Assembly (NCBI GenBank): GCA_964194865.1
Contig: CAXMOC010000023.1
Location: 1,400 to 65,399 of the forward strand
Source: an uncultured Opitutales bacterium
GTDB lineage: Bacteria > Myxococcota_A > UBA9160 > SMWR01
DNA length: 64,000 nucleotides
Direction of reading: 5' to 3'
Below, one piece after another: positions 1 through 64,000 of the stretch (its first letter is position 1; each line of letters opens with the position of its first letter). The notes under the pieces are model-generated. The model did no database searches. It was not told where the DNA came from and was given only the letters and a program-made list of their open reading frames with translations. Both the position numbers and the translations under genes were made by a program.

Positions 1-315
1 GCCGCGATCCATCTCCCAGCGCTCGACTACCAGACCCAGCTCCTCGAGCTGCTCCGCCAGGTACTCGCGAGCCTTGGCGTTCGCGCGGCTGCCAGCCGGA
101 CGCGGGCCGAACTCCGTCAGAGCGCTCAGATCCTCCCACGCGCGGTCCGCACCAAAGGCGGCGGGGCGCGGAGGCAAGCTCGGCCCGAGCGGAGTCGCGA
201 CCGGCGCGATTTTCGCCTCGGCAGTCGGCGCGTCGGAGCTGGGAATCGATCCACAGCCGAGAGCGACGCTCAGCGAGATCGGCACAGCTAAGCGAAGCCA
301 TGTCTGCGGGCGCAT
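1..315 (-). CDS. Partial (5' end) M28-family peptidase-like lipoprotein, runs off the window
   Basis: Manual translation from ATG at 315: MRPQTWLRLAVPISLSVALGC (lipobox) ... AWEDLSALTEFGPRPAGSRANAKAREYLAEQLEELG, typical of the M28 aminopeptidase N-terminus. Confidence 0.65.
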   Translation of the reverse strand, partial: MRPQTWLRLAVPISLSVALGCGSIPSSDAPTAEAKIAPVATPLGPSLPPRPAAFGADRAWEDLSALTEFGPRPAGSRANAKAREYLAEQLEELGLVVERWEMDRG

Positions 316-575
316 GCGCACTCCGGCGGAAAGGGGCCGGATGTTAACGCCCCGATGCGCTTCCGGGAGCACCCCTGGGGGAGCGTGTCTTTGTCCCCGG
401 AATCGCCAACGGGAGTGACACATCCGGCGGCCAACACCCACTACATGATGAGCGCCCGCCTCGGGCGGGGCTCTATCGAAAGCAGAGGGCAGGATCCCAA
501 CCCAAATGGGGTTCTGCCCTTTTCCGATCTCCCGCGGATTCCTCCACCCCCACCCCGGTCCCCGGAAAGGGCCCC

Positions 576-2129
576 ATGGCCCGTGTGCTGGGCGCGGCTT
601 TGCTGGGCGTGGATGGGGTAGCGGTCGAGGTCGAGGTTCGCCTCAGCTCGCAGCTGCCGCGCATCGATATCGTCGGCCTTCCGGAAGCCGCGGTGCGCGA
701 AAGCGCGGCGCGGGTTCGAGCGGCCATCGCCAGCGTCGGCCAGCGATTCCCGGATCGCCGTATCACGGTCAACCTCGCTCCGGCAAGTCTTCGCAAGGGT
801 GGCGCGGGACTGGACTTGCCCATCGCAGTGGCCGTGCTCGCTGCGGGGGGCACGATCGAGCCGGAGCGCCTCGATGGGTTGGCGCTCGTGGGCGAGTTGG
901 CGCTGGACGGTCGGCTCCGGCCCATCAAGGGAGCACTGGCGTTGACCCTCGCCGTGCGCGACGCCGGAGCTAGCCGCGTCGTCGTGCCCGTCGACAACGG
1001 CGCGGAGTCAGCCCTCACGCCCGACGTCGAGGTCTTCGGAGCGGACGATCTCGGTGCGGTGCTGGCACATCTCGCTGGCGAAACCGAATTGCCTCGAGCC
1101 GAACCGGCGGCTCCAGCCGATGTCGATCCGAGTATCCCCGACATTGCGGACGTGCGCGGCCAGGAGCATGCCAAGCGCGCCCTCGAGGTGGCGGCGGCCG
1201 GGGGACACACCGTCCTGCTCTGTGGCTCGCCGGGCTCGGGCAAGACCATGCTGGCACGGCGGCTGCCCGGCTTCCTGCCTGCGCTGGAATTCTCCGAGGC
1301 CATCGAGGTCACGCGAATCCACAGCGCGGCGGGACAGCTGCGCGGCGGCTCACCAATCGCAACGCACCGACCCTTTCGAGCGCCCCACCACACGACCACG
1401 ACGGCAGGGCTGCTCGGCGGCGGCAGCCCGCCCGGGGCCGGTGAGGTCTCGCTCGCACACCGGGGAGTGCTGTTTCTCGACGAGCTGCCCGAGTTTCGGC
1501 GATCGAGCCTGGAGGCCCTACGCCAGGTTCTCGAGCAACACTATGTGATGCTGGCCCGCGCGCGCGGCTCCTTCATGCTGCCAGCGCACTTTCAGCTGGT
1601 TGCCGCCTCCAACCCGTGCCCGTGTGGCTGGCGGGGCAGCGGTGCACGCGACTGCAGCTGCGACGATGGCATGACCGCGCGCTATCGGAGTCGGATTTCT
1701 GGCCCCTTGCTCGATCGCATCGACTTACATGTTCCAGTGTTGCCCGTGGAATGGTCACAGCTCGATCGACCCCCGAGCGGGCCCACCAGCGCCGAGCTGC
1801 GCGAGCGGGTCATCGCCTGCCGACGAATCCAGAAACGGCGGGGTCGCGCTCACGGCTTTCTCATCAATTCCGAGATTCCCGACGAGGTGATCGAGCAATG
1901 CGTGCTGGCGACCCCAAGCGCGCGCCGGCTCCTAGGCCAGGCCGTCGAGCGCCTGGGCCTATCGGCGAGGGTGGCGCACCGCTTGCTCCGGGTCGCCCGG
2001 ACCATCGCCGACCTGGCCGGAGACGAGCAGACCGGGCCGCCCGCCGTCGCCGAGGCCCTGAGCTACCGAGCCGCTCCGCTCGGGCTGAGCGAATCACCGC
2101 AGCTTTCGTTGCGTCGAACCGGGCGATGA
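576..2129 (+). CDS. comM: YifB/ComM Mg-chelatase-like AAA+ ATPase
   Basis: IVGLPEAAVRESAARVRAA, ITVNLAPA, Walker A GSPGSGKT, RPFRAPHH, GEVSLAHRGVLFLDELPEF, NPCPCG, SGPLLDRID. Confidence 0.95.
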   Translation: MARVLGAALLGVDGVAVEVEVRLSSQLPRIDIVGLPEAAVRESAARVRAAIASVGQRFPDRRITVNLAPASLRKGGAGLDLPIAVAVLAAGGTIEPERLDGLALVGELALDGRLRPIKGALALTLAVRDAGASRVVVPVDNGAESALTPDVEVFGADDLGAVLAHLAGETELPRAEPAAPADVDPSIPDIADVRGQEHAKRALEVAAAGGHTVLLCGSPGSGKTMLARRLPGFLPALEFSEAIEVTRIHSAAGQLRGGSPIATHRPFRAPHHTTTTAGLLGGGSPPGAGEVSLAHRGVLFLDELPEFRRSSLEALRQVLEQHYVMLARARGSFMLPAHFQLVAASNPCPCGWRGSGARDCSCDDGMTARYRSRISGPLLDRIDLHVPVLPVEWSQLDRPPSGPTSAELRERVIACRRIQKRRGRAHGFLINSEIPDEVIEQCVLATPSARRLLGQAVERLGLSARVAHRLLRVARTIADLAGDEQTGPPAVAEALSYRAAPLGLSESPQLSLRRTGR

Positions 2130-2210
2130 CGTCCGGAGTTTGACACCAGGAGTCCGAAAATCGTCACTGGAATACCGCAGGTGCCGCCCAGAGACTCGCA
2201 GCTGAACTTG

Positions 2211-2268
2211 TAACTTATTGAGTTAGCAGGATTTATCTGTTTTCTCGGGAACTGGCATGCTTCGTGCT
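2211..2268 (+). promoter_or_regulatory. Putative sigma-54 promoter (-24/-12) with upstream IHF-like site
   Basis: TGGCATGCTTCGTGCT at 2253-2268 fits TGGCACG-N4-TTGC spacing; TAACTTATTGAGT at 2211-2223 is the reverse of ACTCAATAAGTTA, 1 mismatch to WATCAA-N4-TTR. Confidence 0.6.
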
Positions 2269-2291
2269 TATGCTGTTCGGGCGAGGGGGGA

Positions 2292-2504
2292 GTGGATATG
2301 CAAGCTGCGCAGCGAGCGACGCCGAGCCACCATCGGGCCTCCGGGTCGCCCCAAGAGGTGACGCTGCTCGAGCTCGTCCAAGCCATCGGCGAAGAAACCG
2401 AGGACGACCGCGAGGTGGTCGCCATCGTGAGCCTGCTCCTCCGCAGCGGCCGCGTCCGGCTGTGCGGAAACTTCCGCGGGGCGTCCCCCGAGAGCTTCCG
2501 CTAG
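2292..2504 (+). CDS. Small hypothetical protein (70 aa)
   Basis: GGAG-like RBS, downstream of the sigma-54-like promoter; natural-looking sequence TLLELVQAIGEETEDDREVVAIV...GRVRLCGNFRG. Confidence 0.65.
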   Translation: MDMQAAQRATPSHHRASGSPQEVTLLELVQAIGEETEDDREVVAIVSLLLRSGRVRLCGNFRGASPESFR

Positions 2505-2572
2505 AGGCAGCGTCAACCACGCTGCCGTCCGGCCGGGCTGCGCTGGAGACCCACGCCAACGCGCGGCGACGG

Positions 2573-3253
2573 CTACGCGCCTCCGGTGGCCTCGAACGAG
2601 CGGCCGGTCGTAATCCAGTTGGACTGAAGCAACAGCTGCAACGCAAATTCAGCGAGCTCCGCAGCGTCTCCGAATTTGCGAGCGGGGATGGCGTTTGTGA
2701 TTCGCTCGCGTTTGTCGGGCGGAAGTTCCGCGACCATGGGCGAATCAAACCATCCAGGCGTGAAGGTAAACAGCGATACGCTCTTTCGAATCATTCGACG
2801 CGCCTCGCTCGTAACAAAGCTGTGCACCGCACCCTTGGACGCTGCGTAGAGCGGCAGATCGGGCGCGCCGGGCGCACGATACACCGAGCTGGTCACGAAC
2901 ATCGCGTTGCCCTCTTCCTTGATGAGCGCTCCGAGGCACGCGTTGAAGACTGCGAGAGGGCCAAAGAAATTCACCTGCATCAGCCGCTTGGCTTTGTCGG
3001 TCGATGCGCGCGGATAGGTGTATGCCCCCATACCGCTGGTGAGTACGAGTGACTGGGCGCCCCCGAGCAGATCCAGCGCCTCGCGCACGCGGTCGCGAAT
3101 TTCGTCGTCGGAGCTCTCCAGGTCCAGCCGGACGTGGGAAGACTTGCTACGTGACAGATTGACGACGCTGTGACCCGCGGATTCTGCCGCTGCGGTCACG
3201 GCCGCACCCAAGCCCGTTTCTCGATTGCCCACCAACAGGATCTTGCGTGACAC
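2573..3253 (-). CDS. Short-chain dehydrogenase/reductase (SDR)
   Basis: Atypical Gly motif VGNRETGLG, VNFFGP, catalytic YAASK, PGWFDSPM, IPARKFG; start at GTG 3253 (or 3262). Confidence 0.88.
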   Translation of the reverse strand: MSRKILLVGNRETGLGAAVTAAAESAGHSVVNLSRSKSSHVRLDLESSDDEIRDRVREALDLLGGAQSLVLTSGMGAYTYPRASTDKAKRLMQVNFFGPLAVFNACLGALIKEEGNAMFVTSSVYRAPGAPDLPLYAASKGAVHSFVTSEARRMIRKSVSLFTFTPGWFDSPMVAELPPDKRERITNAIPARKFGDAAELAEFALQLLLQSNWITTGRSFEATGGA

Positions 3254-3293
3254 GCCCCCCACGGCTCTACCCCCAACCCCAGATCACAGCGGC

Positions 3294-4439
3294 TCACCGC
3301 CTCTGAAAGGCACGCTCGGCGATCTCCCAGATTACGACGTCTGGTTGGCTCGTGTCGATCATTTCGCGGTCCTCATCGAGATTCCAGCTCGCCCCACTGA
3401 CGGCCATGCGCATGCGACAATCGAGCCGACTGAAGTGCTCGGCGAGAAGGGGAATCAGCTTCAAGGCGAACGAGTCGTGGAACATCACGACTCTCGGGAG
3501 ATCCGAGTTGTCCTGCTCCCGCGACCTGTCCGTCTTGGTGGGCGGTGTCTGGTACGGCCTGGCGTTCACCTTTCTTGCCAGTCGCGGCGCAAGCGGCGAG
3601 AGCGTGAGGCGGTCCTCGCGATAAATTTCTTTCATCGCGAGCATCCGCGCCAGGTTTCCCCCCAATTCGTCGGTTTGCTCGATGCGAAAATCGGAGAGCG
3701 GCTTGGGCCGAATTTTCGGGAACCACTCCGAGAGTCGATCCACGATCTCCACGTAGCCAGCGTGGGCGCCCACATCGTTCCAGTGGGTATCGGTCATGTC
3801 GAACGTTCGGTGAGTTTGCTTGGCGGCACGCACCGCCGGACGAAGATCCACGACGTCTAGTGGACCTTGCTCGGCGAAGCGGGCCAGCATCTCGTCGACT
3901 CGCGAGCTTTCGTCGAATGACCGTACTCCCTCGGGAAGGTGTTCAGGGTAAATGGTCTGCTTCGATGGGGCGATGACGACCAATAGGGGAATGCCCCGTT
4001 CTTCGAGCCACTCAGCGACATCGCGAATGCTCCGGTGCCAGGTTTCGAAGAGGTCCTCCGGCAACGGAGTCATGGCGCGAAGGTCATCGAGAGGGTCGTG
4101 CTCACCCCGATATAGCCAGGAGCCATCGCCGACGATCAGTCTCGGCACGGGGGACTTGCCAAAGAGCCAGAGCTTGGCCCGGTGATGCCATCGAACCAAG
4201 GTTCGCCGCAACCCGAAGTGATCCCTCACATAGTCGGCGAGATCCGATCGATGGTTGACGATGAGAGAGATCGCACCTTGGTTCTCGGGAATCGAGGCCA
4301 GGCGACGATTCTCCGCCTGCCAGTCCTCTTGGGCGAACCCGAACAAGCCTTGGAGCGGCGACAACAAAAGCGTCACCAGAAACGCCCCCGCAATCGCGAG
4401 GTGGACGTTGCTCCTCTTGTCCTTGCTGCGACGCTTCAT
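3294..4439 (-). CDS. AlgJ/AlgX-like SGNH O-acetyltransferase
   Basis: N-terminal TM helix, ENRRLA, DHFGLR, IAPSKQTIYPEHLP, DTHWN (DxH), HDSF, EIAER; directly downstream of the MBOAT gene. Confidence 0.85.
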   Translation of the reverse strand: MKRRSKDKRSNVHLAIAGAFLVTLLLSPLQGLFGFAQEDWQAENRRLASIPENQGAISLIVNHRSDLADYVRDHFGLRRTLVRWHHRAKLWLFGKSPVPRLIVGDGSWLYRGEHDPLDDLRAMTPLPEDLFETWHRSIRDVAEWLEERGIPLLVVIAPSKQTIYPEHLPEGVRSFDESSRVDEMLARFAEQGPLDVVDLRPAVRAAKQTHRTFDMTDTHWNDVGAHAGYVEIVDRLSEWFPKIRPKPLSDFRIEQTDELGGNLARMLAMKEIYREDRLTLSPLAPRLARKVNARPYQTPPTKTDRSREQDNSDLPRVVMFHDSFALKLIPLLAEHFSRLDCRMRMAVSGASWNLDEDREMIDTSQPDVVIWEIAERAFQRR

Positions 4440-4470
4440 CGTTTCTCACGGCGCGAACAGTCTGACATTG

Positions 4471-5925
4471 TCAGAACTGAAAGTAGATGAACGGAGTGTA
4501 GGTTCTCGCGGAAACTGCCAGCGCGCAGGCGAAGAGGATCGCTCCCCAGACGACGGCCTGCACGGCCAGACGAAAATTCTGCGCCAGGTTTGCTTGGTCG
4601 GCTGGGAGCGATCCGATCCGCGCATCCAGCCAACCTCGCACCGTCGGCACGACGGGCACTGCCGCCAGGGCACCTACTGCGAGGGTCAAGATCAGCTCGC
4701 GATCGAGGAACATGGCCGAGTTGTACAGCTCGCCCGAGGCATCGCCGCCGCCGAGCATGGCCCCAAACATCGCTACCGCCTGCTCCAGCGTTTCGGATCG
4801 AAAGATCACCATGCCGGCGAAGGAAAGTCCAAGCCCGTAGGCGTGTTGTAGAGGCCGCCAGAGCCAGTGCACGAGTTTGAGCAGCCCGACGCGTTCCACC
4901 AGGATCACGGCTCCGCTCGCGAAGCCCCACAGCACGAAGGTCGACGCCGCACCGTGCCAGAGCCCTGCGAGAAGCCACACAATCAGCAGGTTCAAGTTGC
5001 GGCGCCAGCGGGGACAGTCCTCCCCGCACAGCGGCCCATACACGTAGTCACGCATCCAGGTGAAGAACGAGACGTGCCATCGGCGAAAGTACTCGGACCT
5101 CGAACGAGCGATCAGCGGATAATTGAAATTCTCGCGAAATCGAAATCCGAACATTCGACCGAGACCGATCGCCATGTCGGAGTAACCGGAGAAATCGAAG
5201 TACAGCTGCAAGGTGAAGCAGATCGTGCCAAGCCAGGCGACGGCTGCCGTCAGCTCGTCACCCGGCGCAGCGAAGATGCGATCGGATGTCACGGCGAGCG
5301 TATCCGCGATCAGCACCTTCTTTCCCAGACCGACACTGAAGCGCCCGACGCCTTCCGCGAACCCCACCACAGTGTGAACGCGACCCGTGAGCTGCCGGGC
5401 GATGTGGCGGTACCGGACGATGGGTCCGAGGATCAGCTGCGGGAAGAGGGAGATGTACAGCGCGGTGTTGAGCGGATTTCTCTGGGCGCGGCCTTGGCCG
5501 CGATAGACGTCGATCACGTACGACATTGCCTGGAACGTGAAGAACGAAAGACCGATGGGGAGGTGAAGAATGGGGACGGGGAGTGCGCCCAGCCCGGCGA
5601 ACTCCAAGAGGTAGTTCAGGTTCTCCGTGAAGAAGCCGGTGTACTTGAAGACCCCGAGCATCCCCAGGTTCACCGTCACGGCCAACGCGATGATCTGCTT
5701 GGCTGCTCGCTTGCCGCGATGGCGATCGACGAGCAGCGCCAACAGGTGATTCGCGGCGATCGAGAAGAGCAGCAGCAGAGCGAATACGCCCTCGCCCCAC
5801 GAATAGAACGAGAGGCTGGCGATCAGCAGGAACCCGTTGCGAAGCCGCAGGCCCGGCAGCGAGAGGTAGATCGCCAGCACCACCGGCAGAAACACAAACA
5901 GGAAGGCGGGGGAGCTGAAGGCCAT
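4471..5925 (-). CDS. algI: MBOAT-family O-acyltransferase (AlgI/DltB-like)
   Basis: FSSxxFLFxFLP start, LPIGLSFFTFQAMSYVIDVYR, QLYFDFSGYSDMAIG, ENFNYP, RRWH, GLWHGA, C-terminal FIYFQF. Confidence 0.93.
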   Translation of the reverse strand: MAFSSPAFLFVFLPVVLAIYLSLPGLRLRNGFLLIASLSFYSWGEGVFALLLLFSIAANHLLALLVDRHRGKRAAKQIIALAVTVNLGMLGVFKYTGFFTENLNYLLEFAGLGALPVPILHLPIGLSFFTFQAMSYVIDVYRGQGRAQRNPLNTALYISLFPQLILGPIVRYRHIARQLTGRVHTVVGFAEGVGRFSVGLGKKVLIADTLAVTSDRIFAAPGDELTAAVAWLGTICFTLQLYFDFSGYSDMAIGLGRMFGFRFRENFNYPLIARSRSEYFRRWHVSFFTWMRDYVYGPLCGEDCPRWRRNLNLLIVWLLAGLWHGAASTFVLWGFASGAVILVERVGLLKLVHWLWRPLQHAYGLGLSFAGMVIFRSETLEQAVAMFGAMLGGGDASGELYNSAMFLDRELILTLAVGALAAVPVVPTVRGWLDARIGSLPADQANLAQNFRLAVQAVVWGAILFACALAVSARTYTPFIYFQF

Positions 5926-6374
5926 GAAGAACGACTGAGCGCTCCCGACGGGTGGTACCAAGCCGTCGGCAGAGTATCACGAGAAACGCGGGCAGCGTGG
6001 TTCCGGAGCCACCCCTGCAAGCGGGACCCCGTCATGGCCGCGCTCAGGCCAACGCTCAACAAATAGACCCAGATCGAACTGTTACGGCGCATTCGTCTCA
6101 TCCCCCTCGAATTGTGACTCGCCCGTGTTCGCAGAGCACCCGGATGGGTTCCACCCCCCGGGTTTCTAACAGGGGTGTGCCCGAGACGTCCACGGTTTGG
6201 TCGCAAAAGAGATTGAGGCCGCGACGTCGCGGGACGGGCCCTCGCGCCGGGACGCTTGTCCCCAAGTCTGCACTGGGGCTGTCTCACCCCGCTTCGAAGA
6301 TACCCACGAGACCCCTTGCCATTGACCCCCCGCGATCAGTGTGGAAAATCCCGCGGGGGGGGCGAATCGCGGTA

Positions 6375-8075
6375 GTGGCGGAATCCAAGCCATTGGCTGT
6401 CCGCAAGACCGGGCAGAAGCGTGCGCGGAAAGGCGGCGCTGCGCGGAAATCGACGCCGCGCAAGAGTTCGCCGCCGGCGCGGCGCGCCAAGCCTCCCGCC
6501 AAGCGCGAGGCGCGACGCTCGACGGCGAGCGACCTCGCCAAGCAGCAGCGCGAGATCTCGGTCTCCGAGTTCTTCGCCAAGAACCGGCACCTGCTCGGTT
6601 TCGACAATCCGTCCAAGGCGCTGCTGACCACGGTCAAGGAAGGGGTCGACAACGCGCTCGACGCTTGTGAAGAGGCGGGGGTGCTGCCGGACATCCGCGT
6701 TTCGATCGAGCAGCTCTCGGAGACGCGCTTCCGGGTGGCCATCGAGGACAACGGGCCGGGTATCGTGCGTTCCCAGGTCCCCAAGATCTTCGGAAGTCTG
6801 CTCTACGGCTCGAAGTTCCACCGGCTGCGCCAGAGCCGCGGCCAACAGGGGATTGGCATCAGCGCCGCGGGGATGTACGGCCTCTTGACCACCGGCAAGC
6901 CGATCGTCATCACCACGCGCATCGGGGCCGGCAAGGACGCCCACCACTTCGAGGTGGTGATCGACACCAAGCGCAACATGCCCAAGGTCAAGCGCGACGA
7001 AGTCGTAAAGTGGGACAAGGAGCACGGGACTCGGGTGGAAATCGAGTTGGAGGGCGGCTACCGCGGAGGGCAGCACTCCGTGGACGCCTACATCCGCCAG
7101 ATCTCTCTCGCGAACCCCCATGCGTCGATCACCTACGTGCCACCCAAGGCCGAGGCGCACGGCGCCGAGCACGCCTTTCCGCGCGTAACAGACGAAATCC
7201 CCGAGGAGACCAAGGAGATCAAGCCCCACCCCTATGGGGTGGAGCTGGGCGTGTTGATGCAGATGCTGCGCGACACCAAAGCGCGCAATGTGCGCTCGTG
7301 TCTCCAGGTCGACTTCAGCCGGGTCACCTCGCGCACGGCACTACAGATTCTCAAGACGGCCAAGGTCGCGCCCAGCCGGCGCCCCAGCGAAGCCAGCCGC
7401 GAGGAAGCCGAGCGCATCCACCAGGCGATCCAGGCCACCAAGATCATGGCGCCGCCAACGGACTGCATCGCCCCGATCGGCGAAGAGCTGATCGAGCGCG
7501 CCCTGCGCTCGGAGGTGTCGGCGGAATTCTACGCTTCGGTATCGCGCAAGCCGACCGTGTACCGGGGCAACCCTTTCTTGATCGAGGTTGGCCTGGCCTA
7601 CGGCGGTGATCTCCCGGCCGACCAGACCATCACCGCCTTCCGCTACGCGAACCGCGTGCCGCTGCAGTATCAGCAGGGGGCGTGCGCAATCACGAAAGCC
7701 ATTGCTGCCACCGATTGGCGCTCCTATCAGATGCAACAGCCGCGCGGCGCGCCGCCGGTGGGTCCGATGCTGCTGATGGTCCACATCGCCAGCGTCTGGG
7801 TGCCCTTCACCTCCGAGAGCAAGGAGGCGATCGCCCACTATCCGGAGATCATCAAGGAGATCCGGCTGGGCCTGCAAGAGTGCGGCCGCAAGGTGGCGAC
7901 GCACATTCGCAAGCAGCGCCGAGAGGAAGACGCCGAGAAGAAACGCGCCTACATCGTGAAGTACATTCCGCAGGTGGCGATCGGACTGCAAGAGATCCTG
8001 GGGCTCGAAGACAGCGAACGTGACAAGATCGTGACCAACCTGACGACGATTCTCGAAAAAAGCCGGAAGCTATAG
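6375..8075 (+). CDS. top6B: DNA topoisomerase VI subunit B
   Basis: EISVSEFFAKNRHLLGFD, GHKL motifs KEGVDNALDA / EDNGPGI / GSKFH..QSRGQQGIGIS, R(Y)ANRVPL, VPFTSESKEAIA; start taken as GTG 6375 within ORF 5952-8075. Confidence 0.95.
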   Translation: MAESKPLAVRKTGQKRARKGGAARKSTPRKSSPPARRAKPPAKREARRSTASDLAKQQREISVSEFFAKNRHLLGFDNPSKALLTTVKEGVDNALDACEEAGVLPDIRVSIEQLSETRFRVAIEDNGPGIVRSQVPKIFGSLLYGSKFHRLRQSRGQQGIGISAAGMYGLLTTGKPIVITTRIGAGKDAHHFEVVIDTKRNMPKVKRDEVVKWDKEHGTRVEIELEGGYRGGQHSVDAYIRQISLANPHASITYVPPKAEAHGAEHAFPRVTDEIPEETKEIKPHPYGVELGVLMQMLRDTKARNVRSCLQVDFSRVTSRTALQILKTAKVAPSRRPSEASREEAERIHQAIQATKIMAPPTDCIAPIGEELIERALRSEVSAEFYASVSRKPTVYRGNPFLIEVGLAYGGDLPADQTITAFRYANRVPLQYQQGACAITKAIAATDWRSYQMQQPRGAPPVGPMLLMVHIASVWVPFTSESKEAIAHYPEIIKEIRLGLQECGRKVATHIRKQRREEDAEKKRAYIVKYIPQVAIGLQEILGLEDSERDKIVTNLTTILEKSRKL

Positions 8076-8078
8076 ACG

Positions 8079-9278
8079 ATGGCAGCTCGCAAAAAGGCGC
8101 CGAAGAAGACAGCGACCAAGAAGGCGGCGGGGAAGAAGGCAGCGAACGCGCGCAGCGACAGCGTTGCCGCCCACAATCGCAAGCTCGACGGAGTCACCGT
8201 CGACCTGATCTGCGGGGCTGCCAACGACGTCCATCAGGAGATCCTCAAGAGCCGAAAGCCCGATCTCACGTTCCCGGTGCGTTCACTCAAGAACGTCAGC
8301 TACTCCACCAAGCGCGGCTACTTCGAGATCGGCAAGCAGAAGAAGACCCGAACCCTGACCGTGAACACGGTCAAGAGCTTCGCCCAGACGCTGCGGATGA
8401 TGGGGCTCTCCAAGGATCTGGTCGAGACCAACGACTTCGCCACCAAGCGAGACGCCTACTACCAGAGCAAGAACTGGGGCGACGCGAAGTTCGAAGAGCA
8501 GACCGAATCCGATACGGTGATGGACGACATCGAGGCCCTGTTCTCGCAGCGCGGTGCTTCGCGGGAGCAGCTGCGCTTCGTCCCCGACGAGCACGGCGGA
8601 GCTGTGGCGGGGCAGCTGGTCGTGCTCGACCCCGATCGCGAAACGGGCGAGGTGGAGCGGATCGACTGTACGCGCTTCGGCTCCGGCGCGTATTCGATCC
8701 CATCGAGCGTGGAGCATCTCTCCTTCGAGACCGATGCCAAGTTCGTGCTGGCGATCGAGACGGGCGGCGTCTTCCAGCGGCTGCAGAGCCACAAGTTCTG
8801 GCAGACCTCCAACTGCATCCTGGTCTCGATGGCGGGCGTTCCCACCCGCGCCACGCGGCGGTTCATCCGCAAGTTGTCCGACGAGTGCAAGATCCCGGTC
8901 TACGCCTTCGTCGATTGCGACCCCTACGGCATCTCGAACATCTACCGCACCCTGAAGGTGGGCTCGGGCAACGCCGCGCACCTGTCGCAGTTCTTCTGCG
9001 TTCCCCAGGCGCGCTACCTGGGCGTCACGCCCCAGGACATCGTCGACTACCAGCTGCCCACCCACCCCCTGCTCGATGTCGACATCAAGCGAGCGAAGGA
9101 TGCCTTGAAGAACGATCCGTTCTTCAAAACCCACAAGCCCTGGCAGAAGGCCATCACGCAGCTGCTGAAGATGGGCGTGCGCGCCGAGCAGCAGGCGCTC
9201 GCCAAGTGGGGGCTCAACTACGTGATCGAGGAATACCTGCCGCGCAAGCTCGATCAGCGCGCCAGCTTCCTGCCCTGA
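8079..9278 (+). CDS. top6A: DNA topoisomerase VI subunit A (Spo11-like)
   Basis: Catalytic Tyr motif TKRDAYY, TOPRIM AIETGGVF and DCDPYG, GVPTRATRRF, AEQQAL; 3 bp after top6B. Confidence 0.95.
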   Translation: MAARKKAPKKTATKKAAGKKAANARSDSVAAHNRKLDGVTVDLICGAANDVHQEILKSRKPDLTFPVRSLKNVSYSTKRGYFEIGKQKKTRTLTVNTVKSFAQTLRMMGLSKDLVETNDFATKRDAYYQSKNWGDAKFEEQTESDTVMDDIEALFSQRGASREQLRFVPDEHGGAVAGQLVVLDPDRETGEVERIDCTRFGSGAYSIPSSVEHLSFETDAKFVLAIETGGVFQRLQSHKFWQTSNCILVSMAGVPTRATRRFIRKLSDECKIPVYAFVDCDPYGISNIYRTLKVGSGNAAHLSQFFCVPQARYLGVTPQDIVDYQLPTHPLLDVDIKRAKDALKNDPFFKTHKPWQKAITQLLKMGVRAEQQALAKWGLNYVIEEYLPRKLDQRASFLP

Positions 9279-9350
9279 TCGGCGTACGCACAGCCGAGCA
9301 CCTCGCAACCCGATTGCGGTAGCCTCACGCTCCCCGAGGAGCACTATCCG

Positions 9351-10226
9351 ATGAAGGGAATCCTGCTCGCCGGCGGCTCCGGTACCCGCCTGCATCCCAT
9401 CACCCTGGGCGTTAGCAAGCAGCTGTTGCCGATCTACGACAAACCGATGGTCTACTACCCGCTGTCGACCCTGATGCTGTCGGGCATTCGCGAGATCCTG
9501 CTGATCTCGACCCCCGAAGATCTACCCGCGTACCGGCGCCTGCTGGGCGACGGCCGCCAGCTCGGCGTGCAGATCGAATATGCCGAGCAGCCCCGGCCCG
9601 AGGGCCTCGCCCAGGCGTTCTTGATCGGTCGCAGCTTCGTCGGCGCGGATCGTGTCGCGCTGGCGCTGGGCGACAACGTCTTCTACGGCCACGGCATGCC
9701 CGATTCGTTGCGCCGCGCTTCAAAACGGGAGAAGGGTGCAACGGTGTTCGGCTACTGGGTGAACGACCCCGAGCGCTACGGCGTGGTGGAGTTCGACGCC
9801 AGCGAGGAGGTCATCGGAATCGAAGAGAAGCCGGCCCAGCCGCGCTCGAACTACGCCGTCACGGGGATCTACTTCTACGACAATCGCGTGCTCGAAATTG
9901 CCGCCGCGCTGAAGCCGTCGGCACGGGGCGAACTCGAGATTACCGACGTCAACCTCGAGTACCTACGCCTGCAAGATCTGCACGTCGAGCTGCTCGGCCG
10001 CGGCGTGGCGTGGCTCGACACCGGCACCAACGAGTCCCTGCTCCAGGCGTCCAACTTCGTCGAAACCATCCAGGAACGCCAAGGGCTGAAGATCGCGTGC
10101 CTCGAGGAGATCGCGTTTCGCAGCGGCTACATCAGCCGCGAGCAGCTCACCGAGCTCGGCAGCGCAATGGGCAAGTCGAGCTACGGAGCCTACCTGTTGC
10201 GGCTGGCGGAGGAAGAGCGCGGTTGA
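9351..10226 (+). CDS. rfbA: Glucose-1-phosphate thymidylyltransferase
   Basis: [56 protein letters not shown]. Confidence 0.97.
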
Positions 10227-10792
10227 GCCGCTTCATCGAGACGAAAATCCCTGGCGCCATCATCGTCGAGCCCTCCGTGCACCGAGACGAACGCGGCTTC
10301 TTCTTCGAGTCCTACCACGCGCCCCGCTATCGCGAGGGCGGCATTCACGCTCACTTCGTGCAAGACAACCACTCCCGATCGTCCCGGGGCACGCTACGCG
10401 GCCTGCATGGGCAGAATCCTCACGCCCAGGGGAAGCTCTGCCGCGTAGTCGCTGGCGAGGTCTTCGACGTCGCGGTGGACGTGCGCAAGGGATCGCCCAC
10501 CTACGCGCAACACTTTGCGACGACCCTTTCGGCCGAGAACTTCCGGCAGATCTACATTCCGCCGGGCGTGATTCACGGCTTCCTGGTCACCAGCGACTTC
10601 GCAGAATTCGAATACAAGTGCACCGACCTCTACTACCCGGAAGCCGAGTTCAGCGTGGCCTGGGACGACCCGGACATCGGCATCCGCTGGCCGATCGATG
10701 CCCCAGTTCTTTCTGAGAAGGATCGAAGTGCGCCGCGGCTGCGCGACGTCGAGAAGCGATTGATCGACTTCGAGCCAGAAGGCGATCGCTAG
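10223..10792 (+). CDS. rfbC: dTDP-4-dehydrorhamnose 3,5-epimerase
   Basis: TTG start overlapping the rfbA stop; [59 protein letters not shown]. Confidence 0.96.
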
Positions 10793-10813
10793 GAGCCGGC
10801 CGGAAACTCCTAG
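10789..10813. terminator. Short inverted repeat joining two convergent stop codons (possible bidirectional terminator)
   Basis: CTAGGAG-N11-CTCCTAG spans the rfbC stop and the stop of the opposite small ORF; no U-tract. Confidence 0.3.
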
Positions 10814-10971
10814 GTCTCTTCCTTGACTTTGCAGTCCTCGCTGCCGGGGTCGGCCGTGAGGCGACAGGGTGTGCCGCAATAGGTGCAGAAGAGCTCTTCT
10901 CCCGATCGCTCGTCGCCGCCGAGCGGGAAGTCGGCGTCGCAGATTGGGCAGCGGAGGTCGGGAATACTCAC
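10810..10971 (-). CDS. 53-aa zinc-ribbon/rubredoxin-like protein (LysW-like fold), absent from the ORF track
   Basis: GGAGG then GTG: MSIPDLRCPICDADFPLGGDERSGEELFCTYCGTPCRLTADPGSEDCKVKEET*; CxxC...CxxC spacing as in LysW-type zinc ribbons. Confidence 0.7.
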   Translation of the reverse strand: MSIPDLRCPICDADFPLGGDERSGEELFCTYCGTPCRLTADPGSEDCKVKEET

Positions 10972-11033
10972 CCTCCGCCAATCGGAACGACACCGGCGCG
11001 CCTTGAGCCCCTGTCAGGCTTGCGGCGGAGAGA

Positions 11034-12050
11034 TCATGGGCTTGGCTCCGGGATCCGCTCGAAGCTCACGGCGCGCTCCCAACCCGAGGTCGTTCTCAGC
11101 TCCCCATCGCCCTCGATCAACAGCCCGTGGCAGCCCTCCTGGGCCGCGACCAGGGCCAGACCGGCTTCGGCCTCGAGGATCAGCAATGCCTTGCTGAGCG
11201 CCTCGGCGAGCGCCGCACGCGGTGCGACCACCAGGGCCTGGCGCGGGCGCAACAGAGGCGCACCGCTGCGTGGATCGATGATGTGCCCGTAACGCTGTCC
11301 GCCGATCTCGGACCATTGGCCGAGGCTGCCCGAGACCGACAGGGCTCGATCCTTCAGCGTGATCAAGCCGACGTAATCTCCTTCGGGTCCACGGACGAGC
11401 AACCGCCAACCCGAGCTCGCCGGAGGCGCGCCGAGCGCCCAGGTACTGCTCTGTCCGAAGTTGAGCAACGCGCTGCTCGCGCCGTGCCGTTCGAGCACGG
11501 GCAGCATGAGATCCAGCGCGTAGCCCTTGGCGACACCCCCCAGGTTCAGCGCCATCTGCTCGCGCCGGAGTGCCGCCGTGCCGTCGGGCCCGAGCTCGAT
11601 GAGCTGCGACCCCACGCGTGCGCGGGCCTCGGCCAACTCGCCGGGCGTCGGAGGCGCGCCGCGCTGGGCGGCCCGGGTCCACAGCTCCACGAGGGGGCCG
11701 ACGCTCACGTCAAAGGCGCCGCCGGTGAGCTCCGCAAAGCCGATCGACCGCTCGAGCAGGTCGGCAACTCGGCCATCGACGCGCTGTGGGCCTCCACCCG
11801 CCGTCCGGTTGAGCCGGCTGACCTCGCTGTCACTTTCGTAAACGGACACCAGCGCGTCGAGCTCGTTCGCAACGGCGTAGAGCTCATCCAACACCGGCGC
11901 GGCCGCCTGACGCTCCAGGCCGTGGAGCGAGATCTCGAGCACCGTGCCCATGACGTAGCGGCCGTCGGAGACGGGCGTTGCCGGCGGTGGTGTGGCACAC
12001 CCCAGAGCCACCAAGAGCGGCAGAGCCGCACAGCCGAGGCGCTGGCTCAA
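11034..12050 (-). CDS. apbE: FAD:protein FMN transferase (ApbE), lipoprotein
   Basis: Lipobox VALGC, VMGT, SEVSRLN, GAFDVSVGPL, LNLGGVAKGYALD, SVSG, HIIDPRSG; TTG start overlaps the upstream stop. Confidence 0.93.
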   Translation of the reverse strand: MSQRLGCAALPLLVALGCATPPPATPVSDGRYVMGTVLEISLHGLERQAAAPVLDELYAVANELDALVSVYESDSEVSRLNRTAGGGPQRVDGRVADLLERSIGFAELTGGAFDVSVGPLVELWTRAAQRGAPPTPGELAEARARVGSQLIELGPDGTAALRREQMALNLGGVAKGYALDLMLPVLERHGASSALLNFGQSSTWALGAPPASSGWRLLVRGPEGDYVGLITLKDRALSVSGSLGQWSEIGGQRYGHIIDPRSGAPLLRPRQALVVAPRAALAEALSKALLILEAEAGLALVAAQEGCHGLLIEGDGELRTTSGWERAVSFERIPEPSP

Positions 12051-12571
12051 ACGTCCGCGTCGGAGTCGGCGGGTGGTTCGCCGTCGTAGTTGTGCTGGGT
12101 GCCCGAAAAGACCGACCAGAGCGACAGGCCGACCAGCAGTGCCAGGCTGGCCTGGAGCGCGAGAAAGCCCGCAATCTTCAGGTAGGCGAAGTGGGGACTC
12201 AGGTAACGGATCAGCCAGCCGGAACCCTCGTCGAGCAGGGCAGCGAGAAACGGCGTCACGATCAGCCACGCCTTGGTCCGATTCCGAAGCGGAACGAAGA
12301 GCATCAAGTGGGTCAGAACCAGCAGCAGCATTCCCATCGCGAACAGGTGGAAGTGGGACACCTCCAGCAAGCCCTGATAGCTGCGGGGCGAGAGGAAGCG
12401 CTGCTCGGAGCCGAGGTAATAATCGATCACGGAGCTCGGCGTGAGGTTCATCTTGCTGAAGTACAGCAGCGCGTTGGTAAGCCACAGACCGGTCACGTAC
12501 AAGGCGTAGAGCGAGACGATCGTCTGAAGCAGTCGATTGCGGGTCCACTCGCCCGTGATCACGAACCGCAC
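12047..12571 (-). CDS. Four-TM membrane protein with intramembrane His residues (possible heme b electron donor)
   Basis: GTG start MRFVITGEW; hydrophobic helices with LLEVSHFHLFAMG and LTHL; lies between the FMN-binding gene and apbE. Confidence 0.7.
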   Translation of the reverse strand: MRFVITGEWTRNRLLQTIVSLYALYVTGLWLTNALLYFSKMNLTPSSVIDYYLGSEQRFLSPRSYQGLLEVSHFHLFAMGMLLLVLTHLMLFVPLRNRTKAWLIVTPFLAALLDEGSGWLIRYLSPHFAYLKIAGFLALQASLALLVGLSLWSVFSGTQHNYDGEPPADSDADV

Positions 12572-12573
12572 AG

Positions 12574-13119
12574 CTATCGTCCGTCGTGGATCAGGACCTC
12601 GTAGAACGCGAGCGCTCGTCGAACCCCCCGGGTGGTCGCCCGCGCCGAGAGCGTGGCGCCCACCACCCCGTGCACGTCTCCGCCGACGCGCAATGGAGCA
12701 CCGAGCGATTTGCGATCGAACTGGCGGTACCAACGATTGGTCGGCTTGTACTCCAGGGGCTCGTGAAAGGCCAGGACGCGCAGTGAGCGCACCTCGCCCA
12801 AGGGGTTCAGCACAATCATGAAGGCTTCGGGCAGCGTCCGAACGTTGTGGATGTCGATCACCGCGTAGCCGATGACGCCGCCTTGGCTGATGCCCTTGTA
12901 GATCTTCACGAGCTTCGAATCGAGCTGACACTTGGCCAGCGCCTGGATCCGCTCGACCTGTTCGTCGTCGAGGACGAAGAGCTGCGATGCCACCTCGTCC
13001 GCATCCGGGAAAGCCCACTCGAGCGCTTCGCTCTGGGAGTAGAAGACCTTGGCAGGAGCCGCGGCGGCCACGAGTAATCCGACAAGAAGCACGGCCGCGG
13101 CCGCGAACCTAGAAGACAA
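12574..13119 (-). CDS. Secreted FMN-binding domain protein (ApbE substrate)
   Basis: Signal peptide (AAAPA), FHEPLEY, flavinylation-like motif DVHGVVGATLS; start uncertain. Confidence 0.85.
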   Translation of the reverse strand: MSSRFAAAAVLLVGLLVAAAAPAKVFYSQSEALEWAFPDADEVASQLFVLDDEQVERIQALAKCQLDSKLVKIYKGISQGGVIGYAVIDIHNVRTLPEAFMIVLNPLGEVRSLRVLAFHEPLEYKPTNRWYRQFDRKSLGAPLRVGGDVHGVVGATLSARATTRGVRRALAFYEVLIHDGR

Positions 13120-14497
13120 AGCCGACCCCCAGATTGAACTCGTCGGGCAGGCCACCCGACTCTGCGTCGCGATTTCGGTAGTCCGCCTTGATCACCACCC
13201 TCGGAATCGGCTGGAAGGACAGCCCCACGGTGTAGATCTGAATCTCCTTCGACTCGTCTTTGGAGAAACCATCCGGCAAGTCGCGCTGCGTGTCGTAGTA
13301 CTCGTAGCGGAAGAAGGGCTCCAGCGACTTCTCGGTGTCGGGGAAGAAGAGAGGCATGAGGTCGTAGGCCACCTCGCCGTAGCCGCCCAACATCTCGCCG
13401 CCCACCGCTTCGCCGGGCCCGAGCTCGCCGCTGCCACCGCCATCTCCCACCGGCCCGAGCGCCCGGCTGAGATCTCCGGCGTCACCGATGTGGGCCATGG
13501 TGAACAACGAACGCAGGTGGAGGCCGCGGTCCCGGTACTGCGCGTGCAGCTCCCAGACCGTCGTCGGAGTCTCTGGAATCTCTATGCTGTAGGCACCGAA
13601 GGTTCCGCCGGCCGCAACGTCAACGCTCTGATTCTGCCCGGACTTTCCGTAGTAGACCGAGCCGCCGAACAGCAGAGTCTCGATCGGCGTCCAGTCCAGC
13701 CGCGCGACGAAGGCCAGGTGCTCTGCAAGCGCCCGGTTGCCCTTCTGCCGCCCCCCGCGCAGCCCGCTCGAGTCGAAGCCTTCGGCGTTGAAGCCGTTGA
13801 TCACGTAGGCCTCGTAATCGAGCTGCTCGACGAGCGTTCCGTGCAGCCCAACGCCGTTCTCGCGCCAGGTACTGGGGATGATCTGACGCTCCACCTCGGG
13901 GCGATGCACGCCAAAGAAGAATGGCGGCTCGTGATACTGGTTGATGAAACCCATTGGGACGAGCACCAGCCCCGCCCGAATGTTCGCCCAGTTCTTGAGC
14001 AGGAAGTCGAGATACGCGAACTCGACAGACACGCTGCCGCCACCGGAGCTCTTGGTGGAACTCGTCGTCGCGTGTTCGAACTCGATCTCCGAGTTGAAGA
14101 GGATGCGATCGCTGAACTTGTACCCGCTGTAGAGCACCATGCGCAGCAGGTCAGCGCGATCCTTGCCGCTGCCCGCGTCGTCGACGAGCTTGCTGTAGTG
14201 GCCCTCCCCGTAGCCGCCGAGGGAAAGGCCGCGGGACATCTCATAGACCTTCGAGGCACCCGGTCCGAGTCCGAACTTCCCCTCCAGATCGGACTCGCCG
14301 GGCACGGCCATGTCGCGGCGGGTGCGCTCGAGCTCCTCGGCCAGCGCGGCCACGATGCGCTCTAGCTCCGCGATGCGATCTTCCTGAGCGAGCGCGGTAT
14401 CCGTGGTCTCGGCCCCAGCCCTTGTGGCGACGGCCAAGGCCGCCAGAGCAACCAGCAGCCACCCGGCTCGGACCACCCCAAGCTCTCGCACGCTCAT
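13109..14497 (-). CDS. Outer-membrane porin/beta-barrel with N-terminal coiled coil
   Basis: Signal peptide, coiled coil (IAELERIVAALAEELE), GGYGE, FNSEIEFEHA, HEPPFFFGVHRP, IIPSTWRENG, C-terminal aromatic GVGFVF. Confidence 0.8.
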   Translation of the reverse strand: MSVRELGVVRAGWLLVALAALAVATRAGAETTDTALAQEDRIAELERIVAALAEELERTRRDMAVPGESDLEGKFGLGPGASKVYEMSRGLSLGGYGEGHYSKLVDDAGSGKDRADLLRMVLYSGYKFSDRILFNSEIEFEHATTSSTKSSGGGSVSVEFAYLDFLLKNWANIRAGLVLVPMGFINQYHEPPFFFGVHRPEVERQIIPSTWRENGVGLHGTLVEQLDYEAYVINGFNAEGFDSSGLRGGRQKGNRALAEHLAFVARLDWTPIETLLFGGSVYYGKSGQNQSVDVAAGGTFGAYSIEIPETPTTVWELHAQYRDRGLHLRSLFTMAHIGDAGDLSRALGPVGDGGGSGELGPGEAVGGEMLGGYGEVAYDLMPLFFPDTEKSLEPFFRYEYYDTQRDLPDGFSKDESKEIQIYTVGLSFQPIPRVVIKADYRNRDAESGGLPDEFNLGVGFVF

Positions 14498-14579
14498 CGA
14501 GCCAACTCCCAGGACCACTCGCGCTCCAGCCCCTGTGGGCTCGGTTGCCGCGCTCTCGTACTCCGCCTCTACATCGCTG

Positions 14580-14610
14580 AATGAAATTGAAAATCACATT
14601 CAATTTCATT
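14580..14610. promoter_or_regulatory. Fur-box-like operator
   Basis: Perfect 12-bp inverted repeat AATGAAATTGAA-N7-TTCAATTTCATT, AT-rich in GC-rich DNA, between fur and the porin start; 13/19 match to GATAATGATAATCATTATC at 14583-14601. Confidence 0.85.
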
Positions 14611-14750
14611 TAGGAGCGCAGACTAGCCCCCGAGCGCGTTTGCTGTCAACTCGACAGGCCTCGAGGGAAAGCCCTAGAAGGGCACCGGGATCAGATGATG
14701 GAGTTGCCCTGTCCCCGTGGGGACCGATTCGCTGTCAGCCGGTCGGCCAA

Positions 14751-15188
14751 TCAGTCGGAGTCTTTGCGGCACGCCTCGCAGTGGCCGTACAGCTCGTGGC
14801 GGTGACGCAGTACTCGGAAGCGGTAGCGGTCGGCGATCTCGAGCTGGGTGCTCTCGATCATCTCGCACTCGAACTCGATGATCTTGCCGCAGCGCAGGCA
14901 CACCAGGTGGTCGTGGCGCTCGTGCTCGATCTCATAGCGGGTAACGCCATCATCGAAGTGGCGCTCGCTGGCCAGCCCCGCTTCGCACAGCAGCTTCATC
15001 GTACGGTAGACCGTGGTGAAGCCGATTGTCGGATGCTGTTGCCGAACGCGCGTGTAGATCTCGTCGCTGGTGATGTGGCCGCTCGCTTCGAGAAAGATCT
15101 CGAGAATCGCCTGGCGTTGCTTGGTGTGCTTTAGATGATTCTCTTCGAGATATTGGGCCAGTGAACGCTGTTCGACCTCGTGCGCCAT
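14751..15188 (-). CDS. fur: Fur-family transcriptional regulator
   Basis: TKQRQAIL, HITSDEIY, TTVYRTMKLL, HHDHLVCLRCGKIIEF, GHCEAC. Confidence 0.93.
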   Translation of the reverse strand: MAHEVEQRSLAQYLEENHLKHTKQRQAILEIFLEASGHITSDEIYTRVRQQHPTIGFTTVYRTMKLLCEAGLASERHFDDGVTRYEIEHERHDHLVCLRCGKIIEFECEMIESTQLEIADRYRFRVLRHRHELYGHCEACRKDSD

Positions 15189-15255
15189 CGCACCACCATG
15201 ATAACCGAGCTTGGGCGATTCAACCGCGGCGATGCCGTCGGAGACGGCGTTTGAA

Positions 15256-15741
15256 TCAGAGCCGCTCGTTCAGCTCCTCGGCCAGCTCGGCCACTTCATC
15301 GTTGGCATCATCGGCCAGCATGCGCACCTGCGAGCGCAGGCCCGACGATGCCTTGAACGACCCGGAGCCACAGAGGGCCCGAAGCGCCTCGAGGCCCCCC
15401 ACCACCAGCTCCACCTCTCCGCAGTCGAGAAACATGGAGAGCAGCGCGGCGTCGTCGGGGTAGCCCGCCGCCTCACGGTAGCTGCGGCAGGCGGCTGCCA
15501 GCCCGCTGGTGCCGTGGGCCGCCCGCACGTCCGACGCAAGCTTCTCGACCTCGGCGCCACCCTTGCTCGAGAACATGCCGTCGAGCTGTTTGACGTAGTG
15601 CTTGGTCACCTGCTCGAGCTTCGCCTCGGAAACTCCGCGGGGGCGGGTCTCTTCCCGCTTGCCGCCCTCCCGGCGCAGACGATCGCGTTCACTGAAGGAG
15701 AGCTTTCCCCCATCGTTCCAGCTGCGATCGTCTCGGCTCAC
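15256..15741 (-). CDS. Hypothetical protein
   Basis: GTG start overlapping the upstream stop: MSRDDRSWNDGGKLSFSERDRLRRE...; helical, coding-like composition. Confidence 0.65.
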   Translation of the reverse strand: MSRDDRSWNDGGKLSFSERDRLRREGGKREETRPRGVSEAKLEQVTKHYVKQLDGMFSSKGGAEVEKLASDVRAAHGTSGLAAACRSYREAAGYPDDAALLSMFLDCGEVELVVGGLEALRALCGSGSFKASSGLRSQVRMLADDANDEVAELAEELNERL

Positions 15742-16109
15742 GGCTCGCCTTCTTCTTTGTGGGCTTCCGCCACCCGAAGGTTCGCGACGGCGGCAGAGTT
15801 GTCGCAATCGAGGTCGACGGCGCGGCGGAATGCAAGCTGCGCATCGCCGTCCCGACCGGCGGCCCAATAGGCCAGGCCGAGGTGGTTGTGCACCTCGGAC
15901 GCCTCCGGCAAAAGCTCGGCGGCCTGCTCGAGCTGCTGAATTGCCAGGGCTGGGTCGCCGCGATCCAACGAGGCCGTCCCATCGTGATACAGGCGTCCAC
16001 CCTGGAAGCTGCTGCACCCCAGCGCGACGGCGGCCAGAATGAGGGCTGCCAGACCGCTCGCCCGTTGGGGCCAACCGCGGGGATCACTTTGGATTCGCGC
16101 TGACATCAT
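15738..16109 (-). CDS. TPR-repeat lipoprotein
   Basis: Lipobox VALGC; TPR pattern AIQQLEQAAELLPEASEVHNHLGLAYWAAG...AFRRAVDLD. Confidence 0.8.
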   Translation of the reverse strand: MMSARIQSDPRGWPQRASGLAALILAAVALGCSSFQGGRLYHDGTASLDRGDPALAIQQLEQAAELLPEASEVHNHLGLAYWAAGRDGDAQLAFRRAVDLDCDNSAAVANLRVAEAHKEEGEP

Positions 16110-16205
16110 CCCCTTTTACTCCCACCCGCGTGGGACTGCAATGCTTCAGCTTGCCCCGGAACCAGCGTCGTGGTACCCCTCCGCTCCACGGCGAGGGACC
16201 GATGA

Positions 16206-16283
16206 ATGACTAACCCCAGCAGAGATCAGATGATCGTCGCTGTTCAGGCGGCGGTCGAGGTACGCGTCCCCGCGCCCACCTGA
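16206..16283 (+). promoter_or_regulatory. Putative leader peptide (MTNPSRDQMIVAVQAAVEVRVPAPT*) upstream of the MATE gene
   Basis: 25-codon ORF after GAGGG, ending 23 nt before a terminator hairpin. Confidence 0.45.
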
Positions 16284-16306
16284 TAGAGCCCAAACGAAGA
16301 TACACC

Positions 16307-16338
16307 GGCCGCGGACGCAGACGAACCGCGGCCTTTTT
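16307..16338 (+). terminator. Intrinsic terminator/attenuator in the MATE leader
   Basis: GGCCGCGG-N11-CCGCGGCC followed by TTTTT, 17 nt upstream of the MATE ATG. Confidence 0.7.
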
Positions 16339-16355
16339 CGTTCCCGGAGCTCTTC

Positions 16356-17726
16356 ATGACCCCGCTTCCCGAAACGGCACCCCCCTACCCCACCCGGTCG
16401 ATTCCCGGCGGCTCTCGCGAGGTGCTGCTGCTCGCCTATCCGGTGGTCCTGACTCAGCTCTCCCAGACACTGATGGGCGTAGTGGACTCCGCCATGGTCG
16501 GGCGCCTGGGCCCCACCGAGCTGGCCGCGGTGGGTTTCGGATCGATCTGGCTGTGGACGATCTTCTCCATCGTCTTCGGAACCGCCAGTGGCATCCAGAC
16601 GTTCGTCTCCCAGGCAGATGGTGCAGGTCGGCCAAGAGAATGTGGCCGCTGGGCCTGGCAGGGGTTCTACGCGGTGATCCCCCCCTGCGTTCTGTTCGTA
16701 GGGCTGCTGGCCTGGCTGACGGTGCCGCTGCTCGACCTCTTGGGACCCAGCATGGAGATGCGCGTATCCACCGCGGCCTATGCCAAGGCCCGACTCCCCG
16801 GCGAACTCGGTGTGGCGGTGGTGATGGTGCTCACGTCCTTCTTCCGAGGCTTCGGCGACACAAGAACGCCGCTCTATGTCACGCTCTTCGCCAACGCACT
16901 CAACTTCGTTCTCGACTACGGCCTCATCTTCGGAGAGCTCGGCTTACCCGCGTGGGGAGTAACGGGCGCCGGCGCGGCCACCGCAGTGGCCAACTGGTGC
17001 GGAGCCTTCGTCCTCATCGCGGTCTTCCGGCGTCGCTCGCTCTCCGAACGCTTTGATACGAGCCCGACGCCGCCGGATCGAGAGCTGATTCGGCGCTTTT
17101 TGCGAACCGGCGCTCCGATCGGCGGCCAGTGGTGCATCGGGATGATCTCGTTCGCGTTGTTCACCACGGTGGTGGCGCGGATGGGCGATATCTCGATGGC
17201 GGCCAGCCAGGCCTTCGTCATGTTGCTTTCGCTGTCGTTCATGCAGGCGGTCGGCATATCGATCGCCTCGTCGACGCTGGTGGGACGCTACGTCGGAGCG
17301 GCCGAGCCCGCGGCAGCAATCCGCAGCTTTCGCTCTTCGCTTGGCCTGGGCGTGATCCTGGCGTTGTTCGTCGCTGTGATTTTCTTGGCTCTACCCGATC
17401 CCCTGCTGCGAATCTTCACCGATGATCCAGCCGTGATCGAGCTGGGACGCCCGCTGCTGCGGCTAGGGGCGGTGTTCCAGTTGTTCGACGCCGTAGCAAT
17501 CATCTCCGAGGGCGCGCTGCGAGGCGCCGGCGATACCCGCTGGCCTTTCGCGATGGAAATCGTGCTGGGCTGGGGACTCTTTCTTCCCCTCGCCTACCTG
17601 CTGGGAGTCGTCCTGAACGGTGGGCTGACGGGGGCCTGGATCGGCGCCTTGATCCACATCACGGTGTTGGGCGGCGCGCTGTTCTGGCGCTTCCGTTCCA
17701 ACGCCTGGCAGCGCATCGAGATCTGA
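16356..17726 (+). CDS. MATE-family efflux transporter
   Basis: About 12 TM; LAYPVVLTQL, VDSAMVGRLG, GFGDTRTPL, LIFGELGLPAWGVTGAG, FQLFDAV, GALRGAGDTR. Confidence 0.95.
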   Translation: MTPLPETAPPYPTRSIPGGSREVLLLAYPVVLTQLSQTLMGVVDSAMVGRLGPTELAAVGFGSIWLWTIFSIVFGTASGIQTFVSQADGAGRPRECGRWAWQGFYAVIPPCVLFVGLLAWLTVPLLDLLGPSMEMRVSTAAYAKARLPGELGVAVVMVLTSFFRGFGDTRTPLYVTLFANALNFVLDYGLIFGELGLPAWGVTGAGAATAVANWCGAFVLIAVFRRRSLSERFDTSPTPPDRELIRRFLRTGAPIGGQWCIGMISFALFTTVVARMGDISMAASQAFVMLLSLSFMQAVGISIASSTLVGRYVGAAEPAAAIRSFRSSLGLGVILALFVAVIFLALPDPLLRIFTDDPAVIELGRPLLRLGAVFQLFDAVAIISEGALRGAGDTRWPFAMEIVLGWGLFLPLAYLLGVVLNGGLTGAWIGALIHITVLGGALFWRFRSNAWQRIEI

Positions 17727-17745
17727 GCCGTCCGAACCCCGAAGC

Positions 17746-18594
17746 TCAGTGAGACAATCGAATCCGGGCGACAACGGGGAGATGGTCCGAAGCGCGCTGA
17801 GCCGCGCGACTTTCGTGGGCGGATATGTCGACCACGCGAACCCCGCGAGTGTAGATGCGATCGAGGGCGAGAACAGGCCGCGCGGCGGGAAACGACAGCG
17901 GAAATTCCACGCTCGCCAGCTCTTCGTCGAGCGCGCGGGTTGCCGGGCAGCGCCGCCAGGCGTTCATGTCTCCGAGCAACACGGTCGGGCCGCGGCCCAG
18001 TTGGGGATGGTCCAGCAGTGCGCGCACCTGTTTGTGCCGCGTGCGGTCTGCTAGCGCCAGGTGCGTGGCAACTACCTCGAGGACACCGCCCTCGGACGGA
18101 ATCTGGGCGGCCACCGCGACGCGGCTCTCGAGCCGCGAGTATGAGAGGTCGAGCATCGACACGCTGCCGAGCGGCCAGCGCGAGAGGATCGCGTTGCCGA
18201 GTTCTCCGTGCTTGTGGACGCGTGTAGCTGCGAACGTCACGTAGAGCCCGAGAGCTTCGGCGAGCGTCTCGAGCGGGTCGTCGCCGCGATGCGGACGCGT
18301 AACCTCCTGCAGCGCGATGACGTCCGCGCCCAGCTCGGAAATCACGAACCCAGCCCGCGCTGGGTCCGGCGCGCCGCGGCCGTTATGGCCCGTCCAGCGG
18401 TGAACGTTGTAAGTGGCCACGGTGATCTGCCGCCGCATCGGGCGCGTCGGCGGCGCCACCGATGGCGCGCGCAGGAGACACAGATGGGGAGTGTTCAGAT
18501 GTTGCCGTGTGCTGGCGGCCGCGCCCTTGCCGGCAGCGGCGCGGCGTGCCCGCGTCTTGCGGGTCTTGCGGGCGGTCTTCTTCGTCGCGGTCAC
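17746..18594 (-). CDS. Endonuclease/exonuclease/phosphatase (EEP) family protein
   Basis: ATYNVH, DVIALQEV, GNAILSR, ATHL, GDMN, LDRIY, ASDHLPV; basic N-terminal tail, start uncertain. Confidence 0.9.
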   Translation of the reverse strand: MTATKKTARKTRKTRARRAAAGKGAAASTRQHLNTPHLCLLRAPSVAPPTRPMRRQITVATYNVHRWTGHNGRGAPDPARAGFVISELGADVIALQEVTRPHRGDDPLETLAEALGLYVTFAATRVHKHGELGNAILSRWPLGSVSMLDLSYSRLESRVAVAAQIPSEGGVLEVVATHLALADRTRHKQVRALLDHPQLGRGPTVLLGDMNAWRRCPATRALDEELASVEFPLSFPAARPVLALDRIYTRGVRVVDISAHESRAAQRASDHLPVVARIRLSH

Positions 18595-18851
18595 GGAAGC
18601 CTCCGGGGGCGAGCCGCTGGCATGCCCCGTGCTCCTTCGGCGTTGCGGTGTCGTGAGTGAAACCCGTTCGAAGCCGACTTCGACGTGCTCCCCCCCAACC
18701 GCCCAGAACATAGCCACCGCTTCAGCGGGGGGAAGTTCCCACGCTGCGATTACCGACAGCGGGGTGCGACCGTATGACGCAAGCTGCTGTATTCAATGCA
18801 CTTCGGGGCCGGGGCAAGCGGGAGCCCAATCAGGCCGATAGTAAAGGGAAG

Positions 18852-20231
18852 ATGGCGAAGATCAGATCGGCACCCTTCAAGAGCCTGCTCGAGACGCCTC
18901 GCGTGCGCGAGGCCGCCCGCGAGCTTCTGGCTGCAGTCGCCGAGGCGGGCGGCCAGCAGGCGCTCGCCCCGAAAGCCTACGAACGGGTGCTGCGCGAGAC
19001 TGAACGCCTGCGCGGGCGGCCGCTGCTGGTTCCCGCGTTGAGCGGCGGAACGGGTCACGGCGCCCGGGTGCAGCTGGCTGACGGCACCACCCGGCTCGAC
19101 TTCATCGGGGGAATCGGGGTCTACGGCTTCGGGCACAGCGACCCCGACCTACTGGAGACGGCAGTCGTGGCGGCCGCTGGCGACGCCGTCCACCAGGGCC
19201 ACCTCCTGCCGGGACGCGAATACCTGCTGCTATCGAGGGCCTTGCTGCGCCACGCGGGAAAGCGCCTGAAACACACCTGGCTGTCGATCTCGGGATCGAT
19301 GGCCAACGAGAACGCGCTCAAGCTGATCCTTCAGAAACATGCGCCTGCCGATCGCATCGTGGTGTTCGAGGGAGCTTTCGCGGGCCGCACCCTGGCGCTG
19401 GGCGAGTTGACGGATCGGCCGGCCTACCGTGACGGCATGCCACTGCGCGGCAACGTGCTTCACGTGCCGTTCTACGACCCGAGCGACTCCGACTCGATCC
19501 GGCGATCGGTCGCCGCCCTGAACGCGCACCTCACCCGCTACCCGGGGCAGATCGCCGGAATGCTCTTCGAGCTGGTGCAGGGTGAGGGCGGTTTCAACAC
19601 GGCTCCGCGCGAGTTCTTCACCGCCCTGATGGAGCGCTGTTGCGAGTCAAAGCTCGCCGTGTGGGTAGACGAAGTTCAGACCTTCGCTCGCACGGGTGAG
19701 CTCTACGCGTTTCGGACTCTGGACCTCGACGATCTCGTCGACATCGTGAGCGTGGGCAAGACGCTTCAGGGCAGCGCCGTGCTCTTTACCCGGCCATACA
19801 ACCCGCGGCCCGGGTTGATCGCCGGGACCTACGCCGGGTCGACGGTGGGCATGGCGGTGGGCACCCGCATCATCGAGCGCCTCGAGTCCGAGGGCTACCT
19901 CGGCCGCGACGGACGCGTGGCACTGTTGAGCCGGCGCTTCGAGCGACGTCTCGTCACGTTGAGAAGGCGTCTCCCCAAGGCGGTCGGCGAGCGTTCCGGA
20001 ACCGGTGCGATGCAGGCGTTCGTCGTCTTCGACGGCTCGGCGGAAATCGTCTCGGCCGTCGTTCGCGCGGCCTTCGAAGAGGGCCTGATGATCTTCGGCA
20101 CGGGTGCGAACCCGTCGAAGATCCGCATGCTGCTCCCGGTCAACGTCACCGACGAAGAACTCGAGGCGGGCTTCGCGATGCTCGAGAAGGCCATGCGGCG
20201 GGTCGCCGAAGAGCGCGACTTGCCGTGCTGA
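18852..20231 (+). CDS. Class III PLP aminotransferase (AstC/succinylornithine aminotransferase role likely)
   Basis: LDFIGGIGV, SGSMANENALK, FAGRT, ELVQGEGG, DEVQT, PLP lysine VGKT; first gene of the ast operon. Confidence 0.88.
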   Translation: MAKIRSAPFKSLLETPRVREAARELLAAVAEAGGQQALAPKAYERVLRETERLRGRPLLVPALSGGTGHGARVQLADGTTRLDFIGGIGVYGFGHSDPDLLETAVVAAAGDAVHQGHLLPGREYLLLSRALLRHAGKRLKHTWLSISGSMANENALKLILQKHAPADRIVVFEGAFAGRTLALGELTDRPAYRDGMPLRGNVLHVPFYDPSDSDSIRRSVAALNAHLTRYPGQIAGMLFELVQGEGGFNTAPREFFTALMERCCESKLAVWVDEVQTFARTGELYAFRTLDLDDLVDIVSVGKTLQGSAVLFTRPYNPRPGLIAGTYAGSTVGMAVGTRIIERLESEGYLGRDGRVALLSRRFERRLVTLRRRLPKAVGERSGTGAMQAFVVFDGSAEIVSAVVRAAFEEGLMIFGTGANPSKIRMLLPVNVTDEELEAGFAMLEKAMRRVAEERDLPC

Positions 20232-21250
20232 TCCTCCGCCCGATCGCAAACGGCGATCTGGAACCCCTGCTCGGTCTCGCCAAGCTGCTCGATTCCATGA
20301 ATCTGCCGAGCGACCGCAGCTTCCTCGAGAAGCGCATCCAGAGCTCACTGCGCTCGTTCAGTGGTGAGGTCTCGGACTGGCGGCGCGGAATCTACGTCTT
20401 CGTCCTCGAGGACACCTCGACCGAGCGTGTCATTGGAACCTCGACGATCATCGCCAAGCACGGCCGCCCAGACGCGCCCTATTACTGGCTGGCGGTCACC
20501 TCCGAAGAGAGGCGCAGCACCGATCTGGACCGACGCTTCGTGCACACCAAGCTCCAGCTCCACTCGACGACCGAGGGGCCCACCGAGATCGGCGGGCTGA
20601 TTCTCGACCCCGAGTATCGGCGTCACCCGGAAAAATGTGGAAAGGCGTTGTCGATCGTGCGATTCGCCTATATCTCGCTGTATCCGGAGCACTTCGAACG
20701 CGAGATTCTGGCCGAGATGCTCTCGCCCTTCGTCGCGCCCGGGCAGAACCTGCTCTGGAACGCATTCGGGCGCCATTTCACCGGCCTCGACTACCGCGAG
20801 GCAGACCACCTCTCGTCGCACAACAAGCGCTTCATCGGGGATCTGTTTCCAAGGGATCCCGTCTACACCGCGCTGTTTCCCGAGGAGGTGCAGGCCGTGA
20901 TCGGGCAGTCCAACGAAACGGCCAAGGCGGCCGTCACGATTCTGGAGAGGCTCGGCTTCCGCTACCTCCACCAGGTCGACCCCTTCGACGGAGGGCCCTA
21001 CTACGGCGCCGCGCGCGACGCCATCGGTTCGGTTCGCGACCGGCGTCAGCTGGTGCTGCCCGAGCTGATCTACGATCGAGTTCGATCCAGCGACGGCCCG
21101 CTGGCGCTGCTGTCTGCAGAAGCGGGCCTCGGTTTTCGCGCCACCGTCGTGCCCTTGGACGACGACGGAGCGCCGCTGCTCTCCAAGCAGGGGCGTGAGG
21201 CTCTCGGAGTTTCGAGCGGTGACCGCGTCAGCATCACCCCACTGCCGTGA
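20225..21250 (+). CDS. astA: Arginine N-succinyltransferase
   Basis: MNLPSD, YVFVLED, TEIGGLILDPEYR, LAEM, LERLGF, VDPFDGGP. Confidence 0.92.
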   Translation: MLILRPIANGDLEPLLGLAKLLDSMNLPSDRSFLEKRIQSSLRSFSGEVSDWRRGIYVFVLEDTSTERVIGTSTIIAKHGRPDAPYYWLAVTSEERRSTDLDRRFVHTKLQLHSTTEGPTEIGGLILDPEYRRHPEKCGKALSIVRFAYISLYPEHFEREILAEMLSPFVAPGQNLLWNAFGRHFTGLDYREADHLSSHNKRFIGDLFPRDPVYTALFPEEVQAVIGQSNETAKAAVTILERLGFRYLHQVDPFDGGPYYGAARDAIGSVRDRRQLVLPELIYDRVRSSDGPLALLSAEAGLGFRATVVPLDDDGAPLLSKQGREALGVSSGDRVSITPLP

Positions 21251-22686
21251 GCGCTGGCAGCGCCCAGAGCGCTGGGTTGCGAAGCGTTTCGCCCGCGGAT
21301 CCGACAGACGAGATCGGAACATTCTCCATCGCCGATGAAGGCGCGGTTGGCGCGGCCGTCGAACGGGCGCGCCAAGCCTTTCCCGCCTGGCGCGACGCCG
21401 GCCTGGCTGCGCGTGCACAGGCATTGGAGCGTTTCCGCGACGCGGCCGCCGCATCCGCCGGCGAGCTGGCGGAGTTGATCAGCCGCGAAGTCGGCAAAGC
21501 GTTGTGGGACGCGCGCGGCGAAGCCTCGCTATTGGCTCCCAAGGTCGACGTCACGCTCGGCGACGGCATGCAGCTCGTCGCCCCCCTCGAAGCGGGCCCG
21601 AACGCACGGGCGAGCTTCCAACCGCGTGGGGTGCTGGCGGTTCTCGGCCCCTTCAACTTCCCCGCCCACCTACCCAATGGTCACATCGTACCGGCGCTGG
21701 CTACGGGCAACACCGTGATCTTCAAACCGAGCGAGATCGCCCCAGCGGTGGGCGAGTGGCTGGCGCAGCTTTGGCGGAAAGCGAAGCTACCCGAAGGCGT
21801 GTTCCAGGTGGTGCAGGGTGCCGGCGAGACCGGCCACACCCTGGCGACACACTCCGGGGTCGACGGTGTGCTGTTTACCGGCTCCTACGCGGTGGGACGC
21901 GCGCTGAAGCAAGCCAGCCTCGATCAGCCCGGCAAGCTGCTCGCCCTGGAGATGGGCGGCAACAACGCCATGCTGGTGCTCGCCGACAGCGACCTCGATC
22001 TCGCAGTCAGTGAGGCCGCGCTCTCGATCGCCGCCACTACGGGGCAGCGCTGCTCCTGCGCTGGGCGGCTGTTCGTCGAGCGCACGGTGATGGACGCCTT
22101 CGCGGACAACCTCGTAGCTGTCTTGCGCGGCTTGCGCGTGGGGCCGCCGCTCGAGGACGGCGTCTTCATGGGGCCGCTCGCTTCCCAGGACGCCTACGAA
22201 AGGATCGCGGCCTACCGCCAGCTCTCCAACGAAACCGATGGCGAGCGACTGCTGTTGGTGGAGCCGGAGCTGCCGCCCCCCTACGTCGGCGCCGGCTTGA
22301 TGCGCTTCTCGACGAGCGCCCAGACCCACCGCTACCAACGTGACGAGATCTTCGGACCCGAGGCCTCGCTCTACCCGATCGACGACCTCGACGAAGCGAT
22401 CGCCGCCGTCAACGATTCGGACTACGGGCTTGTCGCCTCGGTGATGACACGCGATCGCAGCCGATTCGAGCACTGCGTGGGCCGCATCCGCACAGGCCTT
22501 CTCAACTGGAACAAGGCCACCGTCGGCGCCAGCGGCAAGCTTCCCTTCGGCGGGGGCGGCCGCAGCGGCAACGACCGCCCGGCCGGCGTAACCGCCACCG
22601 TCTACTGCACGGTTCCCCAAGCACACCTCGAGGGCCCAGCCGAGTTCGACCCCGCTGCCCTCCCCCCCGGCATGCCCAGGCCGTGA
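21247..22686 (+). CDS. astD: N-succinylglutamate 5-semialdehyde dehydrogenase
   Basis: GPFNFPAHLPNGHIVPALATGNTVIFKPSE, FTGS, LALEMGGNN, GQRCSC, PFGG.GRSGNDRP. Confidence 0.9.
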   Translation: MSAGSAQSAGLRSVSPADPTDEIGTFSIADEGAVGAAVERARQAFPAWRDAGLAARAQALERFRDAAAASAGELAELISREVGKALWDARGEASLLAPKVDVTLGDGMQLVAPLEAGPNARASFQPRGVLAVLGPFNFPAHLPNGHIVPALATGNTVIFKPSEIAPAVGEWLAQLWRKAKLPEGVFQVVQGAGETGHTLATHSGVDGVLFTGSYAVGRALKQASLDQPGKLLALEMGGNNAMLVLADSDLDLAVSEAALSIAATTGQRCSCAGRLFVERTVMDAFADNLVAVLRGLRVGPPLEDGVFMGPLASQDAYERIAAYRQLSNETDGERLLLVEPELPPPYVGAGLMRFSTSAQTHRYQRDEIFGPEASLYPIDDLDEAIAAVNDSDYGLVASVMTRDRSRFEHCVGRIRTGLLNWNKATVGASGKLPFGGGGRSGNDRPAGVTATVYCTVPQAHLEGPAEFDPAALPPGMPRP

Positions 22687-23747
22687 CCACCGACCAAGCA
22701 ACTCAACATGAAAAAGAGGAGCAAGGCCGCGCAGCGGCCGCGCAGCGAGCCGAAGGCGAGCGAAGTCAACAGACTCGTTGGGTCTTGATGGGGGACCCAG
22801 CGCACTTCAGCGTCAAGGGTGGCGCAAACCCCCACACGCGCACCCGCTGGGGCACGCGCCGCGGCGTCGACCGCGAGCGCGCGATCGGCCAATGGCACAA
22901 CCTGCGCGGCGCGCTCGAGGATCTGGGCATTCGCGTCGTCGTGGTTCCAGCGGTCGCCGATTGGCCGGGCTCGGTTTATCCCGCCAACGCCGGCTATTTG
23001 GTAGACGTAGACGTTCCGAGCCCGCCCTCCGCCAAGCGCTTCTACCTCGCCAACCTGCTGCCGTCGCGCGCCGGTGAGAAGGATCACTATCGCAAGGTGC
23101 TCAGCGAGATCGGCTTCGCGCCGGTCGAGATCGACGACCGATACCGAATGGAGGGCGAAGCCGACTTCTTTCCCGCCGGCGGCGTGCACCTGATGACCTA
23201 CGGCGGCCTCGAGCGCCAACGCTTCGTCCCGAGCCTTGGCTTCCCCCCGTGGAAGCGCGTTTACGGCTTCCGCACCAACGTGCGGGTCGAGCCGATCTTG
23301 CAGCAGACAATCGGCGAGCGACGTATCTTGAGAATCGAGCTCACCCTGGAGGCCCACTACCACGGCGACACCGTGCTGTGCGCGTTCGGCCCCGGCCGCC
23401 GCTTCCTGCTCGGCTACCGCGAGGGCATCGCCGTGGAAGGCTGGAAGCAGCTGGAACACGAGTTCGGTGACGCCCTGATCGAGCTGAGCCGAGAAGACGC
23501 TCAGCGTTACGCCGCCAACTCCTTCACGTTCACCCAAGAAGGTGACTCGGTCCTCGTCATGCCGGACGGCCTGTCGAGCCGCCTGCTCGATCAAGTCAGT
23601 GAGCGCGGCGTCACTCCGATTCCCGTCGACGTTTCAGAGTTTCTGAAGAAAGGCGGCGGCTCGGTAAAGTGCATGATCGGGGATCTCGGGGTGGTGTCTT
23701 CCCCAACCGCCTCCGAAACCCACGAGAAGTCAAGGGAATCTGGCTGA
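22683..23747 (+). CDS. Amidinotransferase/pentein-fold guanidino hydrolase (ArgZ/CtlX-like); integration target
   Basis: SVYPANAG, EGEAD, YHGDT, EFLKKGGGSVKC (catalytic Cys); GTGA overlap with astD. Confidence 0.85.
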   Translation: MTTDQATQHEKEEQGRAAAAQRAEGERSQQTRWVLMGDPAHFSVKGGANPHTRTRWGTRRGVDRERAIGQWHNLRGALEDLGIRVVVVPAVADWPGSVYPANAGYLVDVDVPSPPSAKRFYLANLLPSRAGEKDHYRKVLSEIGFAPVEIDDRYRMEGEADFFPAGGVHLMTYGGLERQRFVPSLGFPPWKRVYGFRTNVRVEPILQQTIGERRILRIELTLEAHYHGDTVLCAFGPGRRFLLGYREGIAVEGWKQLEHEFGDALIELSREDAQRYAANSFTFTQEGDSVLVMPDGLSSRLLDQVSERGVTPIPVDVSEFLKKGGGSVKCMIGDLGVVSSPTASETHEKSRESG

Positions 23748-24937
23748 CTCGCGGTCGGCTTCGTGTCTCCATTCCGTGTAGGGGCCGCGGGGGGGCCGTT
23801 TGGGGCCGCCGCGAGGGCGTCCGCGTAGCCCCGCATCTCGTCTGGCATGTAGTGACCGTAGGTGTCGAGCAGCACCTTGGCCGTCGTCCAGCCGCCCTGC
23901 TGCTGGACCCACTTGATCGGAGTGCCGCGTGCCAGATGCAGGCTTGCCCAGGTATGTCGAAGGCAGTGGGGCGTGTAGTGACGACCCTTCCCGAGCGCCT
24001 TCAGGATGATCCCCGAGAATACTCGCGAGCGAAAGTTCGTCCCCTGGAGGAAGGTTCCCGACTCATTCGGGAACACCAGTACCTCCTCGGGGATGGGAAA
24101 GATGTTGGGCTGCACCGGGGCCAGGGCTGCGCACAGTCGCTTGGAGAGTTCCACGACTCGCGCGCGCCCCGTCTTGGTCGGGCCGAGCTTCACACCACTA
24201 GAGAAGCTTCGCGCAATCCGTGCTGTCCCTCCGGCCAGATCCACGTCGCCCCAGCGAAGCGCAGCCGCCTCCCCAAAGCGGGCTCCCGTATCCGCGAGAA
24301 ACAGGACGAGTGGGAAGTGGCGCGGGTAGCTGGCCTCGGCGATCTCAAGCACTCCCTCCAGCTCAGCAGCAGCTAGAACCTTGTCAGTGGCTACCGCCAG
24401 CGTCGAAGAGCTTCGACGCCGCGGGCGTCCCGCCTTCCATTGCTCCACCGCGTTCTCGCCAACGATCCCCTGCCCCTGGGCATGGGATAGAACCAGGCGA
24501 AGGACGTTGAGAGCCATATCTATGGACTTGGCACTCCTCGGTCGACCTGAATCCAGACAGTGATCGTAGAAGCCCTGGACCTCGCGCAGGCTGAGGGAGC
24601 GCAGATCCGACGTACCAAAGTAAGGCGTGAGATGAACGTCAACCTGAAGTCGGTAGACCCGCGCGGTGCCAGAAGCGAGCCTATCGCGAAGATTCCGTTC
24701 GATCGGAAGTTCAACCTCCCTCCACAGCCAGCCTTGAGCAAAAGCAGCGAATGGGACCTCTGACTCATTGGGTTCGTTCGCATCGAATTCGCCCAAGACA
24801 ATCTTCGCCTGAATCTCCTCGGCGACCTTTTGGGCGACTCGCTGACTCGTGCCCACGCGCTTCTTTATCCGCCTCCCCTCGTAGTGGATAACTACCCAGT
24901 AAATCCCCTTGCTATCGCGTCGGACTTTCGCAGCCAT
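23591..24937 (-). CDS. Tyrosine recombinase/integrase, reading through attL
   Basis: Arm-binding N-terminus (YWVVIHYEGRRIKKRVG), TGARFGE (R), TKTG (K), HCLRH, GGW, DTYGH (Y). Confidence 0.95.
   Translation of the reverse strand: MAAKVRRDSKGIYWVVIHYEGRRIKKRVGTSQRVAQKVAEEIQAKIVLGEFDANEPNESEVPFAAFAQGWLWREVELPIERNLRDRLASGTARVYRLQVDVHLTPYFGTSDLRSLSLREVQGFYDHCLDSGRPRSAKSIDMALNVLRLVLSHAQGQGIVGENAVEQWKAGRPRRRSSSTLAVATDKVLAAAELEGVLEIAEASYPRHFPLVLFLADTGARFGEAAALRWGDVDLAGGTARIARSFSSGVKLGPTKTGRARVVELSKRLCAALAPVQPNIFPIPEEVLVFPNESGTFLQGTNFRSRVFSGIILKALGKGRHYTPHCLRHTWASLHLARGTPIKWVQQQGGWTTAKVLLDTYGHYMPDEMRGYADALAAAPNGPPAAPTRNGDTKPTASQPDSLDFSWVSEAVGEDTTPRSPIMHFTEPPPFFRNSETSTGIGVTPRSLT
23669..23707 (+). repeat. 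attL, 39-bp direct repeat
   Basis: GTGCATGATCGGGGATCTCGGGGTGGTGTCTTCCCCAAC, identical to 45962-46000. Confidence 0.95.
23781..23808 (+). repeat. Three tandem GGGGCCG motifs (putative integrase arm sites)
   Basis: GGGGCCG at 23781, 23792 and 23802; two more at 45851 and 45862 in the same orientation. Confidence 0.6.
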
Positions 24938-24939
24938 CG

Positions 24940-25185
24940 TTACCTCTGCTGGCGCTTCAAATATGCCGCTACAGCGACTCTTACGAGAGAAGCGACCGAG
25001 ACACCCCGCTTGATTGCGATCGCCTCCAGGAAATCAACGTCAGCCCTCTCAAAGTCACCCGTAAAGCTGACCGGGTCCTTGAGGGTCGGCTTGCGGCCTG
25101 CACCTGGCCTCCACCCGCCCCAGGTTCCCTTGACCTTCCGCCGTGCCACATCCTCAATAGTACTGGCTACATCTTGATTCTCCAA
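24940..25185 (-). CDS. Small RHH/CopG-like DNA-binding protein
   Basis: WGGWRPGAGRKP followed by FLEAIAIKRGVSVASLVRVAVAAYL. Confidence 0.7.
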   Translation of the reverse strand: MENQDVASTIEDVARRKVKGTWGGWRPGAGRKPTLKDPVSFTGDFERADVDFLEAIAIKRGVSVASLVRVAVAAYLKRQQR

Positions 25186-25188
25186 GCA

Positions 25189-25455
25189 TTAATCCTTTCC
25201 AGATCCTACCGATTCAAGAATCTCCCCGACGAGCTTCTCGACACGATTCCCCTCGGCTCTCGATTCGTCGCGGAGCCACTCCCGGAGGCCTTCGACAGGG
25301 AGCAAGACGACGCCTCCACGGCGGACGGTCGGAAGCTCGGGGAGCAAGCCCCTCAGGGTGCGCTCAGACACGCCTAGAGCCTCCGCGGCCTCCTTGGGGC
25401 GCAGGGCAAGCCTCCCGACCAGTCCGAGCGGCTGCGGGTCGCGGTCAGCCTTCAA
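25189..25455 (-). CDS. Excisionase-like helix-turn-helix protein
   Basis: LALRPKEAAEALGVSERTLR...VLLPVEGLREWL (HTH_17/MerR-like); TTG start inferred. Confidence 0.8.
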   Translation of the reverse strand: MKADRDPQPLGLVGRLALRPKEAAEALGVSERTLRGLLPELPTVRRGGVVLLPVEGLREWLRDESRAEGNRVEKLVGEILESVGSGKD

Positions 25456-25798
25456 GCTGCTGCTCCCGCGCTCGCTTCCGCGGCGCGCCAGACCCGAAGA
25501 TTCTCCGATTGAGCGCCCAGAGAGCGCACTGCCGTACTTCACAGTGGGCGGCCTCCGTTCGCTCCCATCCACAGCAGTCAATGCAGTGAAGCTCCACGGC
25601 GGCCAGCGGGTGGGTGTGGGCACGATCGGCCAACTGCTGCCAGTACTTCTTCCAACGAGGAGGAAGGTTCCTGTTGGGCATCCGCGCCACCGGCTGGAAG
25701 CCCGCCGGAGGCTCTGAGATTCGGCGTCTGCGCTCCGTTTCGCCGCAAGGAAGGGGGCGAGCGGAAACCTTGGGGCCGGGGGAGTGCTTCGGGGTCAT
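25445..25798 (-). CDS. Cys-motif hypothetical protein of phage/MGE type
   Basis: AVELHCIDCCGW...AHCEVRQCALW; ATGA overlap with the upstream gene. Confidence 0.65.
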   Translation of the reverse strand: MTPKHSPGPKVSARPLPCGETERRRRISEPPAGFQPVARMPNRNLPPRWKKYWQQLADRAHTHPLAAVELHCIDCCGWERTEAAHCEVRQCALWALNRRIFGSGAPRKRAREQQLEG

Positions 25799-26223
25799 AA
25801 GCCGCGCCTTCGATCCAGCTCGCGCGCTTTGTATGACCCAAACTCACGCGGGGGCACCTTGATCGCAACTAGGAGACGCTGCCCGGCGGGACGGGCGACG
25901 GTCACGAGGCCGTCCCTCTCCATTTGCAAGAGACCACGCCGCGCAGAGGAACGGGCCAGCTTCGGGGCCACCGCCAACCGCGATAGGTTGAGGCGGAACA
26001 CAAGAGAGCCAGCGAGCCCAGCTCGATACCAACACTCCAGGCCAACGAACGTTGCCGCCTTCCCGAGTGCTGTGGCTCGCGCGAGCCAGTCGAGCGACAC
26101 CGGACCTCTGAGGAATTTCGTCCCGTGGGTGTCCCAGAGCGACTCCCGCTTCTTCCGCATCTTCTTCTTTGCCTCTAACGGAGTCTCTTCCAAGGAGATG
26201 GGCTTGAACTCGTCACCCTTCAC
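25795..26223 (-). CDS. Winged-helix-like hypothetical protein downstream of the polymerase
   Basis: KFLRGPVSLDWLARA...LARSSARRGLLQMERDGLVTVARPAG (wHTH pattern); GGAG RBS. Confidence 0.7.
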   Translation of the reverse strand: MKGDEFKPISLEETPLEAKKKMRKKRESLWDTHGTKFLRGPVSLDWLARATALGKAATFVGLECWYRAGLAGSLVFRLNLSRLAVAPKLARSSARRGLLQMERDGLVTVARPAGQRLLVAIKVPPREFGSYKARELDRRRGL

Positions 26224-26256
26224 AGCTGTCTCCTACAAGTAGGGGTCTATCGGTGT

Positions 26257-28044
26257 TCAAGAAGACCTAATAAGAAGATTGGACGGGTTGGTCAGAATGC
26301 TCCGGGTGGTGGAGCGTTCTGATCCAGCTTCGGCCCGGACAGCAGCCTCAACGGCTCTCCACATCGTCTCGCCGCGGGGATCCATGAAACGAGCCGGGTA
26401 CCGGATTAGCTGCTCAACTACGGTGCCCAGCTCGGGGCCGCCGAGCACAGCGGCGCTGGCCGCCGCCATGCAGGCGCGCATCTTCTCGACCGTGGCATCG
26501 AGCTCGGCCAGCGGTGCCTCGATGAGGACTGCGTCATGGACCGGCGCACAGACCCGGATGCCCCCCCGCGTCGCGTCGATGCACGCCAGCCGAAGCATCT
26601 CCGCCCCATTTGCTTGCATCGGGAAATTGGCAAGAGAGCGGGGGTTGGGATCCCTCGCGACGTGCAGCTCCCAGCCGAATACGGTCCAGATCTTCCCCAC
26701 GAGTTGTGCGTGATCGACCGCCCCCTGAGACCACAACCAGAACCGCGGGAATGATCTCCGATGCAGTCGGAGCAGATCCCGAGCTTCAAACTGCGTGATG
26801 CCCAGGCGCTGGGCCAACCCGATGTCCCCCATGCCGTACAGGACGGCGAGAGCGCACTGCTTGAACCTCTCCCGAACCGCGCCGTGGCTCTCCTTCGTCG
26901 CGCCCTCGGGTGCTGCCCCCGCTTGCTTGGCGAAGGCCAGGTAGGGGTCGCCCGACTCATACGCGGCGATCATGGCGGCGTCGCCGGAGAGGTAGGCGGC
27001 GATGCCGAACTCCTGCTGCGAGTAGTCGATGTAGGCGAGCCCCATGCCGGGCTCGGGACGGATGAGAGAGCGCAACCAGACCGACGCCCCGAAAAGAAAC
27101 TTCGAGCTGCTCGGCTGGTTGCGGCCTGTGCGGGTATGGAACGGGCTGAGCAGAGCGCGGTTACGCCCGTCACTTCCAATACTGAGCTTGATCTGGCGCA
27201 TAGTTGCCAGCGTGGAGCGCAGCTCTCGAAGCGGGGCGATGCGCGCGTCGGACTTTGCTGCCTCGCGGAAGGTGTCGTCGCTCAGGGCGAGCTTGCCCGA
27301 AGCGAGTCGCGGCCAAGGGATTCCATTCGCTATCAGCCATGACTCGAAGCGGTCGTGCTTGAACGTACGCCCCTCGTATACGCCGTACCGCTCGTCAATC
27401 TCCTCAATCAGCTGGTCTTGGATCGAGTCCCATCGATCGAGGAGCTTCGCCAAGAACTCGGTGTCCACAGGGATGCCGGTCCGTTCCATGTCAGCGACTG
27501 ACGCCATGTACGCCCCGCGCACGAGTGCGCGACGCAGATCAATCCCGGGTTCCATGCGGTTGAGCAGGCGCACCGTGGCTTCCACGTCGGCAGCGCAGTA
27601 GGACAGGAGTGCGCGGCGCTCGTCTCCGGTGTACGAGCCGCCTCGGATTGCGAGGTCGCGCAGCTCGTCCTTTGTTGCCGATGCCATTCCAGGAAGGCCG
27701 AAGTGGTCGAGCGCGCCGAGCAAGCCGGAACCCGACCGGGGCCGTCGTCCGTTAGTGAAATTCCGGAACTCGACATAGAGGTCAAGAAGATGCACAGGCA
27801 CCGGCCACTCGAGCGCCAGAAAGCAACCGATCTCAGCTGAGGCGAAAAAGGCTACAACCAAGACGTCGTCGCCCAGACAAAACGGCGGAGCGCCAGCTCG
27901 GAGCTCGTCCCGCCACAATTCGAGCCTGCGCCCCGTTCGGATCTCGTGGGCCACGAGGCAGAGTGGTTCTGGCAGCTCACCCGGCGGGACGTGGAACTCG
28001 AAGTCCAGAACCCAGACCGCGCAGTACAACTCATAGCAACTCAC
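26257..28044 (-). CDS. Compact family-A DNA polymerase (3'-5' exo plus pol, no 5'-3' exo), element-encoded
   Basis: ExoI VLDFEF, ExoIII YCAADV, RTGRNQPS, motif A IDYSQQEFGIAAYLSGD, motif B RERFKQCALAVLYG, NFPMQ, motif C PVHDA. Confidence 0.93.
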   Translation of the reverse strand: MSCYELYCAVWVLDFEFHVPPGELPEPLCLVAHEIRTGRRLELWRDELRAGAPPFCLGDDVLVVAFFASAEIGCFLALEWPVPVHLLDLYVEFRNFTNGRRPRSGSGLLGALDHFGLPGMASATKDELRDLAIRGGSYTGDERRALLSYCAADVEATVRLLNRMEPGIDLRRALVRGAYMASVADMERTGIPVDTEFLAKLLDRWDSIQDQLIEEIDERYGVYEGRTFKHDRFESWLIANGIPWPRLASGKLALSDDTFREAAKSDARIAPLRELRSTLATMRQIKLSIGSDGRNRALLSPFHTRTGRNQPSSSKFLFGASVWLRSLIRPEPGMGLAYIDYSQQEFGIAAYLSGDAAMIAAYESGDPYLAFAKQAGAAPEGATKESHGAVRERFKQCALAVLYGMGDIGLAQRLGITQFEARDLLRLHRRSFPRFWLWSQGAVDHAQLVGKIWTVFGWELHVARDPNPRSLANFPMQANGAEMLRLACIDATRGGIRVCAPVHDAVLIEAPLAELDATVEKMRACMAAASAAVLGGPELGTVVEQLIRYPARFMDPRGETMWRAVEAAVRAEAGSERSTTRSILTNPSNLLIRSS

Positions 28045-28682
28045 TGGGCTCGCCCGAGGAGCTTGGCTACTACGGGATGATCGAGACTCTGGATTTCCTT
28101 TCCAGAGAAAGCAATCTTCAACAGGTCACCAAGGCTATGCTCGGACCAAACAGGCTCACCAAAGTCGCCCGTTGAGATGAACACGTCATACCCGTGTGCC
28201 TCTCGGTTGGCGACCATGCGAACCCACCCGCGCTCGGCTTGCTCGGCAACCCGGCGAGCGCTCTCAAACCACGGATTGTCTGAACCGTCGGGATTCGGAA
28301 GGCGGATCGGCCAGAGGCGGAGCGAGCCCTGCGTCGTGACCACGACGCAGATTTCCACCCACTTCACCTCGGTCACCAACTCCTGGGCGACGTGGGGATG
28401 GACGTAGAATTGGGTCCCATCATCTTCCCAGTCGAGGAGCGAAGCTGGAATTCGCCACTCCTCGCCAGGGCGTACTCGGAACCATGTCTGCTTGCCCGGC
28501 TTGCCCACCGGGACGGACGTCAGGTGGCGCTGTGTGCTGACGAGCGCGTCAAAATCCTGGCGTTGCCGGAGCTCGTCAAGGTTGTCGAAGATGGAGCCGC
28601 CGCCGCTCGAGCGAGGCTCCTTGCCGGTCTTTTCTTCTTCGCTGGGTTGTTCGTTTTCGGTGGTAGTGTTGTCTTCGGCCAT
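28041..28682 (-). CDS. Hypothetical protein coupled to the polymerase (putative SSB/accessory factor)
   Basis: GTGA overlap with the pol start; aromatic- and beta-rich (KPGKQTWFRVRP, LWPIRLP, NPWFESA, WVRMVAN, GYDV, EPVW); acidic N-terminal tail. Confidence 0.75.
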   Translation of the reverse strand: MAEDNTTTENEQPSEEEKTGKEPRSSGGGSIFDNLDELRQRQDFDALVSTQRHLTSVPVGKPGKQTWFRVRPGEEWRIPASLLDWEDDGTQFYVHPHVAQELVTEVKWVEICVVVTTQGSLRLWPIRLPNPDGSDNPWFESARRVAEQAERGWVRMVANREAHGYDVFISTGDFGEPVWSEHSLGDLLKIAFSGKEIQSLDHPVVAKLLGRAQ

Positions 28683-28759
28683 GATCTTTTATCCCATGGC
28701 CTCGCAACTGCTATCATCAGAGTGCGTATCGTTCCGATGCTGGCTGCGAAGCCGGCTAT

Positions 28760-28786
28760 GGCCCCGGAGCGCTAGGCTCCGGGGCC
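28760..28786. promoter_or_regulatory. 11-bp perfect hairpin upstream of the SSB-like/pol genes
   Basis: GGCCCCGGAGC-GCTAG-GCTCCGGGGCC. Confidence 0.55.
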
Positions 28787-28809
28787 GATTTCAATTCCCG
28801 CCCCACTCA

Positions 28810-29064
28810 TCATTGGCTCTCCGTTCGCCGCAATGCAGTTGGCCCGCTAGGGCTTGGGTCGTGAGGCCCCACCTGAGCGGATCGCATCCACGCGAGCACT
28901 TCGTCCCGATCGACACGAAGCCAGCGTCGGCGGACGCGGTAGACTGGAAGGTCTCCCCGCCGAACGGCGCCACGCAGTGTGTCTTGGCTCACGCCTAGTA
29001 GGCAGGCGGCCCGGGGCAGTGTGAGGAACTGGGGGGCAGGTGTTGTTGATGATTCTGATGCCAT
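28810..29064 (-). CDS. Excisionase-like HTH_17 protein
   Basis: FLTLPRAACLLGVSQDTLRGAVRRGDLPVYRV...LRVDRDEVLAWM. Confidence 0.85.
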   Translation of the reverse strand: MASESSTTPAPQFLTLPRAACLLGVSQDTLRGAVRRGDLPVYRVRRRWLRVDRDEVLAWMRSAQVGPHDPSPSGPTALRRTESQ

Positions 29065-29113
29065 GTGGGGCCGTCTAGCACCACGTGGCCACCGTAAGGA
29101 ATAGGCGGTGGAA

Positions 29114-29974
29114 TTACTTACGGTTAAACCTTCTCCTGAACTCGGTCACGCGCGAACGAACCCCCTCACCATCGCAATCTGGCTTCTTCTCGATCTCTTG
29201 GACGAGCTGCGCAAGAAGCCCCCAGCGTCCCCTTACGCCGCGAAGGGCTTCTTCCATGTCCGCTAGGACCGGCGTGAGCCAGGGCCCGGGCGCGCCAGCC
29301 CCTTCCGCTCGCGGCCCTGCTCCGAAGTTCTCTTCCAAGTGCTCCAGCGTCCTTCTGAGCTGGGACGCCCTGCGGAGGCACCTCTGGGCATCCTTGGCGG
29401 TGCGTTTGGATTGCTTCTCATCGCCTTTGCGCTCGTAGAACCTAGACGCCTCCGTCAGCGCCGTAGCGTCGGATTCTTCCGCTTGAATCTCCCTTTCGAT
29501 CACGGCGAATGAGATGTCGTCCGCCCGCTCGACCCTGAAGTCATCGGGCTTTGGCCACCAGCTGGAATCTGGAAGCATCTCAGGAATTGCCACGTCGTCG
29601 TATCCATCGACGAAAATCTCCAGGGACTCCTCGATCTGTCGCCTATGCCCGCGGCCAAGCTTAAGGAGCCTGTCTACGAAATCGCTGCCCTCGAACCAGG
29701 CGAGGAGCGAACGTTCGAGAGCTTCGGGGTCGCGTCGAGTCAGGCTGAGATGTTCGCGCTGCTTGAAGCAGAAGCTTCCGAAGCGCACGACCGCCTTGCG
29801 GGCAGAAGGTCGTGTGAGCCGAGGAATTTCTAGTCTGGAGGAGCGGTCGTATTCTCGGAGCGATTCGGCGATAGCCTCGCCGATCGGTCCCCGGGCCCGG
29901 ACGACCTTCGCCCCTGGCAGGAAGGAGCGCTTTCTTCGATTGGGCCTCTTCGATTCTTCGGCTGCGTCAGCCAT
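29114..29974 (-). CDS. Hypothetical protein (element core)
   Basis: Long helical, charged ORF co-directional with the module; ATG 29974 chosen within ORF 29114-30064; no family recognised. Confidence 0.6.
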   Translation of the reverse strand: MADAAEESKRPNRRKRSFLPGAKVVRARGPIGEAIAESLREYDRSSRLEIPRLTRPSARKAVVRFGSFCFKQREHLSLTRRDPEALERSLLAWFEGSDFVDRLLKLGRGHRRQIEESLEIFVDGYDDVAIPEMLPDSSWWPKPDDFRVERADDISFAVIEREIQAEESDATALTEASRFYERKGDEKQSKRTAKDAQRCLRRASQLRRTLEHLEENFGAGPRAEGAGAPGPWLTPVLADMEEALRGVRGRWGLLAQLVQEIEKKPDCDGEGVRSRVTEFRRRFNRK

Positions 29975-30089
29975 CCCGCTACACCTCGCGGGTGCACCCC
30001 AAGTTGATGGAGGCTGGCCGCCGGGTGTGCGGCGGCCCCCGTTGCAACGGGTGCCTCCACTCAAGAGTCTAGCGATCGGATGAAGCTGG

Positions 30090-30395
30090 CTACAGCGACT
30101 GGAACTGCTTCAGGTTGCCAAGCGCGCGCCGCCGACCCTCCACCGTCCGCGGCCCGGTTGACAAGCCGCCGTGGTTCCGACACCGCCCGCTCTTGAGCCC
30201 CTTGCGGTGGCAAGGCCGCCCGAGCCGCGTCCGCGCCCCACAACGGCTTCCTACGAATCGCTGGATCTCGTACAGCGCCGCCCGTTGGCTCTTGACCTGA
30301 AAGAGGCGGTTCTCGAGAGTCTTCACGGTGCGTGCTGGTCGTTGCCAGCGGGTGTCGGTCATGCCTTGGAGTGTACGCTCAGACAGGTTACGCAC
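30090..30395 (-). CDS. HGGxSTG-domain protein
   Basis: RCGARTRLGRPC...GRCRNHGGLSTGPRTVEGRRR. Confidence 0.85.
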   Translation of the reverse strand: MRNLSERTLQGMTDTRWQRPARTVKTLENRLFQVKSQRAALYEIQRFVGSRCGARTRLGRPCHRKGLKSGRCRNHGGLSTGPRTVEGRRRALGNLKQFQSL

Positions 30396-30550
30396 CAGAA
30401 CCGGACTCCATGACGCGGGCGCGCGTTGTCAGGGACGTGTGACGTTACTAGACCCCTCCCCTGGCACGAGTCGTATCTACTGGCGGTGCAGCCGCACGCT
30501 GCTCGGTGTAGCCTTGAGTTGCTGGGTGCTACTCCGGGGAGAGTGAGCGT

Positions 30551-30720
30551 ATGAAGGAGGACAAAGAACCGCGCGAGTATCTGACGAGTCGCGAGGCGTG
30601 CGATCTCGTTGGCTACAGCCGTCCCGACGCGCTGCTGCGGGCTTGGCGTGCGGCCGGTGTTCAAGCGCGCTTCGGGGCGCATGCTTGTCGCGGTTGCGGG
30701 CCTTCCAGACGATGGCACGC
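30551..30720 (+). pseudogene. Frameshifted HTH (excisionase-like) remnant
   Basis: MKEDKEPREYLTSREACDLVGYSRPDALLRAWRAAG continues in another frame as PVFKRASGRMLVAVAGL. Confidence 0.45.
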
Positions 30721-31061
30721 CCGCTGCGGCGCTTTCGATACAACCTGGGCCACTAGCCTGGCATCGCGTTGGGGACTGGCCCCACAAGTTCGATCGCCGA
30801 ACCGGGGCTACCGTTTCAGGCCGTGGAGAGCGGTCGAAGGCAGCGGTCTTGAAATTCGCCGCTTTAGACACGTTCGGGTGTTCATCGCCAGCATCAGCGG
30901 GTTCCCTGCGTAGCCTGCGTGCGCATTAACTCGCGAGTAACATGCGCCCAGCTGCACACCGTGTGCAGCGATTTCGACGGCGATGCTACCGGATTCCGCT
31001 TAAGCTGAACATCTACACGTCATCATGTCTACTCTCACCGCCGGGTTCTAACGCGTCACGC

Positions 31062-34000
31062 TCACCCACGCAGCGGGTTGGTCTTGGCGTCCCTCTCGAG
31101 CATCGCGCCCACTTTCGAAAGAAACCGAGACGGGAGCGCGCGCAGATCATAGATGAAGGTGTACGCCACTGGGACGACGAGGAGTGTGAGAAATGTCGAA
31201 GAAAGCAGTCCTCCGATCACCAGAACGCCCATCGGATTTCGGAACTCGGCTGCGTCGCTCGTCGCAATCGCAACCGGGATCATTCCAAAGACGGTGGAAA
31301 ATGCAGTCATCAGGACTGGCCGCAGCCGGACGGGGCCTGCCCGAAGCATGGCGGTGCGCGCGTCGGAGCCCTGGTCACGAAGCTGGTTCGCGTAGTCGAC
31401 CAGCAGGATTCCATTCTTCATGACCAGACCCATCAGCGCCAGCAATCCAATCTGCGCCCAGATACTGAGGGGCATCCCGGTCACCGAGAGCGCGACAAAT
31501 GCGCCGACGAACGAAAGCGGCGCGCAGAGCATGATTACCGCGGGCTGGATGAAGCTGTTGAACTGGCTCGCAAGGATCATGTAGAGGGCGAGCAGTGCGA
31601 GCAGAAAGGAAAACCGAACGGCATCGACAGAGCTCTGCATTCGCTCGGCTGCGCCCTCGTATCGTCCCACGTAACCGGGCGGCAGACCGACCGCCGACAC
31701 GATCTCGTCCAGGCGCTCCACGGCGGTCCCGAGGGCAACTCCCTCCGGAGTGTTGGAGGATATCGTCACTTTCCTGGCGCGGTCCTGACGATCGATGCGA
31801 GCGGGAGCCGCGGCGATCCGGACACTGCCAACGTTGGAGAGCTCGATCAGCCTGCCGTTGACGGCCCGGATCTGCGCCCGTTCGAGCTCGTGAAGATCGT
31901 CGCGCTGTGTCTCTTCGAGGCGGACGCGCACGCCGTAGCGTTTCCCCGCCTCCTCGTATTGTGCGACTTCCACCCCGCCCACCAGCGCCCGAAGCGTCGT
32001 CGCCAGCGGGCGAAGTGGAACGCCCAGATCGGCGCTGCGCCGGCGGTCGATCAGGATCTGGACCTCGGGTTTCCCTGGCTCGAAGCTCAACGTCGTATCG
32101 ACATAGAGCGGGTCTGCGTGCATTTCGTCCGCGATCCGTTCGGCGGTTGCTTCTAGAACAGTCAGATCGTCGCCGGACAGTCCGTACTCGAGGGCGTAGG
32201 CCGTGAACCCCCCGCCCGAGATAAAGGGGACATCGTTGACCCCGACGCGCTTCGCATCGGGGGCCGCCCGGCGCATGGCCTCACGAATCTCGTCCATGAT
32301 CACGATCTGGCCGGTCGAGCGCTCCTGTTTGGGAGTGAGCTTGCCGTAGAAGCTGGCAACGTTCACTTGACCGCGGCTTCCGGAACCCACCGTCAGGAAT
32401 ACGCTCTCGACGTGATCGATCTCTTGAATCACCGAGGCGACCCGATGCCCGAGGGCTTTCGTCTTCTGGATGCCAGCACCGAGCGGAAGTTCGACGACGG
32501 CCTCGAATTCGCTGCGGTCCGACTTGGGCGAGAATTCGAGCGGGATGGTTCGCGCCGTCGAGACGCCGAGGTAGATCGCCGCCAGAGCGACCCCCACGAC
32601 GAGGGCGCGGTGCCGCAGCGCGTGTCCAAGGACGGTTGCGTAGGTGCGATCGAGCGCTTGGTAGAGTCGCTCGAAGGCCCGGAAAATGCGTCCGGAAGAG
32701 TTCTGCGAGCGCAGCGTATAAGCGCAGAGCATCGGAGTCAGTGTGAGCGCAACGAGGAGCGAGATCGCAACCGCAAATGAGATCGCGAGACCGTACTCAA
32801 AGAAGAAACGACCGATCACCCCCTGCATGAAGGCGATCGGCAGAAACACCGCCAGCACGGAAAGCGTTCCCGCGACCACTGCGAGACCCACCTCCGCGGT
32901 GCCCCGGGAGGCGGCTTCGAGGGGCGATCGTCCCTCTTCGATTTTACGATGGATGCTCTCGAGGACCACGATCGCGTCGTCGATCAGGAGTCCGATGGAG
33001 ACAGACAGAGCCATCAGTGTGAGGAGATTGAGCGTGAATCCCATGACGTAGAACATGAAGAACGTGGACACGATCGATGTTGGTATGGCGGTGGAGACAA
33101 TGAGAGTCGTCCGCAGACTTCTCAGAAAGGCGAAGGTCACCAGCACCGCGAGGAGGCCGCCGATGACCATGTCGATCCCGACGTCCCGCGCGGACGACTC
33201 GATGAAGCGCGACGTGTCTCGCGCCACCACGAGCTGGGTTCCGGGAGGAGCGGACCCCCGCAGCTTTTCGACTTCCGCATTGACTGCGCGAGCCACCTCC
33301 ACGACGTTGCGCCCGGACTGGCGACGAATCGCAAGAGAAATGCCCGGAACTCCGTTTAACTCGGCGTAGGTCCGCTCGTCTTCCAGCCCATCCTCGATAC
33401 GCGCGACATCCCGCACGAAAGTCGGCATACCGTCGCGATACGCGACTACGATGTCCCCGAATTCAGCGACGGATTCGGCTTCTCCCTTCGTCTTGACGGC
33501 GAATTCGCCCTGCCCGCCGGCCGTCTCGAGCAAGCCGCCGGGGATCTCGACATGTTCGGTGCGGATCGCTTGAATGACGTCGACCGCGGTGAGCGCGTAG
33601 CTCCGGAGGCGATCGGCGTCGAGCCAGACGCGAATCTCCCGCTCGCGGCCGCCCACGCGGGAGACCGAACCCACGCCGGGGAGCCGCTGGAGCCGCTCCT
33701 TGACGACGTCTTCCGCGTACTCGGTGAGCTCGGCGACGGGCAGCTCGCCGCCGATGAGTACGGAGAGTATGGGCGACGCGTCGGGATCGATCTTCTCGAC
33801 GATTGGAGATTCCGCTTCGGTCGGGATCTCACCCAGGGCAAGGGCAACCTGGTCGCGGACATCCTGGGCCTTGATGTCCACCGACTCCTCGAGCTCGAAC
33901 TGAATGAATACCTGGGAAAGACCTTCCGAGCTGATGGACTTGAGCGTCTTGATTCCAGAGATGGTGTTGATGTACTCCTCGATGACGTCTGTTACCTCGG

Positions 34001-34181
34001 TCTCAACCGCTCGCGGAGTCGCGCCCTCCAGGACGGTCGTCACGGCGAGGTAGGGAAATTCGACTCGCGGGAAAAGGTCGACGCCGATACGCCCGATCGA
34101 GATCAACCCGAGCGCGACCAGCGCTCCGATGAGCATGACGGCCAAGACCGGTCTCTGAATCGAGATGTCAGCGATTCGCAT
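31062..34181 (-). CDS. RND efflux permease (AcrB/HAE1 type)
   Basis: SIQRPV, DLFPRVEFP, GLLIDDAIVVLE, ALTLTPML, GLVMKNGILLVDY, RLRPVLMT; 1039 aa. Confidence 0.96.
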   Translation of the reverse strand: MRIADISIQRPVLAVMLIGALVALGLISIGRIGVDLFPRVEFPYLAVTTVLEGATPRAVETEVTDVIEEYINTISGIKTLKSISSEGLSQVFIQFELEESVDIKAQDVRDQVALALGEIPTEAESPIVEKIDPDASPILSVLIGGELPVAELTEYAEDVVKERLQRLPGVGSVSRVGGREREIRVWLDADRLRSYALTAVDVIQAIRTEHVEIPGGLLETAGGQGEFAVKTKGEAESVAEFGDIVVAYRDGMPTFVRDVARIEDGLEDERTYAELNGVPGISLAIRRQSGRNVVEVARAVNAEVEKLRGSAPPGTQLVVARDTSRFIESSARDVGIDMVIGGLLAVLVTFAFLRSLRTTLIVSTAIPTSIVSTFFMFYVMGFTLNLLTLMALSVSIGLLIDDAIVVLESIHRKIEEGRSPLEAASRGTAEVGLAVVAGTLSVLAVFLPIAFMQGVIGRFFFEYGLAISFAVAISLLVALTLTPMLCAYTLRSQNSSGRIFRAFERLYQALDRTYATVLGHALRHRALVVGVALAAIYLGVSTARTIPLEFSPKSDRSEFEAVVELPLGAGIQKTKALGHRVASVIQEIDHVESVFLTVGSGSRGQVNVASFYGKLTPKQERSTGQIVIMDEIREAMRRAAPDAKRVGVNDVPFISGGGFTAYALEYGLSGDDLTVLEATAERIADEMHADPLYVDTTLSFEPGKPEVQILIDRRRSADLGVPLRPLATTLRALVGGVEVAQYEEAGKRYGVRVRLEETQRDDLHELERAQIRAVNGRLIELSNVGSVRIAAAPARIDRQDRARKVTISSNTPEGVALGTAVERLDEIVSAVGLPPGYVGRYEGAAERMQSSVDAVRFSFLLALLALYMILASQFNSFIQPAVIMLCAPLSFVGAFVALSVTGMPLSIWAQIGLLALMGLVMKNGILLVDYANQLRDQGSDARTAMLRAGPVRLRPVLMTAFSTVFGMIPVAIATSDAAEFRNPMGVLVIGGLLSSTFLTLLVVPVAYTFIYDLRALPSRFLSKVGAMLERDAKTNPLRG

Positions 34182-35265
34182 GTCGGTCGGTCTCGACGAC
34201 GATCGGCGCCCCGGGCGTCAGGCGTCGGAGATCGGGGCCCACGAGGATGTGGTCGCCAGGGTCCAGACCCGCGAGAATCTCCATTCGGGTTATGTCCAGA
34301 TCCCGGGCTTTGACGGCACGGCGCACAGCAGTGTCACCCGAGGCGACGTACACGTACCGGCTCCCCTCGGGACCGAGGACGCCCTGGCGCTCCACGACCG
34401 TTGCGAGCCGCGGCTCGGGAAGGAGTTCTGCCTTTGCGAATAGACCCGGTTTGAGTTCTAGGTCCGGGTTTTCGATCGGAAGCCGCACTTCGAACGCCCG
34501 CGACACACGGTCTACCAGGTCGTTGAGGATGTAGACGGAACTCTCGTACTCGCGGTTCATGCCGTCGACCCACACGCGTGCCGGAGTGCCGACATGAACC
34601 TGCGAGAGGTGCACCTCTGGGATCTGAATGATGGCCCCCACGATGTCCATCTTCATGACCTGCACCACGGGTGAGTTCGAGCTCATCATGGTTCGCACCA
34701 TCGTGCCCTCGTGGACGTAGCGGTTGGTAACCGCGGCGGCATAGGGCGCGCGAACGACAGTATCTTCCAGGCGCTGGCGAGCGAGGGCGACGGCGGTCTT
34801 GGCGGTGCCCAGCCGGGCATCGGCGATTTCGTAGGCCGTCCTCACATCGTCGAGGCGGTCCTCGGATGCAACCGAGCTGCTGCGTAATGTCTCGATGCGG
34901 TCGCGTTCGCGTTCCGCGTTCTTTGCCTCCGCCTGGGCGAGCCGCATCGCGTGGCCGGCTTGTTCGAGGGCGATCTCGTAGTCGACCTGCCGAGTCCGGA
35001 AGAGAACATCACCGGCTTCGACCCGGTCTCCAACTTTGACGAAGATCTCTTCGATGATGCCGTCTACGCGCGGGCCGACGTCGGTCATCTTGTGTGGGGC
35101 GATGGTTCCGGTACCGAACACAGGCACGACGATGTGTTCGGCCTTGACGGACACTTCGCCGATCGTGATCGGCGGGCGTTCCGACGGTGCCGGATCCGTG
35201 GTGTCAGAGGCTCCACACCCGAGCCCGACGACTGACAGCGTGAGCGCTGTGGCCAGCGATCTCAC
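34168..35265 (-). CDS. RND membrane fusion (periplasmic adaptor) lipoprotein
   Basis: Lipobox VGLGC, VKVGDRVEAGD, coiled hairpin, VVRAPY, LKPGLFA; GTG start overlaps the TetR stop. Confidence 0.92.
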   Translation of the reverse strand: MRSLATALTLSVVGLGCGASDTTDPAPSERPPITIGEVSVKAEHIVVPVFGTGTIAPHKMTDVGPRVDGIIEEIFVKVGDRVEAGDVLFRTRQVDYEIALEQAGHAMRLAQAEAKNAERERDRIETLRSSSVASEDRLDDVRTAYEIADARLGTAKTAVALARQRLEDTVVRAPYAAAVTNRYVHEGTMVRTMMSSNSPVVQVMKMDIVGAIIQIPEVHLSQVHVGTPARVWVDGMNREYESSVYILNDLVDRVSRAFEVRLPIENPDLELKPGLFAKAELLPEPRLATVVERQGVLGPEGSRYVYVASGDTAVRRAVKARDLDITRMEILAGLDPGDHILVGPDLRRLTPGAPIVVETDRHANR

Positions 35266-35906
35266 TTCTGCTCTCGCTCTTCGAGAATGCGCTCGAAGAT
35301 CGCGCGAACGGCCGGCGCCGCGGCGGAGACGGGGCCTTTCCCCGATTCTTCCACCCAGCGTGCCGCCGCAGTGTTGACCGTACCGATGATCGAGACGGCC
35401 ACGGCCTCTGGATCGAGAGCCCCGAGGTAGCCCTGCTGCTTGGCCCTCGACGCGATGCCGATGACCCACGCTGTGAAGTCCTTGAAGATGTGAAGAGAGG
35501 GCTCTCCCATGGTCTGGCGCACCTTCCACGGAAGACCCTGGGTGCTGTGGGCGTAGAGGCGGAGCAGGTCAGCATGCTCTTCGAAGCAAGCGAAGAGCGA
35601 GTCGATTAGAGAAAGAAGCTGCTCTCGGGGATCCTCGATGGCGTCGACCTGGACTTGAACCTTGTCACGCACGGCTTCGGCCGCGCTGCGGATGACTTGC
35701 TGATAGAGCTCCTCCTTGCTGGGGAAGAGCTCGTAGAGCGACTTGGTCGAGAGTTCGGCGGCCGCCGAAATCTCCGCGACCTGTGCTCCCGGGAAACCCT
35801 TCGCCGCGAAAATCGCAGAAGCGGCAGTGATAACATCGGCCCGGCGCATCGCGGTCTCACGCTCGCGGCGCTCGGCGCGAGGCGACCTCGATTGGGAGTT
35901 CGCCAT
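35262..35906 (-). CDS. TetR/AcrR-family regulator
   Basis: AASAIFAAKGFPGAQVAEISAAAELSTKSLYELFPSKEEL. Confidence 0.92.
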   Translation of the reverse strand: MANSQSRSPRAERRERETAMRRADVITAASAIFAAKGFPGAQVAEISAAAELSTKSLYELFPSKEELYQQVIRSAAEAVRDKVQVQVDAIEDPREQLLSLIDSLFACFEEHADLLRLYAHSTQGLPWKVRQTMGEPSLHIFKDFTAWVIGIASRAKQQGYLGALDPEAVAVSIIGTVNTAAARWVEESGKGPVSAAAPAVRAIFERILEEREQK

Positions 35907-36111
35907 CTGCGAGCGGGTCCCCTCAGCCTTGCCTATCACGACGCGACCCTCTCCATCGGGAGAACAGCCGATGCTCGAATAACGACCAATTTCCTCCGTG
36001 TTCCACGGCTCCGGCGCGCCGTTAGCCGAGGCGACAGATCCGGCCGAAGGAGCGTTTTCGACCCAGAATATTGGCGGATCCCCATGGTAAAATTCATCAT
36101 ATCAATATCAT

Positions 36112-36142
36112 ACTCAATATTTTTTGAATGAAAATAGTGAGT
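36112..36142. promoter_or_regulatory. Putative TetR operator upstream of the efflux operon
   Basis: ACTCAATATTTT-N7-AAAATAGTGAGT, 12-bp inverted repeat with 1 mismatch in an AT-rich patch. Confidence 0.65.
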
Positions 36143-36229
36143 TTCCAACTCTTGAAGGAGAGGGAAGCCTCGGCCATCGGGATCGAATGAGGCAGTACCG
36201 TTCGGGCCTCACCCGGGCGTGCCGGTAGC

Positions 36230-37045
36230 TCAGGTGTCCGGGGGGGGCTGAACTTCCTCGAAGGTCGTCTCATAGCCCTCGTCATCGCGAATCTCGATGC
36301 ACTTGGCACCATTGCGATCGACGATGCGCGGCAGGACGGGCACCACTGGGCGCGCTCGCGACGCCGCGATGGCCTCGTCCGCGCTGCCGAACCCGCACAG
36401 TGTCTCGAGATTGCACCGCGCGGGGAAGATGATGCTTCGCTCCCCACGCCTGGATTGGGAGACCGCCTCTTCGGGTCGCAACCAGACGTGGTCGGTCGAT
36501 TCGATCCCGTCGTGTGCTGCTTCCTGACCTGGCGGTGTGCGAGCCGTGAAAAAGAGCGTATCGAAGCGGCGCGGGGCCAGCTCCGGCGTGATCCAGTGTC
36601 CGTGTACGGCGAGCTGGTCGCCAGCAAGAACCAGGTTCTCGGCCTCGACGATCTCACGAAACGACCGCTTGTGATCCTGGACGTCGAGACGATGAGGAGC
36701 GAGGTCCTTGGCGACGTCGGTGCCAACGATCTCCTTCTCGCCGGCGCGCCGCGCGAGCACGATGCCGGTTTCCTCGTACGCCTCGCGAATCGCAGCCACG
36801 ATGAACGCCAGCGCGAGGTCCGGTGCGACGGTCGGCGCCAGCGCTCGAGCGCCTTGCTCATCGATGCCACCGAGGCAGTCAGCAAGGCTGTGATCACTCT
36901 CGTCTACGCGGCCGCCGGGAAAGACATAGAGGCGGGGCAGGAACTCGCTCTTGACGCTCCGCTCGACCAGGAGCACCTCCGGTGCCGACGGGCCGTCCCG
37001 AAGCAAAATGACGGTCACTGCGGGAAGCGGTGTGGTGGGGGACAC
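36230..37045 (-). CDS. Nudix hydrolase (NUDT19-like, possible acyl-CoA diphosphatase)
   Basis: YVFPGGRVDESD, AAIREAYEETG, HWITP, RRFDTLFF; GTG start inferred. Confidence 0.88.
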   Translation of the reverse strand: MSPTTPLPAVTVILLRDGPSAPEVLLVERSVKSEFLPRLYVFPGGRVDESDHSLADCLGGIDEQGARALAPTVAPDLALAFIVAAIREAYEETGIVLARRAGEKEIVGTDVAKDLAPHRLDVQDHKRSFREIVEAENLVLAGDQLAVHGHWITPELAPRRFDTLFFTARTPPGQEAAHDGIESTDHVWLRPEEAVSQSRRGERSIIFPARCNLETLCGFGSADEAIAASRARPVVPVLPRIVDRNGAKCIEIRDDEGYETTFEEVQPPPDT

Positions 37046-37052
37046 GATCTTC

Positions 37053-38372
37053 TCACGCTGCGGCCCCGCGACTCTCGTAGTCCAGGTGCCCGTACTCACC
37101 GCGATGGGTGTCCAGCATCGAACCGAGATGCTCGCGTAGCCGCTGTCTGCCGGTCCAGATATATCGACTCGGTTCCACTTCCTCCAGGTCGCGCATTTCC
37201 ACGAGATCATCGACGTACGCGCTGGCTTCGTCGTGGGCCACGACCAGTCGAAAAATATTCTGATCGACCTTCCACAGCGGCTGATGCTCAACACCGCCCC
37301 AGGCTAGATCGAGTACCCGCATCGGTTGCGTGCGGTGGTCTGCGAGAACCCTGTAGAGTGCTCGTAGCCGAGCCGCGGTCAACTCGAGATCGCGCATCGC
37401 CATCCGCTTGGGATTGGGGTACACGATCTCGTGGCTCGGGTAGGTGGTGCACGAATCGACGGGAAGTCCGAGTAGCCGTAGGTTCGACTCCAGGTAGCGC
37501 AGGATTCCACAGCGGTCTTCGGGGACTCCGGCGTGGCGCGCGATGGAGCGCGGCGTAACGAGAGAGGTCGTTGCGGGAAGCCACATGTCGCCCGAGATGA
37601 AGTGCTCGCCATCGATCAGCACACACAGATGGCCGGGAAGGTGGCCGTCGAAGCGCAACACTTCGATCCGTCCCCCAGCGAGTGTGACCCGCTGCTCCGC
37701 CGGATCAATCTCACGATCCACGCGCATCGCTCCATCTTCGCTCGAGCCCCAGGGCGAGCTGTTCATGTCGATGCTCGCGTTCCCGAGCATGTCGACGTAG
37801 TGCTGGTGGATCGCATCGGTGATCGAGTCGATCGGGACGTCGATTTCACAGTCCCGGAAGAAGCCGCCCTTGACCTGGAAGAACGATTCACGCCGGCTCA
37901 CGACCGGAAACAACGCCTCGGTGAAAGGGTGGGTGAGGATTTCGACGGAGTCTTCGAGCGCCTCGACGGCCTTGTGGCCACCCGCGTGATCGAAGTGCGC
38001 GTGCGTGTAGAGCACCTGGATCGGGCGCTCGCCGAGGCTGCGTCCCTCGCTCGCGACGATCTCTTCGAGAGTACCTGGGAAGACCTCGCCTGCCGTCGTG
38101 CGATAAGTCGAGTCGGTCACGAGGAGAAGGTCCGGTAGCGAAATCACATGGCAGGCCACCGAAAAGGAACTCGCTCCGACCGGAGAGCCAGGTGCATTGA
38201 ACTTCTCCAGCAGATAGCGCGTGGTCGGTGTACGAAACTTGCTGAGGACGAGGTCGAGTGGGCTCTTCACTCTGGATCCATCGCCGCCAAACGAGACGTT
38301 TCCCGATTCGGCATCGATGCGATAGATCCGGAGTCCGTCGGCTCCGGATCCGACCTGGCTCCAGGTGATCAT
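37053..38372 (-). CDS. Metallo-beta-lactamase-fold hydrolase
   Basis: THAHFDHAGG (HxHxDH), GHLPGH, SGD, PSH. Confidence 0.88.
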   Translation of the reverse strand: MITWSQVGSGADGLRIYRIDAESGNVSFGGDGSRVKSPLDLVLSKFRTPTTRYLLEKFNAPGSPVGASSFSVACHVISLPDLLLVTDSTYRTTAGEVFPGTLEEIVASEGRSLGERPIQVLYTHAHFDHAGGHKAVEALEDSVEILTHPFTEALFPVVSRRESFFQVKGGFFRDCEIDVPIDSITDAIHQHYVDMLGNASIDMNSSPWGSSEDGAMRVDREIDPAEQRVTLAGGRIEVLRFDGHLPGHLCVLIDGEHFISGDMWLPATTSLVTPRSIARHAGVPEDRCGILRYLESNLRLLGLPVDSCTTYPSHEIVYPNPKRMAMRDLELTAARLRALYRVLADHRTQPMRVLDLAWGGVEHQPLWKVDQNIFRLVVAHDEASAYVDDLVEMRDLEEVEPSRYIWTGRQRLREHLGSMLDTHRGEYGHLDYESRGAAA

Positions 38373-38397
38373 GCGAATCTCCGGCGGGAATGCGGCT

Positions 38398-39657
38398 TCA
38401 TCGGCGTTCGAACGCGAGCGGAAGCGACTTGGGACCGCGCAAGAGCATCGAATCGATCATCGCAATCTCGTCGCCCTCCCGGCGAAGGCATGCACACTTC
38501 GAGAACAGCGTCTCGAAGGCGATTCGAGCCTCGAGACGCGCCAACGCCGCTCCCAGGCAGAAGTGGATTCCGTGGCCGAATGCCAGGTGGCCCTGTGTGT
38601 CGCGGTGGATGTCGAAACGATCGGGATACGGAAACTGCCGCTCGTCGCGGTTCGCTGAGGCGAAGAGCACCATGAGGAACGCGTCCTTTTCGATCTCGGC
38701 TCCCCCCAGCTCCACATTCCGCGTCGCCTGCCGGGGGATCCCCTGGACCGGCGTGTCGTAGCGCAGGGCTTCTTCGATCATTCCGGGGATCAGCGAGAAG
38801 TCCGAGCTCACAGCCTCGAGCTGATCGGGGTGGTTCAAGAGCGCCATCATCGCGTTTCCGATCAGATTGGTCGTTGTCTCGTTGCCTGCGATGAGCAGCA
38901 GCAGGATGAAGGCGAGCACCTCGCCGTCCGTGAGTGCATCACCCTGTTCTGCATCGACCAGGACGCTGATCAGATCGTCTTGTGGGTGGGCGCGCCTTTC
39001 GTTGGCGATCTGCTCGAAGTACTCCGCCATTTCGTCTGCTCCCCGGACGACGTCCTCGCGGCTGAACTCGCCCGACAGACCCGACAGCCCGATCACGACG
39101 GTGTCGGACCAGTGCTTGAACTGTTCCCGCCGTTCGGGCTCGACTCCCAGGAGCTCGGCGATCACCGTCACAGGGAACGGGGTGGCCAGGTCCCGAACCA
39201 GCTCCATGTGGCCGGTGGCTGCGACGCGGTCGACGAAATCCTCTGCGATCTCGCGAAGCCGGGGCTCGAGGGCAGCCATGCGGCGAGGGGTGAAGCCGCG
39301 GTTCACGAGTCCGCGCAGTCTCGTGTGCTTCGGCGGATCGACCGCAATCATCATCGATGAGGAAAGGATTCGATGGCCTGCCAGGGATCCGGAGTTTGGG
39401 CCGATTCCGATACTGCCCTGAGCCAGGGCGTCGAGCGCCGTCGACGAGAAGACTTCGGGATCGTGAATCACGCGCTGTACGTCGTCGTATCGACTCACCG
39501 CGAAGATGGGCAAGCCGGGCAGCATGCGCTTGACCCCGCCTTCGCGACGCATTGCGGCGTAGTAGGGGTACGGGTTCGCCCGAACGTGCGGGAGCAGGGG
39601 ATTGTAGTCGGCGGCCGAGATCTCTAGCTCGGCTTGCGGCGTCGTCGCGGTGGCCAT
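38398..39657 (-). CDS. Cytochrome P450
   Basis: DPPKHTRLR, AGNETTT, EEALRY, heme motif FGHGIHFCLG; GAGGAG RBS before ATG 39657. Confidence 0.96.
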   Translation of the reverse strand: MATATTPQAELEISAADYNPLLPHVRANPYPYYAAMRREGGVKRMLPGLPIFAVSRYDDVQRVIHDPEVFSSTALDALAQGSIGIGPNSGSLAGHRILSSSMMIAVDPPKHTRLRGLVNRGFTPRRMAALEPRLREIAEDFVDRVAATGHMELVRDLATPFPVTVIAELLGVEPERREQFKHWSDTVVIGLSGLSGEFSREDVVRGADEMAEYFEQIANERRAHPQDDLISVLVDAEQGDALTDGEVLAFILLLLIAGNETTTNLIGNAMMALLNHPDQLEAVSSDFSLIPGMIEEALRYDTPVQGIPRQATRNVELGGAEIEKDAFLMVLFASANRDERQFPYPDRFDIHRDTQGHLAFGHGIHFCLGAALARLEARIAFETLFSKCACLRREGDEIAMIDSMLLRGPKSLPLAFERR

Positions 39658-39694
39658 CGACTCTCCTCGTAAAAGGGGCGGGGTGAGGTTCGGC

Positions 39695-40978
39695 TCAGCT
39701 CGCCTCGCGAGCCAGGGGCAGGCTTCTCGGTCCACGCAGCAGGAAGGAGTCGAGATACTCTGTCTCGTCTTGCAGGCGCCGGAGCCGACCGGCTCGTCGA
39801 AACAACTCTTCGAAGCCGACGCGCGCCTCGAGCCGGGCCAGCGACGCGCCCAGACAGAAGTGGATTCCGAACCCGAAGGCCAGATGGCCCTGTGGGTTAC
39901 GCGTGATGTCAAAGCGATCGCCGTCGGCAAACTGTCGGCTGTCGCGGTTGGCCGACGCGAATACCGGCAGCACGATCGAGCCTTTCGGGATCTGAGTATC
40001 CGAGAGCTCGACATCTGCCTTGGCCTGACGGAAGAGCATCTGAACCGGGGAGTCGTAGCGGAGGACTTCTTCCACCATTGCCGGTATGAGATCCGGATTC
40101 TCTTGAACCTTGTTCAGCTGCTCGGGATGGTTCGACAGCGCGACCATTCCATTGCCGATCAGGTTCGTCGTGGTCTCGTTTCCCGCGACCAGAATCAGGA
40201 TGGTGAACATCAAGGTCTCCATCGGACTCAGCGCGACCTCACCGCCTTCCGCAGCGATCAGGGTGCTGATCAGGTCGTCCTTGGGCTCGCGCCGACGCCG
40301 CTCGATTGCATCGAGGAAGTACTCGTTGAATTCGCGGAATACCCCGAGAACCACCTCCGGCTGGGATCCCGATGCCGAACCCGTCGTACTGGTGATGAGC
40401 GTGTCGGACCAGCGTTTGAAGTCCTCGAAGCGCTCGGATTCCACGCCAATGAGCTCGGCGATCACCGTCACGGGAAGCGGAACGGTGAAGTCGGCGACGA
40501 GATCGAACTCGGGCTTCTCCAGCATCCGGTCGAGAGCGTCGCTTGCGATCTCGCGGATACGCGTTTCGAGTGCGGCGATTCGCCGCGGTGTGAAGCCGCG
40601 ATTCACGATTCGGCGAAGCCGTTCGTGCTGGGGTGGGTCGGCCGCGATCAACGACGGCTTGGTCATCATCTCCTGGGGATCGAAGGGAAGGCCCTTCGCC
40701 ATTTCCATGAGAGTCTGCATCGCGACTGGGTCGAGACTCTGCCCACCCATCTGCTGAATCCCCAGCCCCATACCGGCGAGCATCATCATCATCATCGCGC
40801 TCGACGAAAAGAGTTCCGGGTGCTTGAGAACGAACTGAACATCGTCGTATCTCGTGACGAGGTAAAAGCCCGAGCCTTCGACGCGATACACGGGTGCGTG
40901 TTCGCGAAGCTCGGCGTACCGCGAATAGGGATCCGCCCGGTTTTCGAGCGAGAAGGGGTCGTAGTTCACAACGGCCAT
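39695..40978 (-). CDS. Cytochrome P450 with Met-rich insertion
   Basis: DPPQHERLR, AGNETTT, EEVLRY, FGFGIHFCLG. Confidence 0.96.
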   Translation of the reverse strand: MAVVNYDPFSLENRADPYSRYAELREHAPVYRVEGSGFYLVTRYDDVQFVLKHPELFSSSAMMMMMLAGMGLGIQQMGGQSLDPVAMQTLMEMAKGLPFDPQEMMTKPSLIAADPPQHERLRRIVNRGFTPRRIAALETRIREIASDALDRMLEKPEFDLVADFTVPLPVTVIAELIGVESERFEDFKRWSDTLITSTTGSASGSQPEVVLGVFREFNEYFLDAIERRRREPKDDLISTLIAAEGGEVALSPMETLMFTILILVAGNETTTNLIGNGMVALSNHPEQLNKVQENPDLIPAMVEEVLRYDSPVQMLFRQAKADVELSDTQIPKGSIVLPVFASANRDSRQFADGDRFDITRNPQGHLAFGFGIHFCLGASLARLEARVGFEELFRRAGRLRRLQDETEYLDSFLLRGPRSLPLAREAS

Positions 40979-41240
40979 CGGCTCTCCCGACAGAGCCCGC
41001 TGGAGGGCTTTTCTGCCTCGCGAGTCAGCGGCTTTCTAGCCTTTCAAGACGTCTTCAGCAAGAGAGCACGCCCCGCTGTCTATGATCGGGAAGAGCTCGA
41101 AATATACGGAACGGCCTGCTTTAGCGATAGATTTGGGACCGGGCCGGTCGCGTTTTTGTAGTGCTTGCGGTATAGGTTTTCTGACTTTCAGGTCTATGGG
41201 ATGATTCGTCCCGGCTCTATTTCGCTGGGAGCACCAATTC

Positions 41241-41894
41241 ATGGCGGCGGTGGAAGAGCGGCAGGCCAAGGCCGAGCGAACGCGGGCCCAGATCCTCGCC
41301 GCGGCCAAACACCGGTTCTCGGCGCACGGCTATGCCCAGACCCGGCTTGAAGACGTCGGCGAGGACGTGGGAATCGTTCGCTCGGCCGTCCTCTATCACT
41401 TCGAGGATAAGGCGCAGCTGTACAAGGCCGTGCTCGACGACCTCTTTGACCCCCTGCTCGATGAGCTGAGATCGGCTCTGATCGCACCGGGCACCCTTCC
41501 GGAGCGTATCGAGTCCGCGGTCTCCAGCTTCGTGGACTACATGGGGCGGCGGCCCGCTGCGGCGCGGATCGCAATGCGCGAGTCGGTTCACTCCGATCCG
41601 GCGATTGTCCAAGCGATGCGCGTCCAAGCAGCCCCTTATCTCAGTCTCCTCACGATGATCTTCGACGAAGGCGAGCGTTCTGGGGTCCTCCAACCAATCC
41701 GTTCGGATCCGCTGCACTTCATCAGCATCGTCGCAGGCTCGACTCTGTTCTACATCTCAGCCCTTCCCACCTTCGTGGGCGATCTTCCCTACGACCCGCT
41801 TTCGCCAGAGCAGCTCGCGGCGCACAAGCGAGACGTTCTGAACATCACGCGCCGTCTGCTCGGAATCCGTGGCCCGCGCACGATGAGAACCTGA
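41241..41894 (+). CDS. TetR/AcrR-family regulator, divergent from the P450 operon
   Basis: TRAQILAAAKHRFSAHGYAQTRLEDVGEDVGIVRSAVLYHFEDKAQLY. Confidence 0.92.
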   Translation: MAAVEERQAKAERTRAQILAAAKHRFSAHGYAQTRLEDVGEDVGIVRSAVLYHFEDKAQLYKAVLDDLFDPLLDELRSALIAPGTLPERIESAVSSFVDYMGRRPAAARIAMRESVHSDPAIVQAMRVQAAPYLSLLTMIFDEGERSGVLQPIRSDPLHFISIVAGSTLFYISALPTFVGDLPYDPLSPEQLAAHKRDVLNITRRLLGIRGPRTMRT

Positions 41895-42005
41895 CGTTTC
41901 GCGCGCAAGGCGGTCTTTCGCTGCAATGACTCGAATGAGAGCTGAAGTCAACCCTCCCCCGATCGGATTGACCTGCCGGTCCCCCAGGGCGTGACAGATT
42001 GGAGG

Positions 42006-45000
42006 ATGCCCGTGAGCTTCCTGGAGACCGTCCGCCGCGCTCGCTCCCACCTAGAGGAGCAGGGCCGCGTCTCGCTAAGCGCACTGAAGCTCGAGTTTGA
42101 TCTCGACGACGCCCTGCTTGAGTCCCTGATCGAAGAGCTTGTGGACGTTCAACAAATCGCGGCTCGCGAGGGGCGGGTTCTCATTCGGGTTGGGCCAGCG
42201 CGTTCAGAGCCAGCGATCATAGAGCTTTCCAGTGTGGAACGCGCCCCGCGCGATTACACGCCGAAGCACCTCGCGGACAAGATCCTCCAGTCGAAGTCCG
42301 CCATCGGGGGTGAGCGCAAGCAGGTGACGGTGCTCTTCGCCGACGTGCGGGGATCCATGGAGCTGGCGGTGCAGGTCGGCGCGGAGGACTGGCACGCCAT
42401 CCTCGAGCGTTTCTTCCAGCTCCTGGCTGACGGCGTGCACCGCTTCGAGGGCACGGTCAACCAGTACACTGGTGACGGGATCATGGCGCTGTTCGGAGCG
42501 CCGATCGCCCACGAGGACCACGCCCAGCGGGCCTGCTATGCCGCGCTCCACCTGAGCGAGTCCGTCGGAGAGCTGGCTCAGGAGCTGCGTCGCGAGCACG
42601 GCCTCGACTTCCAGATGCGCATCGGCCTCAACTCGGGCGACGTCGTGGTCGGAAAGATCGGCGACGACCTGCGCATGGACTACACCGCGCAGGGCGAGAC
42701 GGTGGGTCTCGCGCAGCGGATGGAAGCGTTGGCCGAGACTGGTCGGCCGTACCTCACCCAGGCGACGGCCGCGCTGGCCGAAGGCTGGTTCGAGCTGGCC
42801 GATCTCGGCGAGTTCAAGGTGAAGGGCGCGCCCCTGCCGGTGCATGTCTTCGGTCTGGACGGTGTGGGGAGCATTCGCACACGCCTCGACCTGTCGCGCG
42901 CCCGGGGCTTCTCGCGCTTGGTGGGCCGCGAGGACGATCTCGCCACGCTCGAGGCGGCGCTCGAGCAAGCGATGGAAGGACAGGGTCAGGTGGTGGGTAT
43001 CGTGGCCGACGCTGGCGTCGGCAAGAGCCGTCTGTGTCTCGAATTCACAGACCGCTGCCGCTCGCGCGGGATCACGGTGCGCGAGGCGCAGGCCGTCTCG
43101 CACGGTCGGAACGTCCCGCTGCTCCCGGTGCTCCAGCTCCTGCGCGATGTCTTCGGCATCGACGCGCGCGACGCCGACGCCGAGGCGCGCCAGAAGATCG
43201 CCGGCGCCGTGGTGCTGCGCGACGAGAGTCTCCAGCGCGATCTTCCGCTGCTCTTCGAGTACATGGGTGTGCCCGATCCGAAGCGGCCGGCGCCGCCGCT
43301 CGAGCCCGACGAGCGCCAGCGGCGGCTCGGGGGCCTGCTGCGTCAGCTCCTCCAGGCGCGCAGCCGCGAGGAGGCCGCGGTCTACCTGGTGGAGGACCTC
43401 CACTGGATCGACGAGGCCAGCGAGGACTTCGTGGAGCGGATGGTCGAAGCCATCCCGGGCAGCCGGAGCCTGGTGCTCGTGAACTTCCGGCCGGAGTACG
43501 AGGTGCCGTGGGGTGGGAAGTCGTACTACCGGCAGCTCCCACTGCTTCCGCTCGGGGCTGACGCCATGCGCGAGCTGCTGGTGCACCTGCTGGGCTCCGA
43601 CCCGTCGCTTGGCGACCTCGCCGAGCGGGTCGAGCAGCGCGCCTCGGGCAATCCCTTCTTCATCGAGGAGATTGTGCAGTCGCTGGTCGACGCGGGCAGC
43701 CTCGAGGGCGAGCGCGGTGCCTACCGGCTCGTCGTGCCCGTGCACGAGATCGCCCTGCCCGAGCGGGTGGAGACGCTCTTGGCCGCCCGGATCGACCGCA
43801 TAGGCGAGCGCGAGAAGCGTGTACTCCAGACGGCGTCAGTGATCGGCGGAGAGTTCTCGCGCGCCGTTCTGAAGAAGGTGGGCGAGTTCGACGACGAAGA
43901 TCTCAACGAGGCCCTGCGAGGGCTGACCGCCGCCGAGTTCGTGCACGAGCGCCAGATCTACCCCGAGCTCGAGTACGCCTTCAAGCATCCCCTTACTCAG
44001 GAGGTGGCGTACCACTCGCTGCTGGGCGAGCGCCGCCGGGCCAGCCACGCGGCTGTCGCGCGCGCCATTGAGGAATTCGAGGGCGAGCGCCTGGACGAGG
44101 TGGCTTCGCTGTTGGCCCACCACTACGAGGAGGCCGCGGACACCCTCGCAGCTGCCCGCTGGCACGCGCGCGCCGCGGGCTCCTGGACCACCAGCGCCTT
44201 CCGCGAGTCGTTCCGCCATTGGCAGCGCGTGCGCGAGCTGGGCGGCGAGCTGCCCGATTCGGAGGAGGCCCTGCGGCTGCGGCTGTTGAGTATCGGAGGC
44301 TGTCTCAGCCTGGCTATTCAAGTCGTGCTGGACCGGGCGATGGGTGCCGAGGAGGTCGCCACGCTGATTCGAGAGGGGCGGGAGCTGGTGACGCGGCTCA
44401 ACGACCCGCGAGCAAAGGCGAACTTCCTGCTGGGCGCAACGACGGCCGTCGGCGGCTCGCAAGAGCTGGCCGACGCCATCCCCCTCGCGCTGGAGGCCCT
44501 GGCCGATGCAGACGCCACGGGCGACGTGATCTTCAGGCTGGAGGTTCGCGGCCGGATTAGCCCGTTCCTGGCAAGCGCCTCGCCGCGGCTCGCACTCGAG
44601 ACGGCCGAGGTCAGCGAGTCCTTGCTGGCGGAGGCGCGGTCGACTGGCATCGAGGTTCCCGGGCCGGTGGTCTTGCTGCTGGAACAGGTTCGCGGTCTGG
44701 CCCTCATCCAGGTGGGTCGCCTCGACGAGGCCGGCGAGGTCTTGGAGCGCGTTCGGCAGCAGGCGGCGGGCGACGAGTTGATGCTGACCGGGGTCACCTG
44801 CTTCCTCACGCAGAGCGAGTCCCAGCGAGGGAACGCGGCGAGGGCGGCCGACTACGGAAGGCAGGCGGTCGACTTGGCCGAGAGGATGGGAAGGGGGACT
44901 AGCATCGTGCTGGCCTACTTGGTGTACGGGCAGGCCCTAATCGTGGACGAGCGTTTTGACGAGGCGCAGCGGGTCCTGGAGCGCGGGCTGGACTACGCCG

Positions 45001-45419
45001 ACGAAGGTGGAGTGAGGCTGCTCCGATCGGCAATTCAGGGCTCGCTGGCCGACGCCCTCTCTGGGCTCGGGCGCGCCAAGGAGGCGGTGCCGCTGGCGAA
45101 CGAGGCCATCGAGAACGGTCAGATCGTGATGATGATGGCGCTGGCGCACGTCAGCCGGATGCGTGCGTTGAGACTGCGCGATGGTCTCGCCTCGGCGCCC
45201 GAGATCGAAGCCGACCTAGCTGCCGTCGCCGCCCTCGTCGAGGAGCACGGGCTGCGCAGCGTGGCCCGAGCCATCCACGAGGAGCGCGCCCAGCTCGCGA
45301 AGCTCCACGGCGACGAAGCGGGGTTCCGGGCGGAGCTCGGTAGGGCGCGCGACGTCGCTACTGCGCTCGGGGCCACCGGCCACCTCGAGCGCCTCGAGCG
45401 CGAGCTCGCCTCCGCCTGA
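42006..45419 (+). CDS. Class III nucleotide cyclase + STAND-type AAA ATPase + TPR-like repeats
   Basis: QVTVLFADVRGS, GDGIMALFGAP, Walker A ADAGVGKS, Walker B VEDLHWID, GNPFFIEE, FKHPLTQEVAY, helical C-terminus. Confidence 0.92.
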   Translation: MPVSFLETVRRARSHLEEQGRVSLSALKLEFDLDDALLESLIEELVDVQQIAAREGRVLIRVGPARSEPAIIELSSVERAPRDYTPKHLADKILQSKSAIGGERKQVTVLFADVRGSMELAVQVGAEDWHAILERFFQLLADGVHRFEGTVNQYTGDGIMALFGAPIAHEDHAQRACYAALHLSESVGELAQELRREHGLDFQMRIGLNSGDVVVGKIGDDLRMDYTAQGETVGLAQRMEALAETGRPYLTQATAALAEGWFELADLGEFKVKGAPLPVHVFGLDGVGSIRTRLDLSRARGFSRLVGREDDLATLEAALEQAMEGQGQVVGIVADAGVGKSRLCLEFTDRCRSRGITVREAQAVSHGRNVPLLPVLQLLRDVFGIDARDADAEARQKIAGAVVLRDESLQRDLPLLFEYMGVPDPKRPAPPLEPDERQRRLGGLLRQLLQARSREEAAVYLVEDLHWIDEASEDFVERMVEAIPGSRSLVLVNFRPEYEVPWGGKSYYRQLPLLPLGADAMRELLVHLLGSDPSLGDLAERVEQRASGNPFFIEEIVQSLVDAGSLEGERGAYRLVVPVHEIALPERVETLLAARIDRIGEREKRVLQTASVIGGEFSRAVLKKVGEFDDEDLNEALRGLTAAEFVHERQIYPELEYAFKHPLTQEVAYHSLLGERRRASHAAVARAIEEFEGERLDEVASLLAHHYEEAADTLAAARWHARAAGSWTTSAFRESFRHWQRVRELGGELPDSEEALRLRLLSIGGCLSLAIQVVLDRAMGAEEVATLIREGRELVTRLNDPRAKANFLLGATTAVGGSQELADAIPLALEALADADATGDVIFRLEVRGRISPFLASASPRLALETAEVSESLLAEARSTGIEVPGPVVLLLEQVRGLALIQVGRLDEAGEVLERVRQQAAGDELMLTGVTCFLTQSESQRGNAARAADYGRQAVDLAERMGRGTSIVLAYLVYGQALIVDERFDEAQRVLERGLDYADEGGVRLLRSAIQGSLADALSGLGRAKEAVPLANEAIENGQIVMMMALAHVSRMRALRLRDGLASAPEIEADLAAVAALVEEHGLRSVARAIHEERAQLAKLHGDEAGFRAELGRARDVATALGATGHLERLERELASA

Positions 45420-45850
45420 TCCTGGGCGCGAATTGCACCGCGCGGGACAGGCTAGTCTAGCTCGACTGGTGAGCTTCGTGGAGAAGCTTCAGCGCGCCTC
45501 GCAGAATTTCAGCCCTTGAAATCTCTCGAAGCCGCGACTGGAGCAGAATAGACACTATTTAGTGCCTATGCGAATGTGTTGTGTGGATCGTGGGCGCATC
45601 GGCCGTGGGACCCCGCGCCGCACGATTTAGGGGGTGCCCCCGGGGTGTCAACCAGCCTTCGGTCTGCGGGCTTGGTCGAACGGTCGAACGGCACGTGCAC
45701 CAGCTCCGCAGCACGCCGGTTCGCGCGTTCGGGGCGCTTCCGACAATGATGGACGAATCTAGCTGCCGTTTGTTTCTTCGGTGTGGGTGGGGAGGGACTC
45801 CAACCCCCATCGGGGTGGGGGGTGCGCCCACGTGCCCCCCCCAGAAATTT

Positions 45851-45868
45851 GGGGCCGTATAGGGGCCG
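45851..45868 (+). repeat. Two tandem GGGGCCG motifs (putative integrase arm sites near attR)
   Basis: GGGGCCGTATAGGGGCCG, 11-bp period, about 95 bp inside attR. Confidence 0.6.
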
Positions 45869-45961
45869 TCTGCCGTCGCGGGTGCAGTCGTGTGCCGCTA
45901 CTTGCAGGCGCTTGCAACGCAGCAGACGTAACTACACGTCTTTCTTACGTCCTCGACCGAG

Positions 45962-46000
45962 GTGCATGATCGGGGATCTCGGGGTGGTGTCTTCCCCAAC
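45962..46000 (+). repeat. attR, 39-bp direct repeat (duplicated 3' end of the amidinotransferase gene)
   Basis: Identical to 23669-23707; encodes CMIGDLGVVSSP(T). Confidence 0.95.
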
Positions 46001-46073
46001 TTATCGGTCCAACGTGTCCCAATTTGGCTGACGGCTCGCAGACAGTGGTCCGCGGTCTGACAGATAGGTTCTA

Positions 46074-46670
46074 CTAGTTGTTCAGGTCATCGTCTTTGTA
46101 GTATTTGGTTCCTTGCAACGTGGCCTGCAACGCCAGACCGTTTTCCGTGAGTTGATATATGGAAACGCCGGGAACCACTGTTGCCGCCGCTTCACCCGAA
46201 CCACCCTTTTCGCCCGATTTTGCTGCGACGTCTGCCTGCGCGGAGAAGTCCCAACCACTGTTGACAAAGTTGTTATAGGCTTCTTTCGAGTGGAAGACAA
46301 AAACAACCCGAAAGTCCTTTACGCCAAGCCCAAAACCACCACCAACCGAAAACATTCGCATAAATGTTTCCTTACCCGATCCGGTTTCACGAACGATGCC
46401 GCCACCCCTCGCAGTTGACAAGAGCAACAAGTTGATCCCTACCGAAGAAAAGGCGGCAACCGCTTCTGACTTCTTCACCTCGTCCTCCACGGATGGTTTT
46501 TCCTTGTAGAGATCTCTGAGTACTTCACTTCTCATATCGCGGATGCCCTCTTTCTCCTTTTGAATTTTCTCGAGTTCCTTTTTGCTCTTTTCTTCCGCTG
46601 CGTAGACGACGGACGCCGTCGATGATAGAACGATCAGCAGACTGAATACGATGGATAGGAAACGGGTCAT
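46074..46670 (-). CDS. Secreted YSC84/SYLF-like lipid-binding protein, low GC
   Basis: Signal peptide, GGGFGLGVKDFRVVFVF, GWDFSAQADVAAK, YQLTENGLALQATLQGTKYYKDDDLN; visibly AT-richer codons; GAGGAG RBS. Confidence 0.85.
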   Translation of the reverse strand: MTRFLSIVFSLLIVLSSTASVVYAAEEKSKKELEKIQKEKEGIRDMRSEVLRDLYKEKPSVEDEVKKSEAVAAFSSVGINLLLLSTARGGGIVRETGSGKETFMRMFSVGGGFGLGVKDFRVVFVFHSKEAYNNFVNSGWDFSAQADVAAKSGEKGGSGEAAATVVPGVSIYQLTENGLALQATLQGTKYYKDDDLNN

Positions 46671-47075
46671 GGCTTACTCCTCGGCAATGATTTCAGGCGC
46701 GGGCAGCGAGCTTATAACATCCCTGGGGTCCGGGCTTTGAGGTCGCGTGCGAGCCTCACAGTTCCCGGGGGAGCGGATGCCACGCCCGGCCGCCCTCAAA
46801 GACGGAACGAAGAGCAAGGATGCGGTGATCCAGAAGGTCGTCTCCCGCCTCGAGTCTCCGATCGGCATCCCCGTACCAGTGGTAGGCCGATAAGGAGCTG
46901 GGATAAATCACTTCAGCCTCGTGGCGGCGGCGGGATGTCCAAGTACACCATGGATGGCGTCTGGAAGGGCTTCACTCCACCGCTGCGACCCGAAGGCTGG
47001 GCCATCGCCGTCAGTACGTGCCTTGTCGTGTTGCGGCGCTCCGTGAGAGCAAGCAATCTGCGCTGAGTTGCAGGT

Positions 47076-48194
47076 CTATCGTGCGGTAGCCGACTTTGAC
47101 GCCTCGAGGATCGGAGCGAAAGCCGCCGCGTCGAACTCCTTGTCGTGCGTGTAGAGGTTGAAGACTGCCATTGCGTCCTGGTCTTCCGCGCTCGTGTTGT
47201 CGTAGATCACGCCCAGCTCGTACTGGTGATCCTTGAAGACCGGGATGCCCTTTTCACTGCTGTAGAAGTCGACGTGTTCGAGCCCGGTGCTCTCCTCGAA
47301 GTTGACTGCGTTGGCGGTGTAGACAATCTCGTCGGTCGTGAGGTCCCGCAGCCACATCGATTCCGCGAACGGATGCAGGTGAACGGCGATGTAGTGAATC
47401 GTCGTGTCGTATTTCAGTCTCATCCGGTCGCTGACGAGCGTTCGGTAGACGTGGCGTCCGGGTGGAACCCGGAAGTGGCCGGTGAACTCCTGTCCGTGTC
47501 GGTCAACGTGTCCCGCGTTACCCGGCGTGGCTTTCTCACCGGGCAGGCAAGTAGCCGCTTTCTCGAGTTCGCTGGGATCACTTCTCCCGAAGACCGCTGG
47601 CCCGTCAAGCGAGACCATGACGACCAGGCCGATGACGCTGAGCGCTTCGTATGGCTGTGGCAGCTCGCGATCTCGCTTGTAGCTCACCGTGACCTTGTGC
47701 CGCACCTGCTCCGAGCCGCTCTTTTGGTGGAGGTTCAGCACCTGAGCGTACAGGTGGTACCTGGAGGTGGACAGCATCGGAATTCCGAAGCCCGCCGGGA
47801 GCGAGATCCGGGTCTGCCCCTGCGAGAGTGTGAACATACGGCCGTGGATCAGCCGATCGTCGAAGAACGCGTCCTGGCCTGCTTGGCCGGGAACGAGGTT
47901 CCAGTTGCTGTGACACATGTACTGCTGGGACCTTGGGGTGTGGCCATCGGCTCCGACCATCACGGCCTCGAAGCCGGTGATCCACAGCAGCTCGGGATCC
48001 TCCGCATCGAGCAGGCGAACCGTCTTCTTCCGGCCAGGGCCTTCCATCGATCGATAGATGCGATCGACCGTGAAGGTCTTCAGCAGAAACGTGCTCGACA
48101 GGCTCTCGGGCGCTGCGTTCGGGCAGCCCACCGCGAAAATGGATGCCGCCAACGCCAGCGAGGACACGAGAATCGCAAGCCAACGAGCCTTCAC
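47076..48194 (-). CDS. Lipoprotein with copper type II monooxygenase (PHM/DBH)-like C-domain
   Basis: Lipobox-like AVGC; MCHSN; PAGFG; HYIAVHLHPF (HxH); YDNTS...DAM. Confidence 0.6.
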   Translation of the reverse strand: MKARWLAILVSSLALAASIFAVGCPNAAPESLSSTFLLKTFTVDRIYRSMEGPGRKKTVRLLDAEDPELLWITGFEAVMVGADGHTPRSQQYMCHSNWNLVPGQAGQDAFFDDRLIHGRMFTLSQGQTRISLPAGFGIPMLSTSRYHLYAQVLNLHQKSGSEQVRHKVTVSYKRDRELPQPYEALSVIGLVVMVSLDGPAVFGRSDPSELEKAATCLPGEKATPGNAGHVDRHGQEFTGHFRVPPGRHVYRTLVSDRMRLKYDTTIHYIAVHLHPFAESMWLRDLTTDEIVYTANAVNFEESTGLEHVDFYSSEKGIPVFKDHQYELGVIYDNTSAEDQDAMAVFNLYTHDKEFDAAAFAPILEASKSATAR

Positions 48195-48383
48195 GATTCG
48201 ATCCTAGCCTCTGACGCGTCGAACGCGAGGGCCAGGGAGGGGCAGTTGGCGGCGCGGACTTGTCGCGACACAAAAATCGGACAGAGTACCCGCCACGCGA
48301 CACGGAACCGGATCATGGCCCTACCCGTCGCGAATTCGAGTAGCTGAAATCACGTCCAATTTGCAGTTGACGGCCAGCGCTCG

Positions 48384-50990
48384 ATGATGAGAGGATCACG
48401 GGTGCTCAGCCCAACGACGTTCGTGATCAAGAACCGCTCGGGCCAGAGTTCAGATTCAGTTGATCAGCGAGCCCCCAAGCTGAAATCAGGTCTGGGGCTA
48501 ATCTGGACCGTGGCATGGCTAGTTGCAGCTGAACTTGCGTCAGCGAACGACGGCGGCGTCATGGGCTTCAGCGGAAACCCTGCCACCCAGGGCGGGAACA
48601 CCTGCGGGCTGTGTCATACCGGAGGAGTGACGCCCTCGCTTCAGCTGACGGGCCCCACCACCGCTGACGGCGGCGACCAGCTCTCTTATGAGCTCACGAT
48701 CTCCGGCGGCCAGGCTACCGCCTGCGGTTTCAACGCTTCGGCGACCGCGGGAGAAATCGTTCTCGTAGAGCCCGATACGCGCATCTTCAACGATGAGGTC
48801 ACCCACTCCGAGCCCCGGCTCGTGGACCAATTCGATGAGTGCCGTTATGCCTTCGATTGGATCGCGCCGTGGGAAGGCGGCACCGTTACCCTCTACGCAG
48901 CCGGCAACTCCGTGGATCTCAGCCAGACCACGGCGGGGGACGACTACGCGACGAGCTCGCTCACCGTCACCGTCCAGGCCGCGCCGCCGGGAACGATTCC
49001 TCCAACCGCGGATCCCGGCGGACCGTACGTCGGCTCAGTTGGCAACTCGATCGCGTTCGACGGGAGCAACTCGTTCGATCTCGATGGCAACCTCGATAGC
49101 TACGAGTGGGATTGGGGCGACGCGACCTCGGCGGGCAGCGGCGTTTCGCCGTCTCACGCGTATTCGGAGGTAGGCAACTACACGGTCACTCTGACGGTCA
49201 CCGATGACGACGGGCACACGGACGACGAGACGGTCGTCGTACAGGTGCTGCTCGAGCCACCTTCCCTTCAGGAGATTCTCGAGATCGCCGACCCGCTGCT
49301 GGTAAACGCAGTCTACGCCACCGCACCGCGCTTCGACGATCGCCTCTTCATCGTCAAGCAGACAATGGACAGCGATCCCACCAAAGGCGCGATCTACATC
49401 CTGGAAGACGGAGCGCTGCTGGCGACGCCGTTCTTCACGGTGGGTCCGATCAACGAAACCCCTCCGGAGCATGGGCTGCGCGGGCTCGCGTTCCCTCCTG
49501 ATTACGCCGAGACGGGACTCTTCTACGTGCTGTACAGCAATCTCGGCAACGACACGGTGATCGCCCGGGTCGCCACCAGTGCCGACCCGGATCGGGCCGA
49601 TGATTCATCCCTCGAAGAAGTTTTCAATTCGGGACCGCTGAACGACTTCCACAGGGGTTCACACCTCGAGTTTGGGCCGGATGGATACTTGTACGCTGCG
49701 TTCGGCGATGGCGGCATCAGGAGCCTGGCGCAGGATCCCTCCAGCTTCCGTTCGAAGATGATCCGGCTCGACGTGAGCGGCGGATTGGGAAGTGGGTACA
49801 GCGTTCCGGACGACAACCCGTTCGTGGGCCCCGGTCTGCCGCTCGATGAAATCTGGGCGACGGGATTCCGCAATCCGTACCGCTTCGACCTGGACGAGAC
49901 GGGGAATATCTACGTTGCCGATGTGGGCCAAGCCCTCATGGAGGAAGTGAGCGTGGCGCCGTCCGGCGAGAGTGGGATGAACTTCGGTTGGCCGATTCTC
50001 GAGGGAACCAGCTGCTTCGATGGCACTGCGCAAGAGTGTGCAAGCACCGCCTATGCACCTCCCATCTATGCGTACACGCACGAGGGAGCGAACGGATGCT
50101 CGATCATTGGCGGCGAGCTCTATCGAGGTGAGGTGCCCGAACTCAGGGGGCGCTTCTGGTTCGGGGACTGGTGCGCTCCAAGGATCTTCAGCCTCGTCTG
50201 GGATGGAGAGGAGAGCATCAGCGACCTGGTCGAGCATACGGCGGAGCTCGGAGGGGGCGTCATCCACAGCATCTCAGCGATCTCAGCAGACGGGCACAAT
50301 GAACTCGTGATCCTGAACGTCCTAGATGGAGAGCTCTACCGCGTGATTCCGAATCCTGCTCCGTGTGCCGACGGAATCGACAACGACCAAGACGGTGACA
50401 CCGACCTGAATGACGTAGGCTGCCGAAGCGCACTCGATCCTGGCGAGAAAGATGCCAGATTCCCGTGCGACGATGGTGTGGACAACGACGACGACGGGCT
50501 GACCGACTACCCAGCCGACCCGGAGTGCGCTGCACCGAGTACTGCCTCGGAAGCCTGTAGCGATGGGATCCTGGACCCGGGAGAGCAATGCGACGATGGA
50601 AACCTGCAAGCCGGTGATGGCTGCAGCGAGCTCTGCCAAATCGAAGTCGAGGACTCGTGGCAGTTCTTCGGAAGCCCCACGACGGGCAATGTGAGCTTCA
50701 GCGTGGACGGTGTCGCCTTCCAGGTGCCGACGCTCGAGGGCGAGTCGGTCGAGGAGGTGGCTTCGAACGTCGCTGATGCCATCAATGACGACCCCACGCT
50801 CTCGCAGGCGGGCATCTTTGCTTTCGCTATCGGTGGCACCGTCATCACGAACGGTACGATTACCGATCGGATGATCAACGGAGCGGTAATCCCCAGTCTC
50901 AGTGGCTGGAGTTTGGGATTGCTGGCCGCACTACTCCCCGCTACGGCGATGCTCAGTTCCGCCTGGCGTCGCCGCTTACGACCGCGCTAG
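48384..50990 (+). CDS. Secreted multidomain protein: CxxCH/Reeler-like, PKD, PQQ sugar dehydrogenase propeller, Cys/Asp repeats, IPTL-like anchor
   Basis: TCGLCH; YEWDWGD and GNYTVTLTVTD (PKD); EHGLRGLAFPP, FGPDGYLY, GFRNPYR, ADVGQ, NFGWP (GSDH); CADGIDNDQDG; GEQCDDGNLQAGDGCSELC; IPSLSGWSLGLL; start uncertain. Confidence 0.85.
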   Translation: MMRGSRVLSPTTFVIKNRSGQSSDSVDQRAPKLKSGLGLIWTVAWLVAAELASANDGGVMGFSGNPATQGGNTCGLCHTGGVTPSLQLTGPTTADGGDQLSYELTISGGQATACGFNASATAGEIVLVEPDTRIFNDEVTHSEPRLVDQFDECRYAFDWIAPWEGGTVTLYAAGNSVDLSQTTAGDDYATSSLTVTVQAAPPGTIPPTADPGGPYVGSVGNSIAFDGSNSFDLDGNLDSYEWDWGDATSAGSGVSPSHAYSEVGNYTVTLTVTDDDGHTDDETVVVQVLLEPPSLQEILEIADPLLVNAVYATAPRFDDRLFIVKQTMDSDPTKGAIYILEDGALLATPFFTVGPINETPPEHGLRGLAFPPDYAETGLFYVLYSNLGNDTVIARVATSADPDRADDSSLEEVFNSGPLNDFHRGSHLEFGPDGYLYAAFGDGGIRSLAQDPSSFRSKMIRLDVSGGLGSGYSVPDDNPFVGPGLPLDEIWATGFRNPYRFDLDETGNIYVADVGQALMEEVSVAPSGESGMNFGWPILEGTSCFDGTAQECASTAYAPPIYAYTHEGANGCSIIGGELYRGEVPELRGRFWFGDWCAPRIFSLVWDGEESISDLVEHTAELGGGVIHSISAISADGHNELVILNVLDGELYRVIPNPAPCADGIDNDQDGDTDLNDVGCRSALDPGEKDARFPCDDGVDNDDDGLTDYPADPECAAPSTASEACSDGILDPGEQCDDGNLQAGDGCSELCQIEVEDSWQFFGSPTTGNVSFSVDGVAFQVPTLEGESVEEVASNVADAINDDPTLSQAGIFAFAIGGTVITNGTITDRMINGAVIPSLSGWSLGLLAALLPATAMLSSAWRRRLRPR

Positions 50991-51004
50991 GGCCGGCCGG
51001 CTGC

Positions 51005-52381
51005 TCAGCGGACGTAGTACAACAGCGCGTTGGGGCTGAACTCGCGGGGGTCACCGCCCTCCTGGAAGCGGGGCGCCGTGAGTCCGACGTCGATGCCGAA
51101 CACGAAGTAGCGTCGTTCGCGAAGATCGTGGTAGACCTGGAGCGTATCCCACAGGACGGGCACTTCGTAGTAGTTGAGGGCATGCGCCTCGGCGACCCGC
51201 CACAGCCGCCCTTCCGAGTCGTAGCTGTCGGCCGCGAGGATCTGCCAGCTGTCCTCGTCGACATAGAACACGCGGCGGGAATAGACGTGCCGCTGTCCCT
51301 CCTTGAGCCGACCTTCGACAACCCACACCCGGTGTAGCTCGTAGCGGGCGAGCTCCGGCTCGATGTGCCCAACGCGCAAGATCTCGTCGGGTTCCACGTC
51401 GTCGCCGTGCAACCGGTAGGCGTTGTAGGGAACGTAGAGCTCGCGTTTTCCGACGAGCTGCCACTCGAAGCGGTCGGGCGGGCCGTTGAAGATATCCAGC
51501 TCGTCCACCGTCCGCAGACCGCCGCTGTCGGGCGCCGGGTGGTCGTAGGCGAAATAGGGGTTGCGCAGCACGCGGCGCAGCGCACGACTGTAGTTCCATA
51601 CCTTGCGCGGGTCTCGCGTCTGGTCGATCGGCTCGATCACGAGGAGCCCGTCCCCGGAGCGCAGAGACGGCGCGATGATCTTGGTCTTGAACGCCAACAT
51701 CACATTGGGATGCGCGCGCTTGAACGCGGTGTCGCTCGGCGCGGCGTAGGGGACGCCGATCTCCTGCTGCGATACGACCACGCTGTAGTTTCCGCGTCGA
51801 GTCACGGCCGCCGACCCGACGCCTCGCGACACGCGCACGCCGCGGAAACGAAGCGTGTGGTTCCAGACGACCTCGACTCCGCTCTGCGGAATCGGAAACG
51901 GAGAGGAGACCTTGGCGTCGGCGACGCTCCCCTTGCCCTCCAGCACGAGCTGCGCGTTCGTGGCATTCGATCTCGAGGCCTCGTAGACCCATTCCGGGTA
52001 CGAGGCGGAGCGCCGCGTCGGATAGATGCGCATGCGCCAGGTGTCGGGGTAGGCGAGCAGCAGGGCCTTCTGGCCCTCGGAAAGTTGCGCTGCGTGCTCC
52101 TCCAAGTTCGCCGCGCTGATCGTAAAGAGAGGGGCGTCTTCCTGGTAGGGATCCTCGTGCCAGCCCCCCTCTTCGTAGCTCGGAGGCGGCTGCGTGATTC
52201 CACCGGTCCAGGCCGGAATCGTCCCCTCGGCGTTTCCCGCACGCTCCGCCCCCATGGGTGTGAGATCGGCGCCCAGCCGGGCTGCCTGCTCGTCCGAGAC
52301 ACCGGCCCCGGCGCTCGAGACCAACCCGAGCAGCACGACCAGGAACGCGGGAGGCCAGCTGTGGTAAAGCGAAATCGACAT
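51005..52381 (-). CDS. DUF1329 family periplasmic protein
   Basis: LTPMGAERAGNAEGTIPAWTGG, PFPIPQSG, RYELHRVWVVE, RHVYSRRVFYVDEDSW. Confidence 0.93.
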   Translation of the reverse strand: MSISLYHSWPPAFLVVLLGLVSSAGAGVSDEQAARLGADLTPMGAERAGNAEGTIPAWTGGITQPPPSYEEGGWHEDPYQEDAPLFTISAANLEEHAAQLSEGQKALLLAYPDTWRMRIYPTRRSASYPEWVYEASRSNATNAQLVLEGKGSVADAKVSSPFPIPQSGVEVVWNHTLRFRGVRVSRGVGSAAVTRRGNYSVVVSQQEIGVPYAAPSDTAFKRAHPNVMLAFKTKIIAPSLRSGDGLLVIEPIDQTRDPRKVWNYSRALRRVLRNPYFAYDHPAPDSGGLRTVDELDIFNGPPDRFEWQLVGKRELYVPYNAYRLHGDDVEPDEILRVGHIEPELARYELHRVWVVEGRLKEGQRHVYSRRVFYVDEDSWQILAADSYDSEGRLWRVAEAHALNYYEVPVLWDTLQVYHDLRERRYFVFGIDVGLTAPRFQEGGDPREFSPNALLYYVR

Positions 52382-52387
52382 GCTCTC

Positions 52388-54166
52388 TCAGTAGTGGAAG
52401 ATCACGTTGAAGCGCACGAAGTCGCGATCCTCTGTCAGATTGACGGGGGCGCCGCCGATGCGGATGCCTCCGAAGTTGCGGACGTAGCCCAAGCTCGTCG
52501 TCCAGCGCTGTGTGTACTGAACGTCGAGTGCCGCGGTAAAGGTTTTCCGGTCCTCGACGAAGGCGACGCCGGGACCCGGCGTAACGCCGTCGACGTCGTG
52601 CGTCCAGCGGAGCAGGGGCCGCAGCGTGAAGCCTCCGAAAACGCCCTCGTAGGTGAGCTCACCGACGAGGCGATAGCCCCAGGAGTCGTCGTCGAAGGGG
52701 CTCGAGCCTGACAGGCCGTCGATGTGCACCCAGCCGATGTCGAAGCTGAGGAACGACTGGGCCGCTCCCAGGCGCGGCCCGAGTAGCTGTGCGACGTTCA
52801 GCGAGAGCTGCGTCTTCCCGGCGTCGTACCAACCCTTCACAGTCTCGTCGGCACCGAAGACTCCCAGTGACGTGCCCTTGAACACCTCCGCGAGCGGGCT
52901 CGTGAATTCGACCGGCGAGAGCGACGCAGCGAGCACCTCCTCCTTGGGAACCTGGAGGGGCCAGTCGAAGTGGTGTGACAGCTCGAGGGCGATCAGGGTG
53001 CCCGTGGTGATCGTGGCGGTGCTGAATGCGAACCCGAGCATCTTGATATTCTCGGGATAAGTCACCCCGTAGCGCGTCGCGTTGGCGAGGTCGCTGACGG
53101 CGAGGAACTGGGCGTCGGCCTCGCTCACGCCGAACTTCGCCTCTCGCGCGTCCACGGCTGCATCGCTGGTGCTCGCGACGGTCACCGGATCCGCCGTGAA
53201 GGCGTTCACCAGTGGGAGGCGGCTGTGGTAGTTCATGAAGTAGAGCGCGAGCTTCGAGGCGTTCAAGAAGGGCAGGAAGCTCTGCACCGCGAAGCCGAAC
53301 TGGCCCTGGTCATCGGGCTTGTCGCGTCCGGCCGAGAAGATCTTCATGAAGTCGGGGTCGAATCCAAGGGGCTGACCCGTTGGGTCAAACGCGGCGTCCA
53401 GGTCGGTGCCCCGGTCGGAGAATGCACCGAATCCATCCAGGGCCAGGTTCGTATCGACCCCGATGAGGTCGTCGGCAGAGAGGAACCACCCCACCGGCGG
53501 GAGGGCCACGGGCTCCCAGTCGTATTGATAGAACGCCTCCACGGCGATGTGCTCCGTGGGGTTCGCCACCCCCCAGATCATCCCCTGGCGCACGAAGAGG
53601 TCGCGGGCCGTCGTCGTGGGCTGTGCCAGGGCCACGAGGTCGATGGGGTTGACCGTATCGATGCCGAAGCGAAGGAAGCTGCTCTCGCCCCAGTTGACCA
53701 CCTGGTTTCCAACCCGCAGCTGCATCGGTACGTCGGCCACGCTGAAGTTCGCCGTCAGGTAGGCGTCCTGGAGATCCGCGCCGCTGCTGACGGCCCATTT
53801 GCCATCGTCGCTCAGGCCCGTGCGTCTCCCGCCGCCCAGCTCGTTCTCGAAGTCGTAGAAGCCGTAGCCCCGAACGAAGGCGCCGAAATTCCGCCAGCGC
53901 AGCGCGACCTCGGCGCTTCCTCGCACCTGATTGGCGACGATGCCCTCATCGTAGTTCAGGTTTCCGTCGTCGAAGTTCACCGACGGTGCGTTTCCGCCGT
54001 TGCCGACACCGATGAGGTCCGAGTCGCGCTCCTCCACGCGGGCAAGGATTCCGTACGCGACCGAGAAGTTGAAGACACCCTCGACCTCGCCGATGCGAAA
54101 AAGCTCTGAGGCGCTAGCGGTGGACTCCACCAATAGTGCGCAGAGCGCGGCACCGAGCCACCTCAT
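52388..54166 (-). CDS. DUF1302 family outer-membrane protein
   Basis: NFDDGNLNY, RVGNQVVNWGES, NYHSRLP, YPENIKMLG, C-terminal DRDFVRFNVIFHY. Confidence 0.9.
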   Translation of the reverse strand: MRWLGAALCALLVESTASASELFRIGEVEGVFNFSVAYGILARVEERDSDLIGVGNGGNAPSVNFDDGNLNYDEGIVANQVRGSAEVALRWRNFGAFVRGYGFYDFENELGGGRRTGLSDDGKWAVSSGADLQDAYLTANFSVADVPMQLRVGNQVVNWGESSFLRFGIDTVNPIDLVALAQPTTTARDLFVRQGMIWGVANPTEHIAVEAFYQYDWEPVALPPVGWFLSADDLIGVDTNLALDGFGAFSDRGTDLDAAFDPTGQPLGFDPDFMKIFSAGRDKPDDQGQFGFAVQSFLPFLNASKLALYFMNYHSRLPLVNAFTADPVTVASTSDAAVDAREAKFGVSEADAQFLAVSDLANATRYGVTYPENIKMLGFAFSTATITTGTLIALELSHHFDWPLQVPKEEVLAASLSPVEFTSPLAEVFKGTSLGVFGADETVKGWYDAGKTQLSLNVAQLLGPRLGAAQSFLSFDIGWVHIDGLSGSSPFDDDSWGYRLVGELTYEGVFGGFTLRPLLRWTHDVDGVTPGPGVAFVEDRKTFTAALDVQYTQRWTTSLGYVRNFGGIRIGGAPVNLTEDRDFVRFNVIFHY

Positions 54167-54297
54167 CGAGCAGGGCTCCCTACTCACACGACGACACTCA
54201 CACAGCGACACTGCCGTTCTCGCCGCGATCTCGCCAGCCGTTGGCGCGGCGCCCGAGTACCGGGAGACCGTCGAGCCGAGCGCCGTCTGTTTCGGCC

Positions 54298-55881
54298 CTA
54301 CCAGCGACCGCAATCCGGTGCCATCGCGTCGCGAGGCAGCAAGATCGGATAGCGCTTGCGGAGTGCTTCATCGACCTTGGGGTCGATGTACTCGGGATAG
54401 TGGGACGACAGCAGCGCGCTGACCCTCTGCGCGGCCCGCTCGCGAATGTCCATCGCGCCCTTTTCCTCCCACTCGTCGGGCGTCGAGCGGTCGGCCACCT
54501 CGGGGTAGAGGTATTCGGTCTCCATGATCCTCAGTGTCTGATCGTGGCCCAGGAAGTGACCCGGCCCCTCGCAGCAGACCTGTTGGAGCACCTCGTAGGA
54601 CATGGTCTCGTCGTTGACCTCGATGCCGCGCACCACGCGCTGGACGGACCCGAGCATGTCATTGTCGATCACCACCGCCTCGAACGAGCAACCGATCAGG
54701 CTCGCCAACATGCCAGCGGACTCGAACACCATGTTCGCTCCCGCCAGCCCGGCGAGCACCGTCGTGATGCCCTTTTCGTATCCGGCCTGGTTGTCGGGCA
54801 GCTTCGAGTCTGACATCCCGGCTGCCACACCGCTGGGTAGATCGTAGAAGTTGGTGAGCTGGGCGGATGCCGCGTTCAGCACCGCCTCTTCGCCGCCTCC
54901 ACCCGAGAACGCGCCGGTGCGCAGATCCGATACGAAGGGCCAGTTGCTGAAGATCATCGGATGGCCGGGAACGGTCAGGTTGACGAGGGCCAGACCGGCC
55001 AGCGTCTCCGCCACCGTCTGCACCAGCGTCCCGGCCAACGCGGCGGGCGCAGTGGCTCCCGCCTGCCCGGCGATGATCATGTTCACCGGCATGCCCTGGC
55101 GCGCCGCCTCCATCGACACCATGCCGTTGTCTTCGCCGTAACGCAGCGGTGGAACGATGGAGCAGGTATTGGCCGAGCAGAAGGGGCGCTCGCGGAAGCG
55201 GCCCTCGCCGCCGAGAATGGCGTCGAACATCGCCACGCCGTCCTTCACATGCTCCCATTTGTTAAAGCCGGAGTAGATGTGCTTTCGAGTAGCCGCCGCA
55301 CAGGCGTACGCGACGCTCATGTCGAACTCGTAGAGGTCGGTGATCTCCGTGGCGACCACGGTTCGGCTGAACCAGTGGATGTTCTCCAGCTGATCGACGA
55401 GCCGGGCAAAGTCGTAGAGATCGACCAGGGTCGTCGACCGGAACGAGCGCTTTTCGCTCTCGAGAACCTTCACCGCCATGCCGGCCGTGCCAAAGTGGGT
55501 CCGCGAATCGGAGATGTGCAGATCGTGTACGGGATCACGCCCGCACAGCGTGAAATTGCGGGCCGCACCAGCGACGATGTCCTCGATCATGCTTCGCGGA
55601 AAACAGAGTCGGCCGTGCTCGTTCAGCCGGCACCCCTTGGCGAGCGCGAGCTCGCGAAACTCCGGGAAGGCACCGTCCATGCCGATGTTCTCCAGCACGT
55701 CCAACGCCCGTTGGTGGATGCGCTTTACGTCGTGGCTGCTGAGGGGCTGGTAGGCGCCACCGGGAAGACCCGGGCCCACGGCTCCCTTCTTGGGCCCTGC
55801 GGCCCGCTGCGCGAGGCGCGCAGCACGCCCACCCCCCCTGCGGGGCCTAGAAGCTCCAGAATCCGCGGGCCTCTGCGCCAT
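54298..55881 (-). CDS. Trimethylamine methyltransferase (MttB) superfamily protein, no in-frame amber codon
   Basis: AGATAPAALAGTLVQ, SDLRTGAFSGG, SDSKLPDNQAGYEK, GHFLG; uninterrupted ORF. Confidence 0.92.
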   Translation of the reverse strand: MAQRPADSGASRPRRGGGRAARLAQRAAGPKKGAVGPGLPGGAYQPLSSHDVKRIHQRALDVLENIGMDGAFPEFRELALAKGCRLNEHGRLCFPRSMIEDIVAGAARNFTLCGRDPVHDLHISDSRTHFGTAGMAVKVLESEKRSFRSTTLVDLYDFARLVDQLENIHWFSRTVVATEITDLYEFDMSVAYACAAATRKHIYSGFNKWEHVKDGVAMFDAILGGEGRFRERPFCSANTCSIVPPLRYGEDNGMVSMEAARQGMPVNMIIAGQAGATAPAALAGTLVQTVAETLAGLALVNLTVPGHPMIFSNWPFVSDLRTGAFSGGGGEEAVLNAASAQLTNFYDLPSGVAAGMSDSKLPDNQAGYEKGITTVLAGLAGANMVFESAGMLASLIGCSFEAVVIDNDMLGSVQRVVRGIEVNDETMSYEVLQQVCCEGPGHFLGHDQTLRIMETEYLYPEVADRSTPDEWEEKGAMDIRERAAQRVSALLSSHYPEYIDPKVDEALRKRYPILLPRDAMAPDCGRW

Positions 55882-56060
55882 CTCATCTCCCCAACAAGGG
55901 GCCACTCCACGAGTCTTCGACTCATCGATGGCCCTGATGCCCCAGAGCGAACATCCGCCCGGTGCCTGTCTGAATCATCCAAGATCCGCACACGTGCGGT
56001 CAAGTAGAAAGGAGCGGCGACCTCTGGCGCTTCGAAGCGCGGGTGGTGGACGAACCGGAG

Positions 56061-57578
56061 CTAAGGGCCAGCTACAGCGGGTAGGTCATCGGCGAAGAAC
56101 GCCGAGGCTTCGCGGTTGATTTCCTCGATGGCGGCGCTCTCGCGGGGCCCGGGAGCGTGGTTGTTGCCGTCGACGCCAACGAGTCGCGCGCCGGGTACGA
56201 GCGCCGCGATCTCGCGTCCGAGCGGGTAGGGCACGATCTGGTCTCCCCGTCGGTGAAGCACGAGTACCGGCGCTCGGATGCCCGGCGCGGCAGCCCGAAC
56301 GTCAGTCTCTCCGATCGATGCGATGAAGCCCGCCGCGTCTTCGGGCGTCGCCGAGAGGCGCTGGAATTCGTTGAAGATCCGCATCGCGATCTCGTCGGCC
56401 TCCGGAATGAAGAGGCTCGTGAACATCTGGCGAAACGCCGGATTGTCCTCGCCCCACATCGCCAGGACCAATGGCGGGAAGGACCGCCAGCGCTCGAGAT
56501 GCCCGGGGACGCTCCCCATCCAGAGAAACGAGCCATAGAAAGCGATCCGGCTGACGCGCTCCGGGTGACGCACCGCGTAGGTGACCGAGGTGGGGCCTCC
56601 GGCGGATATTGCGTAGATGCCGAAGCGGTCGAGGCCGGCGCTGTCCACTACGGCTTCGAGGTCGCGAACCTTGGCGTCGAGTGAGAAGTCTTCGATGTCG
56701 CGATCGGAAAGGCCCGTGCCTCGCCCGTCGTAGATCACGACGTTGTGGTCTTCCAGCAGACCCTGAATCCACGGGTTCATCCCGGGGCTGTTGGCGCCGC
56801 GCTCGAGGTGCGTGATCCAGCCCAGCACGATCACGATGGGAGATCCGTTGGGGTTTCCCGCGGTCGCGTAGGCGATGCGAATGCCGTCGCTGGTCGTCGC
56901 GAAGGCGATCTCCTGCTCGTAGTTGGCAGCACCGCGGAGATATCCCCGCGAGACGGCAGCAACGATGAGATCGTCCCTTCCTCCGCCGAGGAAGAGCCAG
57001 CCCGCCAAAAGCGCCAGCGCTGCAGCTCCCGCCGCGAGCAACATCCGAGCCCTGGACACCCCCCGCTTCGACGAGTCGGCCGCGGTTCCCGCAATCGAGA
57101 AGATCGCCACCGGCTGCGCGACGTTCTTGAGGCTGCGCTCGCCGAGGGATGCGGTGTCGATGTTCTGGTTGCGCAGGTGCTCGACGACCTGATCCGTGGC
57201 CACGATTCCGCCGGGGTCGGCCAGCGCAGGAAGACGCGACGCGACGTTGATACCGTCGCCGATCAGGCGGCCATCGCGCTCGACCACGTCGCCGACGTGG
57301 ATACCGATCCGGATCTGGAACTTGGGATCGGCGGCCAGCACCGCCTGGATCGCCATCGCGCAACGCACCGCGTCGACCGCACTCGGGAAGATCGAGAGAG
57401 ATGCGTCGCCGCTCTCGTCGACGAAGTCGCCGTGGAATTGGCCGGAAAGGGTCTGGATCAGGCGACGGTGCTCGTCGCGCGCCTCGATGCCCCGGCCCTC
57501 GTCGGCCCCGACCATTGCCGTATAGCCGACGATGTCGGTGAAGAGAATCGCGAGCAGCCGGCGCTCCGAGTCCGCCAT
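56061..57578 (-). CDS. Class III cyclase - TM - alpha/beta-hydrolase fusion
   Basis: AILFTDIVGYT, GDA, RIGIHVGD, GDGINVASRL; TM helix; YDGRGTGLSDR, AISAGG, NNH. Confidence 0.88.
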   Translation of the reverse strand: MADSERRLLAILFTDIVGYTAMVGADEGRGIEARDEHRRLIQTLSGQFHGDFVDESGDASLSIFPSAVDAVRCAMAIQAVLAADPKFQIRIGIHVGDVVERDGRLIGDGINVASRLPALADPGGIVATDQVVEHLRNQNIDTASLGERSLKNVAQPVAIFSIAGTAADSSKRGVSRARMLLAAGAAALALLAGWLFLGGGRDDLIVAAVSRGYLRGAANYEQEIAFATTSDGIRIAYATAGNPNGSPIVIVLGWITHLERGANSPGMNPWIQGLLEDHNVVIYDGRGTGLSDRDIEDFSLDAKVRDLEAVVDSAGLDRFGIYAISAGGPTSVTYAVRHPERVSRIAFYGSFLWMGSVPGHLERWRSFPPLVLAMWGEDNPAFRQMFTSLFIPEADEIAMRIFNEFQRLSATPEDAAGFIASIGETDVRAAAPGIRAPVLVLHRRGDQIVPYPLGREIAALVPGARLVGVDGNNHAPGPRESAAIEEINREASAFFADDLPAVAGP

Positions 57579-57664
57579 CGGAGCGGGAGTCTATCACCAC
57601 CCTCGTGAGGCTGTCGCTGGCTCCAAATGCCGGATCCGAGCGCGAGCGGCGCGGCGTCTGTCGA

Positions 57665-59005
57665 TCACTCGGCCACAGAGTACAGCCGGCCACCTTCTTT
57701 CCGGACCCGACAGCCTTTGAGAAGCGCATCGAGCTCGAGTAGCTCCGACCCGCGATCGAAGGGCTTCAAGAAGCGATCGATCGATTGGCGACCCAAGCCT
57801 TCGGTGCACTCCCGCAGCACGTCTGCCAGCCTTTGGAGCATCCACACCTGGTAAGGCACGACCATTCGCCGCTCTCGGACCCCGCCGATCTCGAATTCGT
57901 GGGTGAGCGCCCCTTCGCCGGTCTGATGGCTCTCGAAGCCGGGCGTAGCGGTGAAGGTCTTGCCCGGCAGCTCCCCTCCGGAGCCGTGCGCAGCGCTCGC
58001 GACGAAGGCGCTCAGCACTTCGAGGGTACTGCGGAGAACCGGCCACATCTCCTCGAAGAATACTCCGATGACCGGCAGCAACGTGTCGGCGACGCGATCG
58101 TCCGGAAGCCACTCGCCAGCGTCACTGTTGGCAGGGCGGCCGATCAGCGCGCCGTCGGGCCCGACCGAGTAAAGCCGCTGACCGTAGCTGCGGGCGTTGA
58201 GGGCACCTTCGCCATTGGTGCGCTCGACCCACTCGCACACCAGCGGGAAGTGCGTTCGCAACGCGAAGCCCGAAACCGCGTCGCGATACAGGTGCGCGTA
58301 TAGCGGCCCCATCAGGCCGAAATCCCCAAGGGAGGGGCGACCGCCCAGCGCGAAGTCGTGCACCCCGAAGTGCCCCTCGAGCAGGCCGAGCAGTCTGTGC
58401 TGACTCGCCTGCCAGGCCAGCTCGGTGCGCTCGGTTGCGCCGAGCTGGACGAGCCCCGCGTAGACGCCGCGCGGTTGGGTTCGCGAGTTCGAGATGCCAA
58501 ACGCCGCTTCGAAAAATCCCGCACCGGCCGCGCGCCGCGCTTCGCCAGGTGCGCCGGCAGCCAGCACAGCACCCCACTGCTGTTCGTTGAAGCCGCGATG
58601 GCTCAGCGCCCGGCCGGCCTCGCTGAAATACCAACGCTCCCAGAAGCCCGGCACCACCATCCACTCGTCCGCGAGCAGCTCGATGAGGTAAGCGACCAGC
58701 CGCTGCCGCGGTGCTCCAGCCGCCGCGGGGACGACGGCCGACTCGGGGTGTGCGGCCTCGCAGTAGTCGATGATCTCGCTCGAATCCTGCACCCAATCGC
58801 CTTGGGGTGTCTCGAGCTGCGGTACGGCATTGCTGCCGGAGCGGGGAATCAGCAAGCCCTGAATCAACTCCGGTGTGGCCAGCACATCTTCGAAGCCCGG
58901 CCCGAGAGCTCCGCAGCGCTGTTTGTACCGAAGGTAGGAGCGCGCCTTGCCGGAGAAGTAGCTGTGCTCCCAGGAGAACAGGCGATACATGTAGGGCCTC
59001 GACAA
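57665..59005 (-). CDS. Glutathione S-transferase-like protein
   Basis: SYFSGKARSYLRYK, VPQL, QDSSEII, ELLADEW, GGRPSLGDFGLMGPLYAHLYRD. Confidence 0.85.
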   Translation of the reverse strand: MSRPYMYRLFSWEHSYFSGKARSYLRYKQRCGALGPGFEDVLATPELIQGLLIPRSGSNAVPQLETPQGDWVQDSSEIIDYCEAAHPESAVVPAAAGAPRQRLVAYLIELLADEWMVVPGFWERWYFSEAGRALSHRGFNEQQWGAVLAAGAPGEARRAAGAGFFEAAFGISNSRTQPRGVYAGLVQLGATERTELAWQASQHRLLGLLEGHFGVHDFALGGRPSLGDFGLMGPLYAHLYRDAVSGFALRTHFPLVCEWVERTNGEGALNARSYGQRLYSVGPDGALIGRPANSDAGEWLPDDRVADTLLPVIGVFFEEMWPVLRSTLEVLSAFVASAAHGSGGELPGKTFTATPGFESHQTGEGALTHEFEIGGVRERRMVVPYQVWMLQRLADVLRECTEGLGRQSIDRFLKPFDRGSELLELDALLKGCRVRKEGGRLYSVAE

Positions 59006-59159
59006 CGACGGTGCGACGGTGCGACCCGAACGATTCGGGTGGGGAATGTTACGCCAGCCGACTGTGGTGAGTCGGGGGGAACCGCCCTGAATCGGGAGTT
59101 GGACGCGGTTCCGGAGGTTCCCGGGTCGCCCAGGAAATGTTTCTGGTCCGAGAGCAGGA

Positions 59160-59189
59160 CGAAACGAGCTCCGGGCCGTCGGGGCTCGT
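59160..59189 (-). terminator. Likely terminator after the CheX-like gene
   Basis: Minus strand ACGAGCCCC-N8-GGAGCTCGT followed by TTC, 7 nt after the stop. Confidence 0.5.
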
Positions 59190-59196
59190 GATCAGT

Positions 59197-60012
59197 TCAG
59201 AGCGGCTCTAGATAGAGCGCTGCGGATCCCACGTTGACTGCGAGCGGAAAGAGGAAGCCCGAGCCGAGCTCGATCCCACTCTCGGGGGGTGCCAGCTCGG
59301 TGGCGAGTCCGCGTTGCTCCACGAGCCCCATGGCGTTGCCGGCCAGCACGTTCAGGAATTCGCCCATGCCGTCCTCGAGCAGCTCCCGGTCGGCATCGCG
59401 CTCCGATCCGCTGAGCTTCCGCGCGAGAGCATCGTCGCCAAACAGACAGATCAACAGTGGAGCATCACCCAGGATCCGCACGGCCCGCTGAATCGAGAGC
59501 TTCGGAGCAGCGATTGCCACCTCGCCGCGGCCCACCCGCGCGAAAATCCGCCCCATCCGCATCATCAGCTTCGGGAGCAGGTCGAGTACCGGTGCGGCCA
59601 GAGCGTGGCTCCGCAAGCCATCGGGTAGCGCGACGTCTCCCGTTCGATACGGAGCCTGCTCGGCTTCGTGATGCGCCAGCAGCTCTCCGAGCCGCTGGTT
59701 GTCCAAGGCCCCCACGCGTACGAGCGCATCTCCGATTCGCAGGCGCTCTCGGTCCTGGATGTGGATCAGGTGATCCAGCTGCTCTTCGCCGAGCAGTCCC
59801 ATCTCGACCGCCAGCTGTCCGAAGGGCAGGTCGCGACGCCGCTGTTCCGAGTTCACTTTTTCGGTGTCCGCAACGCTGAGAATTCCACCGACGACCGCTA
59901 GCTCGCCGAGGGTCCGGTTGTGCTGGTCCATCAGATCCAGCGCGGCTCGCAGGTGCTCGGCGCCGATCTCGCCCTTTTCGATCAGATACTGCCCGAAGAA
60001 CTTGACGCCCAT
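59197..60012 (-). CDS. MshEN-like repeat protein fused to a CheX/CheC-like phosphatase domain
   Basis: Four ~31-aa repeats (FGQYLIEKGEI, LGELAVVGGIL, FGQLAVEMGLL, IGDALVRVGAL); C-terminal DGMGEFLNVLAGN (ExxN). Confidence 0.75.
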   Translation of the reverse strand: MGVKFFGQYLIEKGEIGAEHLRAALDLMDQHNRTLGELAVVGGILSVADTEKVNSEQRRRDLPFGQLAVEMGLLGEEQLDHLIHIQDRERLRIGDALVRVGALDNQRLGELLAHHEAEQAPYRTGDVALPDGLRSHALAAPVLDLLPKLMMRMGRIFARVGRGEVAIAAPKLSIQRAVRILGDAPLLICLFGDDALARKLSGSERDADRELLEDGMGEFLNVLAGNAMGLVEQRGLATELAPPESGIELGSGFLFPLAVNVGSAALYLEPL

Positions 60013-60024
60013 CTCGGCCCCCGA

Positions 60025-60414
60025 TTACGACTGCATCCGCTCACATTCCTGACCGAGCAGCGCTTCCAGAACAGCTTCGTCAATGGGTTTGTCCAGCACC
60101 TGGACTGCTCCCAGACGAAACGCCTCTTCGGCCCGTGAGGCCATCCCGCCCACCGAAGACAGCATGGCAACCCGCAGGTCGGGATGCTTGGCCGCCAGCA
60201 GGCGCAGCGCCGTCAAGCCATCCATCTCGGGCATCACGATGTCCATGATCACCAGATCCGGCTGGAGCTGACTCGCCAGCTGGACCGCCTCGGCGCCGGT
60301 TCGCGCTGTTCCAACAACTTCGGCAGCGTCGCTCTGCGCGACGATCCGCTCGAGCTGTGTGAGCATGACGCGGCTGTCGTCGACGAGTAACACGTTCAAT
60401 TTCTTTTCGGACAT
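60025..60414 (-). CDS. Single-domain response regulator (CheY-like)
   Basis: LLVDDS, PDLVIMDIVMPEMDG, MLSS, GA..VLDKP. Confidence 0.93.
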   Translation of the reverse strand: MSEKKLNVLLVDDSRVMLTQLERIVAQSDAAEVVGTARTGAEAVQLASQLQPDLVIMDIVMPEMDGLTALRLLAAKHPDLRVAMLSSVGGMASRAEEAFRLGAVQVLDKPIDEAVLEALLGQECERMQS

Positions 60415-60675
60415 GAGGCCCCCGATGCTACGCGCCCGGCGCAGAGGCACGCGGCCTCTGCCAGCGTGCATCGTCAGGACGGCAGCGGCAGTTGAGATCC
60501 AACTGGAGCGCCAGATCGGCCCAATTACACGCGGCCAGAGCCCGCTCCGGAGGCTTCCCGGCGCCGGCCAGAACGCCCCAGGGCAGCCGGCTCGCCCGCA
60601 GGAGCCCCGGACGCGGGGCCCCGAACGCGGCGCCCTTTCAACCGCGCGCTGTGCGAGGATAGCCCCGGAGGATCC

Positions 60676-61953
60676 ATGGATTTCGACATCCCGAAGCCGC
60701 TCGCGGACTACCTGCTCGAGCTCGACGCGTTCATCGAGCGCGAGATCCGGCCCTTGGAACAGCAGGACGACAACATCCGATTCTTCGATCACCGGCGAGA
60801 GGACGCCCGCACGGACTGGGAGCGCGGGGGGCTGCCCAACGAAGGGTGGGAGGCGCTGCTGCTGCAGGCGCGCCACCGGGCTGATGCCGCCGGTCACTAC
60901 CGTTACCCCCTCCCAAGGGAACACGGCGGACAGGACGGAACCAACCTGGACATGGCGGTCATCCGCGAGCACCTGGCCGTCAAGGGCCTGGGGCTGCACA
61001 ACGATCTGCAAACCGAGCACTCGATTGTTGGCAACAACGTCGGCCTGCTCTTGATGCTCGAGTACGGCAGCGAAGAGCAGCAGAAGGAGTGGGTCGAGCA
61101 CCTGGCCGTTGGAACGCGCGGCTTCGCGTTCGGCATCACGGAGCCCGAACACGGCTCCGATGCCACCCACATGGAGACCACCGCGGTGCGCGACGGCGAC
61201 GGCTGGCGCATCAACGGCGAGAAGACCTGGAACACCGGCATCCACAAGGCGCCCTACGACATGATCATGGCGCGCACGGCCGGCAAGGCGGGTGACGGCG
61301 AAGGGATCACTGCGTTTCTCGTACCCACCGATTCGAAAGGCTTCAAGGTCGAGGAAATGCTCTGGACCTTCAACATGCCGACGGATCACGGTCGGGTCTC
61401 GCTCAAGGACGTCCGGGTTTCCGACGCGGCGATCTTCGGAGAGGAGGGCCGCGGTCTTGGGATCGTTCAACACTTCTTCAACGAGAACCGCATCCGCCAG
61501 GCTGCATCGAGCCTGGGCGCTGCGCAATTCTGTGTGAGCGAGTCAGTCGCGTACGCGAAGGTGCGAAAGCCCTTCGGCAAGCCACTCTCGACCAACCAAG
61601 CCATCCAGTTTCCGCTGGTCGAGCTTCAGACCCAGTGCGAGATGCTGCGGGCGATGGTTCACAAGACCGCCTGGATGATGGACACCTATGGGGCCTTCTC
61701 GGTCTCGGACAAGGTGTCGATGTGTAACTACTGGTCGAATCGGCTCTGCTGTGAGGCGGCCGACCGCGCCATGCAGGTGCACGGCGGCCTGGGCTATTCC
61801 CGCCACAAGCCCTTCGAGCACATCTACCGCCACCATCGTCGCTACCGAATCACCGAGGGCGCCGAGGAAATCCAGATGCGCCGGGTGGCGGGCTACATGT
61901 TCGGCTTCATGACCCAACGGGCGCCCAAGGGCGTGAGGGAAACGCGGGCCTAG
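60676..61953 (+). CDS. Acyl-CoA dehydrogenase
   Basis: FGITEPEHGSDA, INGEKTW, RKPFGKPL..NQAIQFPL, AMQVHGGLG, RITEGAEEIQ. Confidence 0.95.
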   Translation: MDFDIPKPLADYLLELDAFIEREIRPLEQQDDNIRFFDHRREDARTDWERGGLPNEGWEALLLQARHRADAAGHYRYPLPREHGGQDGTNLDMAVIREHLAVKGLGLHNDLQTEHSIVGNNVGLLLMLEYGSEEQQKEWVEHLAVGTRGFAFGITEPEHGSDATHMETTAVRDGDGWRINGEKTWNTGIHKAPYDMIMARTAGKAGDGEGITAFLVPTDSKGFKVEEMLWTFNMPTDHGRVSLKDVRVSDAAIFGEEGRGLGIVQHFFNENRIRQAASSLGAAQFCVSESVAYAKVRKPFGKPLSTNQAIQFPLVELQTQCEMLRAMVHKTAWMMDTYGAFSVSDKVSMCNYWSNRLCCEAADRAMQVHGGLGYSRHKPFEHIYRHHRRYRITEGAEEIQMRRVAGYMFGFMTQRAPKGVRETRA

Positions 61954-61959
61954 CCGGTC

Positions 61960-63378
61960 ATGGCCGAGGATCGCACCGCATTCGAAGACGCCCTGGGCAG
62001 GATTCTGGCGAAGAACCTTCAGGGCTTCAGGGAGTTGATCTCGTGCGATCGGCTCTCGGGAGGTGCCAGTCAGGAGACCTATCGAATCGTCGCGGCTACG
62101 GCGTCCGGCGAACACGAGCTGGCGCTGCGGCGGACACCCGGTGGTGTCTCGACCGAGGGGGTGGTGGGGAGGGCCGGAGTCCGTACCGAGGCGCGGCTGA
62201 TGCAGTGCGCCCACGAGGCCGGTGTGCCCGAGCCCCAGGTGCTCGGGGTTCTCGAGCCGGAAGACGGGCTCGGCGACGGCTTCTTGATGGAGTGGCTCGA
62301 CGGCGAGACGCTCGGCGCGCGCATCGTGCGCTCCGAGGCGCTGGGCGAAATACGACCCAAGCTGGCATACCAGTGCGGCGAGATCCTGGCACGCATTCAC
62401 GCCATCGACCTGGAGGCGACGGGGCTCGCCGGTCAGCTCGATCACACCGAACCAGGCACCTTCATCGAGCAGACCTGGGGGGCCTATCGCCTGCTGGGAA
62501 CGCCACAACCGATGATCGACTTCGCGGCGCGCTGGCTTCTCGAGCATCTCCCGGGGGACTCGCGGCGCACCCTCGTGCACAACGACTTTCGCAACGGCAA
62601 CTTGATGGTGACGCCCGACGGTGTGATTGCCGTTCTCGACTGGGAGATCGCGCACATCGGCGACCCGATGCGCGACCTCGGCTGGATCTGCACCAACTCC
62701 TGGCGCTTCGGACGGCGCGATCTTCCTGTGGGCGGCTTCGGTGAGAAGGAAGATCTCTTTTGCGGATACGAGGCCGTCGCGGGGGCAAAGATCGATCCGG
62801 ACCACGTCCACTTCTGGGAGGTGTTCGGCTCGTTCTGGTGGGCGGTCGGCTGTCTGGGCATGGCACACCATTTTCGCACGGGACCCGATCGAAGCGTCGA
62901 GCGCGCAGCCATCGGACGGCGGACATCCGAATGTCAGGTCGACTGCGTGAACCTGCTGATTCCCGGGCCGATCGCGCTGATCGAGCCGGCTGCCGAAACC
63001 TCGACCCTCGACATGCCCCGAATCGACGAGCTCGTGGAAAGTGTCCGGGACCACTTGCGCGGCGACGTCATGGCCGCGAGCCAGGGCCGCCTGAATTTCA
63101 TGGCGCGCGTCGCCGCCAACTCCCTCGACGTGGTCTTGCGCGAGCTCCAGATCGGCCCGGAGCATCGGCGCCGAGAGCTGGAGCGCTTGCGCGCTCTGCT
63201 TGGCAGCGTGGACGAGTTGGAGGCGCTGCGCTGGCAGCTGGTCGAGGCCCTTCGCGACGGCCAGATGCCGCTCGATCGACCGGGACTGGCCGCGCACTTG
63301 CGCGAGACCGCCGTAAACCAGGTCGCCATCGACCAACCGAAGTACTCGGGCTTCCGAGCGGCGATCGAGGAGCACTAA
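61960..63378 (+). CDS. Aminoglycoside phosphotransferase-family kinase with C-terminal DUF6285-like domain
   Basis: LSGGASQETY, LVHNDFRNGN, VLDWE, GDPMRDLGW; C-terminal ARVAAN...DQPKY. Confidence 0.88.
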   Translation: MAEDRTAFEDALGRILAKNLQGFRELISCDRLSGGASQETYRIVAATASGEHELALRRTPGGVSTEGVVGRAGVRTEARLMQCAHEAGVPEPQVLGVLEPEDGLGDGFLMEWLDGETLGARIVRSEALGEIRPKLAYQCGEILARIHAIDLEATGLAGQLDHTEPGTFIEQTWGAYRLLGTPQPMIDFAARWLLEHLPGDSRRTLVHNDFRNGNLMVTPDGVIAVLDWEIAHIGDPMRDLGWICTNSWRFGRRDLPVGGFGEKEDLFCGYEAVAGAKIDPDHVHFWEVFGSFWWAVGCLGMAHHFRTGPDRSVERAAIGRRTSECQVDCVNLLIPGPIALIEPAAETSTLDMPRIDELVESVRDHLRGDVMAASQGRLNFMARVAANSLDVVLRELQIGPEHRRRELERLRALLGSVDELEALRWQLVEALRDGQMPLDRPGLAAHLRETAVNQVAIDQPKYSGFRAAIEEH

Positions 63379-63466
63379 GGCGGAGACCGTCGTGTCCAGG
63401 GGCTCCCCCGGCAGCGCCCGCCGGCGAGCTTCTCCAGCTGATTCCGGCGCGCAAATGGGGGAAACC

Positions 63467-64000
63467 GTGGCAGATCTACTGACTGGCCTCGCGGAGCGGC
63501 TGGTCGACAAGCCCGCGCTGATCGACGACCGCAGCGATGGAACGTTGATTCAATGGAGCTTCAACCAGCTAGAAGCCAACGCCAACCGTCTGGCGAGAGT
63601 CTTTCTCGACCACGACGTCCAGCCGCGGGACAAGGTGCTTTGGTGCGGGCACAACTCCAATTGGGTTGTCACCTGTGGACACGCAGCGCGCAAGGTCGGC
63701 GCGGTGTCGGTGCCGCTCAACTATCGGTTGACGGCCGAGGAAGCCACCTACGTCTCGGACAATTCGGATGCCAAGATCGTGTTCGTGGATGCCGAATACG
63801 TTGCGCTCTTCGAAGAGATTCGCGCCGAGCTGCCGAAGGTGAATCATATATTGGTGTTCGACGGGGAGGCCGGCAGCGGCATGACGGCAGCAGCGCCATT
63901 GATCGATGCGGCCAGCGATGCGCCGGTGGAGGTGGAATCCGACGGCGCCGGAACCATGATCTACACGTCGGGAACCACCGGAAAACCCAAGGGCGCGGTC
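63467..64000 (+). CDS. Partial AMP-dependent acyl-CoA synthetase, runs off the window
   Basis: GTG start MADLLTGLAERLVDKPAL; VPLNYRLTAEE; AMP-binding motif IYTSGTTGKPKG at the window end. Confidence 0.9.
   Translation, partial: MADLLTGLAERLVDKPALIDDRSDGTLIQWSFNQLEANANRLARVFLDHDVQPRDKVLWCGHNSNWVVTCGHAARKVGAVSVPLNYRLTAEEATYVSDNSDAKIVFVDAEYVALFEEIRAELPKVNHILVFDGEAGSGMTAAAPLIDAASDAPVEVESDGAGTMIYTSGTTGKPKGAV

What the first reader, a model, noticed from the sequence alone, without database searches (positions are those of the whole stretch)
24940..30395. Integrative element built around a compact PolA, with no primase, helicase, relaxase or capsid
Seen: nine co-directional genes feeding into int: HGGxSTG, 286-aa unknown, HTH, 213-aa unknown translationally coupled to a 595-aa PolA (intact exo and pol motifs, no 5'-3' nuclease), wHTH, Cys-motif protein, HTH, RHH. 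I recognise no AEP/TOPRIM primase, SF3/SF4 helicase, HUH Rep, T4SS or structural gene inside the att-bounded interval. Known: PICIs and P4-like satellites use primase-helicases, and pipolins use primer-independent PolB. Inference: a distinct class of PolA-based self-replicating island or satellite, with an SSB-like factor, PolA and an origin-binding wHTH as a minimal replicon; priming could be intrinsic, hairpin-based or host-supplied.
Basis: partly seen in the sequence, partly recalled or inferred. Interest (0 to 1): 0.82.

Follow-up and report, generated by a model that had tools for sequence, protein, structure and literature searches.

The report
Virion-less integrative island with phage-type PolA cassette
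A 22-kb island inserted in the end of a host gene carries an integrase and a conserved three-gene DNA-copying cassette (a DNA-binding partner, a compact proofreading polymerase and a winged-helix protein) that is also found in small phage-like elements, but here it has no virus-particle genes and carries efflux and P450 genes as cargo.

Summary
The gene row is real: nine co-directional minus-strand genes (30395 to 24940) run into a tyrosine integrase. The element is larger than reported. A perfect 39-bp direct repeat (23669-23707 and 45962-46000) bounds a 22.3-kb island in the 3' end of a host gene, with about 15 kb of efflux, P450 and regulator cargo.

The 213-aa protein, PolA and wHTH form a conserved cassette:
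- The 213-aa partner lies directly upstream of PolA in 15 of 17 genome loci and in 11 of 13 IMG/VR loci.
- The partner belongs to an unannotated family of 5,646 clusters.
- It folds confidently, resembles gp32-type SSBs only weakly (Z 4.5), and is predicted to dock on PolA (0.75 against controls at 0.00).
- PolA is a Leu762-type enzyme with intact exonuclease and polymerase motifs.

No primase, helicase, Rep or virion family was found in the island. However, PolA relatives at 52-57% identity sit 1.2-1.6 kb upstream of GpA terminase genes in five IMG/VR contigs. In the host phylum, 0 of 11 cassette-bearing genomes have that terminase.

Verdict: this is a virion-less integrative element built on a phage-type SSB-PolA-wHTH cassette. 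It is a new variant of a known kind. Replication and priming were not tested.

The parts
22683..23747 (+). Host target gene (amidinotransferase-like, downstream of astA and astD). Its last codons are supplied by the island.
   Evidence: PF19420 2.7e-9. Orthologs at 59-72% identity in relatives. The 39-mer lies in its 3' end.
23669..23707 (.). attL: left copy of the perfect 39-bp direct repeat.
   Evidence: 2 matches at up to 3 mismatches, 0 in 100 shuffles.
23591..24937 (-). Tyrosine integrase (448 aa). Its C-terminal tail is antisense to the end of the host gene.
   Evidence: PF00589 5e-18 and phrog_1 1.6e-56.
24940..25185 (-). Small RHH-like protein (81 aa).
   Evidence: RHH_1 1.1e-3, below the cut-off. 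Its stop lies 2 nt before the integrase start.
25189..25623 (-). HTH_17 (excisionase-type) protein. This is the longest ORF; the true start is probably further downstream.
   Evidence: PF12728 3.6e-6 and TIGR01764 8e-5.
25445..25798 (-). Cys-rich 117-aa protein with no family assignment.
   Evidence: No hit above noise. No tblastn match in 17 related loci.
25795..26223 (-). Winged-helix protein (142 aa), third member of the conserved cassette.
   Evidence: Homolog directly downstream of PolA in 14 of 17 genome loci. Weak MarR, GntR, Crp and HTH_36 hits across 13 homologs.
26257..28044 (-). Compact family A DNA polymerase (595 aa): 3'-5' exonuclease plus polymerase, no 5' nuclease, Leu at the Phe762 position.
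   Evidence: At least 7,980 homologs.
28041..28682 (-). 213-aa PolA partner, translationally coupled to PolA. Globular domain at about residues 55-210, with a PolA-docking peptide at residues 31-51.
   Evidence: AF2 pLDDT 85. gp32 core Z 4.5 and 4.3. BFVD hits. Complex score 0.75 against 0.00. Family of 5,646 clusters.
28760..28786 (.). Perfect 11+11 inverted repeat in the gap between the HTH gene and the 213-aa gene. It could be an operator or a hairpin.
28810..29064 (-). HTH_17 (excisionase-family) protein, 84 aa.
   Evidence: PF12728 7e-10, TIGR01764 1.4e-9, phrog_66 9e-9.
29114..30064 (-). Unknown protein (ORF of 316 aa, called as 286 aa). Specific to this element.
   Evidence: No family. 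One homolog. AF2 pLDDT 49, all-helical.
30090..30395 (-). HGGxSTG-domain protein (101 aa).
   Evidence: NF041373 2e-13 and phrog_6177 2e-8. A homolog lies in IMG/VR locus L061.
31062..45419 (.). Cargo: RND pump, membrane-fusion protein, TetR, MBL-fold protein, two P450s, TetR, and a cyclase-AAA_16-TPR regulator.
45962..46000 (.). attR: right copy of the 39-mer, followed by the displaced original end of the host gene.

Best explanation
The nine genes plus the integrase form the integration and replication arm of a 22.3-kb integrase-borne island. The island inserted into the 3' end of a host gene. Its core is a three-gene cassette of phage type:
- a gp32-like single-strand-binding partner that docks on the polymerase through an N-terminal peptide;
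- a proofreading Leu762 family A polymerase without a 5' nuclease;
- a winged-helix DNA-binding protein.

The same cassette sits beside terminase and capsid genes in small phage-like elements. In this bacterial phylum it occurs in elements without virion genes. Here the remainder of the island is efflux, P450 and regulator cargo.

Inferred, not shown:
- After excision by the integrase with the HTH_17 proteins, the winged-helix protein marks a start site.
- PolA with its partner then copies the circle by strand displacement. The primer would come either from the pair itself (as in CcPol-MP) or from a host transcript or the host primosome.
For: - att and island limits.
- Tight operon with overlapping stops and starts.
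- Intact catalytic motifs. Leu at the 762 position.
- A second copy in the same genome (partner 32%, PolA 48%, wHTH 48% identity) lies next to a tyrosine integrase and tRNA-Met.
- Partner directly upstream of PolA in 15 of 17 genome loci, wHTH downstream in 14 of 17, and an integrase within the fetched flank in 8 of 17.
- Partner upstream in 11 of the 13 IMG/VR loci that have upstream DNA.
- Patchy spread: 16 of 401 genomes of the phylum, and 0 of 11 other genomes of the same family.
- Complex prediction 0.75 against a best control of 0.00. That mark was reached by 58 of 80 solved complexes and 2 of 110 mismatched pairs; the runs share at least 66% of contacts and the partner pLDDT is at least 79.
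- Partner fold: RB69 gp32 Z 4.5 (132 aligned, rmsd 4.6) and T4 gp32 Z 4.3 (135 aligned). BFVD gave 5 hits at E<=1e-3; phage proteins named single-stranded DNA-binding protein follow from E 3e-3.
- Phage link: among 111 neighbour ORFs of IMG/VR loci, 5 GpA terminase, 4 small terminase, 3 portal and 3 capsid. GpA TerL starts 1.2-1.6 kb after PolA in L049, L050, L052, L053 and L056.
- No virion genes here.
- 0 of 11 trio-bearing genomes have GpA terminase and 1 of 11 has a PF05065 capsid hit.
- Literature (passages read): Leu762 PolAs are linked to temperate phages, and 2 of 5 primer-extending ones showed strand displacement (PMC9069017).
Against: - No excision or extra copy was seen. Contigs of two metagenome runs cover the island at even depth, and no joint at att is among the rows shown (36 joints and 821 loose ends were not shown). 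Contigs drop rare forms.
- No iterons or origin-like repeats were found.
- The SSB assignment rests on Z values of 4-4.5, which is below the level the tool calls reliable. Foldseek against the PDB found nothing at E<=1e-3.
- The wHTH could be a plain repressor.
- The cargo genes are about as similar to relatives' chromosomal genes (AcrB 62-68%) as the flanking core genes are. One run of another study holds the RND region at 97-99% identity but almost none of the PolA arm. The island may therefore be a mosaic.
- Only the first 25 Pfam families of each neighbourhood tally were visible, so a helicase or primase hit once could be hidden.
- Four of five larger IMG/VR records gave no hit to two virion families, so not every 'viral' contig was confirmed as a phage.
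Confidence: 0.6

Rival explanations
1. One-off decayed prophage. A temperate phage with this replication module integrated here and lost its late genes. Host-like cargo later filled the space, and the surviving genes have no role of their own.
For: - Relatives of the cassette sit next to terminase, portal and capsid genes.
- A degraded trio lies 6 kb from a capsid fragment and a transposase in G377.
- Fragmentary integrases sit at the same host gene in relatives.
- There is a family-less ORF and a 650-bp non-coding gap at 30.4-31.0 kb.
Against: - All ten genes are intact and tightly coupled, and the att copies are identical.
- A second intact trio plus integrase lies in the same genome.
- 0 of 11 trio-bearing genomes from 10 genera have the linked terminase. 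Decay would have to recur in every case.
Confidence: 0.2
2. This is a self-contained, non-viral class of PolA replicons in which PolA with its partner is a primase-polymerase (as in CcPol-MP). No helicase, primase or helper phage is needed.
For: - No primase or helicase family was found in the island, and there was no DnaB_C hit in five whole IMG/VR records.
- The pair is predicted to bind.
- There is precedent for PolA-SSB primases (PMC10061031, sections 3 and 4 read).
- Virion-less copies dominate in this phylum.
Against: - The known PolA-SSB primases always come with a helicase and a serine recombinase, and have so far been found only in Bacillota.
- This PolA keeps a full exonuclease domain.
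- Priming was not tested.
- The cassette is shared with terminase-bearing elements.
Confidence: 0.13
3. A cellular auxiliary or repair polymerase (the CHEAP-like reading), or a defence gene, carried as cargo rather than as the element's replicase.
For: - Czernecki 2023 names a similar subfamily 'cellular auxiliary' (PMC10201439, section 26 read).
- PADLOC model RTasPolA gave 6e-29.
Against: - Patchy spread.
- Constant linkage to a partner and a wHTH, frequent integrases nearby, and a position beside packaging genes in IMG/VR contigs.
- No other PADLOC component was hit apart from weak mad1 HTH matches.
Confidence: 0.05

Closest known systems
PolA-SSB putative primases of Bacillota mobile elements (CcPol-MP-Cch2 of SCCmec; Bebel 2020 PMC7581432, search listing only; Rice 2023 PMC10061031, sections 3 and 4 read)
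   Same: A family A polymerase is encoded next to a small partner with an OB-type fold. The partner is predicted to bind the polymerase. The pair sits on an integrative element beside a site-specific recombinase.
   Different: - Here the partner is upstream, is 213 aa and gp32-like, and docks through an N-terminal peptide.
- The exonuclease domain is complete.
- There is no helicase gene.
- The recombinase is a tyrosine integrase.
- The hosts are not Bacillota, judging by 43-71% GC in the related loci.
- Priming is untested.
CHEAP subfamily of PolA (cluster #15; Czernecki 2023, PMC10201439, passages and section 26 read)
   Same: - About 600 aa, with exonuclease and polymerase motifs kept.
- Leu at motif B position B3.
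- Coexists with a canonical Pol I.
   Different: - That paper treats them as cellular enzymes with no known partners. Here the enzyme has a conserved partner and lies in mobile elements.
- Membership could not be tested, because the reference sequence was out of reach.
Leu762 PolAs of temperate phages (Keown 2022, PMC9069017, passages read; Nasko 2018, PMC6302109, search listing only)
   Same: Leu at position 762, association with temperate or integrating elements, and no gp4-type helicase.
   Different: Those contigs often carry SNF2, UvrD or RecB/D helicases. None was seen here, and this element has no virion genes.
Phage satellites (PICI, cf-PICI, P4-like) and pipolins (recalled; pipolins also from the abstracts)
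   Same: A small integrase-borne island with its own replication genes, sometimes with a terminase or capsid gene (as in the 9.6-kb L052 element), and carrying cargo.
   Different: Known satellites use primase-helicases, and pipolins use a primer-independent PolB. Here the replicase is a PolA with an SSB-like partner. No packaging or helper-hijack gene is present in this copy, and no helper prophage markers were found in the 88%-complete genome.

Membership tests
PolA-SSB primase modules (CcPol-MP type) | Family A polymerase domain with the catalytic carboxylates kept | tested here: met
   D340/E345 and H503/D504 are invariant in 25 homologs. PF00476 1e-25.
PolA-SSB primase modules (CcPol-MP type) | Adjacent small OB-fold (SSB) partner | tested here: inconclusive
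   The model has pLDDT 85. The best matches are gp32 cores at Z 4.5 and 4.3, and OB-fold proteins fill the list. Foldseek against the PDB found nothing at E<=1e-3.
PolA-SSB primase modules (CcPol-MP type) | Partner binds the polymerase | tested here: met
   Prediction only: 0.75 against a best control of 0.00.
PolA-SSB primase modules (CcPol-MP type) | Helicase gene directly downstream, and a large serine recombinase | tested here: not met
   No helicase family was hit in any island ORF scanned. The recombinase is a tyrosine integrase.
PolA-SSB primase modules (CcPol-MP type) | De novo priming activity | not testable with these tools
   This needs biochemistry.
CHEAP PolA subfamily (#15) | Leu at motif B position B3, with exonuclease motifs kept | tested here: met
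   L399 aligns with the Phe of NFG in the host Pol I. DxE, D88 and Yx3D are invariant.
CHEAP PolA subfamily (#15) | Does not replace the canonical Pol I | tested here: met
   A 906-aa Pol I frame lies at G000:C12.
CHEAP PolA subfamily (#15) | Clusters by sequence with the I. dechloratans reference | not tested
   The reference sequence could not be obtained with these tools.
Temperate prophage | Integrase with flanking att repeats | tested here: met
Temperate prophage | Terminase, portal, capsid and tail genes inside the att-bounded DNA | tested here: not met
   None in the Pfam and PHROG scans of island ORFs. None of PF05876, PF05065 or PF03354 in the whole 88%-complete genome.
Phage satellite (PICI, cf-PICI or P4-like) | Packaging or helper-hijack genes (TerS, capsid, size redirection), and a helper phage | tested here: not met
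   None in this island. The relative L052 does carry TerL and a capsid gene.
Pipolin | Primer-independent family B polymerase | tested here: not met
   The polymerase is family A.

The most novel reading that the evidence does not exclude
The 213-aa partner and the compact PolA form a two-subunit primase-polymerase. Together with a winged-helix initiator, it makes a helicase- and primase-free replicon. That replicon would drive a large, unnamed group of integrative elements, both virion-less islands and mini phage-like satellites, across many bacterial phyla. It would be a family A counterpart of pipolins.
Probability: 0.2. Interest if true: 0.8.

Novelty: new variant of a known kind. Interest (0 to 1): 0.52.

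Why it matters
- It gives context and a candidate partner to a very large, unannotated protein family: 5,646 clusters at 50% identity, with no Pfam model.
- It does the same for a compact PolA group with at least 7,980 members that has been described as 'cellular'.
- If the pair primes or displaces strands on its own, it extends PolA-SSB primases beyond Bacillota.
- That would also explain how small integrative elements replicate without a helicase or primase gene.
- The enzyme pair would be of interest for isothermal amplification.
- If the pair does none of this, the finding is an ordinary phage-type SSB-polymerase pair in a cryptic element.

Tried and rejected
- An att site near 30.3-31.1 kb: best ungapped match 11 nt; no third copy of the 39-mer at up to 3 mismatches.
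- tRNA target in the window: none.
- Rfam across 22-47 kb: 0 hits.
- Promoter and terminator scan: no more sites than in shuffles.
- Iterons and tandem repeats: nothing convincing.
- Phage records: best PolA match only about 25% identity.
- Plasmids: no PolA match at 1e-20.
- The 316-aa unknown: Atlas leads uninformative, one homolog, AF2 pLDDT 49 (so no fold search was made), and no likeness to the 259-aa ORF of the second copy.
- Profile of the partner against PDB sequences: nothing.
- Empty site in relatives: the genera are too distant and downstream synteny is not kept.
- Left end of the second copy: no repeat of the tRNA-Met end before the contig start.
- att repeats in L031, L036 and L057: none found.
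- Metagenome contigs: no att joint among the rows shown, even depth, no sign of circles.
- Five larger IMG/VR records: no PF05065, PF03354 or DnaB_C hit.
- The genome-contig scan gave no answer three times, so no organism names and no wide census were obtained.
- The careful tree did not finish; only the quick tree was used.
- Supplements of the cited papers were not seen and may list gene neighbourhoods of CHEAP or Leu762 PolAs.
- Searches for a prior description of this trio found none.
Full report
**What is there.** The window is G000:C23:1400-65399 of a 4.45-Mb, 88%-complete assembly. Ten ORFs lie head to tail on the minus strand between 30395 and 23591. Family scans give the following, in transcription order.

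| Coordinates | Size | Assignment |
|---|---|---|
| 30090-30395 | 101 aa | HGGxSTG domain (NF041373, 2e-13) |
| 29114-30064 | 316-aa ORF (called as 286 aa) | no family |
| 28810-29064 | 84 aa | HTH_17 / excisionase family (7e-10) |
| 28041-28682 | 213 aa | no family in four libraries |
| 26257-28044 | 595 aa | family A polymerase (PF00476 1e-25; phrog_17 2e-51) |
| 25795-26223 | 142 aa | weak winged-helix hits only |
| 25445-25798 | 117 aa | Cys-rich, no family |
| 25189-25623 | 144-aa ORF | second HTH_17 protein |
| 24940-25185 | 81 aa | weak RHH |
| 23591-24937 | 448 aa | tyrosine integrase (PF00589 5e-18) |

The junctions are tight. The 213-aa stop and the PolA start overlap as GTGA. The wHTH and Cys genes overlap as ATGA. 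The RHH stop lies 2 nt before the integrase start.

PolA starts at the ExoI motif, so it has no 5' nuclease domain. In an alignment of 25 homologs the ExoI, ExoII, ExoIII, A, B and C motif residues are invariant. Aligned with the host's own Pol I, the island enzyme has Leu where Pol I has the Phe of NFG. It is therefore a Leu762-type PolA.

**The element is bigger than reported.** A perfect 39-bp direct repeat lies at 23669-23707 and 45962-46000. These are the only two matches at up to 3 mismatches, with none in 100 shuffles. The left copy lies in the last codons of a host gene (22683-23747) that follows astA and astD. The right copy is followed by a different short reading-frame end, the displaced original end of that gene.

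The island is thus 22.3 kb. No att-like repeat lies near 30.3-31.1 kb. Beyond the PolA arm the island carries an RND pump, a membrane-fusion protein, TetR, an MBL-fold protein, two P450 paralogs, a second TetR and a cyclase-AAA_16-TPR protein. No primase, helicase, HUH Rep, relaxase, T4SS or virion family was hit in any ORF scanned. The window holds no tRNA and no Rfam family.

**The trio is a conserved cassette.**
- The same genome holds a second, divergent copy on contig C141. It has a 288-aa partner (32% identity), a PolA (48%) and a wHTH (48%) in the same order, followed by a tyrosine integrase and tRNA-Met. Its left end was not found before the contig start.
- In 401 genomes of the phylum, PolA relatives at E<=1e-60 occur in 16, and in none of 11 other genomes of the same family. 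This patchy spread is typical of mobile DNA.
- In the 17 loci fetched, a partner homolog lies directly upstream of PolA in 15. A wHTH homolog lies downstream in 14. An integrase was detected in the fetched flank in 8. Several integrases abut tRNA genes. The two loci without partner or wHTH are both from one genome.
- PolA has at least 7,980 homologs in the 90%-clustered collection. The top 120 are all 503-664 aa at 56-76% identity.
- A profile of the partner finds 5,646 representatives at 50% clustering, 1,776 of them at E<=1e-30. The 150 listed are 180-329 aa. None of the 19 close homologs carries a Pfam domain.

**What the partner is.**
- AlphaFold2 with 25 sequences gives pLDDT 85, and above 90 from residue 51 to about 210.
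- Foldseek against the PDB finds nothing at E<=1e-3.
- The independent aligner lists mostly OB-fold proteins at Z of 4.2 or less.
- The second look puts the RB69 and T4 gp32 cores first: Z 4.5 with 132 residues aligned, and Z 4.3 with 135. These values are below the level the tool calls reliable.
- Against predicted viral structures there are 5 hits at E<=1e-3. Further down are several phage proteins named single-stranded DNA-binding protein, and a protein of phage KPP25.
- The complex test gives 0.75 against 0.00 for the best of three controls. That mark was reached by 58 of 80 solved complexes and 2 of 110 mismatched pairs. The runs share at least 66% of contacts and the partner pLDDT is at least 79.
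- The predicted contact uses partner residues 31-51, which form a conserved motif in the alignment. It touches PolA residues 171-178, 352, 437-457, 475-493 and 528-535.

Taken together, I read the partner as a gp32-like SSB tethered to its polymerase. The fold assignment is tentative, and the binding is a prediction.

**The other proteins.** The wHTH family shows only weak MarR, GntR, Crp and HTH_36 matches. Its role as an initiator is inference. The 316-aa unknown has one homolog and a poor model. It stays unassigned, so a novel primase or Rep cannot be excluded for it or for the Cys-rich protein.

**Link to phages.** Isolated phage genomes hold only distant PolAs of about 25% identity. Plasmids hold none at 1e-20.

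IMG/VR holds 17 loci with PolA at 44-57% identity. The partner is directly upstream in 11 of the 13 loci that have upstream DNA. Among 111 neighbouring ORFs, Pfam finds the following; only the first 25 of 47 families are shown.

| Family | ORFs |
|---|---|
| Tyrosine integrase | 6 |
| Resolvase | 5 |
| GpA-type large terminase | 5 |
| Small terminase | 4 |
| Portal | 3 |
| Capsid | 3 |

The GpA terminase starts 1.2-1.6 kb after PolA in L049, L050, L052, L053 and L056.

L052 is a 9.6-kb element bounded by a 46-bp repeat of the tRNA-Cys end. It carries an integrase, the partner, PolA, TerL and an HK97-type capsid gene. It is too small to be a full tailed phage and looks like a satellite.

On a quick tree the window's PolA sits in an unresolved group of 23 rows. 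That group mixes genome loci, IMG/VR loci and the terminase-linked ones. Its nearest rows are L051 and L049.

**Virion-less copies are the rule in this phylum.**
- Of 11 trio-bearing genomes (G000 and ten others, all at least 88% complete), none has a GpA terminase hit.
- One of the 11 has a PF05065 capsid hit. That hit is a fragment beside a degraded trio and a transposase.
- G000 also lacks PF03354.
- Among 148 neighbour ORFs of the genome loci, the visible Pfam families include 5 integrases and several transposases but no terminase. Only 25 of 80 families are shown.
- Integrases 53-71% identical to this one sit at the same host gene in four relatives, without the cassette or the cargo. The integration and replication parts are therefore separable modules.

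**Activity.** Two metagenome runs of one study hold the island at even contig depth (about 5-9). No joint or loose end at att is among the rows shown. Contigs cannot show rare circles, and the 20-kb limit kept the two att sites apart. A run of another study holds the RND region at 97-99% identity but almost none of the PolA arm. The cargo genes are about as close to relatives' genes as the flanking core genes are. The island may therefore be a mosaic.

**Literature.**
- Rice 2023 (PMC10061031, sections 3 and 4 read) describes PolA-SSB putative primases on Bacillota elements. They always come with a helicase and usually with serine recombinases.
- Czernecki 2023 (PMC10201439, passages and section 26 read) defines CHEAP PolAs. 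These are Leu at B3, have full exonuclease motifs and coexist with Pol I. They are called cellular, have no known partners and are closest to CcPol.
- Keown 2022 (PMC9069017, passages read) links Leu762 PolAs to temperate phages. It found strand displacement in 2 of 5 primer-extending Leu762 enzymes.
- Seven searches found no description of this partner-PolA-wHTH trio. Supplements were not available.

**Verdict.** The best reading (0.6) is a virion-less integrase-borne island. Its conserved core is a phage-type SSB-PolA-wHTH replication cassette. The proposed mechanism is excision followed by strand-displacement copying of the circle, primed by the pair itself or by host functions. That mechanism is inferred and not shown.

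| Rival reading | Confidence |
|---|---|
| One-off decayed prophage | 0.2 |
| Self-priming, non-viral replicon class | 0.13 |
| Cellular repair or defence gene | 0.05 |

It is a new variant of a known kind, of moderate interest.

Noticed in passing
window 22719-22767: A repeated element of about 47 nt lies just after astD. Copies at 89-97% identity occur at many places in relatives' genomes. Metagenome contigs show 'goes back 45' joints there. It looks REP- or MITE-like, with variable copy number.
   Followed up: no
L045 (G030), L047 (G011), L048 (G007), L046 (G028): Integrases 53-71% identical to the island's, some fragmentary, abut the 3' end of the same host gene in four relatives. None has the PolA cassette or the cargo. 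The site is an integration hot spot.
   Followed up: partly
L052:54-9681: A 9.6-kb element is bounded by a perfect 46-nt repeat of the tRNA-Cys 3' end. It carries an integrase, the partner, PolA, a GpA-type TerL and an HK97-type capsid gene, all on one strand. It could be a mini provirus or a capsid-encoding satellite.
   Followed up: partly
window 38398-40978: Two adjacent P450 genes are paralogs. Direct repeats of 290 and 102 nt at 70-72% identity lie 1.3 kb apart.
   Followed up: no
window 28760-28786: A perfect 11+11 inverted repeat with a 5-nt loop lies in the 127-nt gap between the HTH_17 gene and the 213-aa gene. It could be an operator or an attenuator.
   Followed up: no
window 30551-30913 (+) and 30396-31061: A 650-nt gap separates the PolA arm from the cargo. 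It holds a plus-strand ORF with no family hit at E<=1e-3. By eye, the ORF's first 40 residues resemble an excisionase-type HTH. It may be a decayed gene or the regulatory or origin region.
   Followed up: no
window 31838-35547 in run X3: A seawater run of another study holds the RND operon at 97-99% identity but almost nothing of 24.6-30.5 kb. The cargo may exist elsewhere without the PolA arm.
   Followed up: no
L035 (G377:C27:144600-164599): This is a degraded copy of the cassette: the partner is cut to 68 aa and the PolA N-terminus is broken. It lies 6 kb from a major-head-protein fragment and next to a transposase.
   Followed up: partly
L029:2-352, L031:8454-8804: Directly after the wHTH gene, two genome loci have a stretch 32-35% identical to the N-terminal part of the large serine recombinase of L049.
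   Followed up: no
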